From NCBI RefSeq assembly GCF_947568905.1, contig NC_079165.1, positions 34,348,001 through 34,412,000 of the forward strand: DNA of 64,000 nt, written 5' to 3'. This DNA comes from Ostrea edulis. Lineage: Eukaryota. The position numbers and the translations under genes were made by a program. Positions 1-64,000 of this stretch are shown here, piece by piece. The stretch's first letter is position 1. Each line of letters begins with the position of its first letter. The notes beneath the pieces are model-generated. The model was not told the origin of the DNA. It searched no databases and saw only the letters and a program-made list of their open reading frames with translations.

Positions 1-2814
1 TGGTAACATATATATAAAATATCAAATGTCCTGTAAAAAGCATCAGTTGCACTGCCCACAGCCACACATGCAGATATGACAATGAAAATAGGCAGTGACA
101 GTGAACTACATATGAACTTCTTCATCATGGTGAGTTAACTGGTAGTGACTGACTTTACAAAGCAATTTGTCTGTCTACAATGTAAGATTCTACTACAAAA
201 TGCAGGGGAACTACTTACCAATTGATGACCTTATTGTCTTTGAAAACATCTGGGTCAAGAGTCACATGACATGAAGATGTGTTTTGAGCTTGAATCTGCT
301 GCTGTGAACTATAATAAATAAAACATAATTTCATAAAAAATAATAATCATATACCAATATATAATATAAAAATGAAAAATCCAAAACCAGTGGAAACGCT
401 GTTGTGTTTATATTGTGTAGTTGACCTGGGTTTCGGCCTTAGGTGGTTATTTTCAGGTTTTCACTGTCACTAAGACTGGAAACCAAGTTAACCTGCCCAA
501 TAAATACCACTGCATTTTCATTGAGGTTGGATTTCTGTGTTTGTACCTCTAAATGAAATACAAAACAAGGCCTGTTGAATACCTAAAGGTACATGTATCC
601 ACCATTGGAAATCCATTGCAAATTATACACTGCAATCATACAATGCTGGATCCTGTCTAATCAATTCTATAGCAATATATACATTACCTTTATATTAACA
701 ATGTAAATGACCTTCCCATGAGTGTATGGCCATGAATATAATTAATGGATACCCTTCCAATTAGATAATCACACATTTCTTATATTCAACTGAAAAACTG
801 TCCCTTAATTTATGTCACTGTCGGCAATGGAAGATTTAAGGAATCTCATTATATTGAGTAGAGGCCATGATAAACATCCTATATTCAGAGAACTTAAAAC
901 TTGCATCTGTCTGTTCTATATAAGTGAAATATTCTTGCAGGAATGTAAAACTGCATACAAATTCATTAAAAAAAACACATCATTAACACTCAGGCATTTA
1001 CTGTACTTTAGCATGGAGGCTCTACTACTAGTTTCTCCAATGAATGAATGTCATATTACATGTACATGTATATACTACACTGCGCATATTTTTTTTTTAA
1101 CATGCTGAAATATTCAGTCTATATTCTTGGAGTGAAGGAAAATGAGAAATAACAATGGTTAATTACAAAATTAATTTTGAATCAGATTCTTGAAAGAAAC
1201 CTGTTTCTGTCCACTTTCAATTCGTATTTTTTTTTATTGCCATATATCATGTCAACGCTATATCATGTATATGGTAATGTTATCTTTAGTGCACTATTAA
1301 CTGAAGGAAAATATGCACAAATTAAATAGTCAATTAATTATCCTGGATTTAGTCTTCAAAACTGCAATGAAACATAAGATCTATATACATTCTATCAATA
1401 ACCTGATTCAACATTCAATCACCCAATCAGAATTCAATCTTTAAACCCCTTTTATAGATGCATCTTGAACACAATACCAGTAAATTATAGCGAGTTTGAT
1501 GCATATCTATGGAAAACAAAATCATTAAAGGGGAAATTCAAGCTGAGTCAATTACATTGTGTATACATATTTCAAAAGAAATTTCCAGTCACATTTAATT
1601 CAATATTTTGCAAATACATGTACATAATGAAAGCACAATCTCATTCATCTTAAAGATGGGCATCACCAATAGTTCCTGTTACTATAGGCTAAGCGAGAAC
1701 TTTTCAGAGTATCCATACAATAATTGCCTAGCGACTGGCCACCCAATACATCTATAATGTATCTGATGCCCTGAAACACTAATAAGTCTGAAATTGATAT
1801 TTCTAATTCCAAAACCCCAATAGAACATTGGAATCCTCAGGCATTGAATAAATCAGCTACTTTACCTGTTTGATATAAGTCATACTTCTACCTGCGTTAT
1901 TGTTTGTGATGTCAGTTGAAATCTACGTTACCTGTTAATCCTCATATTGAGAAAGTTGATGTTTCTTCTCTTCGTAGTTTGATACATAATTGGTACAATG
2001 AAATGCTAACTTACTGACACTATTCAGAAAAAAAACAACAAGTTCATAGTCTCCCTCAACACAAATTACATGTATTTCACTCAGTTGCATCTCTCAAGGT
2101 TGGGGGGGGGGGGGGGGGGGGGGGGGTCTGCTGCCCTGGAGACAATAAACTAGTGCTATTGTCCTCTCTGCCAGTATTAAAGTTGATAATATTTTTCAAT
2201 ACTTTGACTATAGAACGTTGAGTAGAATAAATTATTGTTGCTGTCTAGTATCCAGCAGTTTGAGATCAGCCTGCTTAGTTAATTGACTCCCAATGACAAA
2301 ACTATAAATTTCAGTTTTGGAGAAATAACACAGTATGTACTATCAGTTGTAACTACCAATATGGTATGTTTCAGTATCCTGTTTTCATGATAAATGTATG
2401 TTTTATATTGTTAAGAGTTTAGAAGATGTTAAGTAGAAATATATGTTCCACCACATTTGTGAATTATAGTTACCAATTTTTCTTCCATTATATATACCAT
2501 GTATACTGCAGATTCCTTATTTTACCCAAGAGAACATCAATTCCCAAGTGGATGGTCGATTCAAAAGTTTTTACATGTATCTCAGTAATATTAAAAAAGA
2601 GGGACAAATTTTATTGCAAGAGTGGTAAAAATCCTCATTTATATTAAGAACAGACAACATAATAGTGTGGAGTTAAAGGTCAGAGTGCAAGAAAACAATT
2701 AGCAGTGTGATAACATGAAAAAGACAGGCTGTCAGTGAACAATCGTTATGAGAGAAATTACACAATTACATTGCTTCTCGTTGTCTTTAACAAAAGAAGA
2801 AGACATATACTTAC

Positions 2815-2908
2815 CATTCTGTCGGGACAGAATCCGAAATTACTCTCACGATGTACAGGATACATGTTAAAAGCTTTATGGCAAAGTTAAAAATTCGGAT
2901 CCGAAGAC
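2815..2908 (-). CDS. slo2: Slo2/KCNT channel shared exon (S1 helix region; SLRIRIFNFAIKLLTCILYIVRVISDSVPTE)
   Basis: Acceptor ttgcag| at 2909 and donor |gtaagt at 2814. Translation closely matches KCNT1/2 [26 protein letters not shown]. Phase fits the 3624-3703 exon. Downstream exons were not found in the window. Confidence 0.93.
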
Positions 2909-3623
2909 CTGCAATGAAATTATTATCGAAAGTGAAAAAAACATGTCCGAATTTTTTCCTTAAAAGACAAAATAAATTAAATCAGAATAAGTGCAATACA
3001 ACATACACTAACAACATTCAAAACGATGATGATACACTAGCTGTATAAAACTAAAAATCACAAACTTTAAAACACATTTGCAGAATTATGAAATCGAATA
3101 GATCAGTCACACCATACTGGATAGTACAAACAGAAACAACAGGCCCATGGACCACATCGCTCACCAAATTGGCACTGCTGTTTAGCTGTTGTGATTTTTG
3201 AAAGATTTTTTTCAATCTTTATTCCCATGAACAATTTGACCCCATATGGTGGTCCCAACTTATCCCCAAAAGGGTCACAATATACTTGTAGATTAGTTTC
3301 CCAAAAGTTTCTATATAGCACAGTTCAAAAGTTACATGTGGACTGACAAATACATGTAAACGAACTAGCCTAAAACACCAACACCTCTACTCCCTGATCT
3401 TCCATCTTGGGAAATACTGAATGTAAAATTAAAATATATCTTTAAAATTGAAGATGAAATCTAAAACAAGGACACCTCAGAGGTTCCAAATCTACAGTGT
3501 CTTGCAACCAAGATGCTGCAGAGAATATAGTATGAAAAATCGATACAAGTAATGTGATATAAAGGTAAATCTGCTTGGTAACTGTCTTATAAACATAACA
3601 ATTATTATAATATAATTACATAC

Positions 3624-3703
3624 TCGATCTTTGGTTCTTTATGAAGTACAGCTGAAGTCGCTCTTTCAACGATTTTTCATTTGTGAAAAACTCGACCCTC
3701 ACT
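3624..3703 (-). CDS. slo2: Slo2/KCNT channel first shared exon ([26 protein letters not shown])
   Basis: Poly-T acceptor tttttcag| and donor |gtatgt; 80 nt, entered in phase 2 and exited in phase 1. Matches [31 protein letters not shown]. Confidence 0.93.
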
Positions 3704-5300
3704 CTGAAAAAAAAAAGAAAAGTTATTGGAAAAATATCATACTGTATCCCTACTCAAATTTAAGGAGTTTACAATTAACTTCCTTCCTGTCAAATATTTA
3801 GAGTATGCTAATCATTAACTACCTACATCACACAACTGTAAATGTTTAATACACTTTAGCAATCACGTTAAATGCTACAATGTCACGCAAGCATGAAGTC
3901 ATATTGCAGCAATTATGATCCACTAATCATTAATGTTCTGACACTCCTGGTAAATGGATGTTCTTGGGCTAATTTGTAAATATTTGGATTTGAAAGGCAC
4001 ACAATTTACCAGTGAAAAAATACACATCAATATTGAAAATGAACGGTTTGTTAACCTCTGCATAGAATATTAAGGAAAACTCACATTCTTTAAAACAAAT
4101 TGAGATCATTGCGTAACATATTGATGAAATAATTTTCTGTCCCATAACAGTTAATGTTGTTATTCAAACTAGGTTAAAGCCGAGTTGCACAATCCAAAAA
4201 GTGTTTTCCTTTGTTGGGTCAAGCTAATGTCATTTGGCACCATTCACAGATTTCCCCGTAAAACCTTAATATATTCAGACAGTGTTATCGTTCGGGTATT
4301 GTTTTGTATTGTTTTATGACCTAGAACCATACAGTTCATAGGTTTAAGTAGAATAAGTAAACATAAATATAAACAAAAGTTATACATAAAGTGAATACAA
4401 TGCAGGTTAGGTAAATGGACACGATTCATTCAATGTATAGATAGTTGATGCCTGTGAGATAGTAAATATAGTTTGTAACATAATGAATATGAAATATATG
4501 GTAAAATTGAGGATAACCTCAGCATTATGTATGCATTTCAGTTCTTGATATTGCATTTTGTTAAACATTAGGCATAATGTGGTACATTGCATTGCGAGCA
4601 CTTAAGACTGAAATTAAGATATCATCCACTTAAGTTTATAAAATCTCAGGCCAACAAGATACGGCTTTGTGAGATTTTAAAAAAGAATGGTCGTTATAAT
4701 TCAATATAGATGAAGTTTTTTTACATTGTAAATTTGACAGAAGTGTATACTAGAATTTCTCTGTCCTAATCTTTAGAGCTTGCTATTTACAGTTTAGGGT
4801 AATTCATAGGTTGCAAGTTTATAAGAATGCTGACGGAAAACTGAAGATTATGCCAATAACTTTCATGAATGGGTAAGTCATTTATAGCTCCGACAGAAGG
4901 CATTTGCATTACATGTAACAATTCATGCGTTTTCTGCAATGCAGTATTACAGAGATCATGCAATAAAATAGTTCATTTACATTATACTAAGTATTGAATA
5001 CTAGTATCGTTTTTTTGCATGTGCAGAAGGAATAATCATGATAATGCTTGTGTTTATCAGAGATCCGTAATACATTGGCTAAATCCATGCATAACAGGTC
5101 CAAATTATACCTCACTGTGGAGCACCTCACTGTAGAACCAATCACCAAAAATGAATTTTTTTCTGTAGTACTAGACAAGCATTACTGCCAAGTCTTGGGT
5201 ATCTTTTATTTCAAGTTCAATATAGGATACATGAAATCAATAAAGGACTGAAAGTGAATATTGTTGATAAATAAAATGTCAATTTATCTAATTGTAGAGT

Positions 5301-5640
5301 TGATTGTTTCATGGTATATTGTTTAACGTCCCTCTTGAGAATTTGTAACTCATATGGAGATGTCACAAAGACCACTAAAGGGCTTCAAATTTAGGCCTAT
5401 GCTCAGCGCTTACTGCCATTGAGCAGTGAGGGTTCTTTAGCATGCCACACCTACTGTGACACGGGACATCCGTTTTTAAGGTCATCTCCCAGAACCCATG
5501 ACATTCACACCTGATGCCGAGCGTTTTGCGATGGAACTGTCACTACCTGTTTCAACGACTTAAGTTTGTCACTGCCAGGATTCGAACCCTGACCTTCCAC
5601 ATGCGGGCTGAACGTGCTACCTCTAGACCACCGCGGCGGT
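5301..5640 (-). mobile_element. tRNA-derived SINE, full length (family A, tRNA head)
   Basis: The reverse complement begins accgccgcggtggtctagagg...ggttcgaatcctgg (A and B boxes). Body and 3' part match other copies (ctcaaaggccgtaagcgc...gagtgaaaaattctc...acgttaaacaa). Confidence 0.75.
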
Positions 5641-5968
5641 AAATGTAAAATTAAAGGCCACAGCAAGAGATTTTTTTCTTCATATGTAGAACTTTAGAAT
5701 ACTTGGTAGTTTCTGACTAATAAGAATACAAAATCAGGCTAGGTAATAAAAGGGCACAATTTATGCCCATGGGAATTCCAATAGACTGTTGGAAGACTTG
5801 CTCTTCAATGACTACATAGATATTATCAATTGTTACAGTACTTTTTAGTAATCTTCAATATGGTCTGTAACACTTATTTTGATTTTTGTATTTTTGTACT
5901 AAGTATGTAAGTAAACACAATAAAACAGTTAGTAAAACAAACATAAGATATTTAGTCTTTTTTTTTTT

Positions 5969-6270
5969 TTAGGTCTGCCAAATTATCTTTTAGATCTGTC
6001 AATTCATCTTTCAGGTCTTTAGGTCTGCCAAATCATTTTGAAGGTCTGCTGAGTCATCTTTCAGGTCTGCAGAGTCATTTGTTTAGGTCTGCAGAGTCAT
6101 TTATTTAGGTCTGCTGAGTCATTTGTTTAGGTCTGCTGAGTCGGTTGTTTAGGTCTGCTGAGTCGGTTGTTTAGGTCTGCTGAGTCGGTTGTTTAGGTCC
6201 GCTGAGTCGTTTCTTTAGATCTGCTGAGTCATTTGTTTATAGGTCTGTTGAGTTGTTGTTTAGGTCTACT
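5969..6270. repeat. 22-bp minisatellite (aggtctgctgagtcggttgttt)n
   Basis: Units recur 22 nt apart (e.g. 6129, 6151), degenerating at both edges. Confidence 0.9.
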
Positions 6271-6351
6271 TCAGTTCAGAAAACTGTGGACCTTTGTATA
6301 AAATCTTAATCCTCACAGCAAACAAGAAGTGGAGTTCTAAAATATAGTCCA

Positions 6352-6615
6352 GTGGGGATCCGGGTTAGAATAGGTCCTCAGTATATCCCTTGCTTGTCGT
6401 AAGAGGTGACTAATTGGGGCGGTCCTCTGGTTGAGACCGCAAAAACTGAGGCCCTTTGTCACAGCAGGTGTGGCACGATAAAGATTCCTCCCTGCTCAAA
6501 GGCCGTAAGCGCCAAACATAGACCTAAATTTTGCAGTCCTTCACCGGCAATGGCGACTTCTCCACATGATGGAAAAATTCTCAAGAGGGATGTTAAACAA
6601 TATACAACCAACCAT
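6352..6615 (+). mobile_element. SINE family A, non-tRNA-head variant
   Basis: gtggggatccgggttagaataggtcctcagta...cttgcttgtcgtaagagg...ctcaaaggccgtaagcgcc...gttaaacaa. Near-identical copies at 40912 and 61345 (minus). Confidence 0.75.
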
Positions 6616-7247
6616 CTAAAATATATATTGATCATAATGTTTATAATTATGATCAGGTCTCTGTGAAATGATTGCACCTTTAATGTGTTAATAACATATC
6701 GAAAAGTCAGAAACCTATTACTGAAATTTGAGAACAAGAAAAAACCATGATAGAATTCATTGTGCCATATAGAGTTACACAATTATTTTTCCCTAACTAA
6801 TAGTATGGAGAAGCAAAACAAGAGGCCCATGGGTCTTAAAGGTCACCTGAGTAACATAAATCAGATGTGTTTATGGGTAGATGGTGCAGGTGTGTACTCG
6901 GAGAACGACTTAATTCTTCTGGTTTGGATTTATAAGCAACCTTTGTGCCAATTTTGAATGAGCTGCTTATATATCTCTCAATTACTAAGCTGTGGTCCAG
7001 ACAAAACTTTTTTAATACATGTAGTTTAAACCATAATTATTTCATATTCAAACTTACCGGGTACAAAGGCATAGCATCATCAAATAGTATTCAAACAAAT
7101 CTTTAACAGTGACCTTGGCTTTGGTCAGATAGAGTAGTGACACACATCTGTTCGATCATAAGCAACCTTATACAGAGTGTGAAGTAAATGCAAAGGAGTA
7201 AAAAAAATTTTAAAGATGTAAAGCATTTTCAGTTTATAAGTCATTCA

Positions 7248-7591
7248 GAACCTAGGACTGGATGAACAATAACCCTGAACTAGGATGAACCTAGGACTGG
7301 ATGAACAATAACCCTGAACTAGGATGAACCTAGGACTGGATGAACAATAACCCTGAACTAGGATGAACCTAGGACTGGATGAACAATAACCCTGAACTAG
7401 GATGAACCTAGGACTGGATGAACAATAACCCTGAACTAGGATGAACCTAGGACTGGATGAACAATAACCCTGAACTAGGATGAACCTAGGACTGGATAAA
7501 CAATAACCCTGAACTAGGATGAACCTAGGACTGGATGAACAATAACCCTGAACTAGGATGAACCTAGGACTGGATGAACATTAACCCTAGG
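7248..7591. repeat. 39-bp minisatellite (gaacctaggactggatgaacaataaccctgaactaggat)n, about 9 copies
   Basis: cctagg recurs at 7251, 7290 and onward every 39 nt; copies are almost identical. Confidence 0.95.
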
Positions 7592-8514
7592 ATACAAATG
7601 TCATCGAGTTTGAGTGCTAGATTTTCAGAGTAAGAGTTAACATATCTCCTTTCCTAGGAGCCTTAACATGGTCTGGTCCAGGAACCATTAGATTCACAAT
7701 TTTAATTATCACTACACACCCACTTCTTGTGCTTGATATTCAGGAGAAAAGAAGATGGTTATATACATATTTAAATAACAGCATTCTTATTTATAACTAC
7801 ATATCATTCCTTAGAGCTCCATCCTGAAAACTGGACCCCAGTTCCCTCAAAATTCACACATTTCATGATTTTGGTCAACTCACCTCTATCATGTCTATGT
7901 TAAGTTAATTTCCTAGATACACACACACACACTGAACCCTTATTCCAAGGTCATGAATTTTACAATTTTAATAGCTTTCATATTAATTTTAAGTATAATA
8001 ACACTTAATTTTCATGTCAGATAACCAAGAGTAAAAATAATTTATAAAGATTGTACTTTTTTCAAGGTTTAAGCCATTCCCTGAGTATAGCTATTAATTT
8101 CCAAAAGGCGAGGACCATGCACATGAGGGGAAGGGAGGGGGTGGGCATGGATAGCAACAGACCACCTAATCAGTGACCAACAGGTGACCTAAACATTGTG
8201 AAAAATCATATCTCAATAACTGACATATTGCTTATAGTAGTACAATCGTACCACTATGCTAATGATATTCAGTACGATAATGAAACAGAAAACTCCCAAC
8301 ATATGTCAATCCAAGTGAAATATTTGAAAAATGTATCTAATAGTATATTTATAAACTTATCTATAAATATCAATGGGAAAATAATTGGAAATGTAAATAT
8401 AATAATATGCAATGTTTTTCTCCTTAAATTTTATCAGTATAAAATTATGCCATTAATTTCCATATCATCGATCTTTTAAGGATATACGATTGCAAACGTG
8501 GGAATCACACCTGC

Positions 8515-8785
8515 GATGTAGTCACTTTAAATTCTCAGATATCATTTCCCACCTCAAAGTCTGGCAACACATGGAGGATATCATTACTATCTGTGATGTA
8601 GTCACTTTAAATTCTCAGATATCATTTCCCACCTCAAAGTCTGGCAACACATGGAGGAGATCATTACTATATCAGATATCATTTCCCACCTCAAAGTCTG
8701 GCAACACATGGAGGAGATCATTACTATATCAGATATCATTTCCCACCTCAAAGTCTGGCAACACATGGAGGAGATCATTACTATA
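8515..8785. repeat. Tandem repeat, 4 copies of a 57-bp core (first spacing 80 bp)
   Basis: cagatatcatttcccacctcaaagtctggcaacacatggagg at about 8536, 8616, 8673 and 8730. Confidence 0.9.
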
Positions 8786-8990
8786 GCTATTCATTGCATA
8801 TGATCAATACGGCATGATCAGTTTACCTTTTATAACACGATAAACATAATTAATTTCCTTGTTAAAAAATACTTTACTCCAAGATATAATACACTATAGC
8901 ATTAAAACCTTTACAATTCACACAACAAGCTCCCATGAGACTTAATATTCTAAATCTGAAATTTTCATTCCATACATCAGGCAAACTTAC

Positions 8991-9160
8991 TTTGGTGGTG
9001 GGGGTAGGTTATCAGAGTTCATGGAGAGCCGTTCTACCCCACTACTTCTGTGCCCTTGGTTCCTTCGATATCTGCCCCTCCTTTCCCCTGACATATTACT
9101 GAACGGACTGCCAGGTCTAGAATTTACTCCACCCCTATGATAAAACCAAACATTGGACAT
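8991..9160 (-). CDS. slo2: Candidate alternative first coding exon of Slo2 (MSNVWFYHRGG...SDNLPPPPK)
   Basis: ATG at 9160 with an in-frame stop upstream; 56 codons plus 2 nt, then a perfect |gtaagt donor. Phase 2 fits the 3703 acceptor. Confidence 0.65.
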
Positions 9161-12100
9161 GTCCCCGCCTATAGAACTCCTCAATTACAGCGTAAATTCC
9201 AAGAGGTTCGCACTTACACTGGACGATATGACAGCCATTCGGATGATTATTTGTAGTCTATCATTGATCACAAAAATCTAACACTCATTTATAAATCATT
9301 AGCTAAGAGGATTTAAGAATTTTCAACATCAACAAACACTATTCTTCACTAGGAGTACTCTTTGGAAAAAACCACATCATATATTAGAACAATGCAACTT
9401 GTTGATATCTTGAGGCACAAGAGTGAAGCCTTAAATTCCCAGCTTCCCATAAACAGCCATCCAAACTAAAAGAGCACTCATTCCAGAATTTTAAATAATT
9501 ATCAGTGTAGCGCATGCTGAGCACAAAAACCTCCTCCAATCAATCTGATATCGACAGAGTCACAGTTGTCACTGAACTGAGGAGACATATGTGGATTTTC
9601 CATGTTTTATATATACACCTCACTGTTGTTACATTTTTCACCTGAAGACAGCCAGCCACACACCCAGCTGGTGAATATGCTTGGAGAGAGGGAACTATAT
9701 TGACTGCTACACAGTGCTTTACAAAATTGGCACCATTGTTCAGTATCAATAGCTGGCTTCCTTTTGTCTGTCGTTTATCTATTTATAAATTGTTTAGCAT
9801 GCATGCATCCCAATGGAAGCTTTATTTTTTCATTTGTTTTCCTTGGTTTCAGATGACAGTCAAATCTATTTCCATGGTATGACACACCTGAATGATAACA
9901 GACACTGAAAATTGCTGTCCAATTAGGCTGAGATAATTTTAAGTTTAAATTACATGTGATATTAGAGACACAAAATCAATATGTATGATATAGATTAGTG
10001 GATCATCATAAAGTATTAAATTCTAATAATTTTTTTTTTTTTTTTTTTTTTTTACATATTAGTATGGTATTTTAAAATTAAAAAGATGGACATTTCAATT
10101 TTGTATTAAAATTAGTTTAAAATATAGTATTTAACTCATATTCAGAAAAGAACTGTGTATCACTGATAATTGTTCATTTTGCCTGTTATTTGTACATGTG
10201 TATCAAACTGATCTGATGTATTTTAAAAATGTTAGAACACTTATGAAATCTATTAAAGACCACTGATTTTTAATACCAGCAATGTTATCATCAGGGAATT
10301 TACTGTGCATTTAAAGAAGTGTCCAGGCTGGGAAATGGATCTGAGGGCTACCTTCAGGCTCCCAAACCAGCAGGAAGCTAAATTCCTAGAAGCTCCATGC
10401 TTCTGGTAAACCATGGAAGAACATTTCTCATCTGAAAACTACAGGTACTTTTATTTAATGCAAAAGTTCAAATGACCATGTATATAACAATATAAAATTA
10501 CATGTCTTGGATGGAAAATTCCCTTAAGAGATTGACAAAGACGGTAATATATTTGTCAGTCAATCTCACTGTTAGTGTCAGTAAGGATGGCGATTATATA
10601 ACGATGAAGTCTGTATTTTCACAGAATTATGGCTATGTCAATCAATATGCAAAATTAATGATATTTGCTCTTTTACTGACTGAAACATTAGAAGGCATTT
10701 AGTCAAACACAGTACAGTGGTTTTGCTCTGTTATTGTGAACCTGTACGGTAATAACCCCCTCAGCCAATGTCTCAACCACTGGTACAAATCCTTTAGACA
10801 TGTAAACTATAAATCAATTACTCTGCCTCATCAATTCCCAGTGAGAATATTACATGTATATACCAACTGACTATATTACAAGTTACAGGATTATAAAGTG
10901 ATATATTGGTATTACTTATGAATTCTGAACGGGAAGGGGGGGGGGGTGTGTGTGTTTCAGGTAGGTATTTTTTTCATTTTTACATGTTTTCGATTGCCGA
11001 TTTATCTTTTCTTTGAGTTCCACATTTCTTTAATTCATGTCATTTAGTGAGTTGAAATTAAAAGTCACCTGTTATGAATTACAATTTTCTTATAATCTGT
11101 CTATAGGTTCGATCCATACTCATGGTATTCTTGACACACACACACACATATATATATCAGTCTTCACAAAAAAATCATCACAGGACATTCGGAGAGACAG
11201 TCTAACACATTTCACAGGATGGAAAGAATTTTCACAATGAATCTTAACACATCCAAAACCCTGATAACCTTAAATTATTCGATTTTTATGCAAATTTTCA
11301 ACAGTTGTAAATGAAGATAAATTTCATTTTTGAAAATACATTCAAGAGTATGATCTGCAACGCATCATGTCGGCATACCTCACGAAGTGCATTAATTTAA
11401 AACATAACAAAAAATATGCCAGTGTACCATCTCTACGGTTCTTATATATTCGGTATATAAGAAATAACAAACTCAGTCAATCACAGATTTTTAATCAATA
11501 ATATTTACAAATATCCAATTCTTGATCAGAGCTCATCTGCTTCCACAACAGAAATACAATTCTGTTTACCAGCCAACTCGGCTATTAACAAATAAGCTAA
11601 TTAAGCCCTTGAAAGCCTTGTGCAGGCATGTAAGGTCTTTATTAACCAAGGTTCCAGCTTACCTAACCAAGCAATTTTACTGTCTTCACCAGTTGACTGC
11701 CAACATCAAACTGACTGAGAACTCAGATTCCTCAGTTTATAAACCCTATAGTCATGTGACCACTTAGAGATTCTAAATTCCGGAAGCAACTCCAACAAAA
11801 AGAATGGATATCATATGATTCAAATTTCATGCAATTTTGCAGTTCATATTTTACACATTCCACTTTCAATTCTGTTGAAATTCCCAGTTGTGAAAATAGA
11901 CATACTATGATTATCAAGTAGTTCTGTATTCATACGCGAATTGTTTACAACTGCAGCGCATTCATGAAAAAATGCCTATCATTACAATTTGTAAAGATAT
12001 CAAAGGCAAAATCATATTGCATGGAAATGTAAATACATGTATTAGTATTTATGATACAAAATTTATGACATTCCTTGAATTTTGGACAACATGGGCAAGA

Positions 12101-13651
12101 AATTGTAATTGAAGAACTTTAGGTTGCAGGGATGAAACCAGGTATGAGTGGGGAAAAAAAGCTATATAGTGGTTGCTTGAGATTGTGTACATAGGAAATC
12201 AGTTATCAAGTACAAAAATTCTCATCATTGTATCGATACAAATCCTGAATATGTCATAAATGGAAATGCTTAATTGATCTTCGATCTTCTTCTTTGTGTT
12301 GACAATTGGTTGCCATGCACACATTGTGGATTAAATTTGTGCCAATCAATTTGCAAGATAAAAAAAGTTAATTAAAGAACATATGAAAAGAGAACAATTA
12401 CAATATATCTAGATTTTGTTTTAATTGAGTTCAGTTGCTGTTCACTGTACTGTGAAGTATCACAAAATTGGACAAGCGATAAAATCGGTTGGTAGGCATG
12501 CAGTTCAACTCAAAGTGCAGAGGTACATGTATGTGTATGTAATTAAAGAAAAATCAAAATGAGTCAATTTTCAAGGGACGAGATGAAAAATTACATTTTT
12601 GGATGATCTTTAATTTATGCATGTAAACAGGATAAATTTACAAAACATAAGTAAAAAAATAAAGGTTTGTCGATATCCCATTTCAGAAAAAATAATAAGA
12701 TGGAGGTTTTTTTTATTTTTATAAACCCAAATTTGTGCTTACAAGAGAAATAATTTGTGACTTTCTTGGGTCAAATGGATGTATAGTATATTGTTATTAG
12801 AAATGGCTATTAATTAAACTGTCAGGTTAATTATTTCATCATAGACCATGATAAATTTTACCGGGTTTGGTTTGGAGTCTCTAGTGGTGGCATGCATCCA
12901 AGAGACCTACTCTGTTCGTATTATATGGTACATACTGTGAATTCACCCTATTAAGCGCCCCATCTACTATAAGCCCCCCCCCCCCCCCCCCCCCCCCCAG
13001 CAGGACTTTTTTCAACTCTCAAAAATTCCTGAACATGATCTGTTTGAGTGACCTAAGTGACCAACAAAAACACTAATAGAGCAATATATAACTGTCCCTG
13101 CCTCTTTTCAATTTATTTCAAATGACGAGTTTAGATTTCTGGGTGTCACTTTGTGAATGAAACCCGAAGACAAAATGGTGAGTATTCATTGTACGCTATT
13201 TTAATGAAGTGTTAGACGTGATGTGTCATAACAGAGAGAGAGAGAAAGAGACAGAGAATAAATATCTTGTATCTGTCAGCATTAATCATCTGATCTGTTT
13301 CTGTTGGTTGCCCACCAAACAATTTTTGCTTCAATGTTTACTAAATAAAAGTGGAAACATTGTGTTCAGAGAGCATGCCGTTCTGTCCTTGATTACTACC
13401 AATCATTGATAATTTAATAAGTTTGATAATTATAAATACAATGGTAGGGTTACCTAACCATGAAGCTTGGACTTAAGGTGTACTAAGTGAATTGGTACAT
13501 GCAAAAATCTTTTGTTCAAGGTTGGAAAAATTTACTAATTACTCATTAAAGAAGATTATAAAATATACATGTATTAATCATGTGTTAATGATGATATTGA
13601 ATGGAAACAATTATGACACTATAGTGTGTATTTGTATGTGTGTATAACTAC

Positions 13652-14900
13652 CAACAAGAGGCCCATGTGCCATGTCGCTCACATGAACTACCTTGGCCCT
13701 GGTGTTGTTCAAGGTCAACACCAAACTATAACAAGGTCTTGCCATAAAGAACCTATATACAAAATATGAAAGGCCTACCTTAACTAGTTTAGGAGATATT
13801 ATATAGGTCAGGTTTTTCTTAAAGTAAGTCAAACTCCAAGATCAAAAGATCGAACACCATTGTGTCACAATCTCCTGCCATAAAGAATCTCTATACAAAA
13901 TATGAAAGCCCTACCTAAAATAGTTCCTGATATACTTAATAGATGTTTTCTTAAAAGTAGATCAAACTCAGAGTTTAAGGCCACAAGATCAAAGGACATG
14001 ATATGAAATGAAAGGTCTTGCCATATAAGAAATTGATGATAATCATATAATACAAGATATGAAAGATCTACCCAGGATTTGACACTAAGGCATGTCCGAC
14101 CGGTCGGGTATAATGTCGACTAGTCTGACTGGTCGTGTTGAAAAAATAAACAAGAAACTTTACTTTATTTAATTAAACCGCAAGATATCTTATTCTTAAC
14201 TAAAAGAAAATAACTGTAAAGAGTTTGCAAGCAATCTTGAACCGTGTGATGGAATAATCTCTATTTTTAGTTCTAATAATTTAAATAAGTCGCGGTCGGA
14301 AGTGATGTTTTAATTTTAAACAGTTTATTTGAACTGACTATAATAAAGTGTTTATCAAGTTAATAAATTACGTCGTAAACAGCTATTTAAAGAATATCTG
14401 TGCCGGGTAGAATTTAAAGAAACAGAAAACGTGTTTGAAAATCAAATTGAATGACGAGATTTAAGATATTTTTGAGACAATTAAATACGTTTTGGTTCAA
14501 ACTTAACGTTTGTCATTTAAATGAAGTATTTAAATATGGAGAAACTATCAGGGGTTTTTTCTGGAAAGTTGGTCAGGGCTAGTGGATATAAAGTCAGGTC
14601 TAGTAAAAATCATTTGAAGTAGTCCGACTGGTCTAGTGCTCAAAAAAGTAAATGTCAAACCCTGCTACCTTAGATAGTTCAGAACATATTGAATAGGTAA
14701 CATTTTTTTAATTAAAAGTAGGTCAAACTTCCAGGTCAAGGTCACAAGATCACACATAAGTGGATCATCCTTTAAGGAATGTGTACATAAAAATATGAAA
14801 TCCCTAGCTTAAATAGTGAATAGACAAGTTGTAAATCCTTAATATAAAGTCATAATAACTGCATGTCTTTCTTTTCAATTTCACAAGTAAAAAAAAAGGT
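13652..14900 (+). mobile_element. Helentron/MITE-like non-autonomous element (aacaagaggcccatg...gctcac terminus) with nested insertion
   Basis: Terminal motif is shared with 3136, 6817, 27474-28231 and 40757-42211. Internal repeats of the form aaatatgaaagccctacct. Right boundary approximate. Confidence 0.55.
14073..14664. mobile_element. MITE with CAGG TIRs and 5-bp TSD (ctacc)
   Basis: caggatttgaca ... tgtcaaaccctg; ctacc directly flanks both ends; it interrupts the host repeat. Confidence 0.75.
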
Positions 14901-15821
14901 TGGGGTTGGAAATGGTTATTTTGATTTAGAATGTCTAAAATAAAATTGATAAAATATTGCTGGGAAATGAAAACGACCTAACCCCCACCTTTCTGCATTT
15001 TGGAGGCCTGATTATCATCATCTCCTGCATGGTTATGGATCCAAATATGCTTTTGACATTATACCTGTCTGCTTGGATGTTTTCAGATCTCGTTTCGGGA
15101 TTTTTTTTCCATTGCATGAAATTCATTTATTTGGTCTGTCCATTTTAAGTTTGTCTGTATGGCCACGGTGATACAGATATATTTAGCTGCTGGTACAATT
15201 ACAGACTATTTAATATATTATAATAGTTACTCATCATTATGATTATAGGGTCACCTAATCTGTTGAACCTCCAGGTTGATCAAGTGGTTTACTAATTGCA
15301 TGTGTGCTGATTTGTATTGTATATATGTATGCATCTTATTTCTCCTCCACACTGATGTAAATTATTTTATGAGAATAAAGTCATTGTCATATAACTTTAA
15401 TAAAATAGGTGCATGTGCAGGCCGCAGGGCAAGCACAGGGGCTTGTCACAAATTGACCACCTGTATGAATATAAATATAGAAAAGGTGGTGTCAAAATTA
15501 AAAAGACTAAAAATATGTGATGTCCGCCCCTGGGCTGTGGGCATGTGGGACATGCAAATTAAAGAATACTTTTTAAAAGACAGCTGGGTGGAAATCAGCT
15601 GGATTACTCTGATAACATGTGATTCTAGTTTCCATTTAAATGAATCGTTACAACAACAATTTCGAACTGTTGAGTATCATACAGATACAGATAACTATAA
15701 TTCTGCGTCATTTAAATAATTAATCAACACATTGATTTCTCAGCATTGTATGGCTAGGCTAAATATTATTTGGATACAGTAGATTATACTAACTACCGAC
15801 TTCACCATATTAATAACTAAC

Positions 15822-15943
15822 CTGTCGTCATTTTGACCATGGTGACTAGATTCCCCCCAGATGAGGTCCCTAAACCTATATCTTGGTGGCAATGGAGGAA
15901 CCTGTGAGTAGGATTCTATAAATTCCATATCATCTTCAAACAT
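15822..15943 (-). CDS. slo2: Slo2 alternative first coding exon, Slick/Slack-A-like ([41 protein letters not shown])
   Basis: Matches the KCNT2 N-terminus [25 protein letters not shown]. ATG at 15943 with an upstream in-frame stop; donor ag|gttagt, phase 2. Confidence 0.92.
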
Positions 15944-17331
15944 TTTTATATCTTGCCATACTCAGCTTCAGTATCTCATATTGCCTATCTATACGAGTTA
16001 TAATTTACCGCAACGAAGAGTATATACTTGATAAATGAGATCAATCGTTAGCACAACTATTCAACAAAAATGAATGTATCTAATCAAGTATCGAAAATAA
16101 GTATTTAAAAAAATTGTATAAATTTTTTATATGAAATTTGATGATACCAGTCAATGATTTTCGTTTTGTTCGTTGTGATTTGAAAAATTCTAAAACCTTA
16201 CAGATTCGTGAATACACAGTGGCAGCCAGCAAATGAATGAGATCAGAGATGTTTAACAATGTGAACCAATTACGGTAATACCATCAATTAATTATTAAGA
16301 TAAAACCCAACTCTTTGTTATTTATTTCATGTCAAACAATAAACAGTTAAACGTAACTCACTCCACAAACAAAACGTTTCGAATTTCCTCAGTTTAACCG
16401 AGCTTATTGTACAAGTCATTCATGAATGAGGGATTGATTCTTTTAGGCACTGTGAGTTACGGAAGAAGTTTTTACTGACAAAAAAAAATCTCGCAATGAA
16501 TGCCAGGACTTTAAACATGTTAAACGTCAATTTCGGTAGTTTCTGTGTACACAAACATACACTGCACTGATGCGAAAAATGCAATAAGACAAAGGATGAA
16601 ATCTTGCCCATTTAAAGGGTGAGATTTTTTTAGGGGGTTGGGGGTGTTGGTTGGTTCTTTAGGTGAAAGTCTATCAACGTCAAGACAAAGCAGATTTTGA
16701 GGAATTTTCTATACAATGTATACATGTCTTGTTGTGTGAACCAAATAAATGCACCTCCTATTCAAACACAATAAGATCTGTCATCATAATTCATTTATTA
16801 GAATTTCAACATTAAAGTAATTTAGTTTGCATTGGCATTACTTGACGATGCTGATTTCACATATATATAGGCCTATTCATTTAGAAAGGCAAATAACTTT
16901 GGACAAAAAGACGAGAATTTTACAAAATACATTTAGACATCTTCTCAGCAGGGGAGCATGCAGCTGTAGCAGGTTTTTCTTTTTATCATACTGAGTGCAA
17001 GCCAGTAAATGATTAATTACTAGCAGTTTGCTAACTGCCACGCCAAGTATCTAAATACATCCAAGCTAATTGAAAGCTTTTTTTTATTCCAATACGTGAT
17101 ATCGGAACTATCAAATTTTGGAACTCTTCTGTAAAAGAAGTCCCAAAAATATTCTGCTTCACTAGGACAACTCTTGTATACAAAGTACCGATGGCTAAAG
17201 ATGATTTAATTCTTAATATGAAAATATCTGCCTGATTTGAAGATTAATTTTCAGAATGTTGCAAACAAATATCCTACTACCAAAAACATGAGTTATAACT
17301 TAAATTATTGGATTAAATTTCTGATGTTTCA

Positions 17332-17667
17332 TAGCGGAGAACAACTCAAAAATAATTCAAATATTTCCTCTACCATGTGTGTATATTTACTCACTTTGTT
17401 AGATTTTCAAGAGTCAATGCATAACAACCAACCGCAATGTAATGAATATTGTAAATAATCACATTTTGTTGTGCATCAATCTCAAGGCACATAGTAACAA
17501 CAACAACCCCCAACAACGTTTCGTAGCGGAGAACAACTAAAAAATAATTCAAATATTTCCTCTACCATGTGTGTATATTTACTCACTTTGTTAGATTTTC
17601 TAGAGTCAATGCATAACAACCAACCGCAATGTAAGTTGTGCATCAATCTCAAGGCACATAGTAACAC
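17332..17667. repeat. Local tandem duplication (two copies offset 192 bp)
   Basis: tagcggagaacaact...aaccgcaatgtaa...gcatcaatctcaaggcacatagtaaca at 17332 and 17524. Confidence 0.85.
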
Positions 17668-20654
17668 CCGGTAGATACGGATGAAAAGCACGATTGATTC
17701 TATCATGATACAATTAACTAGTTTTACCAATCTCATACGTAATTTCTTATAGAGACGCTCATTGATTCATTTATTTCAACAAATCCAATCAAAATGCTGG
17801 ATAGATATAATCTAGGTAATCTAAATGCATAAACCAAACACATGTTGTAAAGTTTTATTCCCAGCAATCGCGTCGGCTCAAAATTATGAGAAGGACCCAT
17901 TTAGTCGTACTATTCGTGAGTCCTTCGATGTGTACGTCGGTGCAAGGCCGACGGAACGACGAATTTGGAACACTCGCACCCACTTCACTTCACATGTGAA
18001 GTATTTTTCCCTTTTAAGACTTTATCATCAAATACGAAACTCATCATTTTCACATGCAGACATCAATTTATTAGCTGGTCACTTTTTATCATAGTGATAA
18101 ATGGTAGTGTAAGGTTGAACTGATGAATTGAAATAGTGTATACTGAGTATTCTGAAGGATACCCCTACCCCTCTACGATTTTGGGATTTGGGCAGAACTA
18201 CTTTTCTTGCTAACTAAGAATTTTCATACAAATATGATTGCAACAGTAAATTAAACTTTTATCCCCCCCCCCTTTTCACTTCCAAAAATGACACTTAGTG
18301 TCTGAACTCATTATATCCAATACATGTTTAAGTAGTGTGCTTGTATCTACTGAAAAGTTGCCCAAGTTAACGCAGAAAACAAGATCTTGTTGGACAAATC
18401 AATTATTAAATCTGCGACCAAAAATCCTTTTCACCGCTTTTGTGAGGCATGAATCACGACATTTTTCACAATTATTTCCATGTCCCTGAATCAGTATCTA
18501 TCATGTATCACATACATAGTAACCAAGCAGCATTTTTTTTTTGGAAAGATTTTGAATGTTCAATGAATTTTATTATGGAATTGGAATGTGAAATACCACT
18601 GGAAAAGTATATATATGCATTTATACAAAAAAAATGTAGTAATTTGTCAGCACTAGATATATACACTTTTGAAGTTCTTGAAGCACTTTTAAAAATTCTG
18701 GAGTGGAATTGACCAAAACTCTTAGCATGTAGAGATGACCTGTTCCCTAATCTTCATCTTTGCTAGCCAAGGGTTTTCAGTCCATTCCGCTCTCTGAAAA
18801 CTCTTGGCTATTCAAGACTTTTATACTTTCTCTTTCTTCATGATGCTACTTCCCTCAATGAGAACATTTTGTACATTTGCCAATGTGCAGATGTCACAAT
18901 GCATCAAGTCCAATTTGAGATCGTATCTTAACCAGTCCCTGTGAAATTTCCTGCTAATTATTTTTACATTATGGTGTGGAAAGTTTTAGACTAAATCAGA
19001 TGTTTGAGCTGCTGGGGATAAATAAAAAGATCCTGATTTGGAGTAAAGTCATACACAGCTAATTGCAAGGGTCAGAAGCTGCAAGTATACACCTTCCCAT
19101 TTTGACAAGCAAAGTGCCAAAAAAGAATGGTGTACATAGTTGAATTTGGTTACCAATATTTCAATTTAATTTGCTATGTGCTCATCAATAGTGGCTAACC
19201 ACATGCTCATGAAATATTTGCTAGCTTCAAAAACAAACACATAAAATTTAAGATATATTCATTAATGAACTTGACCACAAAACTACATAAATCGTGCAGC
19301 AATGATAATTGATGTACACAGTATCTCTGGTTACAGTTTTCTCAACAGAAGTGGACAGGCTATAGTCTAGCTAGGCTATGGCTGTCCACTCCTCTGAAGG
19401 AGATAAAGTTATGACCTGTGGAGATGATGAATCCAGTGAAGGAGACTTTAATTATACAATGTAAAACAATTGACCGCAATACCCATCCATCGTCCTGTAT
19501 TACACAAATTATAAATTTCTGTCAGGCCTAATTACCTGGAACCTTTGTCTGACCAAAACATTGTTCGCACTTATTCAACATGAGCTTTCTGGTCACAGGT
19601 GTTTATCTGACTGAATTAACAAACAAGAGACAAAAAAAGACTCTTATTATTACAAAAAATGATTTTCACCACTTTTGAATTTCTTTTCACCACTTTTGAA
19701 AAAAAAAATTGCCAAACGGAGAAGCCCAGCTAAAACATTTTCTGCTACATGAAACACTAGTCCTTCTGTTGCATTCAGCTGATCTGCAAGCTTAATAAAT
19801 TGAATCTTTTTGAGGTAATTAAGGGCCCCTTACCACAGTAGACTTTGATTTTGAAGAATAGATCATATAAGTGAAATATTGGCTCTTTGAAGTTCTTGGA
19901 ATTGCCCTTAATTAAAGTTTCAGGAATTGAATCCTAGTGCTCGGTGTGTGATTATATTTACATGTATTAAGTAGTCCAGCCTTAGGTTAATGATGAAGAT
20001 ATATACTTTGGGCCCTGATGCATGTATTAGTATGATGCCATCATGCCAGTTAGTCACCAGAGGTTGTTCTCCATAGTTCTGGCAGTGAGTATTAACTGTA
20101 TAGTTGAAGCTAAAATGGAGTGATACAAAGTGAAATGTAAACTCTAACTGCAAATGTTCCATTTTATAGATGTGCTTTTTACCAATGAGTATTAAGTATA
20201 CATGATTGTAAGAATAGTATTTCTCGTTGGTAAGGAAAAAATCTTAATCATTGTACATGTAATTAATATCATGAATTCACTCTTTTCTCAATACGCTATA
20301 GAGATAATGAGTGGAAATGTTTAGTGTATATAATATATGCAAGAGCAATGAATGATTGGTGAGTGATCAAGGAATAAATGAGAAATATCAAAGTTGCAAA
20401 GCAAAAGCTAGCGAAATGAAACACAGCGTAAAAGATTGAGCACAAAATCAATGGTCAGAAAATGAGTGATTTTTATGGACTGAATCACTAATATGGCATT
20501 GTATCATGAAAATTACATCAGCACTGCACAACACAGTGAAAATAATTTATCATATATAAATGTTTTGTTATAAATGTTTTTTATTTAAACAAGGAATATT
20601 GTAACATTATATAATTTATATAATATATTTTGAAAAAAAGAAGATATGTTTTAA

Positions 20655-20969
20655 GGTAGTACTCTACATCATCATAATGGCTGACTTCCTTTAAAAACAT
20701 GGATGAAAAAATTGATATCAGCAATATTTGACTTTTCCTTTTCCATTTAAAATACCTAGCCGAGTAGCTCAGTAGCTTAGAATACCGACTGATGAACTGT
20801 GGGTCGCATGTTCGAGTCCAGCAGGGGTTTTAAATTTTTTTTCAGATTACCTTCTACTAAAACTGTATTTTTTAACAAAATGAATTTGAAAATTTTCAAC
20901 TTCAAAATATTGTTGTACATATCCTCCACTTTTCATCTACATTAAATTTCTCTGGTGTAGCATACCTCC
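20655..20969. mobile_element. TTAA-flanked non-autonomous DNA element (Kolobok/piggyBac-like) containing a tRNA-like segment
   Basis: ttaa|ggtagtactctacatc ... ggtgtagcatacctcc|ttaa; imperfect TIR of 11/16. Confidence 0.55.
20759..20827 (+). pseudogene. Degenerate tRNA-like sequence (tRNA-Phe-like scaffold, GAT at the anticodon position)
   Basis: gccgagtagctcagt (A box) ... gactgatgaact ... gttcgagtcc (B box). The acceptor stem cannot pair. Confidence 0.55.
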
Positions 20970-21336
20970 TTAACTCTTAGATATAAACATTAATTTCCCA
21001 TGAAAGTTTTTTTTCAATACACAGTAAAAATCTATGGCCCTTTGACCATAAATGATAAATTGATGTTCTTCTACTTTGATGTATTATTGATTTTTTTACT
21101 CATTAGATGAAGCTTTTCATTTTATAAAAGTCAAACTAAAGCAAGCTTTTATCTGTTCACAATTTTCATGGAACAGTTTATCAGAATGAGAAACATGGAT
21201 TTTCTAGTGAAGTGCTAGTTCCACCGACTTTTCAGTTAATGCTAATGCAAACTTTCTTACATGTTCAATGTAATTTTATATTCTGTAGAGGTAGCATATT
21301 CTGGATCAACAGCTGATCTGCGTATAGTAGTATTTA

Positions 21337-21818
21337 TAGGGGTGAAATGATACAGTACCTTCTCGATTCGATTTTCAATACTTTAGTCTCGATTCAATGA
21401 TTTTCGATTCAATACAATAGCATGTACCAAATTCTTTATAATGCTAAGATTTTTTATGTTTCATGGTATTTATTGCTTTCTGCAAATAAATTCTACATAA
21501 TGTAAAAACATTTAACGTAAAGCAACTCTCTTATCACTTGTCCTAAAGCTGAAATGTTGCCATACCCAGGATTTATACGTTGGGGGTACATTTTTCAACT
21601 TGACTGCGTCCAATTTGATACTGCAAAGTTTAGTCGTACATTGATTGGGCAATTTTCAATTTCATTGGCCAATCAGAATCCATGTTATAAAAAACAATGT
21701 GTGCAATGATTCTAGAACTGTATCGAACCGAAACAGACCCGGAATAAATCGAACATCGAATCGAGACCACTGCATTGTGATTCGGCCGCATCGCGATGCA
21801 TCGTTTCCCCCCCTTAAA
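21337..21818. mobile_element. MITE-like element with taggggtgaaa/tttccccccctta ends
   Basis: Imperfect terminal inverted repeats and internal tcgattc/gaatcga repeats on opposite arms; TSD unclear. Confidence 0.5.
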
Positions 21819-22838
21819 CTAGTAATATTGTTCACGTTCTGTGTATTTTTACAAACATTGTATTCAAAGGATTGAAATTTACACCTTGCAGCATTTTGTG
21901 CTCATTTTCATGTTTGAATTACACAGTTTTAAATTCACACAGTGAATCTTTTATTACTCGCTTTAGAACTTCATCTCATAAATTGAAGGTCGAAGTTGGC
22001 CTGAAGACATGATAATATTGTCAGAGAGTGACGGTTATGTACTGTTTGGGAGCTAAATGTCAATACAGAAGACGAGTTCCACTGTATTTTAATATATATA
22101 CATGATGACTTGAGAAAAAATATGTTACGTAGAGAATATAATTAAAACGAAATTTATTGAACAAAGCAAGGTCAAAATTATTACAATCGGCAACCTTCTA
22201 CAAGGAGGGAAATTTTGTTTGGATGTGCCAAATCTTAGAAATATCTGGGTAAGAGAAATTGTTAGCTTATTTATTTAGAAATGAAAAAGTGATTTGAGGC
22301 TTACATTAGAAGTCTCTTCAATGTTGTGTGTAGCTAATAGGAATTGATGGGATCCTGGTACTAAATAGAATTGATTTCAAGCAAATGTATTTTTATTAAA
22401 CTTTACTCTGGCATTCTTATCTGTAAAACATGGTTGCATCAGAAATATAGACTCATGACATAGCATCAAAATTATCTTTATTCCCAAAGTCACTAATTCG
22501 GTCCCTGTGTTCGATGTACATGTAGTATTACATGTATATGATTTATTACCCTACATTTCTCACAATAAACTTTCCTTAACTAACCAACATTTTAGCAGGT
22601 GATTCTTTTGATAATGCAGAGTTGGTAGTGAAGTGTCCTTATCATTGACACTTAGAGGTAATTTCTTATCTGAAGGACAGGAGGTGAACTCTGTGAGAAT
22701 TTCATTACCATCTGCCTTAGCTCCTTTTGTAAGACCAACACGTAATACTAACACGTACACAATGATTTCATGGATATTTCTTTCTTCAGGTGAAAGAGGG
22801 ACAACTCTTACAAATCAACCTAGAATGCGTTCAATACC

Positions 22839-23154
22839 ATGAGAAGGAAATGGAGAGTATTGGTCGGCTGTATGGTAATCTTTATTCTGTTTGTTTCCTA
22901 CAAAATACTGGAACCAGACATCAAAGGAAAGGTAACCCAGGTGGAAGCAGATAGCAAAGGGCTTCCTGTGGCAAGGGAAGACAACTCTGATGCGGAAGAA
23001 GTGGAGACTCCGCGAGACCCAGAGGAGATTGTGAAGGAACTGCGGCAGAAATATTGGCTAGATTTCAGCTTTCCTTTGAAGGACTCCCCATGGCGTTTGG
23101 CAGAGAGAATGGTGAATGACAGGAAGGTACATCCGGAATATGTTCCAGAGCTAG
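22839..23154 (+). CDS. FAM20B: FAM20B glycosaminoglycan xylosylkinase, coding exon 1 (signal-anchor and stem)
   Basis: Acceptor at 22789, ATG at 22839, hydrophobic VLVGCMVIFILFVSY after basic MRRKWR. SPWRLAERMV...VHPEYVPELG resembles FAM20B. Donor g|gtatga. Confidence 0.93.
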
Positions 23155-23213
23155 GTATGATAATGTATGATTTCTCTCACTATATCCTACAGGATAAAAC
23201 TTGTATATACTTA

Positions 23214-23431
23214 TATTGTATACCGGGTAATTTTATCCCCACCCCCTTTTTGGCCCTTTTACATTTGGAAGTGATTTTGATTTTGTCCTGTTTTAAATTT
23301 GCCCAGACACAGGATATTATAAGAATCAAAGATCAGAGATTTTGAATTTGCCCAGTCTTAAATTTGCTCACCGACAATGAGAGAAAAAGAGGTGAAAATA
23401 GAGTGGGGGTGAAGATTTCTCCGTATACAGT
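23214..23431. mobile_element. Short MITE
   Basis: tgtatataccgggtaattttatcccc ... ggggtgaagatttctccgtatacagta inverted ends. Confidence 0.55.
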
Positions 23432-23516
23432 ATCTGTATGGAGAAGATCTCACAAGAGCAAATCAGAATTTGTAATTCTGGTTTGATGTCTTACATATAC
23501 AATGTACAGGAATCTT

Positions 23517-24477
23517 TTTTATACGCCCGTCATTAGATGGGACGTATTATGTTGTGGCACTGTCCGTGTGTCCATCCGGCTGGCTGGCTGTTCATCCGTC
23601 CGTCTTGGGTCATGTTTTCCAGACTTTTTTCCATAACAGATGCATGTACAACTTTGAAATTTGGTCCCAATATCTCCCTCAAGAATTGTAAGAGTGAGTT
23701 TGCATTTCAGCTGGATTGGTCCATCCTTGACCTACTTTAGGGCTATAAGTAGGTCAAACAATTTTCTGGACTTTTTTTCGTTACAGATACAGATATTGCC
23801 CTGAAATTTACACATAGGCTTCCTTTCAGAGGAATACAAGTTTAGTTTGCATTTCAGCTGGATTGGTCCATTCTTGACCTACTTTTGGACTAAAAATAGG
23901 TCAGACAGTTTTCCGGGCTTGTTTTTTTCATTACGGATACAGATATTGCCCTGATATTTAGTCAAAGGCTTCCTCTCGGAGGAAGACAAGTGCAGTTAAC
24001 ATTTCAGCTGGATTGGCACACAATGACCTACAGTACTTTAGGGGTAGAAGTAGGTCAAACAGTTTTCCAGATTTTTTTTTTGGTATGGTCAAAGGTATTG
24101 CTCTGAAATTAAGTCAAAACCTCCCTTTCAGAGAAATACATAATCAGTTAACATTTCAAACATTTCAACTTAATTGGTGCACCATGACCTACTTTAGGGC
24201 TAAAAGTAGATCAAATGGTTTCCTGGACCATAGCTGGACCTTAGCTGAACCAATATCTATATCATAGATAGATATTGCACCGACATTTTGTCACAACCTC
24301 ACTCTCGGAGAAATACATAATCAGTTTACAGGTCAGATGGATTGGTGCACCATTACCCACTTTAAGGCTTTTCTGTTCAGAATGTGTGTTGTATCAATTC
24401 ATAGTGCACAATATGCTTCCAGGTTGAATTTCACTGTCCGATGGGCGTATATTGTACCATTTGCGGTACTCTTGTTC
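23517..24477. mobile_element. Helentron-like element with internal ~150-bp tandem units
   Basis: ttttatacgcccgtc start and gatgggcgtata...gtactcttgtt end. Repeated cagatattgccctgaaattt / catttcagctggattgg units. Confidence 0.6.
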
Positions 24478-24599
24478 TCTTCTATTTCAAACAGTATATG
24501 TTCACTTGCAATGTACATAGTTAAAAATAAATCTGAAGTGGAGCAAAAACCTTGTTACTAAACCAGTACACATTTATAGTATGGAGTAACTTGACTTAC

Positions 24600-24790
24600 C
24601 TCTCTAGGTTGGTCTCGGAGCCATAAGCATAGTTGAGAATATCTCTATCGGGACCTAACCCGAATGCTGGAACTTTCTGATACCTCACATTCTTCATAGC
24701 TCTAGTTTTGTTGATTCTGTACCTCCTCCGAGGTTTGATAGGGTCATTTTCCCCCTCCTCACTCACTAAAGAAGATGATGAACTGAGCAT
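24600..24790 (-). CDS. slo2: Candidate distal alternative first coding exon of Slo2, nested in FAM20B intron 1 (MLSSSSSLVSEEG...YGSETNLER)
   Basis: ATG at 24790 with an upstream in-frame stop; 63 codons plus 2 nt; perfect ag|gtaagt donor. Phase 2, like the other first exons. Ends in ...ER immediately before the shared V-R-V-E-F exon. Confidence 0.62.
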
Positions 24791-25252
24791 TGTACAATTA
24801 TCACAATAAGATTAATTTTTCCAATTTTTTCATTAATAGATGTATAATGAAACTGTTGAACCCTCCATTTTATGTGCTGTATTTAATTAACTCTACTAAA
24901 CCAAGGGTAATCCTCTAAGTTAATCTTGCATATTTTGATTTAAATGTGAACTGGTAATTTGAATGCATTGATCAGTGTATCAATAACGTTACATTATATA
25001 TTATGATTAAGAATTCTGTGTTTTTTAATACATTTACTCTACAGCTTGTTTGTAGATGAGGAATTTCCCTAGATTAGTATATGCTTGACTATTTAAGATA
25101 AGCCATACATAATAAGTACTTGGTAAATATTCATATTCAGTATGGGTCTTTGTATTTTTGGAGAAGTTTAGAGTGATCCTTATCACTTCAAAGCTGTATG
25201 ATCCAATGTTCATTATTTTTGGTACATAATTACTTTAAAGCAGATTAATTAG

Positions 25253-25666
25253 CAGGGATAGACATTAACTTTTCTTCTTACTTGCCCTTCGGGCAAGTAA
25301 ACTCGAAGTTTTACTGGTCCAAATGAAAAACTTAGTTGTCCGAAATATTTACTAGTAAGACTCTAATAAGCCTGTCAACCAGTAATTCTAATTATCTCTC
25401 TCTGTCAATTGGTGATACAGTACAATCTACTAGAATGGGCCTTCACTATAACCTGATGATTTGGTAAAGAAAACAGTAATATATGGAGTTGGACTTTACG
25501 TTCTAATATTTGATATTCATCAAGCTTAACACAATTATCAGAATAATCACATTTCCTACTTAAATAATCACTTGCCCCATCGGGCAAGTGGGTATTGAGT
25601 TTCACTTGTCCGAACTGGGTTTTCACTTGCCTCGGGCAATCGGACAACCGTTAATGTCGATCCCTG
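25253..25666. mobile_element. MITE with 17-bp CAGGG TIRs and 5-bp TSD (attag)
   Basis: attag|cagggatagacattaac ... gttaatgtcgatccctg|attag. Confidence 0.8.
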
Positions 25667-26419
25667 ATTAGTTTTCAAGTTATTAACTCCCCATAATTAC
25701 CTGCTTGAAATCATTTGCATGTAAAAGAACACGGTGAGAAGATTTTTGAAAAAGTAAACATAGTGGGTATACGCATAAATTATACATTGTCTGTTAGGTG
25801 TCTAAAAATATCCCCACATGCGCCAGGGGAATCCCAACATGATGTATATAACTCATATGCAACTGTCTAACTTTAAGGCTGAAATACAATGAATTACTAA
25901 AGAGACTTTGATATTTTTATGGCACGGTACTGTTGTAACAAAATACACAGCTTTACACAGATAAGACCACCAATGATCTAAAAGTCTGAACTGGACACAT
26001 GGTTGTTGCTTGAAATGGCTTGAGTGACGGTTGTTTGTAAACACCAATTTAAATCAAATAATTCTGGTTAACACAGGTGAAATAATGTATGACATGTCGT
26101 ACAGCCTCATAATTATGTTTGTGTGATGATTTAAGAGCATTTTTACAAGGTGGAAAGTCAAAATTCAGAACATACAGCTTTAAAATGAAAGGGAGAAAGA
26201 GAGAGATTAGGGGAAAATTTTATACATACTAACTTTCTATGCATGCCATATGCCTAATGTACTGCATTTCATGAAATTGACACAGTAGAATAATCACCTT
26301 CCTTTAAAGACCTTATGTTTTGTGAAATGCTGGCTACCTCTGGAACAAGATTCGCTGTCTAGGACTCGGCTTGTGTAGCATCAAACATGCTCTTGTGTAT
26401 CAAATCAATTGAGAAACAT

Positions 26420-26960
26420 AAACATTTTAAGGAGGTGATATTGAAGTATTGCTACATAGATATAGGATGTTGATGACAGAGAAGTCATCCAGTTTGTTAC
26501 ACAGTTGTTAGTCTGCCATTAACATCTGTATCTAGTGAAAATCCAAGTATTTAACAGATAAGAAAGATTCTATGGTGTCCTTTATCACTGAAATATATCA
26601 AATCAACATATGAATAAAAAGTTTATCTAAAAATATTCAAGTGAATGTTATTGATGTACCTAAATGTTGAGTAGAAGGCCACTGAGCAAGATATTTCTTC
26701 TCGTGTAGAAGTTTTTTAATAAATTGTGTCTCATAAGAATACAAGAACAGACCTGTTAATATGGGAGCATAATCTATGCCCCTAGGTGTCTCAGCAGACT
26801 GTAGGAAGACCTGATCTCCAAACAGTACATAGATACATGTATTTTCAATGAGGAACTCCAGCATTCTTTTTATATCAACTTCAAAGTACTCGTTTAGTAT
26901 CATTCTCTTACTATATGGCGTGTTAAACAAGCTTCTCTTACACCTCTGTCAACGCTTGGA
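26420..26960 (-). pseudogene. Degenerate reverse-transcriptase fragment of a Penelope-like retroelement
   Basis: DIKRMLEFLIEN..VLFGDQVF...YAPILTGLFLYSYETQFIKKLL, then frameshifted FRYINN (YIDD decayed). Resembles the GIPMGTNCAPLLADLFLYSYE-type RT common in bivalves. Confidence 0.7.
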
Positions 26961-27473
26961 ATCACATGACAAGATATAATGATATTTTATGTATATCACA
27001 TGATATAAACAGTCATTCTCGTTTCCTTTCCTTTTAAAAGTTGTGCCAACAGGTGATACTTGTCATCAGGCCGCTGACACTTTTTTTTAAAAGTACATTT
27101 TTACCACTTAGCTGTTTGTCTCTTATTTCACAATTTTTATTGTATTTTTTACAGCCTTTGTTACTTTTGATTCCATGTTTACATTAAATGTCCACCACGT
27201 GAATGCCCTACATTCATATGCATATCACAAAGTAGTACCAATTTTGGATCAGAAAACAGTGATTTTAAACAATTTACAGTAAGCTTCAATTTAATTACAC
27301 CTAAAGCATTTTGTAATATGACTGAATATCTAATCCAAAACATAAATGTTGGATATTAATAGAAACTCTTTTACAAGATTTCTGTAAAAAGCCATTGACT
27401 GAGTGTTGACAGAGGTATAGTGCGAGTAGCACACGGAACTCTGGGTAGATCAGACTAAATTTTAGTTAAGTAA

Positions 27474-27494
27474 TTTTTAGCTCACCTGAGCCTT

Positions 27495-27538
<44 letters not shown>

Positions 27539-27870
27539 TGTCTTCGTCGTCATTCTCGCGTCATAAACTTTTCATCTACTTCTCCAGAAACCACAAAGCA
27601 TTATTGGGTGAAGGGTATTCAAGTTTGTTCAAATTAAGGGTCACGTCCTTCTCCAAAGGGAGATAATAGCGAAATAGTGAAAATGCATTAGCAACTTTTA
27701 AAAAAAAAAAAATCTCCAGAACCACCAGGCCAATTTCAACAAAATTTGGTACAAAGCATTTTTGGGTTAAGGGGATTCAAGTTTGTTCAATTGAAGGGCC
27801 ACACTCTTTTCCAAGGGGAGATAATAGCGAAATAGTGAAAATACATTGACAACATTTGAAAATGTTCTTT

Positions 27871-27912
<42 letters not shown>

Positions 27913-28231
27913 AATGCTTTGCTGAAGGGAATTCAACTTCGTTGAGATAAAGGGTTATGTCCCCATCAAAGGGGAGATAATCACCAAAATGCCAAAAATG
28001 GGTGCCAGGTGGGGTCATTTATTAATCTTCTCAAGAACCAGAAGAATTGAAATTTACATGAAAGCTTTTTGACATAGTGCAGATTCAAGTTTGTTAAAAC
28101 CATGACCCCTGGGGATAGGTTGGGGCCACAATAAGGATCAAAGTTTTACATACGAATATATAAGGAAAATCTTTAAATATGGACCAATTAAGGTATCTCA
28201 GGTGAGTGATGTGGCCCATGTTCCTCTTGTT
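27474..28231 (-). mobile_element. Helentron/pearl-like element with internal ~150-bp repeats
   Basis: ttttagctcacctgag ... ctcaggtgag..gtggcccatg..cctcttgtt ends; repeated ccagaaccac..gccaatttcaac units. Confidence 0.7.
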
Positions 28232-31200
28232 TGATGATCGATTGATTACAAGATTTGAATATTTTTAATGCAGAGCCAGCTGTGTGGTAACCATTAAAGG
28301 AACCATGAATTTGCTAGTAGTCAAAATCCTGATCATTAATAAGATTTATCCTAAACAAACTATCCTATCATCAATTAATGATAAAACCCCATATTTATAT
28401 CATTAATGGTAAAAATCCACTCCCACTGATGTTAAAAATATTAATATCTTTTATTTATACAGGATTGCACAATTAGTTATGACTGTATGCAAACCACAGG
28501 CAATTATATCGATTGGGTTTGAATTTTACTACTCTTTAATTGTAAATTCAAACCCAAGTGATACAATTATCTGTGATACAAACTAGTTTATATTCAATGT
28601 GGTCCTGTCTTTAAGCATGTATTACTGTTAAATGATGAAATTTGACCTGCTATTAAATTTAGTGCCGTTGGCGCAAGTGACCTTTTGTGCCAAAATTAGT
28701 AGACTAAGTACATGTATGTGTGCATGCCAGTGATTTTCCATTTCAAAAGTATTGTTTGAAAAGTTGCAGGCCATTCTGCAGTTGATTTAATACTGTACTC
28801 ATGTTGGAAACATCCACTTGTGTAATATCAGAAGGTCGATATTTTGTATACACACTAACACAGATGAACAGTAATTGTCTATCAACAAACATTGTTTCAC
28901 AAAAAATTATAAGTGCACAATCATTTATTTGACTATATTTACAGGTCATCATATTCTGAGAAATACAAAAAATCGTCACTTAACGTAGTTCCACACTCCT
29001 GTGACGTCATAAGATTTAGCAAAGTCAATGATTTAATGACTGGAACATAAATTTTGCTGGGGTCTTTTTCAATAGTTATTTTTTAAAAAATTGTCAGCTA
29101 TAAAATATTTCAAAAGTCTTAGTTATATTTGAATAGTCAATGATATGTGTTTCAAAATATTGAATCCAAGGACAATAACTCCGTTTTCAATAAATTATTT
29201 ATCAAGTCCATTATGCGATAGATTTCCTTTATTTTTCACAAACATTTTACTAAGGTGATAAGGAATCATTATCTGTGTCTTTTCATGAAATTACATAAAA
29301 TTTTAAGCCATGAGTGATTTTGAATAGCTCAGCTGTATGGTGCCAGACTTTGATTTTTTATGGGGGTATACATACTCTAGAAGCTATAAATTTGAAATTA
29401 TTAAGGAAAGGTATGAATTTTTGTTCATAAATAAATGTAATAGGTGTACATCTACTAATATAAACAGAAAAAATGATATGTAAACCATGCTATAAGGAAA
29501 TTGTGTCCACATTTATTCGTTTTTTAACATTTTGGAGAATAACGCTAATTCAATAATTTTGCACTTATTATTCTAAAACTTGATGAACATATTGAAAATG
29601 ACATGTGTTTTAGTTATTGACATGTTTCTTGATAAATAAATGCAATTAAACAATTTTCTTGTTGTTTTTATTTTAAAATAACAACAAATAACTGTTTCCA
29701 ATGAATTTCATAAAAATCTACATGGGGTACATGACTTCAGTAGTGTCTGTAATGAAAATTAATATGGAAATCCTTAACTAATTTGCATTTTTTCATTACT
29801 CTGAATGTTAATTTATTGATTCCAAACAAAAAAATGCTACCTAAACCCCAAAAATCCAGGACTAAGGACCCACCTTAATACTAAAAGTCTGCAATAAAAC
29901 AAGTTAAAATTCAGTCAGAACTACCGGGGTATACCCACAAAAACTACATCAAACCTACGTCAATGCATTTAGAATTCCTGTGTTTTCCAAGGACTTTAAC
30001 AAGTTCTTTCTCATGGATGAACCACATGACATGGACTTTCACTGGTTTCAGGACAGAGTTTGAGAAATATGGAAAACACTGTTGTCATGCAGCTTTCCGA
30101 GAATGAAAGCATATACCAAACTTGAAATTCCTTTTTCGATGCACCCTATTCTCGTTTTGCAATATATTAGTACAATACTAGTACTGGAGTTAAAAAATTG
30201 ATTGGAAGCTATGGAGTGTATGCTGGAGAAAAACAATAGCCTTAGATCAAACTCTGTGCCAAATGTATTATTCAACGAATTACTGCTGTGCCAAAATTAA
30301 TTAACTCCCATGTCTTGGCACTTGCGTTGGGACCAAAATACGTATTCACCAAACTATCTCGTTTTACAGTACATATCAAAACATTCATCATCAAACATGA
30401 AAATACCACAGATGATTTACATACATGTCATAGAACTGAGCCACCTCATAGAAACCATAACACTGATATAAAACAGCCAAATAAGTACCATTCTGACCAC
30501 TAATGATATACATTTTGGATTTAATGTTTAATGGTAATTACTGTCATTGATCTCAAAAATCTAGTCTTTAATTTATCATGAGGAATGGTGATGTAAAGGG
30601 AAAAATTGTACATTTTGATACTTTCCGAAAGGTTTTGTGATTTTGAATTTACTAAAATATCTTTGGAATTTTTTGAGAGCCACATTTGATTTACACCACT
30701 TCTCTCATATCTTGTGGCAAAATAACATCAAAGTTTCTCCTTCACAGCAGTGAATATTTTCTTGAGGAGCTTGGTAGAACATTTACAGGGTCATGCAATG
30801 TATGTTTGTTTTAAGGGGTTTTATGAAGTTTTGGAATCCAGCATAGGTACAGTAACTCAAATTCATTAGTCCCATTGATTGAATATTAAAAATGTGTTTA
30901 AAATGGAAACTTGATTTTAAAGAATTTTGTCGTTAAGAACATGCATAAGTTAAATTACCTATTTTGGAATTAAAGCTAAGTTTCTCTTAAAAATACAAAT
31001 GTAATAATGGGCCTTAATTACGAACAAAAATATGCTGATACAAGCTTTGTCATCTAGAACCAGAAATATGTTGAGATGCAAAACAGAACTTTTTTGTGAT
31101 TAAGAATATTTATAATGTTTATGGCACCTATTCCTTTGTTTTCAAATTTCAGTCTATAAATTACTGACAATGTGATTTGGAAACCATTTATAGTATTTTT

Positions 31201-31545
31201 ATCTTTAAATTCACACACAGTGGTTTCAAAATCCATCACAGACGTCAGTCTGTATTATGGTTGAAATGAATTCAAGTATGGTCTTACACTGCCTCTTTCA
31301 AATAAGCTATTTAAAACTTTCCAAAGAACAGGGTAAAGGGTAACTATGATGTAGATCTAACTGTTTGTTGACTTAAAAAGTGAATCAAATATTTGGGTTT
31401 TTTTTTGTAAGACATCATGATTGATATCTGACAGTGTGTTACAAAAAAGAATGGTCAAAGAATCAAATCTTTTGGCTCTGTACAAAATACATTATGAATG
31501 ATCAGTGTTGTAAGTCAATTGATGAAATTAAGACAACTTCATTTA

Positions 31546-32957
31546 GGCCACAGTTTTTTAATTTATTAGTTTACGGATTTAAAAAAAAAAAAAATTAAGG
31601 TCAGTCGGGAGGGGAAAAAAAATAGAATAAACATTTGTAATATCTATCGTTGTTTTATTTTCAATAAATCATTGACATTATTTCATGAGTACAAATAAAC
31701 AAAACATGTATTTTAAAAATATTAGATAAAAAATTCTTTAGAGTGACTAGTACGTTATGAATTTTGAAAAAAAAGAGTGAAATTTCAAATTCAGTGTATA
31801 ACTACATACATGTATCTATGTTACACTTTGGTAGAAAATAAGCCGAGAATGTATAAGGTCATATCTCTTTGATGTTGTAAAGTATCCAGTATTTATATAA
31901 TGTTGTTCAGTAATTTTGCTGTATATGCTCAATAAAGATTTTACCTTTACAAATTGTAAACATAATGAAAAAAATTAATATCAGCACTATTACAATTGTA
32001 TGTAGTAATTCCATTTTTAATTTCAGATTGTTTATACCCCCATGAAATAATTTTTAACCCCATTTTTCCCACATAGACATGCCCATGGAATTATCTACCA
32101 TATCTTTTTGAAAGAAATGTTTCTTGTTTTTCATTTTTATTTGATACTCAAATTCTTTCCACCACTACACAAGGTATACTAATTTACGAGAAATATGCAT
32201 ACTTTTCTGAGTTTTATCTGGTCATATTTTTTACAGGCGTTCATTATAATATCAAATGCATCTAACAATTTCTCACACTGTTCTATTCCCTGTTAGGATT
32301 TTTGATGGCAGAGATGCACGTACATGTATTCAAATACGTTTGTTATGACATGTACTACTGTGGTATAAAGTCACTAGTTAGAATAATCTAACTGTGTCTC
32401 GGTACAGGCCCTCACCACACTCAAACCAGGTCCGTAGAACATTATCAGTTTAACGATAGAACATCCTATCTAGTAAAGTCGCTAACAACTGTACCTTCCT
32501 CTCATCTTTTAACACCCAAATAGCACTGCATTTTGTGTTATGTTAACAGCAAGAATACCGCCAATTGTATGAGAAGTATTTATTGCTATCAATTCCTTTT
32601 ATTTCGTGATGAAATGCTATCTGGCATCTGTTTCGTCGACAAGAACGACATAGGTATCGTTACTGTCATCGTGCGTGGTCATATCTGTTTACATGGTTTT
32701 TAAAAATACGGAATAACGATATTTCGCAAAACGAATAGTGATTACCAAATACAAATCAATAGGTTTGCAGTTCACGATTTTCTATTCGTAAAATTGAAAA
32801 TTCATTTTTTTATTTTCGGTTTGACATGTTGGGTAGATCGAATCAGCGGAATTTTTAAAAAAAAGTGGAAATTTGCATTTTTAAAAAAAAAAAATTTTGA
32901 TTCCCCAGAAATTAGGGTCGGCAGATCCGTAAACCAAGAAATAAAAAAACTGTGGCC
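31546..32957. mobile_element. Non-autonomous DNA element with ~35-bp TIRs and TTA TSD (Zator/Harbinger-like)
   Basis: tta|ggccacagttttttaatttattagtttacggat ... atccgtaaaccaagaaataaaaaaactgtggcc|tta. Confidence 0.7.
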
Positions 32958-33011
32958 TTACTGTTCAAATTTCACTCAATGACCCTTTCATTTTGATAGA
33001 ATTTTCAAATA

Positions 33012-33182
33012 CAGTTGATCTTCGATATCTCAAACATCGATATCTTGAATTCTATGGATATGCTGAATTGAGTTGGAAGTCCCAATTGCATTGCTTTTGT
33101 GTAACCTCCATATCTCAAAATCTTGGATACTTGAATTTTTTTCTTGAGGCCCCATCAAGTTTGAGATAATGAGGTTTGACTG
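33012..33182. mobile_element. Tc1/mariner-type MITE
   Basis: ta|cagttgatcttcgatatctcaaac ... gtttgagataatgaggtttgactg inverted ends. Confidence 0.6.
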
Positions 33183-36100
33183 TTCTTTTATTTGTAATAT
33201 ACATGTATGTTGCAGCTTCATGATATGCATGTCTCATTCACAAGAGTGCCAACACTCATTGAACTCATCTGTAAATGTAGCGAAGGTTGGAATTATGTTT
33301 ACTAATGCGTTTTTTTCATGTTTACTACAATTTGATCTTGTTCACTTGATAAAGAAGCGATGCAAATTGCGACGCACCTTGGAAATGAAAACCAACTAGG
33401 CCAACAGTGCATATTGGAATTTGCATTGCTGCGATTTACAGTTTGCATAGCTCGTTTACTAGGTGAATATTAAGCAATTTGGAATTCTCTTGTATGTGGA
33501 ATGTAACTGTCTATGTGAATGTCAGAGGTGATGCACAAGATTGGCTCATTGAACCTTTTTCATGTCACACACATAACTTTTCTCACAAGTTTTTTAGTTC
33601 ATTCTATGTTGATCATTGACACTAATCAATAATAACCGATAATTATTTCTGATAAAATGTTGTTATTACTATGTTAGTTTTGATTAGATGCATAACAACA
33701 TATGGTCTGTTTCAAGGCTGTCAGCTCAATCCTTTCCATAGTTTTGGACTAATTGATTAATTTTAGTTCACTCCAAAGTGTACAGATTTATGTATATTGG
33801 GATATTGATGATTTTGTTCTGTCTACCTAAACTATGAAAGATTAATTTTGAAAGGCATTGAATTTCAGAATATCTCTTAAATCTAATGACTCAATGTTGA
33901 TACATAATTAATGTATGTAATCAATGGAAAAGTCTGATACATGCCATTTGGTAAAGCACTAGGCATGCAATCATTGTCATGTATTGTAAGTACTGTATCT
34001 TGCAGGGGATTGGAATATACATCAATACATCTTAATTACCCCCAACTTTTTCCTACTCTCAAACCCCAAATCCTCCCCTGCAATGTACAAAACCGCTGTC
34101 TTTATGTGTACAATTTATTCATTTTACATTGAATGTATAGGATGTTCCTTCACAGTAACGTGTGTACGGGCGCCTTACTTTGGTCACGCATCAGTGACAT
34201 TTTCTATATATTAATAATTAAATACATAATACAGAGTCAAAGATTTATTGAGTGAGACTAAAATAATCTGTGCAAATCATGACATTGTATACTTACCCAG
34301 TCAGTGACCACATTGGCTAAAGCCCACATCTCATTAAAAGTCAATAACTGATTGGGTATCCGTCATTCACATTAATGACCAGTTATTGAACAGGACAGTT
34401 TCACAATGGTTGAAAACCCTGGTCAACTCCGAACTATAATTTCTCTGATGGGGCAATAGTAGAGGAATTGTGGAGTTACTGACTTAGGTGTACGTGTATG
34501 AAAATCAATGACCGACTGAATTTACTTCTGTCAACATATACTGTTACGCATCATAGAAAGAGCATCTGAATACGAAACAGGTTTTTTTCTCCCCTAATCA
34601 TGGAGTCTGGTATTAGTCTTTGCTGAAAGTCTGGCAGCGAGTGTTTTAGTCAGAGAGAATGAATAAGCAGAGTTATTTTTGTGAATGCCTGATTGAAGTT
34701 AATCATAAACGTGTTGCCTATAATTGCAGTTTGATTAAAAAATTGCCACATCAACTTTTGAAGATACGAAATTTTTACTGTGAAAGCAATTGATTATTTT
34801 TCCTGCACCGAGTATGTGCAATGTATTATTCATGATGAGATATATTACTCAACAATAAATTCCCTCCCGAGAGATAATTGAAATTACATATATATGTACG
34901 TTGCTAATAAACAAATTGATAATGGAATGGCAATTACATGAGCATTCCTACTTCTTTAAATCATTAGTAAAATTAGACTTTTCAAACTTTGAAATTTTAC
35001 ATGATTGAAATAGTAAGTAAACCTGATATGGAGTAAATGAAAGAACTTAGAACTTCAGTTAAAATATGTACAAATTGGATGAGTTGTCTTTCCCTATAAC
35101 CAATGTATGGTGACTTTAGAATGTGCCACAACAAATCAATTCTCTGTATAATAATAGGGCATTAGAATTTATACAATATCCCTTATAATAGACAGCAAAA
35201 GTTCCAAAAAGGTAGAGGTGTGGTACGTTTCGTCCGTATGGAATCTAAAGGCCTACATGCACAAAGAAGTTATTTGAATTTGACAAGATTGTCTTTTGTG
35301 TATGCCTATATGTAACTATATATAGCTTGAATGAACTGACGTGTACTGCTTTCTTTGAGGATAGAGAGCTTAATTAGAGTACCTCATGTAGGACCCAAGC
35401 AGGTTGGAAATGGAATTGCATGGATACCAATACTGGATTTGTCAGGATGGTAATTCTAGTATTGAAATTAAATTAGGGGAGAGTTTGATCAAAACAAATT
35501 ACTTATTTTCTGAACTCTACCATTGGTCTGAGAACCATCTATTTCATGTTTGTCTCAAGACTTTAAATTTTGTAGACAGTGTAGAATTTGGGTGTAGTGT
35601 TGAATTGGAAGAAATTTGATATGATGCATGAGCTGCGAGTAACACGTGGTGTAATTGATATGGGATATAGGATACCTGAATTCTTTGTATCATAATAGTA
35701 TAGAACATTCACAAATGTGACATAAAGTGAAATATATGGTGAATACTTGAAACTGATGTAAATTACCAACACCATACTTTTTAGCAATTCCAATGCCACA
35801 TTATTTTGAAGTTAGAATGCATACAGGAATGTGAACATTAGTTCTAGAATATATCTGTAGTTGACGTAAGATTCATCATTTATCAATCATGAGTATTGTA
35901 CAATGCAACTATGCATGTGACAGAAAAGCTGTTATCCAACACTGATGATAAGGTAGGGATGAGGGTTCGTTATCATGGCAAAGACTGCTTTAACATGAGA
36001 CCTTGGTTTTTAAGTTCTCGTCCGATAGACCTGTGACTTTTACCTTTGATGCTTATTGATTGGTGAAGGATTATTCACTGCGTATTTTAAATGTTAGGTT

Positions 36101-38754
36101 TGATGTAGCTGCATGACTGGGGCATCGTCCAACCCAGAACCTCCCTGTTCCAAAGCGAGCCACCCCTATTACAAGGCTTCCACAGAAATTGTTCCCCATA
36201 GAAATTCTATACAGTAGGCTAATTCTGTTTTACAGAACATGAAACAAGTATTTTTCAAGAATTAACATGCAAAACTGCACCAACACCAGATAACATCTGA
36301 TTCAACAGGTCAAATCAAATTACACCACAACAATTGGCCTTAAGCTATGGCATGAGTTTACAGCAGATATTTGCCCGATCAATTATGGAAATTTGTAAGA
36401 TGAATGCCAAAACTGTATTATGAATTCAAAAAAGTATTGGTACACTCACATGCATATCATTGAATTATTCCTTACCTGTAATTATAACATGCTGCTGATC
36501 AGGGGTACTTCCAAAATACTGTTTCATGATTGGTCAAAGAAACAAATAAATTGAATCTGAATAGGACTATGTGGTAGATGTCTCGTATACATGTCTATTA
36601 CATTAAAGATACCACGAAGATTTCATGTGGATATTGATTTCATACTCCGAAAAAACTTCATTACACACTCTTGGGTTTGGGATGAAGTATTGGATCCAGA
36701 TAAATTCCAATAAACCAACGGGTTAAGCTGCTTCAACATGATCAGTGACAGGTTTGGGAACTTTAAACCATCCATACATCACTAACAATCCAGAACAATT
36801 CTGAATCTAAATGGTTTAGGTTGCATTAACTGATCATGAAAGAAATAGATTTTAGGTACTTTAAACCATGAAAACCTAGTCTGCAAGAGTGGGTTCAGGA
36901 GAGTTAGATTTTATTTAATGGCAACCCATACTGAATTTTATAAAATCATATTGAATTTTATAAGATCATATTGAATTTTATGAAATAATAATAATAATAT
37001 ATAGCCTTTATTTATCTAGGATAACACAAATTAGCATATAGCTAGTTTCCATTGTGGTTCTGCATTAAAACATATTACACAAACATAAAATTAACATCTA
37101 AAATTATTATCTAAATATGCATACAATATAAAAAGAAGAGGGGAGGGGGAATATAGCATAAGACACACCTAATTAGTGATAAAATTATTACCTAAATATG
37201 AATACATGACATGAAAGGAAAGAAGAAAAAGTAGCATAAGACACACGCACACACAGTGCCATATCACAACTACATTTGGCACACCTGAATAAAAAGAGGA
37301 AAGCACAATGTTTAAGTGCTACTTCTATGAAAATATTCCATCAAATACATGAAATCCTGTTGAATTTTATAAAATCCGATTGAATTTACAAAATCAGTTT
37401 GTTATGGATGTTAGCCGTTTCAGACTGAGGTTGTGAAAGATTTTGAAATGGGCCTGTGGATGATCCTTTGCTCTCATGTTGAATGAACAGCTGTTGGTTG
37501 TACTTTGTTTCTAACATATCAGAATTTTTTTTTTACCCTTGGCAAAACTTTGTGGAACCTGATGTAATTTCTGGTGTTAATTAGTGAAAGCCAAATAAAT
37601 GCTTTTGTGATATGGAAATGTTAATCAAAATTATTTTTTCAAAAACGATATTATGATTTCTTCTGGGACTTGTGATGATACAGTGTTGCATGATCTATTT
37701 TTTGTGGGTTTTTTAATGTTCAATGTGGAGGTGTTAATTAATGCATGGGACCCATGGGGCTCTTGTTGCTATAATTTTTATGAAATCTAAAACATTTTTA
37801 CAAAACATCTGACATAAATTCTGTTCATGGTTTTTGAAACTTTGATCAACAATTGCAGAAATTTGACTAATGAAACTTTAACATCAACTTTCATCATTCA
37901 ATTTCCTTACAAAATCCTTTGTAAGAGTGGAACAAAAACCTGGAGTGTGGTGTTTTTACAATCATATGATATATGTATGGCTGTACAGGAAAAAATAAGA
38001 CACTAGCTGAGACCAGAAACTGGAGATATTTGTCACAAATATCTTGTGCTGATAATGGTGGAAATTAAGGTTACTATAAATTTGAATCTTGATAAGTTAA
38101 TGAAAATGATTCAGAAAAGTGGTTGTTTTCAATGAATTATAGAAGTTAATTGACTCATTTATGGTGCTACGTTATATATATAATCAATGGTTTTGGATCT
38201 CTAACAATCTGAATCAATATACAGACTATAGTGCTTTTCATTTCTGTTGGAAACTTTCACTGAAAGAAGGGCCTGTATGTACCTGCAGTTTCTCTACCAA
38301 ATGTAAACTTTTCATCAGTAAAATATCTTTTTTTAGTGACATATTGATGACTAGTGTTTTTTAAATGAAAATCAACAAAACAGAGTAGCATAATGAGGAA
38401 GCCCCCAGACTGGCAAAATTTATTTCCCATACTGATGAATTGGGGGACCGCCTGTTGAAAAGATATGTTTCAAGTATAATTTCTCATTCAAATGTTTGTC
38501 ACTTTATGTTCAAGTCTTTAGAAATAGAACAGGAAGATCTATATGTCAATGAAATATTAGAAAGAAAGAAATATACAAATAGGCAAAGAAATCAAAATTC
38601 ACTGAAAAAGTTTCCAAATTTTTACACAATTCATATACACTATTCTGCAGTTCCCTTTTCTTTTGTAAACAATCATCAGCAATCAGAGGGAGCAGTTTTC
38701 AAAGAGACCAAAAAAAAAAAATAAAGAATAGGTTTTTATTTTTTTGTGATTTCT

Positions 38755-38872
38755 CCAATCTAATTAAAATTTAATCCTTTGATCCGCTCACCTAGGATCC
38801 CTTCACATACCCTAAGGTATGTATAGCATTCATAGATGAGCAGATCAAAGGATCTAATTTTAATTAGATTGG
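38755..38872. repeat. Short inverted repeat / hairpin element
   Basis: ccaatctaattaaaatt..atcctttgatccgctca pairs with tgagcagatcaaaggat..aattttaattagattgg. Confidence 0.8.
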
Positions 38873-40134
38873 TGATAAAGTTTCTTAAATACCTTACAAA
38901 ATGATGAATAATTTCATTAAAAAGTATGTGTTCATGATTGTACGGAAAATGAATTTAGATGACTATAATTTACACAACTATATGTATGTCCAGAAAGTTC
39001 TTACTTGAGAGGAGGAAAAAATATAAATGCCATCAACTCATAACGATAGTTTCAATACTCTGATTTATACTGTACCAGTTGTAGTCTATTAACCAGTAGT
39101 ATTGTGTGAGGCCAAAGGACTGAAGATTGGTATGGAATTGAAAGACATTTCAGCTTAAATTCATTCAGCATCGATATTGTTATCAGTAAGAGTTCTTGAT
39201 AGTGAATTTGGTTTTTCTTGTAATTAACCATTGTGTACCATGGAAATGCTTAGTATGGCAAAGACCTGAAACTTGAATATACATAATTAGTAATAGTCAA
39301 ACGACCATTCTTGCATGTGTTGACAAGCTAATTACTGTCTATTAGAATAGTTTTGCTCTGTGAATTGTATTTACAATTCATTTGTTCACTATTCATTGGC
39401 TGAATGAAGACAATTGGATCAGAGTTTACAGCAAATACTTTGATGTATAGGCACCATGCAGACATCATAATTCTGTGTATATTACTGACTGTGTTATTCC
39501 AGACTGGTCACCCTTCAGGACTATTTGATAGAAGAAAAAAAACACATTACAAACGTTAATAACTTTCATGGCAAAAATCTCCCATCTTCCGTTTCACATT
39601 AACTGCCCATAATCAGGATCCCAAAGCAATAGATGGATTTTTCCGTGGAAATGATCAATAAGAAATTAAACATCCTAGGTGTGAATGTTTTAGATAAGGC
39701 TGCAACATGGGTTTTTTTTTTCCAAATGATTATTTCTACATTTCTGATAATGAAATGATCTGCTTCGGCTCCTTAAAAGGAAAAGCAATGACAGCTTTAG
39801 TATCAGGATAACTCATCACTGTGTGACTCCAATGAAAGTTTTTGCTTCTATAAGGTGTGCAGTGTGACCAGCAGTATTGATCAAAAAATAATCCAGTGTG
39901 TGAAGTATATTTTTCATGTTTATCCACTCTGTCTCTGGTGATATAAAATCTACCAGATGTCACCTCTTTTATAATTGCTATATTAAGAATCGGATATGAA
40001 GGTCAATAAAAGGGAGACTGCCAAATCCCATGTGAGCATGTGGTCGTCATTTCACAAAGACGTGTGCAGAAAAATGAAGGTTGATAATAGTGTAGTTTTT
40101 GCCTGCTAAAATAACATTGATTCTATTTTTGTAG

Positions 40135-40258
40135 GTTCAATTCTTCGTGAAATGGCCACAAGGAAAATTGTTTCAGCTGACACAGGTTACAAAGGGACAC
40201 AACTCAAACTTTCTCTGATATTAGAGGGAGGCCAAGTTGTAGCATTCAAGCCCAAATG
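40135..40258 (+). CDS. FAM20B: FAM20B coding exon 2 ([41 protein letters not shown])
   Basis: tgtag| acceptor and tg|gtaact donor; matches human [36 protein letters not shown]. Confidence 0.96.
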
Positions 40259-40510
40259 GTAACTAGAAAAGGAAAGAAGGGGGGGGGGGGGTAATTGCTT
40301 TAAATCTAATAGCTTAGAATGTTATCAATTTCTTTTAATTTGTGAGTAATTTTGAACGTGAATTCATGATTTATGGAGTAATGAGCAAATTGAATGTTGG
40401 CCAAAATTTTATCTCCTTGATTAATCTGATAAACAAGATTGCTGAAATAAAATCTGTGGAACTGTAAGTGATTTATAGTCATTCTTTTTAACTGTGTATG
40501 AATATATCAG

Positions 40511-40597
40511 GTACAGAAGAGAGGACATTTTCTCAGAGACTCCATATTCTGGTGCTGACCGACATAATGGTGAAATTGCAGCATTCCATTTAAACAG
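40511..40597 (+). CDS. FAM20B: FAM20B coding exon 3 (YRREDIFSETPYSGADRHNGEIAAFHLNR)
   Basis: atcag| acceptor and ag|gtaatc donor; matches PYAGYDRHNAEVAAFHLDR. Confidence 0.96.
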
Positions 40598-40756
40598 GTA
40601 ATCGGGTAGAAAGGATTTACTGTTATCACACTACAATAGCGGGGTTTTGCACTAGCTGTCTATGAAAACTATTTCATGGGGAGTGAAGATGCTAATTTGA
40701 AGTGGACTGATTTCATAGGTGTATGTTTCATGGGTCATCTGTTTTATCAATACATT

Positions 40757-42211
40757 TTTAGGTCACCTGAGTCACCCAGGTGATCTTTTGCTATCCTTTT
40801 TCGTCGATCTTCATGCATTGGTTGTAAACTTTTGAACATTTTCAGCTTCTTCTCTTGAGCGACTGAACCAATTCTAACCAGTTTTGGTATATAGCATCTA
40901 ATGGGTAAAATCCTGTGGGGATCCGGGTTAGAAGTACCCCTTGCTTGTTGTAAAAGGCAACTAAATTAGGCGGTCTTTCAGATGAAATTGCAAAAACCGA
41001 GGTCCCATGTCACAGCAGGTATAGCACAATAAAGATCCCTCCTTGCTCAAAGGCCGTAAGCGCCGAGCATAGGCATAAATTTTGCAGCCCTTCATCTGCA
41101 ATGGTGACGTCTCATTATAAGTGAAAGATTCTCGAGATGGACGTTAAACAAGATACAATCAATCAATCGATTTGATGTATGAAGTGAAGATAATGATCAA
41201 TCTCATAAATCCTATAAAGAATACAAAATTGAGAGCAGAATATGGCCCCTGGACACACCAGAGGTGTCTTGTCTCCATATGAGTGAAAAATTCTCAAATG
41301 GAATGTCAAACAATATACAATCAATTGATCTAATGGGTAAAGGGGAACCAAAAAGGTTATTTTATGGACCTGCCTCCCTGAAGCATGAGAATGGGGGGGG
41401 GGGGGGGGGGGCAAAACCATCAACATTTATGCAATCTTATAAAAATCTTCTCTACTCCTGGAAATCAAGCAGTGTAACTGTTTGCATGATTGTAACAAGC
41501 AATGAGCCTTCTACTAAAATGTTCAGGCCCCAGGGTGAGGCCAAATTGGTTATATTTTGAAAATGCATTATATCTCAGAAAAAGTACTTTTGGACATCAA
41601 GGAGGCAATATGTTTGCATGATTATAATGAGTACTCGAGCCTTTACCTAAATTGTAAATTTTAATTACCCTGGGACTTGGTCCCCAGGGTGACACTATGT
41701 TGGTCATATATTGAAAATGCATTATATCTCAGAAAAAGATCTTCTTTACTTTTGGATGTTAGGGAGGCAGAATGTTTGCATGATTTTAATGAGTACTCAA
41801 GTCTCAACTAAAATTGTAAAACTCATGATTCCTGGGTTTAGGATCCAGGGTGGGACTAAGTTGGTCATGTATTGAAATAAGTTATATACTAGAAAAATAT
41901 CTTCTTATGGACTTCAAGGAGGCAAAATGTTTGCATGGTTATAAAGAGCATTCAGGCATCTACTAAATTTATGAAATTTAGGACTCAAGGGTTTTATTAT
42001 CATTATTACATGAGCAAGCCAGCATGGAGTTTTCTATTAATATTCTTTGGCAGTAGATTTCAGCTCAATGTCGAATTACTTAATGATACATGTATGTTAG
42101 AAATATTTGTGTATTCATAATTTTTAAAAATTTCATGCACATGAGTCATGGGCTTTCAAATATTTGATGCATGGTACTCAGGTGAGCATTAAGGCCCATT
42201 GGTCTCTTGTT
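40757..42211 (-). mobile_element. Helentron-like element with ~130-bp internal repeats, interrupted by a nested SINE block
   Basis: tttttaggtcacctgag start and ctcaggtgagcattaaggcccattggtctcttgtt end; repeated gaaaatgcattatatctcagaaaaag. Confidence 0.65.
40912..41168 (+). mobile_element. SINE family A, non-tRNA-head variant (nested)
   Basis: cctgtggggatccgggttagaa...ctcaaaggccgtaagcgccgagcatagg...acgttaaacaa followed by a (caat)n tail. Confidence 0.75.
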
Positions 42212-42306
42212 GTATATTCAAGGGCAGTAACTCACAGTGACATTTTACATTGATATTCTCTTTATTGAGAGTAATTAGTAAATGATGATCAATGTCTATG
42301 TTTCAG

Positions 42307-42416
42307 GATAATGGAATTTAGACGGACTCCTCTGGTAGTAGGAAGGAAGATAAACTTAAAATCAGAAATCATTCCTAATGGATCTGAGCAGCTGCTGAAA
42401 ACTTTCTTCGTTAATG
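42307..42416 (+). CDS. FAM20B: FAM20B coding exon 4 (IMEFRRTPLVVGRKINLKSEIIPNGSEQLLKTFFVN)
   Basis: tttcag| acceptor and g|gtaaaa donor; matches [33 protein letters not shown]. Confidence 0.96.
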
Positions 42417-43172
42417 GTAAATTTTATCTATGAATTTTGTGTATATTCAAATTGACTTACTGTAAAAGTTGTGTTTACCCTGAACTATAAGATAACTTTA
42501 TTCCAATTTTGGGCCCAGAGAGCATAACAGCAGTGAGTTTTATTTTATTATTTTTTTAAAACTACACCTCTCCTTTTGAATTTTGAAAAATTTAGTGACA
42601 TTTTCCTCAAATTTAGAAAAATCATTTATAGTAAATTAGAATGGTAAATTGCATAAAATAATCAAATATAAGGAACAACAAATGTTTTTGTGTGAGGTTT
42701 ATTTCAAATCTGATTTAAGGTCATAATATAAATCATTTTTTAACATTAAATATGAATGGAAAGTCTCACCTTTTATGAATATTATTTATTTTTTCTTTGA
42801 ATGACTTATTGTCTAATTTCATGAAAAAAGATAATTTACCAGCATTTGAACTCGTATCTAGTAAACAACCTTATATTGATATTCAAGTTTATGGAACATA
42901 CGTCTCTTCTGTTTGTGTTTTTTTCCTGATTTTAGTAAAACTCTACAGTGTTGACCATTTCCTGTTATTAGCCTGACCCTACATTAAATAATGGCGGTCA
43001 AACTAAAAATGTCAACATGGCTTGTACATATCTATCTGGGGACTATATACTAATTAGTATATAATTCGCTACATATCTGCTTATATGGATACCTCCATTG
43101 TTTTACACATTCTTTACAAAACCTTTTGCATTTGCAGGACATTGAAGAATAAAATTGAATTAAAAAAACATA

Positions 43173-44012
43173 CAAGTGACTCTCGATAACTCGAAGTTCA
43201 AGGGACGTTGATAAAACTTCGAGAAATCGAGAGTTCAAGGGATCGAAATTCGGAAATTGAAGGTCCGCCGGTATGGTTAAGATTTTACAGTAACTGGAAA
43301 TGTTTACCAACAAGATCAAATGATATCGTTTTGACATATTTTCCTTCATATTCGTCAGGTAGTTTAATATCAAAATAAAAAACCTTATTTTGCATTAATA
43401 AAAACATTTCAAAGTTTATGTATTTATTTGTTCTTTAATCATGCTTAGATAGGCATACAAAACCAAGTTCCGATGAAGCTTTACTATCACAAACTAAACG
43501 GAGCACAATGTTATGTCGCTTTACCCAAAGCAAAAATTCTAACGAATGAGTAAAACGATGTTTTAGAGTAATTTTACTCAAAGAAAAAACTCAAGAAATT
43601 TAACAGTCTGTAGATCTTTAAATTATGTATAAAACTTGCTCTTTCGTTGTCACGTCAAAACAAATTATAGATTTTATTCATAGTCGGATTATATATGATT
43701 TCAATCATCACGACACAAAACCCCAGTGCAAGGTATAAACTGACCAATTAGCCAATTATATACTCAAGTGTGTTAAAATCCAGGTAAGGCCCAAGCGGAA
43801 ATTAGTACACCCTTGGGTAACGGTGGGTATACGCCACCACCACTTCGAGAGATCGAGAGTGAAAAACATTGAAATGTGTTTTACGATCGAATGTTCGAGA
43901 GATTGATAGTAAATTTGCTTTGTTATATAGAGAGAAAAATCGAGACCATGATTTCACTTCGAGAGACCGAGAACTTCGAGAGATCGAAGTTCGAGCCATC
44001 GAGAGTCACCTG
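43173..44012. mobile_element. Tc1/mariner-type MITE, 840 bp, TA TSD
   Basis: ta|caagtgactctcgataactcgaagt ... gttcgagccatcgagagtcacctg|ta. Confidence 0.85.
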
Positions 44013-44438
44013 TATTAACTCTTTGTCAGCAGTATTAGGCGGTTTTTGTTTAAAAATTCAGCATATAATTTCCCTACATTTGACATTGAGAAAAACATAT
44101 ATATAATCGGGGGGGGGGGGGGGGGGGGGAGCCATTTTTTTAGGGGAAACAGCAGAATATTGGTGACATTTTGGCCCTCAAAAATCACTAAACAGCAAAG
44201 ATAGTTTATAAAGAAAGAAACTTTAAAAAGGATTAGTGTTCAACACAAACCACATGTAGATGCAGCATATGGGGAAACAAGATGTGCAAATATGGTGTTT
44301 ACAAAAGTATATGAACAATATCAGTGTTATACCAGCATATATATTCCTCTGTGCTTTATTACAAAAGTTTCTGTGTAATTTGAATTGAGAGTTTACACTA
44401 TGAGTGTACTGTATCCATCTTCTTACCTGGTAATCACA

Positions 44439-44733
44439 TTTACTGTACATCAGGAAATTTATTGTATATTGGGTAATTTACTATACATCAGATAATTTAC
44501 TGTACATCAGGAAATTTATTGTATATTGGGTAATTTACTATACATCAGATAATTTACTGTACATCAGGAAATTTATTGTATATTGGGTAATTTACTATAC
44601 ATCAGATAATTTACTGTACATCAGTAAATTTACTGTACATTGGGTAATTAAAATTTATTGAACATTGAGTTATTTACTGAACATTGGGTTATTTACTATA
44701 CATTAATTGGGTTATTTACTGTACATCAGATAA
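44439..44733. repeat. 19-bp minisatellite organised as a 57-bp trimer
   Basis: tttactgtacatcaggaaa / tttattgtatattgggtaa / tttactatacatcagataa repeated in fixed order three times, then degenerate. Confidence 0.9.
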
Positions 44734-45197
44734 TTTTGTTGCACTAGAAATATTGGCTTTTTTAGCGGATGAGGAAAATTTACCGAAAATAAGAGCACCA
44801 AAATTTCTATTCAATAATACGTCTGTTAAATGAAATTGCACCAAAAAAAAGCACTAAGATCCCAAACTACTTTACTGAGAAAAATCTGCAATATATACCT
44901 GACGTCAAAAATACCTGATATACATGTATAGTAGTATATGAATGATTATTTACAAATGGTATAAATTGTAAAATAACTTTGTGGGTTGGGGGGAAAAATG
45001 CATGTTAGTGGGTCTGGATTTTGTAATTTTGTAAGAGCTAGTTGTTCTTGAAGTATTTAAATTTTTGAGTATGAAAACAATGAAAGTGAAACCCAGATTG
45101 TTGAATTAGATAGATTAATTCCATGAAGCAATTCAGTAAGAAATTTTTTTGCATTTTAAGCAGAGCAGTGAATGATCTGCAGTTTCCTGTGTTGTAG

Positions 45198-45372
45198 GTT
45201 CAGACACGTGTTTCTATGGTAAATGTTACTACTGTAAGGGTAAGGAGACTGGGGTGTGTGCTGAGGGGGACACACTGGAAGGCAGCGTTATACTGTGGCT
45301 CCCAAAGTCCTTCCCCTTAAAGACTTACCGTCACCCCTGGGCAAGAACTTACAACCCCGGGAAGCAAGCACA
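45198..45372 (+). CDS. FAM20B: FAM20B coding exon 5 ([14 protein letters not shown]...[10 protein letters not shown]...[14 protein letters not shown])
   Basis: ttgtag| acceptor and ca|gtaggt donor; hallmark CFYGKCYYC and HPWxRTY motifs. Confidence 0.97.
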
Positions 45373-45979
45373 GTAGGTACAGAGTACATCCAGTGTTGTA
45401 CGGAGGTTTCTGTGTAACATACAATTACCCTGATGATCTGCACCAAGAAATGAAAAAGGTGGCTTACAAACAACAGAAATAGGAATCAGATGCATGGCAA
45501 CTCACTGTTCCAATCTCTTTATACTCACACTTTCTAAAGAAAGTTCAGATATGTTGTTTTTACCCTAGTCCGTCCATCTGTCTATCACACTTTTATCTCC
45601 CTCAACAACAACAACCCCTCCTTTATTTTAAGCACTGACCAATTAAATTTTGGAAAATGATAGATAGGTGGTGTCCTTTAAATGTGCAATAAGGTTTCAA
45701 AATTTTCGAAACCACTACACGTCCAGGACACCCTCATCCACATGTTCACTTCCTTTAAGAATCAGAATCATTCTTGAAATGACTAGAACTTCAATTGCAG
45801 AATAATGATTTTACTTCATTTTGTTTGTCAATTTGAAGAATCCTTGAAAAATATATATAATATTCTGCATTTCACATGAACTATTCTTAATTAGGCCCTT
45901 ATCATATACATGTATGTTCTCAATGTTGAACAAGTATTGTACATTAAATTTCATTGTCTTGAACATTTTAATTATTTAG

Positions 45980-46168
45980 ATGGGAAAAGGATCCAAATTA
46001 CTGCAGTGCTGTGAAAGCCATTAATATATATTCTCATGGTCCACGACTGTTTGATTTGATTGACACAGCCATTTTTGACTTTCTTATTGGAAATGCTGAC
46101 AGACATAGATACGAAACACTAGGAGGTCACTTGGAATCTGCATTTCTTCTCCTAGATAATGGAAAAAG
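45980..46168 (+). CDS. FAM20B: FAM20B coding exon 6 (WEKDPNYC...[26 protein letters not shown]...LLDNGK), catalytic Asp motifs
   Basis: atttag| acceptor and ag|gtaact donor; matches [26 protein letters not shown] and LLDNAK. Confidence 0.97.
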
Positions 46169-47797
46169 GTAACTCTTCAAGCCATGTTATGCAATATATG
46201 ATCTGGGAATAGATATGGAAATGGAGAATTGCATGAATATGTGTTCCGTAAAGTATTTTAACCAAATCTCTGCATTAGATGAAGGAAGAATACATCCAAA
46301 GTACAAACTGTGAATTTGTGATGTTAGTATAATTATGTATATATTTAGTTCCTACCAGTGAAACCTTAGGGCACTGTAGATTCCCTTTCTGTATGCCCCT
46401 CCATCTGGGTTTTTTTTTTTTCATTTTGTTTTCTGCACTATTTTTGTTCTGGTTTGAAATATGGATATAAGACTTGCAGTACAGATTTGTAATGAAAATA
46501 TACAGATCAAGTTTGACTTTGTATAATATGCTTTCACATGGTTTTAGTGATTTGAAACTTGCTTTATTATATGATCAAATAATTCTGTGATCCAGCAACC
46601 AAGGAAAAATGGAATGTTATGTTTACTTGCAAGTTTCTTCAATGTGAATATAACAGTTGATTTCTCCCACATTGGGCCAAAAATGAATTGGGAATGTTTA
46701 AATTCATACAGTTGATTATTGTAATTTTTTATGGTTATTACTGAAAACTCGGATCTTTACTCACTTTCAGGTATCTTGCATTATAATTTGTAAAGAAGGG
46801 GTCACTTTTATTAGGAACTGAAGGGACTTATAGTAAGAATGATCAAAAAAAAAATTATCCAATGATTGCTACCTTCATCACCTGATAAAACAGCAAAGAA
46901 AGAAATTTTTATTGCTTTTATATATATATATATATAAAAACTAAATTTAAGTACTAAAATATATTGTTGACCCATTTGTTACTTTAAATGGAACAGCAAA
47001 TGCACCCTTTGACTTTGACATATTTGGTAATGATTACGCGGACAGGTGGTGTTAAAAAACTGGATCAAATTAGTTTGCAAGAAACATGTGTTTATTGTCA
47101 AGGATGAAAGCGATATCCATTCCAAAAGAAATATAAGAGAAAAGACTCGATGAATTTAAAAGTATATAATAAACAAAAACTGTTATCTCTAATCGTTTTT
47201 GACTCGGTCTTGCATTCTAATTATTCAAGAATATATAGCAAAACAATGACATTTGTTGACATTTTTTAGGTCAATATGTTGCTTTAGCAACCCTCAATGG
47301 ACAATAGTCACCTCATCCTCCAGGCTCAGTGAATATTGTGCCTCTTGGGTCACTAAAGCATGGTATTGGCCTAAAACATGTCCAAAATTATGTAATGTAT
47401 CTTCCTAGTGGACAACTATAAATAAAGTTCAACTTTCTGATTTTTGACACAGTTAACCCACTTATACTATAGTGACATAGCCATTTGCATGAATTTTTTT
47501 TTTTTTTTCGTTTTGCTTTGAGATATCTATATGGAACTTGTCATGTAGCTTTTAATGTACCACTAGAGTTATGGCCCTTTGTATAATTTGAGGAGCTGAA
47601 AGTGGACAAGTATTGCTTCAGCAATATTTATATAGGTACAGGTACTAACATCTATGTCTGAGTAATATAACGTGCAATTATGTAGCACAATGAGGAAAGT
47701 TTGCTGTGTAATTCTGTGTTCGAGGAATGAGAGTGAATAAATTTTTTATGATCAATTCATTAAGGAAAATTAATTTACTTTGCCATGTCTTTTTCAG

Positions 47798-47857
47798 CTT
47801 TGGAAATCCTTTCCATGATGAAATCTCAATATTAGCACCACTATACCAATGTTGTGT
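47798..47857 (+). CDS. FAM20B: FAM20B coding exon 7 ([20 protein letters not shown])
   Basis: tttcag| acceptor and gt|gtaagt donor; matches [20 protein letters not shown]. Confidence 0.97.
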
Positions 47858-48040
47858 GTAAGTTGCTTTACATTTAAATGTAATTAAAGAATTATTCCTT
47901 AGAGTACAGGTTCCTGACATTACATATTTTGTGAAAATCATCATTTCATAAATATTCTACATTTCTATCTAATTGATATATAGGAGAGAGAAAATATTGT
48001 CAATGGAATTTGTCAAAATTTGTTTTCCATTACTTTGTAG

Positions 48041-48260
48041 AATTAGATACAGTACTTACAAAAGACTACTTCTCCTAAGACATGGGGTTTTAAGCCGAGT
48101 TCTACGGAATGTGTTAAGACAGGATCCTATAGCTCCAATACTGACAGAGGAACATTATCAAGCTCTGGACAGACGACTAGAAATTGTCTTAGAGAAAATT
48201 CAGACTTGTCTTGACAATTCACCACAGAACAGAGGCCTAGTGAAAAATGTGAGGTCCTGA
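48041..48260 (+). CDS. FAM20B: FAM20B final coding exon (IRYSTYKRLLLLRHGVLS...DPIAPILTEEHYQALDRRL...NVRS*)
   Basis: ttgtag| acceptor, stop TGA at 48258-48260. The summed CDS of 8 exons is 1281 nt and in frame. Confidence 0.96.
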
Positions 48261-49886
48261 TGATACGTGAAGCTTGATAATCATTTCTTTTAAACATCAA
48301 AGTGAAACTGTGTCATCTCGAAAATCACATTGTAACAAGTCATAAATCAGTTTTTCATAGAAATTGGTTGGAAATACAGGATGCATTTTCATGGAAATAC
48401 AGTATGCATTTTCATTGGTGGTGTATGTTCTATAATGTACTGCATTGTTAACTGAGGGACTTTAATGGGGGTCAACATATTTCAATTATTTATTTACTGT
48501 TTTGATAAAAGTCTTAATCCTTCCATAAAAATACTGAATTTAAAGCTGTGCACAGTACATCTATACCTATCTGTGTATTTTATAAAGATATCTCTGACTA
48601 TAATCATGAATTCACTTTTTAATTCTTTGTTCACTTAGCCATTTTCAAGGAGTCTAGTCATGTTACAGAAACATTAGGATGTTGCCTTCATTGAAGGTCT
48701 AGTTTTGTTTCAGCATGTTCTTTTTTTTCTTTTCATTTTGCCACCATATTTGTTCTTAAAATAAACTATTTTTAATTTCTTTTCACTCGAGCATTAGTTT
48801 GTTATGATCTGTTCGAAAGCTACACAAACTAAGTAGTTTCAAGGAAAAAAGGTGATCTAAACATATTTATGATACAAGTCTACCCCCAGCTCAGCCCCAC
48901 AAAGGAGAGGTATGTCCAAGACACGATGTATACAAAATGTTGTCATGCTGTTGTTGATATTGATATCGTATTTGGTACTTGAAGACGGTTATATATGATA
49001 GATAATAACTTTGCAGGATGATATCGACATTGTATTTGGTCTTGGACGTGTACATACAAAGGACCTTTTCAAATGTGCAACTGGACTGTAGTCTACTTTC
49101 TGAGATGTGTTAGTAAAACAGAGATGCTGCCCCTGTTAGCACTGTCAGCCTTTGGAGTCGAATATCCATTCTATGCAAATTCAGTTATGTAGGAGCAAAT
49201 CTTGGCAAAATCTCAAGAATAACAAGACTAAAATTCAAACGAAGTATGTGAAAAGATGTTGGAATTAGGGAATTCATCAAACACCAAGTTTTGTCCTCCA
49301 TTCCGTGTGCATGTGAGGGCAGGAGGTAGGTTCTATACAATTAAAATAAAATTATCCCTGCATTATCTTTTTTTTAATTAAAATGTGTTTTTGCACCGGT
49401 CCTTTTGCATCTTTTACATATTACGCTACTGGATTGCATTTAGTTGAATGATAAATAAAATCATATAAAGTTAAGAAATAAATTTTAATTTTTGAAAATA
49501 CATGAGGGTATGAATTGCAACGCTTCACGCTGGCATATTTTTTGAAGTGCGTCGGCAGACCTAACGTTTGGAGAAGAGGGATAACTACTAGAAAATTTCC
49601 TTTTTAATTTTCATATAAACGCCTATACTTAGCCTCAAATTCACATGGGTACTCTTCACTAGATATTAACACGATTTTACTATCCTTATGTACCGGTCGT
49701 CATTTCAACTTTGAATAGTAAGGGGGGTGGGGGAGGGGGGGGGGGGGCAACAACTTGGCCAAATTTTCCAATTTAATTTTCAATAGCCAAGCTTGTGAGA
49801 ATCGTTGACTTTCCTCAGTGAGGTTTCACGATAAGTGTAATCAAAGTTTTGAAGATTAAAAGCAAGATTGAAGAATACTCAGGTGA

Positions 49887-50094
49887 CAGTGGCGGATCTA
49901 GACTTTACTGGGGGAGCAATGCATTATAGAATGAAATTCCTGTTCCTTCTTCCTTTCATTTATAGTCATCACATCCAATATAGAATTTAAACGAAAAGAA
50001 TAAACTTGACTTGTTGATTAAAAAAAACACCCTGAAGAGCGGGGGTGTCCGACCCTCTCCCCCCCCCCCCCCCCCCCCCTTAAATACGCCACTG
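49887..50094. mobile_element. MITE with cagtggcg TIRs and 5-bp TSD (ggtga), nested in a Helentron-like end
   Basis: ggtga|cagtggcggat ... atacgccactg|ggtga; it splits the host ctcaggtgagcg motif. Confidence 0.8.
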
Positions 50095-50254
50095 GGTGAG
50101 CGCATTGTCCTATGGACCTCTTATCTACTGATGATAAGATTCAAAATGCCTTTAATGAATTGATACATACATTTGGATTTTTTTTTCTCAAGAGGAACTA
50201 ATTTTCAGTGTATCTGTTTCAGTGAACTATTTTGGTCGAGGTTTGCTTTGCAAA

Positions 50255-50320
50255 GACCCTTCCTGCTCAAAGGCCATAGCGTCGAGCATAGGCCTAAATT
50301 TTGCAGCCGTTCACCGGCAG

Positions 50321-50355
<35 letters not shown>

Positions 50356-50388
50356 AGGGACGTTAAACAATATTTAATGAATGAATGA
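50255..50388 (+). mobile_element. 5'-truncated SINE family A copy
   Basis: ctcaaaggccatagcgtcgagcataggcctaaattttgcagc...gggacgttaaacaa followed by an (atga)n tail. Confidence 0.75.
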
Positions 50389-51849
50389 AGCAGTCTACTT
50401 GTGAGTCACAGACACTCGTTTCTGTAAATAAGTTAGGACCTCTATATACTAATAATATAATGTGTTATTATTAGTATTTAAGAAATCAAACTTATTTACA
50501 GAAACAAGTGCCTGTGTTATGAGTAAAGCGTTCACATTCCATAGCCACTTCACCATTTTCACCAAAATTGCTACAGATCATACAAATAAAGGAAGATGTG
50601 ACATCAGAAAATAGGATGGGGGTCATATCTTTCTTCTGTAAATCCAGTGGATTAGACATGATAAAATATGCCTCATACTTGTAATACCCGTTTCTTGCAG
50701 GAGTCGACAATTTTATCAATGTAGAAATATATGAAAAATGGGCAAAAATACTTACAAATGAGCTTCGCGAGCGATGACCTTGCTGCACTTTTGACCCCAA
50801 ATTAATGTCAGGAAATATTAATTAGAGCAAATAGAATATGAAAATGGTACTCAGCGACTGTTATTTATTGTTTTAAATATAATGAATTTATTGTAGAATT
50901 AAATATTTCTGTTCTTATAATGTTTTCTGATCTTGAATTAATAAAAGAACATAAAACATTATAAGAATATTATACACATGACGTTACATAAACTTGACTC
51001 AAATACGCCTTTTGATTCCTCGAGGAACACAGGGCTGCAGCAACACTCCGCCAACGCACACGTTTTTGGCAGACGTTACATATTCAAGAGGAGGGTGTCA
51101 ACTTTGCAGTGTCATAACTCAACAGATATAAGGGTTTTCACTGAAATAATTTTATTTGTTGATATAAAACGTAAGAAAAATGTTAAAATTTTCATTTTAT
51201 TGAAAGAAAAAAAACCCTCAATAAACCTGGTTTTCTTGTGGTATATACAAAACAAATAAATGTACATGAAGCCTGCAGTCATAATATTGAGTCTAAATAA
51301 AAAACGAACATCTAAATATTAAACAAAAACTTTAAAATAACTTAGTTATGTGTTTATCAAAAACTGAATACTTTTACGTTTCATTTCCGATATTATCTTT
51401 TCAAAAAAGTATTGACATTTGTGATGGTATTTATAATACTATAGGTAATGCTTGTCTGTAGACTCGGCCCCATTGAGTTTCTATTGAGATTTGAACTTAT
51501 TCAGCCGTAGTTGTTACATAAAATGAGCTTTTAAAGCATGAACAAATGAGATATTAAGCTATAATTGTATCTACTGTTTGAATAAAAAAAGACATGTATT
51601 TACATTACCTACATTGTTGTGCTCTCTTATTAAAGTTTAAATTAATTGATGACTTGGATTATATTATTACAATCACTAGACTGCACGTACTTACGTAAGA
51701 CCCTATGCCTACATATATTTACACATTTTTTTCCAGCACGTATATTGCGTGTATAACTTCTACATCTCAACAGTGCATTGCAGGAAATCATGCATATTTC
51801 GTGCATTGTTGCTGTCGATCGTCTGATTCAGTGTTCAATTTCACAGAGT

Positions 51850-52005
51850 AAAATCAGTAAAAGAAAACCGGATGCTGAATTACAGGTGCTAGCATCATCA
51901 ATTCGCGAAAATAGTGATATTCTGTTTGCCAAATTTTCTAGTGATATCACTTCGGAGAAAAAGAAGAGGATCTGGAACGAAATCACCAAACTGCAAGTAG
52001 TCTAG
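51850..52005 (+). pseudogene. Myb/SANT-like DNA-binding domain relic (PIF/Harbinger accessory-gene type)
   Basis: SKRKP-DAELQVLASSIRENSDILFAKFSSDITSEKKKRIWNEIT fits the KRKPNFSxxExxxL...N..ILF..F...T...K...W..IT pattern, with the NFS/T motif deleted and a premature stop. Confidence 0.6.
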
Positions 52006-52302
52006 TCTTTCAAGAGTTGAAATATACCAAAAGTTCAGATGAATGTTTAAAAAAAACACTTGTTGTTGGAATTAACCCCCCCCCCCTTCAAATTAAAATA
52101 AGGACTCCTAGATATAAAAAAAAATGTAAAATGTAGGTCAATGGAAACAATTTCTTTCAACACCGTCGCCATTATTCGTTTAGTTGTAAATTACAGATTA
52201 AGAGTTACACGTACAGTGCCTGTCCATATGCGAGTCATCATTTCATTTTCCCACTATAATATCTTTCATTGAAAAAACAATTTTTATAAAAACTTATCAT
52301 TA

Positions 52303-52779
52303 GGGCAATTTAGTACCAATTTTCATAATTTTTCACTTATGCAAAATTGTTCAAATTTTCTTTTCCTATGACGCTAAGCAAATTGCATACCATGATCATT
52401 GAGAATAGTTTATGAAATCATCAAGGTAAAAACTTTAACCTCAAAATACTATATAATTTCTTTAAAGAATTTGCCGTAAAATTTCAGTTTTGCATTTGAT
52501 GTGTGATTTCGCCGCAACACCTACAGATAAAATTATTTCGGAAATATGTGAAGAAACTACTAACAATACTGTAATTTAAAAAAAAACTATTACATCTATA
52601 AAAGTGTAGTCATGAGCAGCTAGACCTAAAAGCCATAAACTTAGTCGGATGCAGATGTAGTCTGTTTTATGAAACGCAACTTAGTCCCGTTTTATGATTT
52701 TCAATGATCATGGTATCACAATTTGCTTATCATCGTAGAAAAAGAAAATATGAACAATATTATGATAATTAAATTGGCC
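52303..52779. mobile_element. MITE with ~100-bp imperfect TIRs
   Basis: Left arm ...attgttcaaattttcttttcctatgacgctaagcaaattgcataccatgatcattga pairs with right arm tcaatgatcatggtatcacaatttgcttatcatcgtagaaaaagaaaatatgaacaat. Confidence 0.7.
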
Positions 52780-53652
52780 TCACAATAAATTTTTATAAAA
52801 ATTGATTTTTCAATGAAATGTTTAGTGAAAAAATGAAACGATGACTCACTTATGGTCAGGTATGGTAGTCCTGTTTTTGCTCCCGACTAAGCTTACACCT
52901 GGACGTAGGCCTTTTTGTGAAACGGGTCCTGCAGGAGTGCAAGGTGTTACTGATAAGTGTAAAGTAAAAAAAAAAAAAAAAAAAAGACAAATAGTCTCAA
53001 GAGGAAGTTTGCAGTTTGTGAGCATTGAAACCAATATGCCATCTTCATACAGTACATAGATTTTTTTCAAAGTGGGGAGGAAAGTACAGGGGATCAGATT
53101 GCATAACCATACCTATGTGGTACCTATGTTTTTGTATTTTTGTTTTCGACTAATTCTGATCCCCACTACCTTTCTTTTATATAACTTCGTCATTTTCAAA
53201 AAAAATGACATGTTTTCAATTCACATCACTGTCATGTTTTCACTGCCTTTATCAAGTAACAAAACAAAGGCTACTTGGCAAGTCATATTAACTAAGGCAC
53301 ATAAAGTATAGTTTACAAGAGACGGCTTAGTGACTCGGATAAGCATTGTATGAACCATCGGTCTTGTTGAAAGTATCGTGGAGTAGTATTAAGAAAATAC
53401 TTCAAAATCTGCGCATCAAGTAAGACGTCTGCTTTTCACAAATATTTCAATAAACAAAGTGACAGAATGGGATCTGTTTGAAATATCAAATTATCATATT
53501 TGACACATTTTGTATTTCTAAAACAATAAAGATAACATTGAAACAGTTATTTTGATTTCGCTATATTCCTGCACCACTTCCTGTACAACACTAGGTGTTA
53601 CCAGGGACACATGATATATAAATGTCTCTGGTGTTGCTTAATTCGGTCTTTG

Positions 53653-53836
53653 TTAGCGCTGATTTGGCACGTACAGATTGTCTGGAACAATTGGTTGGTT
53701 GCACAAGCTACTTCCGCAACAAAATGTGCACGTGAAATATTCTGCCCTATAAGTTGCAGGATTATATCCGGAACATTCTTGTCTGTCGGAGGTTTGATCC
53801 CACCACTGAGTTTTACATTCTTTCTCGGTTGCACAT
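53653..53836 (-). CDS. LU/mucin protein, last exon (CATEKECKTQWWDQTSDRQECSGY...FTCTFCCGSSLCNQPIVPDNLYVPNQR*)
   Basis: attttag| acceptor, entered in phase 2 from the 57186 donor; CCxxxxCN motif typical of Ly6/uPAR folds; stop TAA. Confidence 0.85.
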
Positions 53837-53899
53837 CTAAAATATAAGGACCACCAAATTAACATAAACTTAAATAATTGAAGATTTTTTAAATTATTA

Positions 53900-54790
53900 T
53901 TTAGAGATATCATCAATTCATTTGATGCACGCAACAATTCAATTAAAGATCTCTTCTAATAATTTATGATATCTTCAATCTAATTAAAATTAGACTTGTA
54001 AATCTGCTTCTATATATACGATACGCTTAAATACAGTGATATCTCCAATTCTGAATTATTGTGCGCATTAATTGAATCGTTGATAGCATTAATTATTCTG
54101 CTGAATTGAGGCGCGGTATAATTGAATCGTTGCTCTCTTTAACAATTCAATTGAAGAGATCAATAATTCAATTATACCGCGCACCTTAATGCGCGCAATA
54201 ATTGAATCATTGCTCTTTCCAATATTGAATTGTTGCACCTGAATTAATGATATCATTAATTCAGTTGATGCGCACAATAATTCTGTTGGAGAGAGCAACT
54301 ATATCATAGCAATATCTTCAATTCAACATATCCACTATTGAATTAATGGTCTCTTTAAGTGAATTGTTGTTCTCTTTAAAACAATTGATGCCCGCATGCA
54401 TTCCTTATACAAAAGCGTTGCAAATGATTAAATATTTCTTCAATCGATTTAAAGAGATCATCAAATCATTTTTACCGAGCTCCAGATGCAACTTTGCTAG
54501 CAACAATTCCACTAGCTGCAGAACTGTAGCTCTCTGGAAAAAATATTGTGACTCTGTCCGTCACAATATTTTTTTTTCAGAGAGCTACAGTTCTGCAGCT
54601 ATAATTCCACCATATCAATTCGCGCACCAAGTGAATTGATGAGAGCAATATTGAATTGATGCGCGTATCAAATCAGTTGTTGCTCTTATCAATGGAATAG
54701 ATTAAAGTATTGCGCGAAATAACTGATTTGAAGAGAACAATAATTGATTTGATGCGCGCACTAATTTAATCGATGAGAGCGATAGTTGAT
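53900..54790. repeat. Low-complexity foldback-type repeat element (aattgaa/ttcaatt, gcgcgc motifs) with internal hairpins
   Basis: For example gcgcggtataattgaat (54111) pairs with attcaattataccgcgc (54166-54182). Boundaries approximate. Confidence 0.55.
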
Positions 54791-54832
54791 TTGTCGCGGT
54801 CCTCAATTCACTGCGTCATTATAAGGAATAGG

Positions 54833-56882
54833 AAGTTTGTTCTGATTATCATTGCCCCGTAGTACAGTAAGTTTGTTCTGGTTATTATTGTCTCATAGTC
54901 CAGTAAGTTTGTTCTGATTATCATTGCCCCGTAGTACAGTAAGTTTGTTCTGGTTATTATGGTCTCATAGTCCAGTAAGTTTGTTCTGGTTATCATTGTC
55001 TTATAGTACAGTAAGTAATGCCCCGTAGTCCAATACGACTGTTTTGATTAAATACAAGTTTTGATGATTAGAAACTATTCTTGCTCCATAGTCCAGTAAG
55101 TTTGTTCTGATTATCATTGCCCCGTAGTACAGTAAGTTTGTTCTGGTTATTAATGCCCCTAGTTCAATACGGCTGTTTTGATTAAATACAAGTTTTGATA
55201 ATTAGAAACTCTTCTTGCTCCATAGTACAGTAAGTTTGTTCTGATTATCATTGCCCCGTAGTCCAGTAAGTTTGTTCTGGTTATCATTGTCCCGTAGTAC
55301 TGTAAGTTTGTTCTGTTTATCATTGTCCCGTAGTCCAGTAAGTTTGTTCTGGTTATCATTGTCCCGTAGTACAGTAAGTTTGTTCTGTTTATCATTGTCC
55401 CGTAGTCCAGTAAGTTTGTTCTGGTTATCATTGTCCCGTAGTACAGTAAGTTTGTTCTGTTTATCATTGTCCCGTAGTACAGTAAGTTTGTTCTGTTTAT
55501 CATTGTCCCGTAGTCCAGTAAGTTTGTTCTGGTTATCATTGTCCCGTAGTCCAGTAAGTTTGTTCTGGTTATCATTGTCCCGTAGTACAGTAAGTTTGTT
55601 CTGATTATTATTGCCCCGAGTACAGTAAGTTTGTTCTGATTATTATTGCCCCGAGTACAGTAAGTTTATTCTGGTTATCATTGCCCCGTAGTCCAGTAAG
55701 TCTGTTCTGTTCTTGTTGTCTCACAGTACAGTAAGTTTGTTCTGATTATCATTGCCCCGTAGTACAGTAAGTTTGTTCTGGTTATTATGGTCTCATAGTC
55801 CAGTAAGTTTGTTCTGGTTATCATTGTCTTATAGTACAGTAAGTAATGCCCCGTAGTCCAATGCGACTGTTTTGATTAAATACAAGTTTTGATGATTAGA
55901 AACTATTCTTGCTCCATAGTCCAGTAAGTTTGTTCTGATTATCATTGCCCCGTAGTACAGTAAGTTTGTTCTGGTTATTAATGCCCCGTAGTCCAATACG
56001 GCTGTTTTGATTAAATACAAGTTTTGATAATTAGAAACTCTTCTTGCTCCATAGTACAGTAAGTTTGTTCTGATTATCATTGCCCCGTAGTCCAGTAAGT
56101 TTGTTCTGGTTATCATTGTCCCGTAGTACAGTAAGTTTGTTCTGGTTATCATTGTCCCGTAGTACAGTAAGTTTGTTCTGTTTATCATTGTCCCGTAGTC
56201 CAGTAAGTTTGTTCTGGTTATCATTGTCCCGTAGTACAGTAAGTTTGTTCTGTTTATCATTGTCCCGTAGTACAGTAAGTTTGTTCTGTTTATCATTGTC
56301 CCGTAGTACAGTAAGTTTGTTCTGTTTATCATTGTCCCGTAGTCCAGTAAGTTTGTTCTGGTTATCATTGTCCCGTAGTCCAGTAAGTTTGTTCTGGTTA
56401 TCATTGTCCCGTAGTACAGTAAGTTTGTTCTGATTATTATTGCCCCGAGTACAGTAAGTTTGTTCTGATTATTATTGCCCCGAGTACAGTAAGTTTATTC
56501 TGGTTATCATTGCCCCGTAGTCCAGTAAGTTCGTTCTGATTGTTACTGCCCCGTAGTCCAGTAAGTTTGTTCTGATTATCATTGCCCGTAGTCCAGTAAG
56601 TCTGTTCTGTTCTTGTTGTCTCATAGTACAGTAAGTTTTTTCTGGTTATTTTTGCCCCGTAATCCAGTAAGTTTGTTCTGATTATCATTGCTCCGTAGTC
56701 CATTAAGTTCGTTCTGATTGTTACTGCCCCGTAGTCCAGTAAGTTTGTTCTGATTATCATTGCCCGTAGTCCAGTAAGTCTGTTCTGTTCTTGCTGTCTC
56801 ATAGTACAGTAAGTTTGTACTGGTTATTATTGTCTCATAGGCCAGTAAATTTGTTCTGATCATTATTGCCCCGTAGTCCAAT
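54833..56882. repeat. ~2-kb 36-bp minisatellite (ccgtagtccagtaagtttgttctggttatcattgtc)n with an 829-bp higher-order duplication
   Basis: 12-aa periodic ORFs (MITRTNLLDYGT); identical ORFs at 55251 and 56080; a non-unit block gttttgattaaatacaagttttgat occurs 4 times. Confidence 0.95.
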
Positions 56883-57185
56883 AAGGCCGTTATGATTCTT
56901 ATTGTCCTTAATGGAGCCATAGTAAGAGTAAAAAAAATTGCATAGTCCTCTGAGACTAGAACAGACCTACTGTAAAAGGTCCGAAGATTTTTATGTGCAT
57001 GGATCAATGAAAGTGCGCTATCCAATAGCAATACACAAGCAATAATCACACAATAGAGAAATACATTTTCAAGGTTATCTTAGACTGTATAGACATTTCT
57101 GCTTAGTATAGGATACTATCTACCTATCTATATTGCTTCCACCCATCCATCTGTCTGTGTAGCTCTTTACAAATTATTTACTTAC

Positions 57186-57327
57186 CTTCGATCTAGTGTC
57201 CGTGATCCATCTTTATTGTTAACAAGGATGTTTAAGCAGTACTGCTGATCACTTCTGCCACATTGCAGCGGTGTGGAAAATTGTTCACAAACATAAATAG
57301 GCATGCCATTGCATAAATGGCAACTGG
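57186..57327 (-). CDS. LU/mucin protein exon (SCHLCNGMPIYVCEQFSTPLQCGRSDQQYCLNILVNNKDGSRTLDRR)
   Basis: tttgtttcag| acceptor and ag|gtaagt donor; C-x2-C-x7-C-x8-C-x7-C spacing resembles the N-terminal half of a three-finger domain. Confidence 0.85.
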
Positions 57328-57621
57328 CTGAAACAAAAAGGATACAGACATTGTAATTGTCTATTTTTAGCCTACTCGAGCTGGAGGATCAAGTGAGCTT
57401 CCCTGATTAATTGTCTGTCCGTAAACTTTTCTTTAGAACAAATTTCAACAAATATTGGCACAAAGCATTTCTGAATAAAGACAATTCAGGTTCGTTCAAA
57501 GGAGAGACCATACCTGCCTGTTTGGTTGTTGAAAAACTCATTTCAGAAACTACTGAACGGGTAAACCCCGTCCTTAAAGTGAAAGCTCCTAGTGAGTTTG
57601 AAGGATTGACCGTGACACAGA

Positions 57622-58049
57622 GGTGAATCACGTGACTATGTCGGAAAATGGCGGCGAAGGTCAACACAAGGAAACAGTAACATCGCTATCAATAACGAAT
57701 TGTCACATAACTTATATCAACATTTGACGGATTTTCTCAGGAACAAATGTATACTAAAACGGTAGTTTAATGTGCGATAGAAACAGAGAATATTGAGACA
57801 TTTTTTGTTCAGTCAAGAACTTCCCGACCGCTAAAAAAAATGTGTCAATAATGTTCTCTGCTTCTATCGCACGTAGAACTACCATTTTAGTAAAAACAAT
57901 TCTTAAGAAAATCTTTCAAATGTTGACATAAGTTATGTGACAATTCGTTATTGATAAAGGTGTTACTTATTCGTTTGAATGTTTCCCTGTGTTGACTTTC
58001 GTCGTCATTTTTTCGGGTAATAGGGCATGCCAAAGTCACGTGATTCGCC
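57622..58049. mobile_element. Foldback MITE with ~190-bp inverted arms and a ~25-bp loop
   Basis: gaatcacgtgact...ataacgaattgtcacataacttat...tgcgatagaaacagagaatatt pairs with aatgttctctgcttctatcgca...ataagttatgtgacaattcgttat...agtcacgtgattc. Confidence 0.85.
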
Positions 58050-58436
58050 ACCGTTCTTGTAGTGTATTCATCTCAAAACTAAATGGAATGAAATGAATAA
58101 AATCTTACGTTTAGTCACCTGTATATATAGTTAACCTCTCTTATTGTTTAAACTCAAATTCTTTGCCATATTTGAAGCCTGAGTTTTGTCTTCCGCCAAA
58201 GAGGTTGTAAAAGCTCGTTAGCAATAGTCTTCCAAGTAAATCGGGAGGGCTAAAATAAATATATTTACATTTCATGTCGGGCAAAAATTGGAACATTTCA
58301 CCAACCGACAAGAATTATTTTGGAGAGATTTAGAAGGGGGGGGGAACCACCACGAAATTCATTATCCTTGAAATGTTTCTATTAATGCACCTGTGCAAAT
58401 GTAACATATGAAGTACGTTTTGACTTTCCAGTTCAA

Positions 58437-58790
58437 CAGTTGCGGTAGCTCAGTGGTAGGGCGTGCGTTCGCTTCGTAACCGGGAGGTGGTGATTGCAAG
58501 CCCGCTCGTGCCATGACCACGTCAAACATAAGACGTAAACATAGGTAGACTACTGATTGCTCCTTCGCTAAACGCTCAGCATTTTGAAATAAGAATCAAA
58601 GGTCTTTTGAATATGACCTTTAAAACGGAGATCCTCTATCGCGGCAGGCGTTGGCCAGCATGTTAAAGAAGTCACACTGCCATGGCCCTGAGCGTTAAGC
58701 ATAGACCTTTTGTGGTACTTCGCCTACAACTGGTGACATCTCAGTAAGAGTGAAAAATTCTTGACGGGACATAAAACAAACAAACCAAAT
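58437..58790 (+). mobile_element. tRNA-derived SINE, full-length diverged copy (family A, tRNA head)
   Basis: gcggtagctcagtggtagggcg head, shared body and an (aaac)n tail. Confidence 0.7.
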
Positions 58791-58839
58791 CCATTTCAAA
58801 ATAGACCTTACCTAATTTAAGTAAAATAAACTTAAACTC

Positions 58840-59215
58840 AATCGAGACAGGCTACTGACAAACAAGTTGATGTTACAGGGGCTTCATTTAAAGCCAGCAT
58901 TTCACAGATTCTATGGTCGTTATAATGATCTAGTTTGCCAATACAACCTATCATTGGGTCAAATGTTGTATGACGTGTTTCATACCGATTGTTAGGCCGT
59001 TCTTGGCACACTGGTTTTGACTACGGATTACTCCGTGTACCTGATCAAGGCATAGGGCTCACAGCGGGTGTGACCGCTGACAGGGGATGCTTACTCTTCC
59101 TAAGCACCTGATCCCACCTCTGGTGTGTCCAGGGGTCCGTGTTTACCCAACTATCTATTTTGTATTGCTTGTAGGAGTTATGAGATTGATAACTGTTCGT
59201 TATCTTCATCTTTCC
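58840..59215 (+). mobile_element. 3' end of a Penelope-like retroelement (RT C-terminus relic plus UTR)
   Basis: LLTNKLMLQG..LKPAFHRFYGRYNDLVCQYNLSLGQML.DVFHTDC*, followed by a UTR whose end is also found reversed at 41170-41265. Confidence 0.65.
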
Positions 59216-59858
59216 TACTTAATTCAAGAATGTTTTAGGTCACATTACTTTAGTTTTTAATGATATGATGAGCTATACAGTAGATTCATATGTCTCTCTT
59301 TTTTCGAAACGAAGCTAAGCCATGATACAGTGTAAATGTAAGGGGAAATGAAACATGGCACCGCGATGTCTTCACACAGATTGATAAAGAGGTCACCCAA
59401 GTACAATTCTTTTGTAATTAGCCCAAATTATGTTGCTGGCATCATTGTCATAAACTGTTCACATGTCAGCCTTCTTCTCCAGAACCACTAGGGCCTGCAT
59501 GAAGGGTTCAAAGTTTATTCAAATGAATAGCTACATGTATCTCCCCTTCCAATTTAAAGATAACTGGGAAACCCTTGAATTGAAGTGGGATGTGTAATTC
59601 AGAAATTCAGAAATTTCGTGGCAGATAAGGAAATGTGGCGGACACTATAGAATCTGTCGACCTCTCCTATTTGCTACATACATTGTAGATGGGGTGACGA
59701 TTTCTGTTAAAGTGGTGGTTAAATGTCAAGGACAAATCAATCAATAGTGGATAAGAACTATTGAATAATACCATGTTTTGAGGGATGTCCAGCTTGTCTG
59801 TACCCTCACTACACTGAATGTGACGTTTGATTTTTCCTTTCACAATCTGCCATTTTAC

Positions 59859-59924
59859 CTTCAAATATGGTGTCCATATTCTCTGCAACTGTGTTGCAAA
59901 GCGATATTGATCTATATCCATCAA
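59859..59924 (-). CDS. LU/mucin protein linker exon (IDGYRSISLCNTVAENMDTIFE)
   Basis: aaatag| acceptor and g|gtaaaa donor; phase 1-1, joins the Thr exon to the 57327 exon in frame. Alternative nearby acceptors are possible. Confidence 0.6.
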
Positions 59925-59992
59925 CTATTTAGATTCTGATATTCACCCCAAATGAATGTTATATATACATGTAATTATATCTGTAAACGTAC

Positions 59993-60478
59993 TTGGTGGC
60001 TTAGGAGTAGTTGTTGTCGGTGTGGTAGTAGTAGTCGGTGTGGTAGTAGTTGTCGGTGTGGTAGTAGTAGTCGGTGTGGTAGTTGTTGTCGGTGTGGTAG
60101 TAGTAGTCGGTGTTGTGGTTGTTGTCGGTGTGGTAGTTGTTGTTGGAGTTGTTGATGGTGGTGTTGTCGGTGTTGATGTAGTGACTTCTGTCGTGGGTCT
60201 TGGGGTAGTCGTTGTTGTTGTTGGTGTAGTAATTGTTGTCGGTGTCGTGGTAGTTGTCGTTGTGGCACTTGTTGTCGGTGTTGATGTGGTGATTTCTGTT
60301 GTCGGTGCTGTGGTAGTTGTCGTTGTGGCACTTGTTGTCGGTGTTGATGTGGTGATTTCTGTTGTCGGTGCTGTGGTAGTTGTCGTTGATTTAGTCGTTG
60401 TTGGTTCCGGTGTTGTTGGCTTAGGTGTTGTTGTTGTCATTGGCATGGTGAAGTTAATTGGTACTGGAGTTGTTGTTG
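59993..60478 (-). CDS. LU/mucin protein Thr/Pro-rich mucin exon (~161 codons, TTPTTT repeats)
   Basis: tattacag| acceptor and a|gtacgt donor; phase 1-1; 18-bp and 63-bp internal repeats. Confidence 0.85.
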
Positions 60479-60665
60479 CTGTAATAGGTTTTAAAAATCT
60501 TCATTAAATTCTCGGTTTTAATCACCAGTTTATTTTCACCGCTCATATTTGTCATTGGGCAAATCTAAAGCAGATCTAACATTAAACGAGCATGTAACAG
60601 TAACTGTGGCGGATTGCAATCGTTAACTCAGTGTGTACATCGGTGAATGAGAAATGTTTACTTAC

Positions 60666-60710
60666 GACAATGATAATCATCGGGTAATGAGATAATTTCT
60701 AGACTGTTCT
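60666..60710 (-). CDS. LU/mucin protein small exon (KNSLEIISLPDDYHC)
   Basis: atttcag| acceptor and c|gtaagt donor; 45 nt, phase 1-1. Confidence 0.7.
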
Positions 60711-60763
60711 CTGAAATATACAAGATATTTCTGAGTCATTATAACATGTCAAGCTGCTATTTC

Positions 60764-60803
<40 letters not shown>

Positions 60804-61344
60804 TAGAAATATGTCTATTGGACATTATTGCCCCGCCCAATGTGACATTTGAAAGCTTTAATACAGTTAAATCACAGTTGTTTACAATTGATATCACACA
60901 TACATAAAAAATAAAACATTTCAAACAGCCTCCCTTATTAATTTAATGCAATGTTTTTATGGCAAAGTGAAGTGTTCTGATTAAAAATATTTTCACATTT
61001 TTTTTTCAAAATATTTTTCCTATCTTTAAACTTTTTGACTCAAGTATCACCCATTCTTTTCACTCTGAATATTATTCAAATATACCAAAATTTTGAGAAA
61101 ATTGCCATAAAGATAGATTTCAATTTTGCATTGGTCAAATGTTGCCTAGCTATCAATAGAATTTAGAAAGGTTATCATTATTCAAAATTACTTATATCAA
61201 AAGGAAAAAAACCCACAATTTATGCTCGCATGAAATGCAGACCTTCATTTATATACGTGGATATCACAAACGCACATGACAAACACGATATGCGCCGGCG
61301 ATATTCAGAAAGGGGCAAACAAATTCCTCATAACTTGCTTTAAA

Positions 61345-61595
61345 TTGTATATTGTTTAAGGTCCCGCTCAAGAATATTTCACTCATAAGGAGGCGTCACT
61401 ATTGCAGATAAAGGGTTGAAAAATTTAGGCCTATGTTTGGCGCTTACGACCTTTGAGCCAGGGATCTTTATTGTGCCACACCTACTGTGACACAGGACCT
61501 AGGTTTTTGCGGTCAGCCGATGGACCGCCTCATTTGTCACCTCTTACGACAAGCAAGGGGTACTGAGAACCTATTCTAACCCGAGTCCTCACGGG
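61345..61595 (-). mobile_element. SINE family A, non-tRNA-head variant
   Basis: Reverse complement of the 6352 and 40912 copies, with the same 5' start cccgtgaggactcgggttagaatagg. Confidence 0.75.
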
Positions 61596-62017
61596 CTAAA
61601 TTGCTTTGAAACTGAGCTAACCACTAGATAGGGAATAATGACAGGAAAGGTCAAGGTCACAAATAATGCCACAGTTGAATAACTACTACTAATATGCATC
61701 AGTGTAAGAGTTTTCATAAAATTTTTGTCAATAGTTACTTTGAAACAGAGAGTACTGTCAAAACAAAAATATAGGGAAAAGTAAGGTCAAGATCAAAGGA
61801 AATGTCAAGGTAAAAATATTGATACAGTTAAATAGATGTCACCAATATGTATCAGCATATAAGGTTTGATAAGAATCTTTGAAACTAAGCTAAACAGTAA
61901 ACACAAAGGGTGACGGAAGACGGCCATATTCATGGCGGGACATAAAAAGAGTCTCCATCATCATTTCTGAATGCATTGTAAGTTGTATTCAACCCGATGT
62001 CAATTTGACTTCTTTTT

Positions 62018-62227
62018 GATTGATTGATATTTTCCTCCACCCTCAACAATTTTTCAGTTATCTGGTGGCGCCCAGTTTTTATTGGTGGAAGAGAGAACCC
62101 AGATACAATGTACTTTCCGAAAGTAGACTGGGAAACTTTCTCACTTACCGGCGCGAGCGGCCGTTGAGAGTTGAGAGGCCGTGTGATTTTGAGTGCGATG
62201 CTCTAACCACCCGGTCACGGAGGCCCC
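62018..62227 (-). mobile_element. Second tRNA-derived SINE family (internally deleted copy)
   Basis: Reverse complement: ggggcctccgtgaccgggtggttagagcatcgcactcaaaatcacacggcctctc...actgggcgccaccagataactgaaaaattgttgag followed by an (atca)n tail. Confidence 0.7.
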
Positions 62228-62372
62228 CATCTTTTTTGTTTGATAAAAGATTGTCTCAGAATTAATGATGTACTTCAGGGTCGCAAAATGCACGTATATT
62301 TCGCATAAGTTTGCTACCATTTCGGATAAAATTATGTAAGTAGAGTAAAACCTTGTGCACCATTCTACATAC

Positions 62373-62610
62373 TTGCAGGGTTGTTAAAGTCAAATGCATT
62401 ACAGAAATCCCCATCACAACAATCTGCTTTAATCTGAATATGTCCATTAAAACTACGTCGTCGGCGCATGAGTGACCTCAAGATTGGGAATGGTGTCCTT
62501 TCAATGACATTATTTGGTGTGGTGGTTGGAACGTTGGTGGTTGTTGGGGCTTTGGTGGTGGTAGTTGTGGTGGTTCCTAGGATGTTGTTCTCACGAACAG
62601 CATCACACAG
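62373..62610 (-). CDS. LU/mucin protein exon (LCDAVRENNILGTTTT...RSLMRRRRSFNGHIQIKADCCDGDFCNAFDFNNPA)
   Basis: cttcacttag| acceptor (phase 0) and a|gtatgt donor; open for 79 codons; CCDGDFCN motif. Confidence 0.82.
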
Positions 62611-62904
62611 CTAAGTGAAGAAAGGTGCGGTTATTCCTTTTCAATGAAGATGGTTGAATTTGGTCGTGTTTTAATTTAATATCCTTTTTAATACCAAACT
62701 ACTGCTATCGGTAGAATATCAATATTGGTAAAATTTCTATGGAATTACATGTACATGTATATCAGTAGGTGTATAATTTTAGCTACAGCAATGTATAAAT
62801 AATCGTTTTAACTCTGTAAAATAAAATTGTATTTGTTTATAATATACGTCATTGACACTGTGCGATAAATAATTATTTTATAGTGGTCTACAAAGTGTAC
62901 ATGC

Positions 62905-62988
62905 CTGGTTACGTTCACATCTTTGTTGATGCACGATACTGGGGGATCCATCAGGGTTGATTCGTATTTCTTGAGTAAGTAAGCACCT
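62905..62988 (-). CDS. LU/mucin protein exon (RCLLTQEIRINPDGSPSIVHQQRCERNQ); probable GC donor
   Basis: ttattttcag| acceptor. Joined to LC.. it gives C..DGS..RC-x5-C, the same spacing as the C-terminal domain (C..DGS..RCATEKEC). Donor cag|gcatgt. Confidence 0.68.
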
Positions 62989-63258
62989 CTGAAAATAAGC
63001 AACAGCTAGACATTTTACCTTCAGAAATCTCCATATTAGATTAATGACGCCATGGTTAAAATTCGTGAGCATATTGTATACAATTGGCCAAAGGTTAAGG
63101 ACCATCGTACTATTAAATTAATGTACTGTAATTACATCATTATGCATTTACATAATTTAAAAAAAGGGATCAATTCAGGATAACAAAATAAAAACCTAAA
63201 GGGGAGAACAATTTTCCGGAAAGTTATATTGTTGTATTAACTTTTTTCTGTATGTACA

Positions 63259-64000
63259 GATAAGATAAGATAAGATAAGTTTATTCCAATTTTGGGCCCA
63301 GAGGGCATAACAGTAAGACATTTTATAAAGAAGGAAATTCAAAAAAGAAAGAAAGTTTACAACATTAACTACAGGTTACAGAGACTGCAAACTGCGTGTG
63401 GATGCAGCATATTGGGGAAACAAGTACATACATATATGAATTGCTAATCATGTATATATACAAGTAGATGGACAGTATCAGTATTATACCAATATATGAA
63501 TAATAAACTATAATGATTTTTGCAGTTTTAAAGCATTACTTCTTTTTCTGAAAGTTTGCACTAAATATTCACTCAATTTGACAATTACTGGTTTGTCTTC
63601 ATTAATCATCAACCAAGTAAATTTGTCCTTATTTGTTAGATAGATAAAAATTTTGTTGAGCTTGTATATACCATTAAAAAATATATTTCTCTCTTCAACA
63701 TAGAATGGGCAATCAGTAAGGAAATGAAATTCATCTTCAACACAATTAAGGTTACATAATTCACATATTCTTTTGTTTCTTTCTAAAGAAATCTTCTGGC
63801 CAGAATTGGTTTTTGTAAATTCATATCTTCCTCTTTCAATTCGAAGGTCATGTGCACTAATTCGAAATCTACATAGAGTTTTTCTTAATTCTAGGGATTC
63901 TAAAAATATATAACTTTCCATAGTAAAGTTTTCTTTATACGAAAAATATGTTGTGAGTTTTCCTGATTTCTGACCCTCTTCACGTCGTTTTGACCAGTAA
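63259..64000 (-). mobile_element. 3' end of a CR1/L2-type LINE (ORF2 C-terminus open to the window edge, 3' UTR, AATAAA, (CTTAT)n tail)
   Basis: KLTTYFSYKENF.MESY...RFRISAHDLRIERGRY...CELCNLNCVEDEFHFLTDCPFY with stop at 63508; AATAAA at 63280-63285 directly followed by the pentamer tail. Confidence 0.85.

Follow-up and report, generated by a model that had tools for sequence, protein, structure and literature searches.

Three conserved 5′ coding exons as probable alternative N-termini of the Slo2 (KCNT) channel gene of Ostrea edulis

Does the Slo2 (KCNT) channel gene of an oyster offer a choice of N-termini, and was such a choice inherited or invented in parallel with that of mammals? The N-terminus of mammalian Slack sets the speed of activation and the pairing with Slick, and the difference between Slack N-termini shapes neuronal firing and adaptation. 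The Slack-A and Slack-B N-terminal isoforms of mammalian KCNT1 arise from alternative, independent promoters (Brown et al. 2008, reviewed in PMC3850776) and differ in kinetics and heteromerisation, a difference known only from the rat isoforms (PMC3850776). The same choice was looked for in a 64,000-nucleotide stretch of the O. edulis genome (contig NC_079165.1, positions 34,348,001 to 34,412,000 of the forward strand; hereafter the window). The initial annotation had proposed three minus-strand exons, each with its own ATG, an upstream in-frame stop and a phase-2 donor fitting a common acceptor at 3703, and all of these features were present when the sequence was re-read. The best explanation, to which we give a probability of about 0.85, is that the 5′ end of the oyster gene for Slo2/KCNT, a Na+- or Cl−-activated large-conductance K+ channel, lies in the window, with three mutually exclusive 5′ coding exons (A, B and C) that give rise to three isoforms.

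The exons are listed in the table. The in-frame stop lies 7-9 codons upstream of the ATG in all three 5′ exons, whose lengths are of the form 3n+2 and end in phase-2 GT donors, and the frame stays open when A, B or C is joined to exon 2. The acceptor of exon 2 consists of a long pyrimidine tract followed by CAG, and its donor, after 3624, is GTATGT. The exon 2 peptide runs from the junction residue (K/R) through VRVEFF...IKNQRS. Exon A begins and ends as MSNVWFYH...HRSSGVERLS..NLPPPP(K), exon B as MFEDD...VPPLPPRYRFRDLIWGE..NDD(R), which is of the Slack-A/Slick type, and exon C as MLSSSSSLVSEE...YGSETNLE(R). A PPLPPR motif is found in exon B, and an LPPPP motif with basic/Ser sites in exon A.

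Features of the Slo2 5′ region in the window (coordinates are those of the window)
Feature	Coordinates	Strand	Description
Exon A	8991..9160	-	170 nt, 56 codons + 2 nt, donor AAA|GTAAGT
Exon B	15822..15943	-	122 nt, 40 codons + 2 nt, donor CAG|GTTAGT
Exon C	24600..24790	-	191 nt, 63 codons + 2 nt, donor GAG|GTAAGT
Exon 2, common to all isoforms	3624..3703	-	80 nt; phase 2 in, phase 1 out
Exon 3	2815..2908	-	encodes SLRIRIFNFAIKLLTCILYIVRVISDSVPTE(C); donor GTAAGT
Exon 4	219..308	-	encodes (C)SQQQIQAQNTSSCHVTLDPDVFKDNKVIN(W)
FAM20B-like first coding exon	22839..23157	+	ORF listing and tblastn matches

Exons 2-4 encode the Slo2/KCNT pre-S1 segment V(R/Q)VE(F/Y)..NE... and the start of S1, and the gene continues past the window start, beyond exon 4, where the exons for the pore domain and the two RCK domains of the C-terminal half would lie. 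They are 93-100% identical to a KCNT2-like protein of C. angulata (P0057) and are matched by KCNT fragments from many animals; the exon 2 protein is 100% identical in C. angulata and Mizuhopecten, exon 3 has 93% identity to P0057, and exon 4, which is also a conserved DNA island, corresponds to P0057 residues ~122-151. The orthologous C. angulata gene encodes Ion_trans_2, Slo-like_RCK (x2) and BK_channel_a domains. Each 5′ exon would supply its own start codon and splice in phase 2 to exon 2, from distances of 21 (C), 12 (B) and 5.3 kb (A) upstream, giving predicted cytoplasmic N-termini of 64, 41 and 57 residues, respectively, with the junction codon counted. The isoforms would be the same from the conserved pre-S1 segment VRVEFF onward and would differ only in what precedes it.

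Alternative start exons are already present in the automatic annotations of related species. A C-type exon is joined to exon 2 (VRVEFF) in the full-length KCNT2-like proteins X1 and X4 of C. angulata (XP_052673344.1 and XP_052673347.1), an A-type exon in Ruditapes X1 (XP_060580155.1, LOC132736955) and Candidula (CAG5135868.1), and a B-type exon in a partial KCNT2-like protein of Mizuhopecten (XP_021341778.1); all of these joins are computational gene models of RefSeq or GenBank. The mollusc models have exons orthologous to those of O. edulis, in the same order and phase and with the same exon 2 junction. The order C, FAM20B exon 1 (antisense), B, A, exon 2, exon 3 is the same in C. angulata, Mizuhopecten and Ruditapes, and A and C are present at the scallop, clam and C. 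angulata loci, so that the conservation at syntenic positions on which the initial annotation had made its proposal depend was found. At the C position, the exon of Ruditapes X2 has no significant similarity to exon C (p=0.17), and the C-like ORF of Mizuhopecten lacks the ancestral ATG and has an internal ATG only. None of the species among the models retrieved has all three N-terminal types annotated, and a literature search found no paper discussing these types in molluscs; what is added here is to set the three side by side across species.

An ATG-initiated ORF ending at a plausible donor is not rare by itself. In the window, the minus strand in phase 2 has six ORFs of 100 nt or more that run from an ATG to GTRAGT, and the other five strand/phase classes have 0-2 each; ORFs of such a type and length come to about one per class. 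Since one such ORF is possible by chance, the exons were tested by conservation, and passed. When positions 1-30000 of the window were compared by blastn with the C. angulata locus, only C, FAM20B exon 1, B, A and Slo2 exons 2-4 aligned; the conserved island of exon A begins exactly at its ATG and that of exon B 16 nt upstream of the exon B ATG. The dN/dS ratio against C. angulata is 0.11 for exon A and 0.02 for exon B. Exon C, with pN of 0.20 against pS of 0.78 in the same comparison, has a dN/dS of 0.15-0.26 (0.15-0.20 against two other oysters, whose homologous ORFs agree with it in ATG and donor position), and its phase-2 donor is kept in four species. Amino-acid identity to C. angulata is 79% for exon A and 67% for exon C. 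The notion that A, C or both arose as ORFs by chance and reach an in-phase GT by accident might draw further on a word search that returned nothing for the A peptide and a JGI metagenome scan that gave it no confirmed relative, but both blanks are uninformative given the loci found later. Against it, A and C are islands of conservation amid otherwise unalignable introns, their substitutions fall mostly at third codon positions, they occupy syntenic places in scallop and clam, and annotated proteins make use of both. Within the reach of sequence comparison, chance is refuted as an explanation and scarcely deserves credence; A, B and C are confirmed by the same comparison as real coding exons under purifying selection. 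No further conserved coding block was found by tblastx between C and exon 2 besides B and A. A candidate fourth exon (20790-20761), which weakly resembles a sea-urchin N-terminus, looks like a tRNA-like SINE fragment and has neither ATG nor donor.

Real exons might still be deployed in other ways than by a promoter for each. The first exon of another gene, FAM20B, stands on the opposite strand between exon C and exon 2, with its donor 1.44 kb from C, and C, at such a distance from exon 2, could be thought a separate transcription unit antisense to FAM20B, outside Slo2 in O. edulis. This is very improbable: in C. angulata X1 and X4 the orthologous exon, which keeps ATG and donor, is joined directly to exon 2 of a full-length Slo2, the phase-2 donor is preserved as noted above, and tblastx and blastn revealed no conserved coding block on the same strand between C and exon 2 except B and A. 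It is also conceivable, though unlikely, that one upstream promoter with a non-coding leader serves all isoforms and that the N-terminus is selected by mutually exclusive splicing. The annotated start of the C. angulata gene is 4.47 kb ahead of the C-type ATG, and AG dinucleotides lie 8 nt upstream of the ATG of exon A and about 60 nt upstream of that of exon C; but a leader common to all three would need to sit farther out than C, well inside FAM20B, a search upstream of C turned up no conserved leader island, the A and B islands begin at or just before their ATGs, and mammalian Slack-A and Slack-B use independent promoters (PMC3850776). From the C. angulata gene start it does follow that C may come after a leader exon rather than being the very first exon. 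Low-coverage, DNA-like runs, in which contigs pass from exon 2 straight into the intron and exon A has no coverage, say nothing either way. Under the preferred reading of three alternative 5′ exons, each exon (or its leader exon) would have its own promoter, by analogy with mammalian KCNT1, and the N-termini may tune gating kinetics, partner binding or trafficking.

The position of exon C has a consequence for its neighbor. The FAM20B exon 1 of O. edulis matches by tblastn the first exon of the Fam20C-domain genes (Pfam PF06702) that adjoin Slo2 in scallop, clam and C. angulata; no place within the window could be assigned to the later FAM20B exons. A Slo2 transcript starting at C must cross FAM20B exon 1 antisense. 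The C promoter region would lie inside the first intron of FAM20B, with C-isoform transcription running antisense across the FAM20B 5′ end, and this overlap may have been kept since oyster, scallop and clam split.

The N-termini differ in how far they can be followed beyond molluscs. Exon B matches residues 58-84 of human KCNT1 (PDB 8hir) with E=4e-4. In an alignment of 9 sequences that spans oyster, ant and fish, LPPR.R.RDL..G is invariant (columns L,P,P,R,R,R,D,L,G), and the Slack-A/Slick-type motif PPLPPRYRFRDL(L/I).G...DD is present in exon B directly before V(R/Q)VEF. With respect to KCNT2 (Slick), exon B aligns with a fish KCNT2-like sequence and a vertebrate Slick-like fragment over LPPRYRFRDL..G..DD; for the vertebrate-like KCNT2-like Logan fragments, the first 31-32 residues of P0046 and the N-terminal peptide of P0034 were used. 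A search of representative sequences yielded no full-length protein with exon B, short fragments only. In vertebrates the Slick type of N-terminus is found on Slick and as the Slack-A option of KCNT1, whereas invertebrates appear to have one Slo2 gene in which it is one option among several.

Exon A has relatives in chelicerates. Its MSNVWF start recurs in the horseshoe crabs Tachypleus and Limulus and the spider Stegodyphus, whose Slo2 proteins (XP_076347971.1 in Tachypleus) share with it the start MSNVWF[YF][HR]. The chelicerate A-type exon is longer and ends in DSLDN..Q.IPR, whereas the molluscan one ends in HRNSGV..LS..(L/I)PPPP. Tachypleus has a single 5′ exon spliced to exon 2, and the 10 kb upstream of it yielded no B-type exon. 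Neither exon A nor exon C nor the Tachypleus N-terminus matched any PDB sequence by phmmer at E up to 10, in keeping with the earlier remark that two of the oyster N-termini could not be related to vertebrate ones.

Mammalian KCNT1 likewise has several 5′ exons, each with its own ATG, that lead into a common V(R/Q)VEF exon, and its Slack-A shares the PPLPPRYRFRDL motif with exon B. In contrast, the oyster has three types, of which A and C have no detectable similarity to solved vertebrate KCNT sequences, and its most distal exon sits inside an intron of a neighboring gene. Because B is homologous to the Slack-A/Slick N-terminus and A is common to chelicerates, the system looks inherited rather than a parallel invention. 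Of the initial proposal, the convergence of three N-terminal exons on one Slo2 exon stands, upheld by selection and by the joins in relatives, while the parallel origin calls for correction, as B and A are shared beyond molluscs. Judged from the loci compared, bivalves keep this layout, and arthropods and vertebrates share it in part.

It may be proposed tentatively, at somewhat less than even odds, that the choice of N-terminus in Slo2 is an ancient bilaterian feature and not a mammalian speciality. Exons of the MSNVWF-type (A) and the PPLPPRYRFRDL-type (B) may already have been alternative 5′ exons in the protostome ancestor, and the B-type may reach back to the bilaterian ancestor. Bivalves may have added or kept the third exon, C, with its promoter in the first intron of FAM20B. 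Slack-B of vertebrates might have diverged from the A-type; the likeness between the two is our impression only, and no claim is made on it.

For the annotation of O. edulis, all three exons should be modeled, with the C isoform overlapping FAM20B head to head; if this overlap is real, it could couple the transcription of Slo2 and FAM20B. The comparison also supplies short, defined, conserved peptides for testing (MSNVWF..., HRNSGV..LS..LPPPP, PPLPPRYRFRDL and NVRYQKVP...DILNYAYGSETNLE). Provided that bivalves maintain three N-termini under selection, of which vertebrates share one and chelicerates another, switching of the N-terminus is old, and it would be a conserved means by which one gene diversifies sodium-activated-type K+ currents.

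The 5′ end of the Slo2/KCNT gene lies on the minus strand of window positions 1-24790, where three alternative 5′ coding exons, A, B and C, precede a shared exon 2. Each of the three opens with ATG, is preceded by an in-frame stop at a distance of 7-9 codons and has a phase-2 end (length 3n+2); upon joining to position 3703, the junction codon is K for A and R for B and C, and the frame stays open into VRVEFF, the start of the conserved pre-S1 segment. The initial annotation had described three such exons, each with an ATG, an upstream in-frame stop and a phase-2 donor fitting 3703, and its coordinates and features match the sequence exactly.

Exons at the 5′ end of the O. edulis Slo2/KCNT gene (window positions)
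Exon	Position	Strand	Features
Exon C	24790-24600	-	191 nt; donor GAG/GTAAGT
Exon B	15943-15822	-	122 nt; donor CAG/GTTAGT
Exon A	9160-8991	-	170 nt; donor AAA/GTAAGT
Exon 2	3703-3624	-	CAG and long pyrimidine tract before, GTATGT after; encodes pre-S1 segment
Exon 3	2908-2815	-	encodes SLRIRIFNFAIKLLTCILYIVRV...
Exon 4	308-219	-	next after exon 3; gene then continues past the window edge

Searches for sequencing runs gave only runs that are not recorded as RNA; four of these, low-coverage DNA, yielded over 3500-9450 contigs unbroken from exon 2 into the intron (e.g., 3517-3922) and no coverage of exon A. Two high-copy repeats (5300-5900 and 6290-6880) are located in the intron that separates exon A from exon 2; at these, the summed contig depth in the four runs is in the thousands, and loose ends are numerous at 6348 and 6383. 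A G/C homopolymer-like run (2097-2130) in the intron that follows exon 3 reads as poly-Pro or poly-Gly. A weak protein match at 20760-20830 (minus strand) was dismissed as spurious, the fragment being tRNA-like or SINE-like (ggactcgaac...gcgaccc...).

ORFs of at least 100 nt running from ATG to GTRAGT number six in minus-strand phase 2, versus zero to two in each of the five other strand/phase classes; an excess is present, yet a single ORF such as A could be accidental, and anatomy by itself is insufficient to exclude chance for A, B and C. The G+C content of all three (0.43-0.48) is higher than that of their flanks (0.32-0.37), which is suggestive but not decisive. When window 1-30000 was compared by blastn with the whole locus of Crassostrea (Magallana) angulata, only seven same-strand islands resulted: C, the first coding exon of the opposite-strand neighbour FAM20B (22839-23157), B, A, and exons 2, 3 and 4. 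Synonymous sites approach saturation between the two oysters (dS at least 1), and dN/dS is 0.02 for B, 0.11 for A and 0.01 for exons 2 and 3 together; C. angulata is the closest full-length match, with 67-100% identity per exon. No convincing further conserved coding block was found by tblastx between C and exon 2. On the evidence of this sequence conservation, A, B and C are genuine coding exons under selection and very probably serve as alternative 5′ exons of a single Slo2 gene.

The order on the Slo2 strand in C. angulata, Mizuhopecten and Ruditapes is that of the window: C or an exon at its position, FAM20B exon 1 (antisense), B, A, exon 2 and exon 3. Conservation at syntenic positions, a check named in the initial annotation, is found in oyster, scallop and clam, with two qualifications at the C position: the X2 exon of Ruditapes (XP_060580162.1) ends in a phase-2 donor and has an annotated join to exon 2 but non-significant similarity to C (p=0.17), and the scallop ORF, whose similarity is significant (p about 0.001), has retained the phase-2 donor, but its only ATG is internal. 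In all three, the C-type exon overlaps the first FAM20B intron head to head (window 22839-24790; C. angulata locus L012 10001-15480; Mizuhopecten L008 1-4124; Ruditapes L009 10001-12060), and in C. angulata the two genes as annotated share 5.5 kb. In Mizuhopecten, the 3′ part of exon 3 recurs in the intron right after the true exon as about 30 or more degenerate tandem copies (LTCALYIVRVSMDSL-like; L008 62400-65300).

For exon C, a word search identified homologous ORFs with 81% and 67% identity, whose genomic contigs carry a homologue of window 22793-23157 on the other strand. Both ORFs have the same ATG and donor position, similarity ends at the donor, and changes are mostly at third positions (dN/dS 0.15-0.20). 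The ORF with 67% identity falls into one 90% cluster together with two full-length C. angulata proteins (X1 XP_052673344.1 and X4 XP_052673347.1; RefSeq potassium channel subfamily T member 2-like), both of which open with the C-type peptide and run on directly into the exon 2 sequence; their gene has Ion_trans_2, Slo-like_RCK and BK_channel_a domains. Between C and its C. angulata counterpart, pN is 0.20 and pS is 0.78. In C. angulata, 4.47 kb of the annotated gene range lies upstream of the C-type ATG, so a leader exon may precede C; a search of the window for a conserved counterpart found none.

Exon B matches human KCNT1 (PDB 8hir, E=4e-4; VLPLPPRYRFRDLLLG..QNDD), and Mizuhopecten XP_021341778.1 has a B-type N-terminus followed by an exon 2 identical to that of the window. 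Among nine aligned B-type sequences (oyster, scallop, clam, ant and fish), the pattern L-P-P-R.R.R-D-L..G is invariant. A seven-codon upstream ORF (15936-15959, minus strand; ATG GCA AGA TAT AAA AAT GTT TGA, MARYKNV*) overlaps the B start codon out of frame. The same uORF precedes the C. angulata B exon with one synonymous change, the alignable island opening exactly at its ATG, and it could be a translational regulator of the B isoform.

A-type exons were found by tblastn in C. angulata (3e-27, 79% identity), Mizuhopecten (E=2e-12) and Ruditapes (5e-11). R. philippinarum X1 (XP_060580155.1) starts with MSYLWFYH..., contains HRNSGV..LS and ends in LPPPPQ-VRVEFF, a tail shared by the snail Candidula, in which the A-type exon is followed directly by a tandem repeat of 30 nt that encodes SPIPPLPP (L010 10272-10565). 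Horseshoe crabs and a spider have A-like starts (MSNVWFFH, MSNVWFYR, MSNRWFFR); in shuffle tests both Tachypleus and Limulus gave p<=0.0005, and the spider Stegodyphus gave p=0.036. In Tachypleus one 5′ exon, 13 kb upstream of exon 2, encodes the A-type N-terminus. The partial Tachypleus model closes with 22 residues (VNKGQYQIMLPSLSSVVCNQVS) that match a long array of ~60-nt tandem units (L011 45800-59000) and are probably satellite read as exon.

The principle of alternative N-termini known from KCNT1 recurs here in a mollusc. The initial annotation had called the two systems parallel, which in the sense of independent origin is probably wrong, judging from the homology of B to the Slack-A/Slick N-terminus and the occurrence of A in both molluscs and chelicerates; its statement that two N-termini could not be related to vertebrate ones fits A and C, for which no similarity to solved vertebrate KCNT sequences was detected. 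A search of the available literature found no paper on bivalve KCNT or on N-terminal variants of invertebrate Slo2. Individual isoforms had already been modelled by automatic annotation in related species, and therefore the gene is considered another case of a known system, to which a modest evolutionary point is added.

The three 5′ exons would place three N-termini on a common channel body, presumably each from a separate promoter. Roles for their motifs are speculative: in A, LPPPP beside the conserved segment and the basic, Ser-rich HRSSGVERLS; in B, PPLPPR (a PxxPxR pattern); in C, the basic RRRYRI stretch and the strongly conserved DILNYAYGSETNLE tail. The rat isoforms Slack-A and Slack-B use independent promoters and differ in how fast they activate, in open time and in their ability to pair with Slick (PMC3850776); by analogy, the three N-termini of O. 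edulis probably tune gating and partner interactions.

What the first reader, a model, noticed from the sequence alone, without database searches (positions are those of the whole stretch)
22790..24790. Reciprocal head-to-head overlap: Slo2 first exon inside FAM20B intron 1, FAM20B exon inside a Slo2 intron
Seen: the candidate Slo2 exon 24790-24600 lies antisense within FAM20B's 17-kb intron (23155-40134). A transcript from it must cross FAM20B coding exon 1 (22790-23154). FAM20B also has an acceptor at 22789, so its promoter lies further left, within Slo2 territory. Inference: convergent Pol II traffic over at least 2 kb could give transcriptional interference or mutually exclusive expression, coupling a neuronal K+ channel isoform to GAG-linker biosynthesis.
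Basis: partly seen in the sequence, partly recalled or inferred. Interest (0 to 1): 0.72.

Follow-up and report, generated by a model that had tools for sequence, protein, structure and literature searches.

The report
Oyster Slo2 and FAM20B genes interleave
In the flat oyster, an alternative first coding exon of a sodium-activated potassium channel gene really does lie backwards inside the first intron of the neighbouring Golgi kinase gene FAM20B, but public gene models already show this overlap and nothing yet shows that it links the two genes' regulation.

Summary

- **Channel exon.** Window 24790-24600 (minus) is a real 5' coding exon of the Slo2/KCNT2-like gene. RNA-like contigs end exactly at its donor (24600) and carry 3-4 kb more sequence from elsewhere. 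The ORF, its phase and its donor are conserved in three other oyster lineages (dN/dS 0.1-0.25). In annotated Crassostrea/Magallana proteins the orthologous peptide is followed directly by a peptide identical to window exon 2.
- **FAM20B exon.** Window 22790-23154 (plus) is FAM20B's first coding exon. Both of its boundaries are used as splice sites. Its next exon starts at 40135.
- **Already annotated.** The window is Ostrea edulis chromosome OX387705.1. In the public annotation the two coding ranges already overlap by 1,859 nt, from 22839 to 24697. The same interleaving is annotated in C. virginica and C. angulata.
- **Other first exons.** The distal exon is one of at least three alternative first coding exons, all in phase 2. 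It also carries a conserved internal acceptor.
- **Coupling.** The proposed transcriptional interference, or link between the channel and GAG synthesis, is untested. Both RNAs occur in the same two libraries.

Verdict: a real, conserved and already annotated antisense-interleaved gene pair of an ordinary kind.

The parts
24600..24790 (-). Distal alternative 5' coding exon of Slo2/KCNT2-like. It is 191 nt long, in phase 2, with donor AG|GTAAGT after 24600. The conserved ATG is at 24790, and the second ATG (Met32), where the public annotation starts the coding range, is at 24697.
   Evidence: sequence. RNA-like contigs X1 record 8 (4180 nt) and X2 record 16 (3066 nt) end exactly at 24600; conservation and dN/dS; the orthologous peptide is the N-terminus of annotated oyster KCNT2-like proteins; annotated coding range starts at 24697.
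24765..24767 (-). Internal 3' splice acceptor inside the distal exon. The AG is at 24767-24766 and the first exon base is 24765, in the context TCTTCTTTAG|TG. This makes it a hybrid first/internal exon.
   Evidence: CTCTTCTTTAGTGA is identical in all four oyster lineages. M. gigas, C. angulata and C. virginica isoforms with other N-terminal mini-exons (MKEYGNTYNEHAIIT, MKEK, MKCT, MPEAGLMMTVSKRER) all join at the Val that follows. Its use in O. edulis is not shown.
22790..23154 (+). FAM20B first coding exon. The ATG is at 22839, and the exon encodes a signal-anchor N-terminus and stem. It has an acceptor before 22790 and a donor after 23154.
   Evidence: sequence. RNA-like contigs X1 record 3 and X2 record 11 align only to 22789-23156, with 71/43 nt more on the 5' side and 494/1409 nt more on the 3' side; exon and acceptor conserved in three other oysters; annotated FAM20B (426 aa, Pfam Fam20C) coding range starts at 22839.
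23155..40134 (+). FAM20B intron of 16,980 nt that contains the Slo2 distal exon in antisense.
   Evidence: GT at 23155 and AG at 40133-40134, with phase 1 on both sides.
40135..40258 (+). FAM20B second coding exon ([25 protein letters not shown]...).
   Evidence: aligns to residues 73-113 of glycosaminoglycan xylosylkinase 5xom, E 9.5e-6; splice sites.
40479..48257 (+). Remaining FAM20B coding exons, lying within the ORF segments 40479-40598, 42275-42430, 45176-45373, 45972-46169, 47712-47858 and 47973-48257. Exact splice sites were not determined.
   Evidence: ORF segments. Pfam Fam20C, E 5e-18 to 7e-21, on three of them; best solved relative is xylosylkinase 5xom, ahead of FAM20C and FAM20A.
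15822..15943 (-). Slo2 middle alternative first coding exon, Slack-A/Slick-like (MFEDD...PPLPPRYRFRDL...NDDR). It is 122 nt long, in phase 2, with donor AG|GTTAGT.
   Evidence: sequence; matches the KCNT1 N-terminus in 8hir, E 3e-5; 100% identical to O. edulis KCNT2-like isoform X1 (XP_056009818.1).
8991..9160 (-). Third alternative first coding exon of Slo2 (MSNVWFYHR...NLPPPPK). It is 170 nt long, in phase 2, with donor AA|GTAAGT.
   Evidence: sequence; 80% identical to the N-terminus of M. gigas isoform X8.
3624..3703 (-). Slo2 common exon 2 ((R/K)[26 protein letters not shown]). Its acceptor after ttttttcag is the shared target of all three first exons.
   Evidence: sequence; peptide identical in all annotated oyster isoforms, directly after each alternative N-terminus.
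2815..2908 (-). Slo2 exon 3 (SLRIRIFNFAIKLLTCILYIVRVISDSVPTE). Exon 4 lies at about 218-310, and the rest of the gene is beyond the left end of the window.
23516..24476 (.). Dispersed repeat of about 960 nt that includes three 150-nt tandem units. It is inserted between the two convergent exons and accounts for the 1,445-nt gap here, against 383-504 nt in the other oysters.
   Evidence: tandem units; depth hundreds to thousands of times the single-copy level, with loose ends at 23516 and 24476; absent from the corresponding gap of L001.

Best explanation
The window is Ostrea edulis DNA. Its Slo2 (KCNT2-like, sodium-activated K+ channel) gene runs leftwards on the minus strand. It has at least three alternative first coding exons, at 24790-24600, 15943-15822 and 9160-8991. 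All three end in phase 2 and join the common exon 2 at 3703, giving channels that differ only in the cytoplasmic N-terminus. This is the layout known for rat Slack-A and Slack-B, which use separate promoters.

The most distal of these exons lies antisense inside the 17-kb first coding intron of FAM20B (GAG xylosylkinase), 1.4 kb from FAM20B's first coding exon. The primary transcript of the distal isoform therefore runs through that FAM20B exon, and FAM20B's primary transcript runs through the distal exon.

The arrangement is an ordinary antisense-interleaved gene pair. It is old, being shared by Ostrea, Crassostrea and Magallana. It is most simply kept because the two genes are interlocked. 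Shown here: the exons, their splicing, their conservation and the overlap. Inferred: that the overlap has no special regulatory role.
For: - RNA-like contigs are spliced exactly at 24600, 22789/90 and 23154-56.
- Phase and donor are identical for the three first exons.
- The distal ORF is under purifying selection in four lineages: dN/dS 0.10-0.25, indels in threes, ATG and GT kept.
- Annotated proteins of C. angulata, M. gigas and C. virginica carry the orthologous peptide, followed directly by [27 protein letters not shown], which is identical to window exon 2.
- These proteins are Slo2, not BK: KCNT1 structures score 1317 bits against 136 bits for BK.
- The window matches O. edulis OX387705.1 exactly. 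There the annotated KCNT2-like coding range starts at 24697 and the FAM20B coding range at 22839, on opposite strands.
- The same interleaving is annotated in C. virginica (11.9 kb of overlap) and C. angulata (5.5 kb).
- Slack-A and Slack-B differ only in N-termini driven by independent promoters (PMC3850776).
Against: - The junction from the distal exon to exon 2 was not seen directly in O. edulis. The contigs' remaining 3-4 kb could not be placed, because only one read-laying run of 6 kb was allowed.
- The run type of X1 and X2 is a guess by the tool. I infer RNA from their exon-only coverage.
- The transcription start of the distal exon is not mapped. Contigs stop at 24729/24722, short of both the ATG at 24790 and the internal acceptor.
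- That the overlap is regulatorily neutral is an assumption, not a result.
Confidence: 0.85

Rival explanations
1. The overlap is functional. Convergent transcription of FAM20B and of the distal Slo2 promoter interferes in cis. Cells with high FAM20B expression would then silence the distal Slo2 isoform and use the inner promoters, or the reverse.
For: - The transcription units do overlap on opposite strands.
- The two convergent exons stay only 383-504 nt apart in three other oysters, and 484 nt here once the repeat is removed. Other distances in the locus vary two- to three-fold.
- In C. virginica one annotated KCNT2-like start codon lies 8 nt from the acceptor of FAM20B exon 3, so its 5' UTR may overlap that exon.
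Against: - Both spliced RNAs are present in both RNA-like libraries, although this is bulk material and depth cannot be ranked.
- No sequence between the exons is conserved beyond the closest relative.
- In O. edulis the exons placed in the window do not overlap each other.
- Interlocking alone explains the conserved synteny.
- Four lineages are too few to call the spacing constrained.
- No paper links the two genes.
Confidence: 0.1
2. In O. edulis the 24790-24600 exon is not a first exon. It would be used as an internal exon through the conserved acceptor at 24766|24765, fed by undiscovered Slo2 5' exons deeper in FAM20B intron 1, as annotated in Magallana and C. virginica. Alternatively, transcription starts inside the exon and translation begins at Met32 (24697). 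This modifies the best explanation and does not exclude it.
For: - The acceptor motif is identical in four lineages.
- Annotated isoforms in three species use upstream mini-exons located 4.5-6.3 kb further into FAM20B intron 1.
- O. edulis RNA contigs stop at 24729/24722, and the annotation starts the coding range at 24697.
Against: - The ATG at 24790 and the 25 nt up to the acceptor keep the reading frame in all four lineages. C. angulata models X1, X2, X4 and X7 start there.
- No relative of the upstream mini-exons was found in the window, though these peptides are very short.
Confidence: 0.3
3. The 24790-24600 ORF is a chance ORF or belongs to a different minus-strand gene, not to Slo2.
For: It has no Pfam or solved-structure match of its own. 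The join to exon 2 was not observed directly in this species.
Against: - It shows purifying selection and conserved splice signals.
- It is spliced at the predicted donor into transcripts of at least 3-4 kb.
- The orthologous peptide heads annotated KCNT2-like proteins in three species.
- The annotated KCNT2-like coding range in this very genome starts inside it.
- No other coding-looking minus-strand ORF lies between 24600 and 15943.
Confidence: 0.02

Closest known systems
Slack-A / Slack-B isoforms of rat Kcnt1, with alternative promoters and alternative first coding exons (Brown et al. 2008, as reviewed in PMC3850776)
   Same: One Slo2 gene with several first coding exons. Each has its own start codon and joins the same second exon (VQVEFY... 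in vertebrates, VRVEFF... here). One N-terminus is the conserved PPLPPRYRFRDL type, and the others are lineage-specific. In rat the N-terminus sets activation kinetics and heteromer trafficking.
   Different: The oyster distal peptide shows no detectable similarity to any solved KCNT1 construct, so it is not an orthologue of the Slack-B exon. The oyster has at least three first exons plus mini-exons feeding an internal acceptor. No functional data exist for the oyster isoforms. No overlap with FAM20B came up for the vertebrate genes in my paper searches.
NCBI gene models for oyster KCNT2(-like): C. angulata XP_052673344/345/347, M. gigas XP_065931399-410, C. virginica XP_078326058/059 and XP_022326608, O. 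edulis XP_056009818
   Same: They contain the orthologous exon, or in O. edulis a coding range that starts inside it. They also overlap the FAM20B model on the other strand.
   Different: They are automatic predictions. Nobody has described or discussed the overlap in the literature I could search. The O. edulis model uses Met32 rather than the conserved ATG at 24790.
Natural antisense, interleaved or nested gene pairs in animal genomes, and transcriptional interference between convergent genes (general knowledge)
   Same: Two protein-coding genes on opposite strands whose transcription units overlap, with each gene's exon lying in an intron of the other. Synteny is conserved.
   Different: No evidence here of anticorrelated expression, antisense-derived small RNA or exon-to-exon complementarity. 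Only the architecture is shown, not any interference.
Hybrid first/internal exons (general knowledge)
   Same: The same exon carries its own start codon, with an upstream start site implied, and also a conserved 3' splice acceptor used by upstream exons in sister species.
   Different: Use of both modes is documented only by gene models in other oysters, not by reads in O. edulis.

Membership tests
Slo2 / KCNT (sodium-activated K+ channel) gene | Full-length product is closer to KCNT1/2 than to BK (Slo1), with a pore domain plus tandem RCK gating ring | tested here: met
   C. angulata protein P0009, which carries the orthologous exon, scores 1317 bits to KCNT1 5u70 against 136 bits to BK. Pfam Ion_trans_2, BK_channel_a and Slo-like_RCK. 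O. edulis isoform X1 is 100% identical to window exons at 15943, 3703, 2908 and about 310.
Slo2 / KCNT (sodium-activated K+ channel) gene | The 24790-24600 exon is spliced to the common Slo2 exon 2 | tested here: inconclusive
   Met indirectly. The donor is used, the phase matches, orthologous exons are joined to an identical exon 2 peptide in three annotated species, and the annotated coding range in this genome starts at 24697. The junction itself was not read in O. edulis RNA.
FAM20B (glycosaminoglycan xylosylkinase) | Fam20 kinase domain, closer to FAM20B than to FAM20C or FAM20A | tested here: met
   Pfam Fam20C on three exons, 66-75 bits against a cut-off of 26.8; best solved relative is xylosylkinase 5xom (65 bits), ahead of FAM20C (58 and 54 bits) and FAM20A (53 bits); exon 2 matches only 5xom. 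Enzyme activity was not tested.
Antisense-overlapping (interleaved) gene pair | Both genes are transcribed, on opposite strands, with overlapping transcription units | tested here: met
   spliced contigs for both genes. Strand is inferred from the splice-site dinucleotides, since at 24598-24599 the plus strand reads AC, which is a GT donor on the minus strand; annotated coding ranges overlap by 1.9, 11.9 and 5.5 kb in three genera.
Transcriptional interference / mutually exclusive expression pair | Expression of one partner lowers the other in cis, or the two are anticorrelated across cells | not testable with these tools
   One search shows only co-occurrence in two bulk libraries held as contigs, which gives no strand, level or cell resolution.
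Alternative-promoter N-terminal isoforms (Slack-A/B type) | Each first exon has its own transcription start | not tested
   Start codons and phase-matched donors are present for all three exons. No 5'-end data are available, and contigs stop 61-68 nt short of the ATG at 24790.

The most novel reading that the evidence does not exclude
The pairing of FAM20B's first coding exon with the Slo2 distal hybrid exon, convergent and held about 0.4-0.5 kb apart across oyster genera whose synonymous sites are saturated, could be a selected cis-regulatory module. In that reading, FAM20B transcription through the distal Slo2 start sites, or the reverse, would set which Slo2 N-terminal isoform a cell makes.
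Probability: 0.08. Interest if true: 0.5.

Novelty: already known. Interest (0 to 1): 0.2.

Why it matters
If the overlap were regulatory, it would be a conserved invertebrate example of promoter choice in an ion-channel gene being set by transcription of an unrelated housekeeping gene. As it stands, the value is modest.

- It confirms that oysters, like mammals, build Slo2 channels with several alternative cytoplasmic N-termini, one of them the ancient PPLPPRYRFRDL type.
- It shows that the public O. edulis model probably truncates the distal N-terminus, starting at Met32 instead of the conserved ATG.
- It documents an interlocked gene pair that can serve as a synteny marker within Ostreidae.

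Tried and rejected
- **Pfam and solved-structure searches** of the distal peptide and of FAM20B exon 1 found nothing. Both are lineage-specific N-terminal regions.
- **Representative-library search** of the 63-aa peptide returned only two short genomic ORFs. Full-length isoforms are hidden inside clusters whose representatives have other N-termini.
- **Two word-index searches** with the short peptide and with P0002 residues 1-65 found only genomic ORFs, because of the length filter. The link to annotated channels came only from the cluster look-up.
- **Upstream mini-exons.** I searched the window and short contigs for relatives of those annotated in other oysters. There were no credible hits, as the peptides are about 15 aa.
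- **FAM20B's 5' untranslated exon** could not be placed. It is not among the listed pieces of 19300-22788, but that list is truncated. CpG observed/expected peaks at 16001-16400, 17601-18000 and 21601-22000. The block at 17860-17990 is only a candidate, and 21270-21860 is a repeat.
- **Paper searches** for run accessions, KCNT2 with FAM20B synteny, and oyster KCNT or FAM20B found nothing relevant. Brown et al. 2008 is not held.
- **Chance-ORF and other-gene readings** were rejected on the evidence above.
Full report
**What is in the sequence**

On the minus strand an ORF starts at ATG 24790 and ends at 24600, directly before AG|GTAAGT. It is 191 nt long, which is 63 codons plus 2 nt.

On the plus strand a polypyrimidine tract and AG end at 22789. 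An exon follows from 22790 with ATG at 22839 and a donor after 23154, in phase 1. It encodes a short basic N-terminus, a hydrophobic signal anchor and an acidic stem.

The next FAM20B exon begins at 40135 after tttttgtag, in the matching phase, so the intron is 23155-40134, or 16,980 nt. Downstream ORF segments up to 48257 carry the Pfam Fam20C domain. Their best solved relative is the glycosaminoglycan xylosylkinase 5xom, ahead of FAM20C and FAM20A.

**The Slo2 gene**

Minus-strand ORF segments give the following exons:

| Exon | Window coordinates | Features |
|---|---|---|
| Middle first exon | 15943-15822 | MFEDD...PPLPPRYRFRDL...NDDR, 122 nt, phase 2, AG\|GTTAGT |
| Third first exon | 9160-8991 | MSNVWFYHR...PPPPK, 170 nt, phase 2, AA\|GTAAGT |
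| Common exon 2 | 3703-3624 | (R/K)[26 protein letters not shown] |
| Exon 3 | 2908-2815 | |
| Exon 4 | about 310-218 | |

The 15943 exon matches the N-terminus of human KCNT1 in 8hir. The distal ORF has the same phase and the same kind of donor as the other two first exons, so all three can join exon 2 in frame.

**Is the distal ORF a real exon?**

Three lines of evidence say yes.

1. Expression and splicing. In runs X1 and X2 coverage is confined to 22789-23156 and 24600-24729/24722, apart from dispersed repeats. Depth is zero in the neighbouring unique intron. Runs X3 and X4 cover everything evenly, like DNA. X1 record 8 (4180 nt) and X2 record 16 (3066 nt) end exactly at 24600 and hold 4050 and 2943 nt that lie elsewhere. 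On the plus strand positions 24598-24599 read AC, which can only be a GT donor on the minus strand. The tool marks X1 and X2 as 'RNA?'. The exon-only pattern is my reason to treat them as RNA.

2. Conservation. Library and word-index searches found the same ORF in three other lineages: P0001 (81% identical), P0002 (67%) and P0003/P0004 (67%). Exon lengths are 191, 191, 197 and 188 nt, all 2 mod 3. ATG and AG|GT are kept. dN/dS is 0.10-0.25 while synonymous sites are saturated between the distant pairs. In the distant pairs the flanks do not align at all.

3. Annotation in relatives. The 90% cluster of P0003 contains full-length 'potassium channel subfamily T member 2-like' proteins of Crassostrea angulata. 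Their sequence begins with the orthologous peptide and continues with [27 protein letters not shown], which is identical to window exon 2. A search with that N-terminus found the same in Magallana gigas and C. virginica isoforms. P0002 is the C. virginica version. These proteins are Slo2, not BK.

**The organism and its public annotation**

O. edulis KCNT2-like isoform X1 (XP_056009818.1) is 100% identical to the window's 15943 exon and exons 2-4. Its locus L014 (OX387705.1, GCA_947568905.1) contains the window exactly, and window position p corresponds to locus position 34698 - p.

In that record the KCNT2-like coding range starts at window 24697. That is the ATG of Met32 inside the distal exon (MKNVRYQ...). 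The FAM20B (426 aa) coding range starts at 22839 on the other strand.

The same holds in C. virginica, where FAM20B spans 6695-21927 and KCNT2-like starts at 10001 in L015, giving 11.9 kb of overlap. It also holds in C. angulata, with 5.5 kb.

**Extra detail**

- In every oyster the distal exon and FAM20B's first coding exon are convergent neighbours. The gaps are 436, 383 and 504 nt in the other lineages and 1,445 nt here. Of the gap here, about 960 nt (23516-24476) is a dispersed repeat that is absent from the closest relative.
- The first 25 nt of the distal exon end in TCTTCTTTAG|TG, identical in all four lineages.
- Annotated isoforms of M. gigas, C. angulata and C. virginica splice other mini-exons onto the Val that follows. 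These mini-exons are MKEYGNTYNEHAIIT, MKEK, MKCT and MPEAGLMMTVSKRER. They lie 4.5-6.3 kb deeper in FAM20B intron 1. The exon is therefore a hybrid first/internal exon.
- In C. virginica one annotated start codon (MNMYFK, L015 10001) lies 8 nt from the acceptor of FAM20B exon 3. This is a gene model I could not check.
- In O. edulis the RNA contigs stop at 24729/24722. It remains open whether the ATG at 24790, Met32 or an upstream exon is used here.

**FAM20B's 5' end**

The RNA-like contigs carry 71 nt (X1) and 43 nt (X2) upstream of 22789 that are not on the adjoining genomic sequence. The acceptor is therefore used, and a 5' exon exists further upstream. The acceptor is conserved in the other oysters.

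I could not place that exon. No second piece is listed within 19300-22788, but the listing is truncated. CpG-rich spots at 16001-16400 and 17601-18000 are only candidates.

**Mechanism**

The best-supported reading is structural. The gene has alternative promoters and first exons that give Slo2 channels with different cytoplasmic N-termini. In rat Slack-A and Slack-B such N-termini change activation kinetics and heteromer trafficking (PMC3850776). One of these 5' exons has come to lie inside the neighbouring FAM20B gene.

- Both spliced RNAs are in both libraries.
- In O. edulis the exons placed in the window do not overlap each other.
- No conserved non-coding block lies between the exons.
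- Interlocked genes keep their synteny without any regulatory need.
- No paper connects the two genes.

The fairly constant 0.4-0.5 kb spacing is the only hint of constraint. It rests on four lineages.

**Limits**

- Only one read-laying run of 6 kb was allowed, so the 24600-to-3703 junction was not read directly in O. edulis.
- Contigs give no strand or level.
- No eukaryote genome collection was available to test molluscs outside oysters.
- Exons were searched singly by reference. 

**Verdict**

The structural interpretation is supported and the functional inference is untested. The feature is already present in public annotation and is of an ordinary kind, so interest is low.

Noticed in passing
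window 8991-9160 (-): A third alternative first coding exon of Slo2 (MSNVWFYHRGGVNS...NLPPPPK, phase 2, AA|GTAAGT). It is 80% identical to the N-terminus of M. gigas KCNT2 isoform X8 and rich in Arg, Ser and Pro. The finding did not mention it.
   Followed up: partly
window 24765-24790 (-): The first 25 nt of the distal exon double as a polypyrimidine tract plus AG acceptor. The motif CTCTTCTTTAGTGA is identical in four oyster lineages, including silent positions. It is a dual-use stretch, coding and splice signal, of a hybrid first/internal exon.
   Followed up: partly
window 24697 vs 24790 (-): The public O. edulis coding range starts at Met32 (24697), although a conserved in-frame ATG lies 93 nt upstream and is used in C. 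angulata models. The O. edulis model may be truncated at its 5' end, or this species may truly start later.
   Followed up: partly
window 23516-24476: A dispersed repeat of about 960 nt with three 150-nt tandem units lies between the two convergent exons. Its depth in the DNA-like runs is hundreds to thousands of times the single-copy level. It also appears in the RNA-like runs, and it is absent from the closest relative's contig L001.
   Followed up: partly
window 20482-21072 and 21270-21860: Two further high-copy dispersed repeats upstream of FAM20B's coding exon. Depth is up to about 10,000 times single copy in run X4, and both are also present in the RNA-like runs. The second lies just left of the CpG-rich stretch at 21601-22000, overlapping its first part.
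   Followed up: no
L015 9993-10019 (C. virginica): An annotated KCNT2-like start codon (MNMYFK, then GT) lies 8 nt from the acceptor of FAM20B exon 3 on the other strand. Its 5' UTR would overlap that exon. It is either true exon-exon antisense or an artefact of unstranded reads in the gene model.
   Followed up: no
window 17860-17990 (+): A CpG-rich block: 19 CpG in 17601-18000, observed/expected 1.26 against 0.49 for the whole window. It lies between the Slo2 15943 exon and FAM20B, and is a candidate for FAM20B's untranslated first exon or a shared promoter region. Unverified.
   Followed up: no
window 7248-7580, 8490-8800, 55245-56430, 59956-60504: Several long tandem or low-complexity repeat arrays give long spurious ORFs: SSSPRFILVQGYC units, ISFPTSKSGNTWRRSLLYQ units, LSLSRSPVSLFW units and poly-Val/Gly. 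The last two lie in the region of another first-stage note, on a Ly6/uPAR-like protein at 53653-62988.
   Followed up: no
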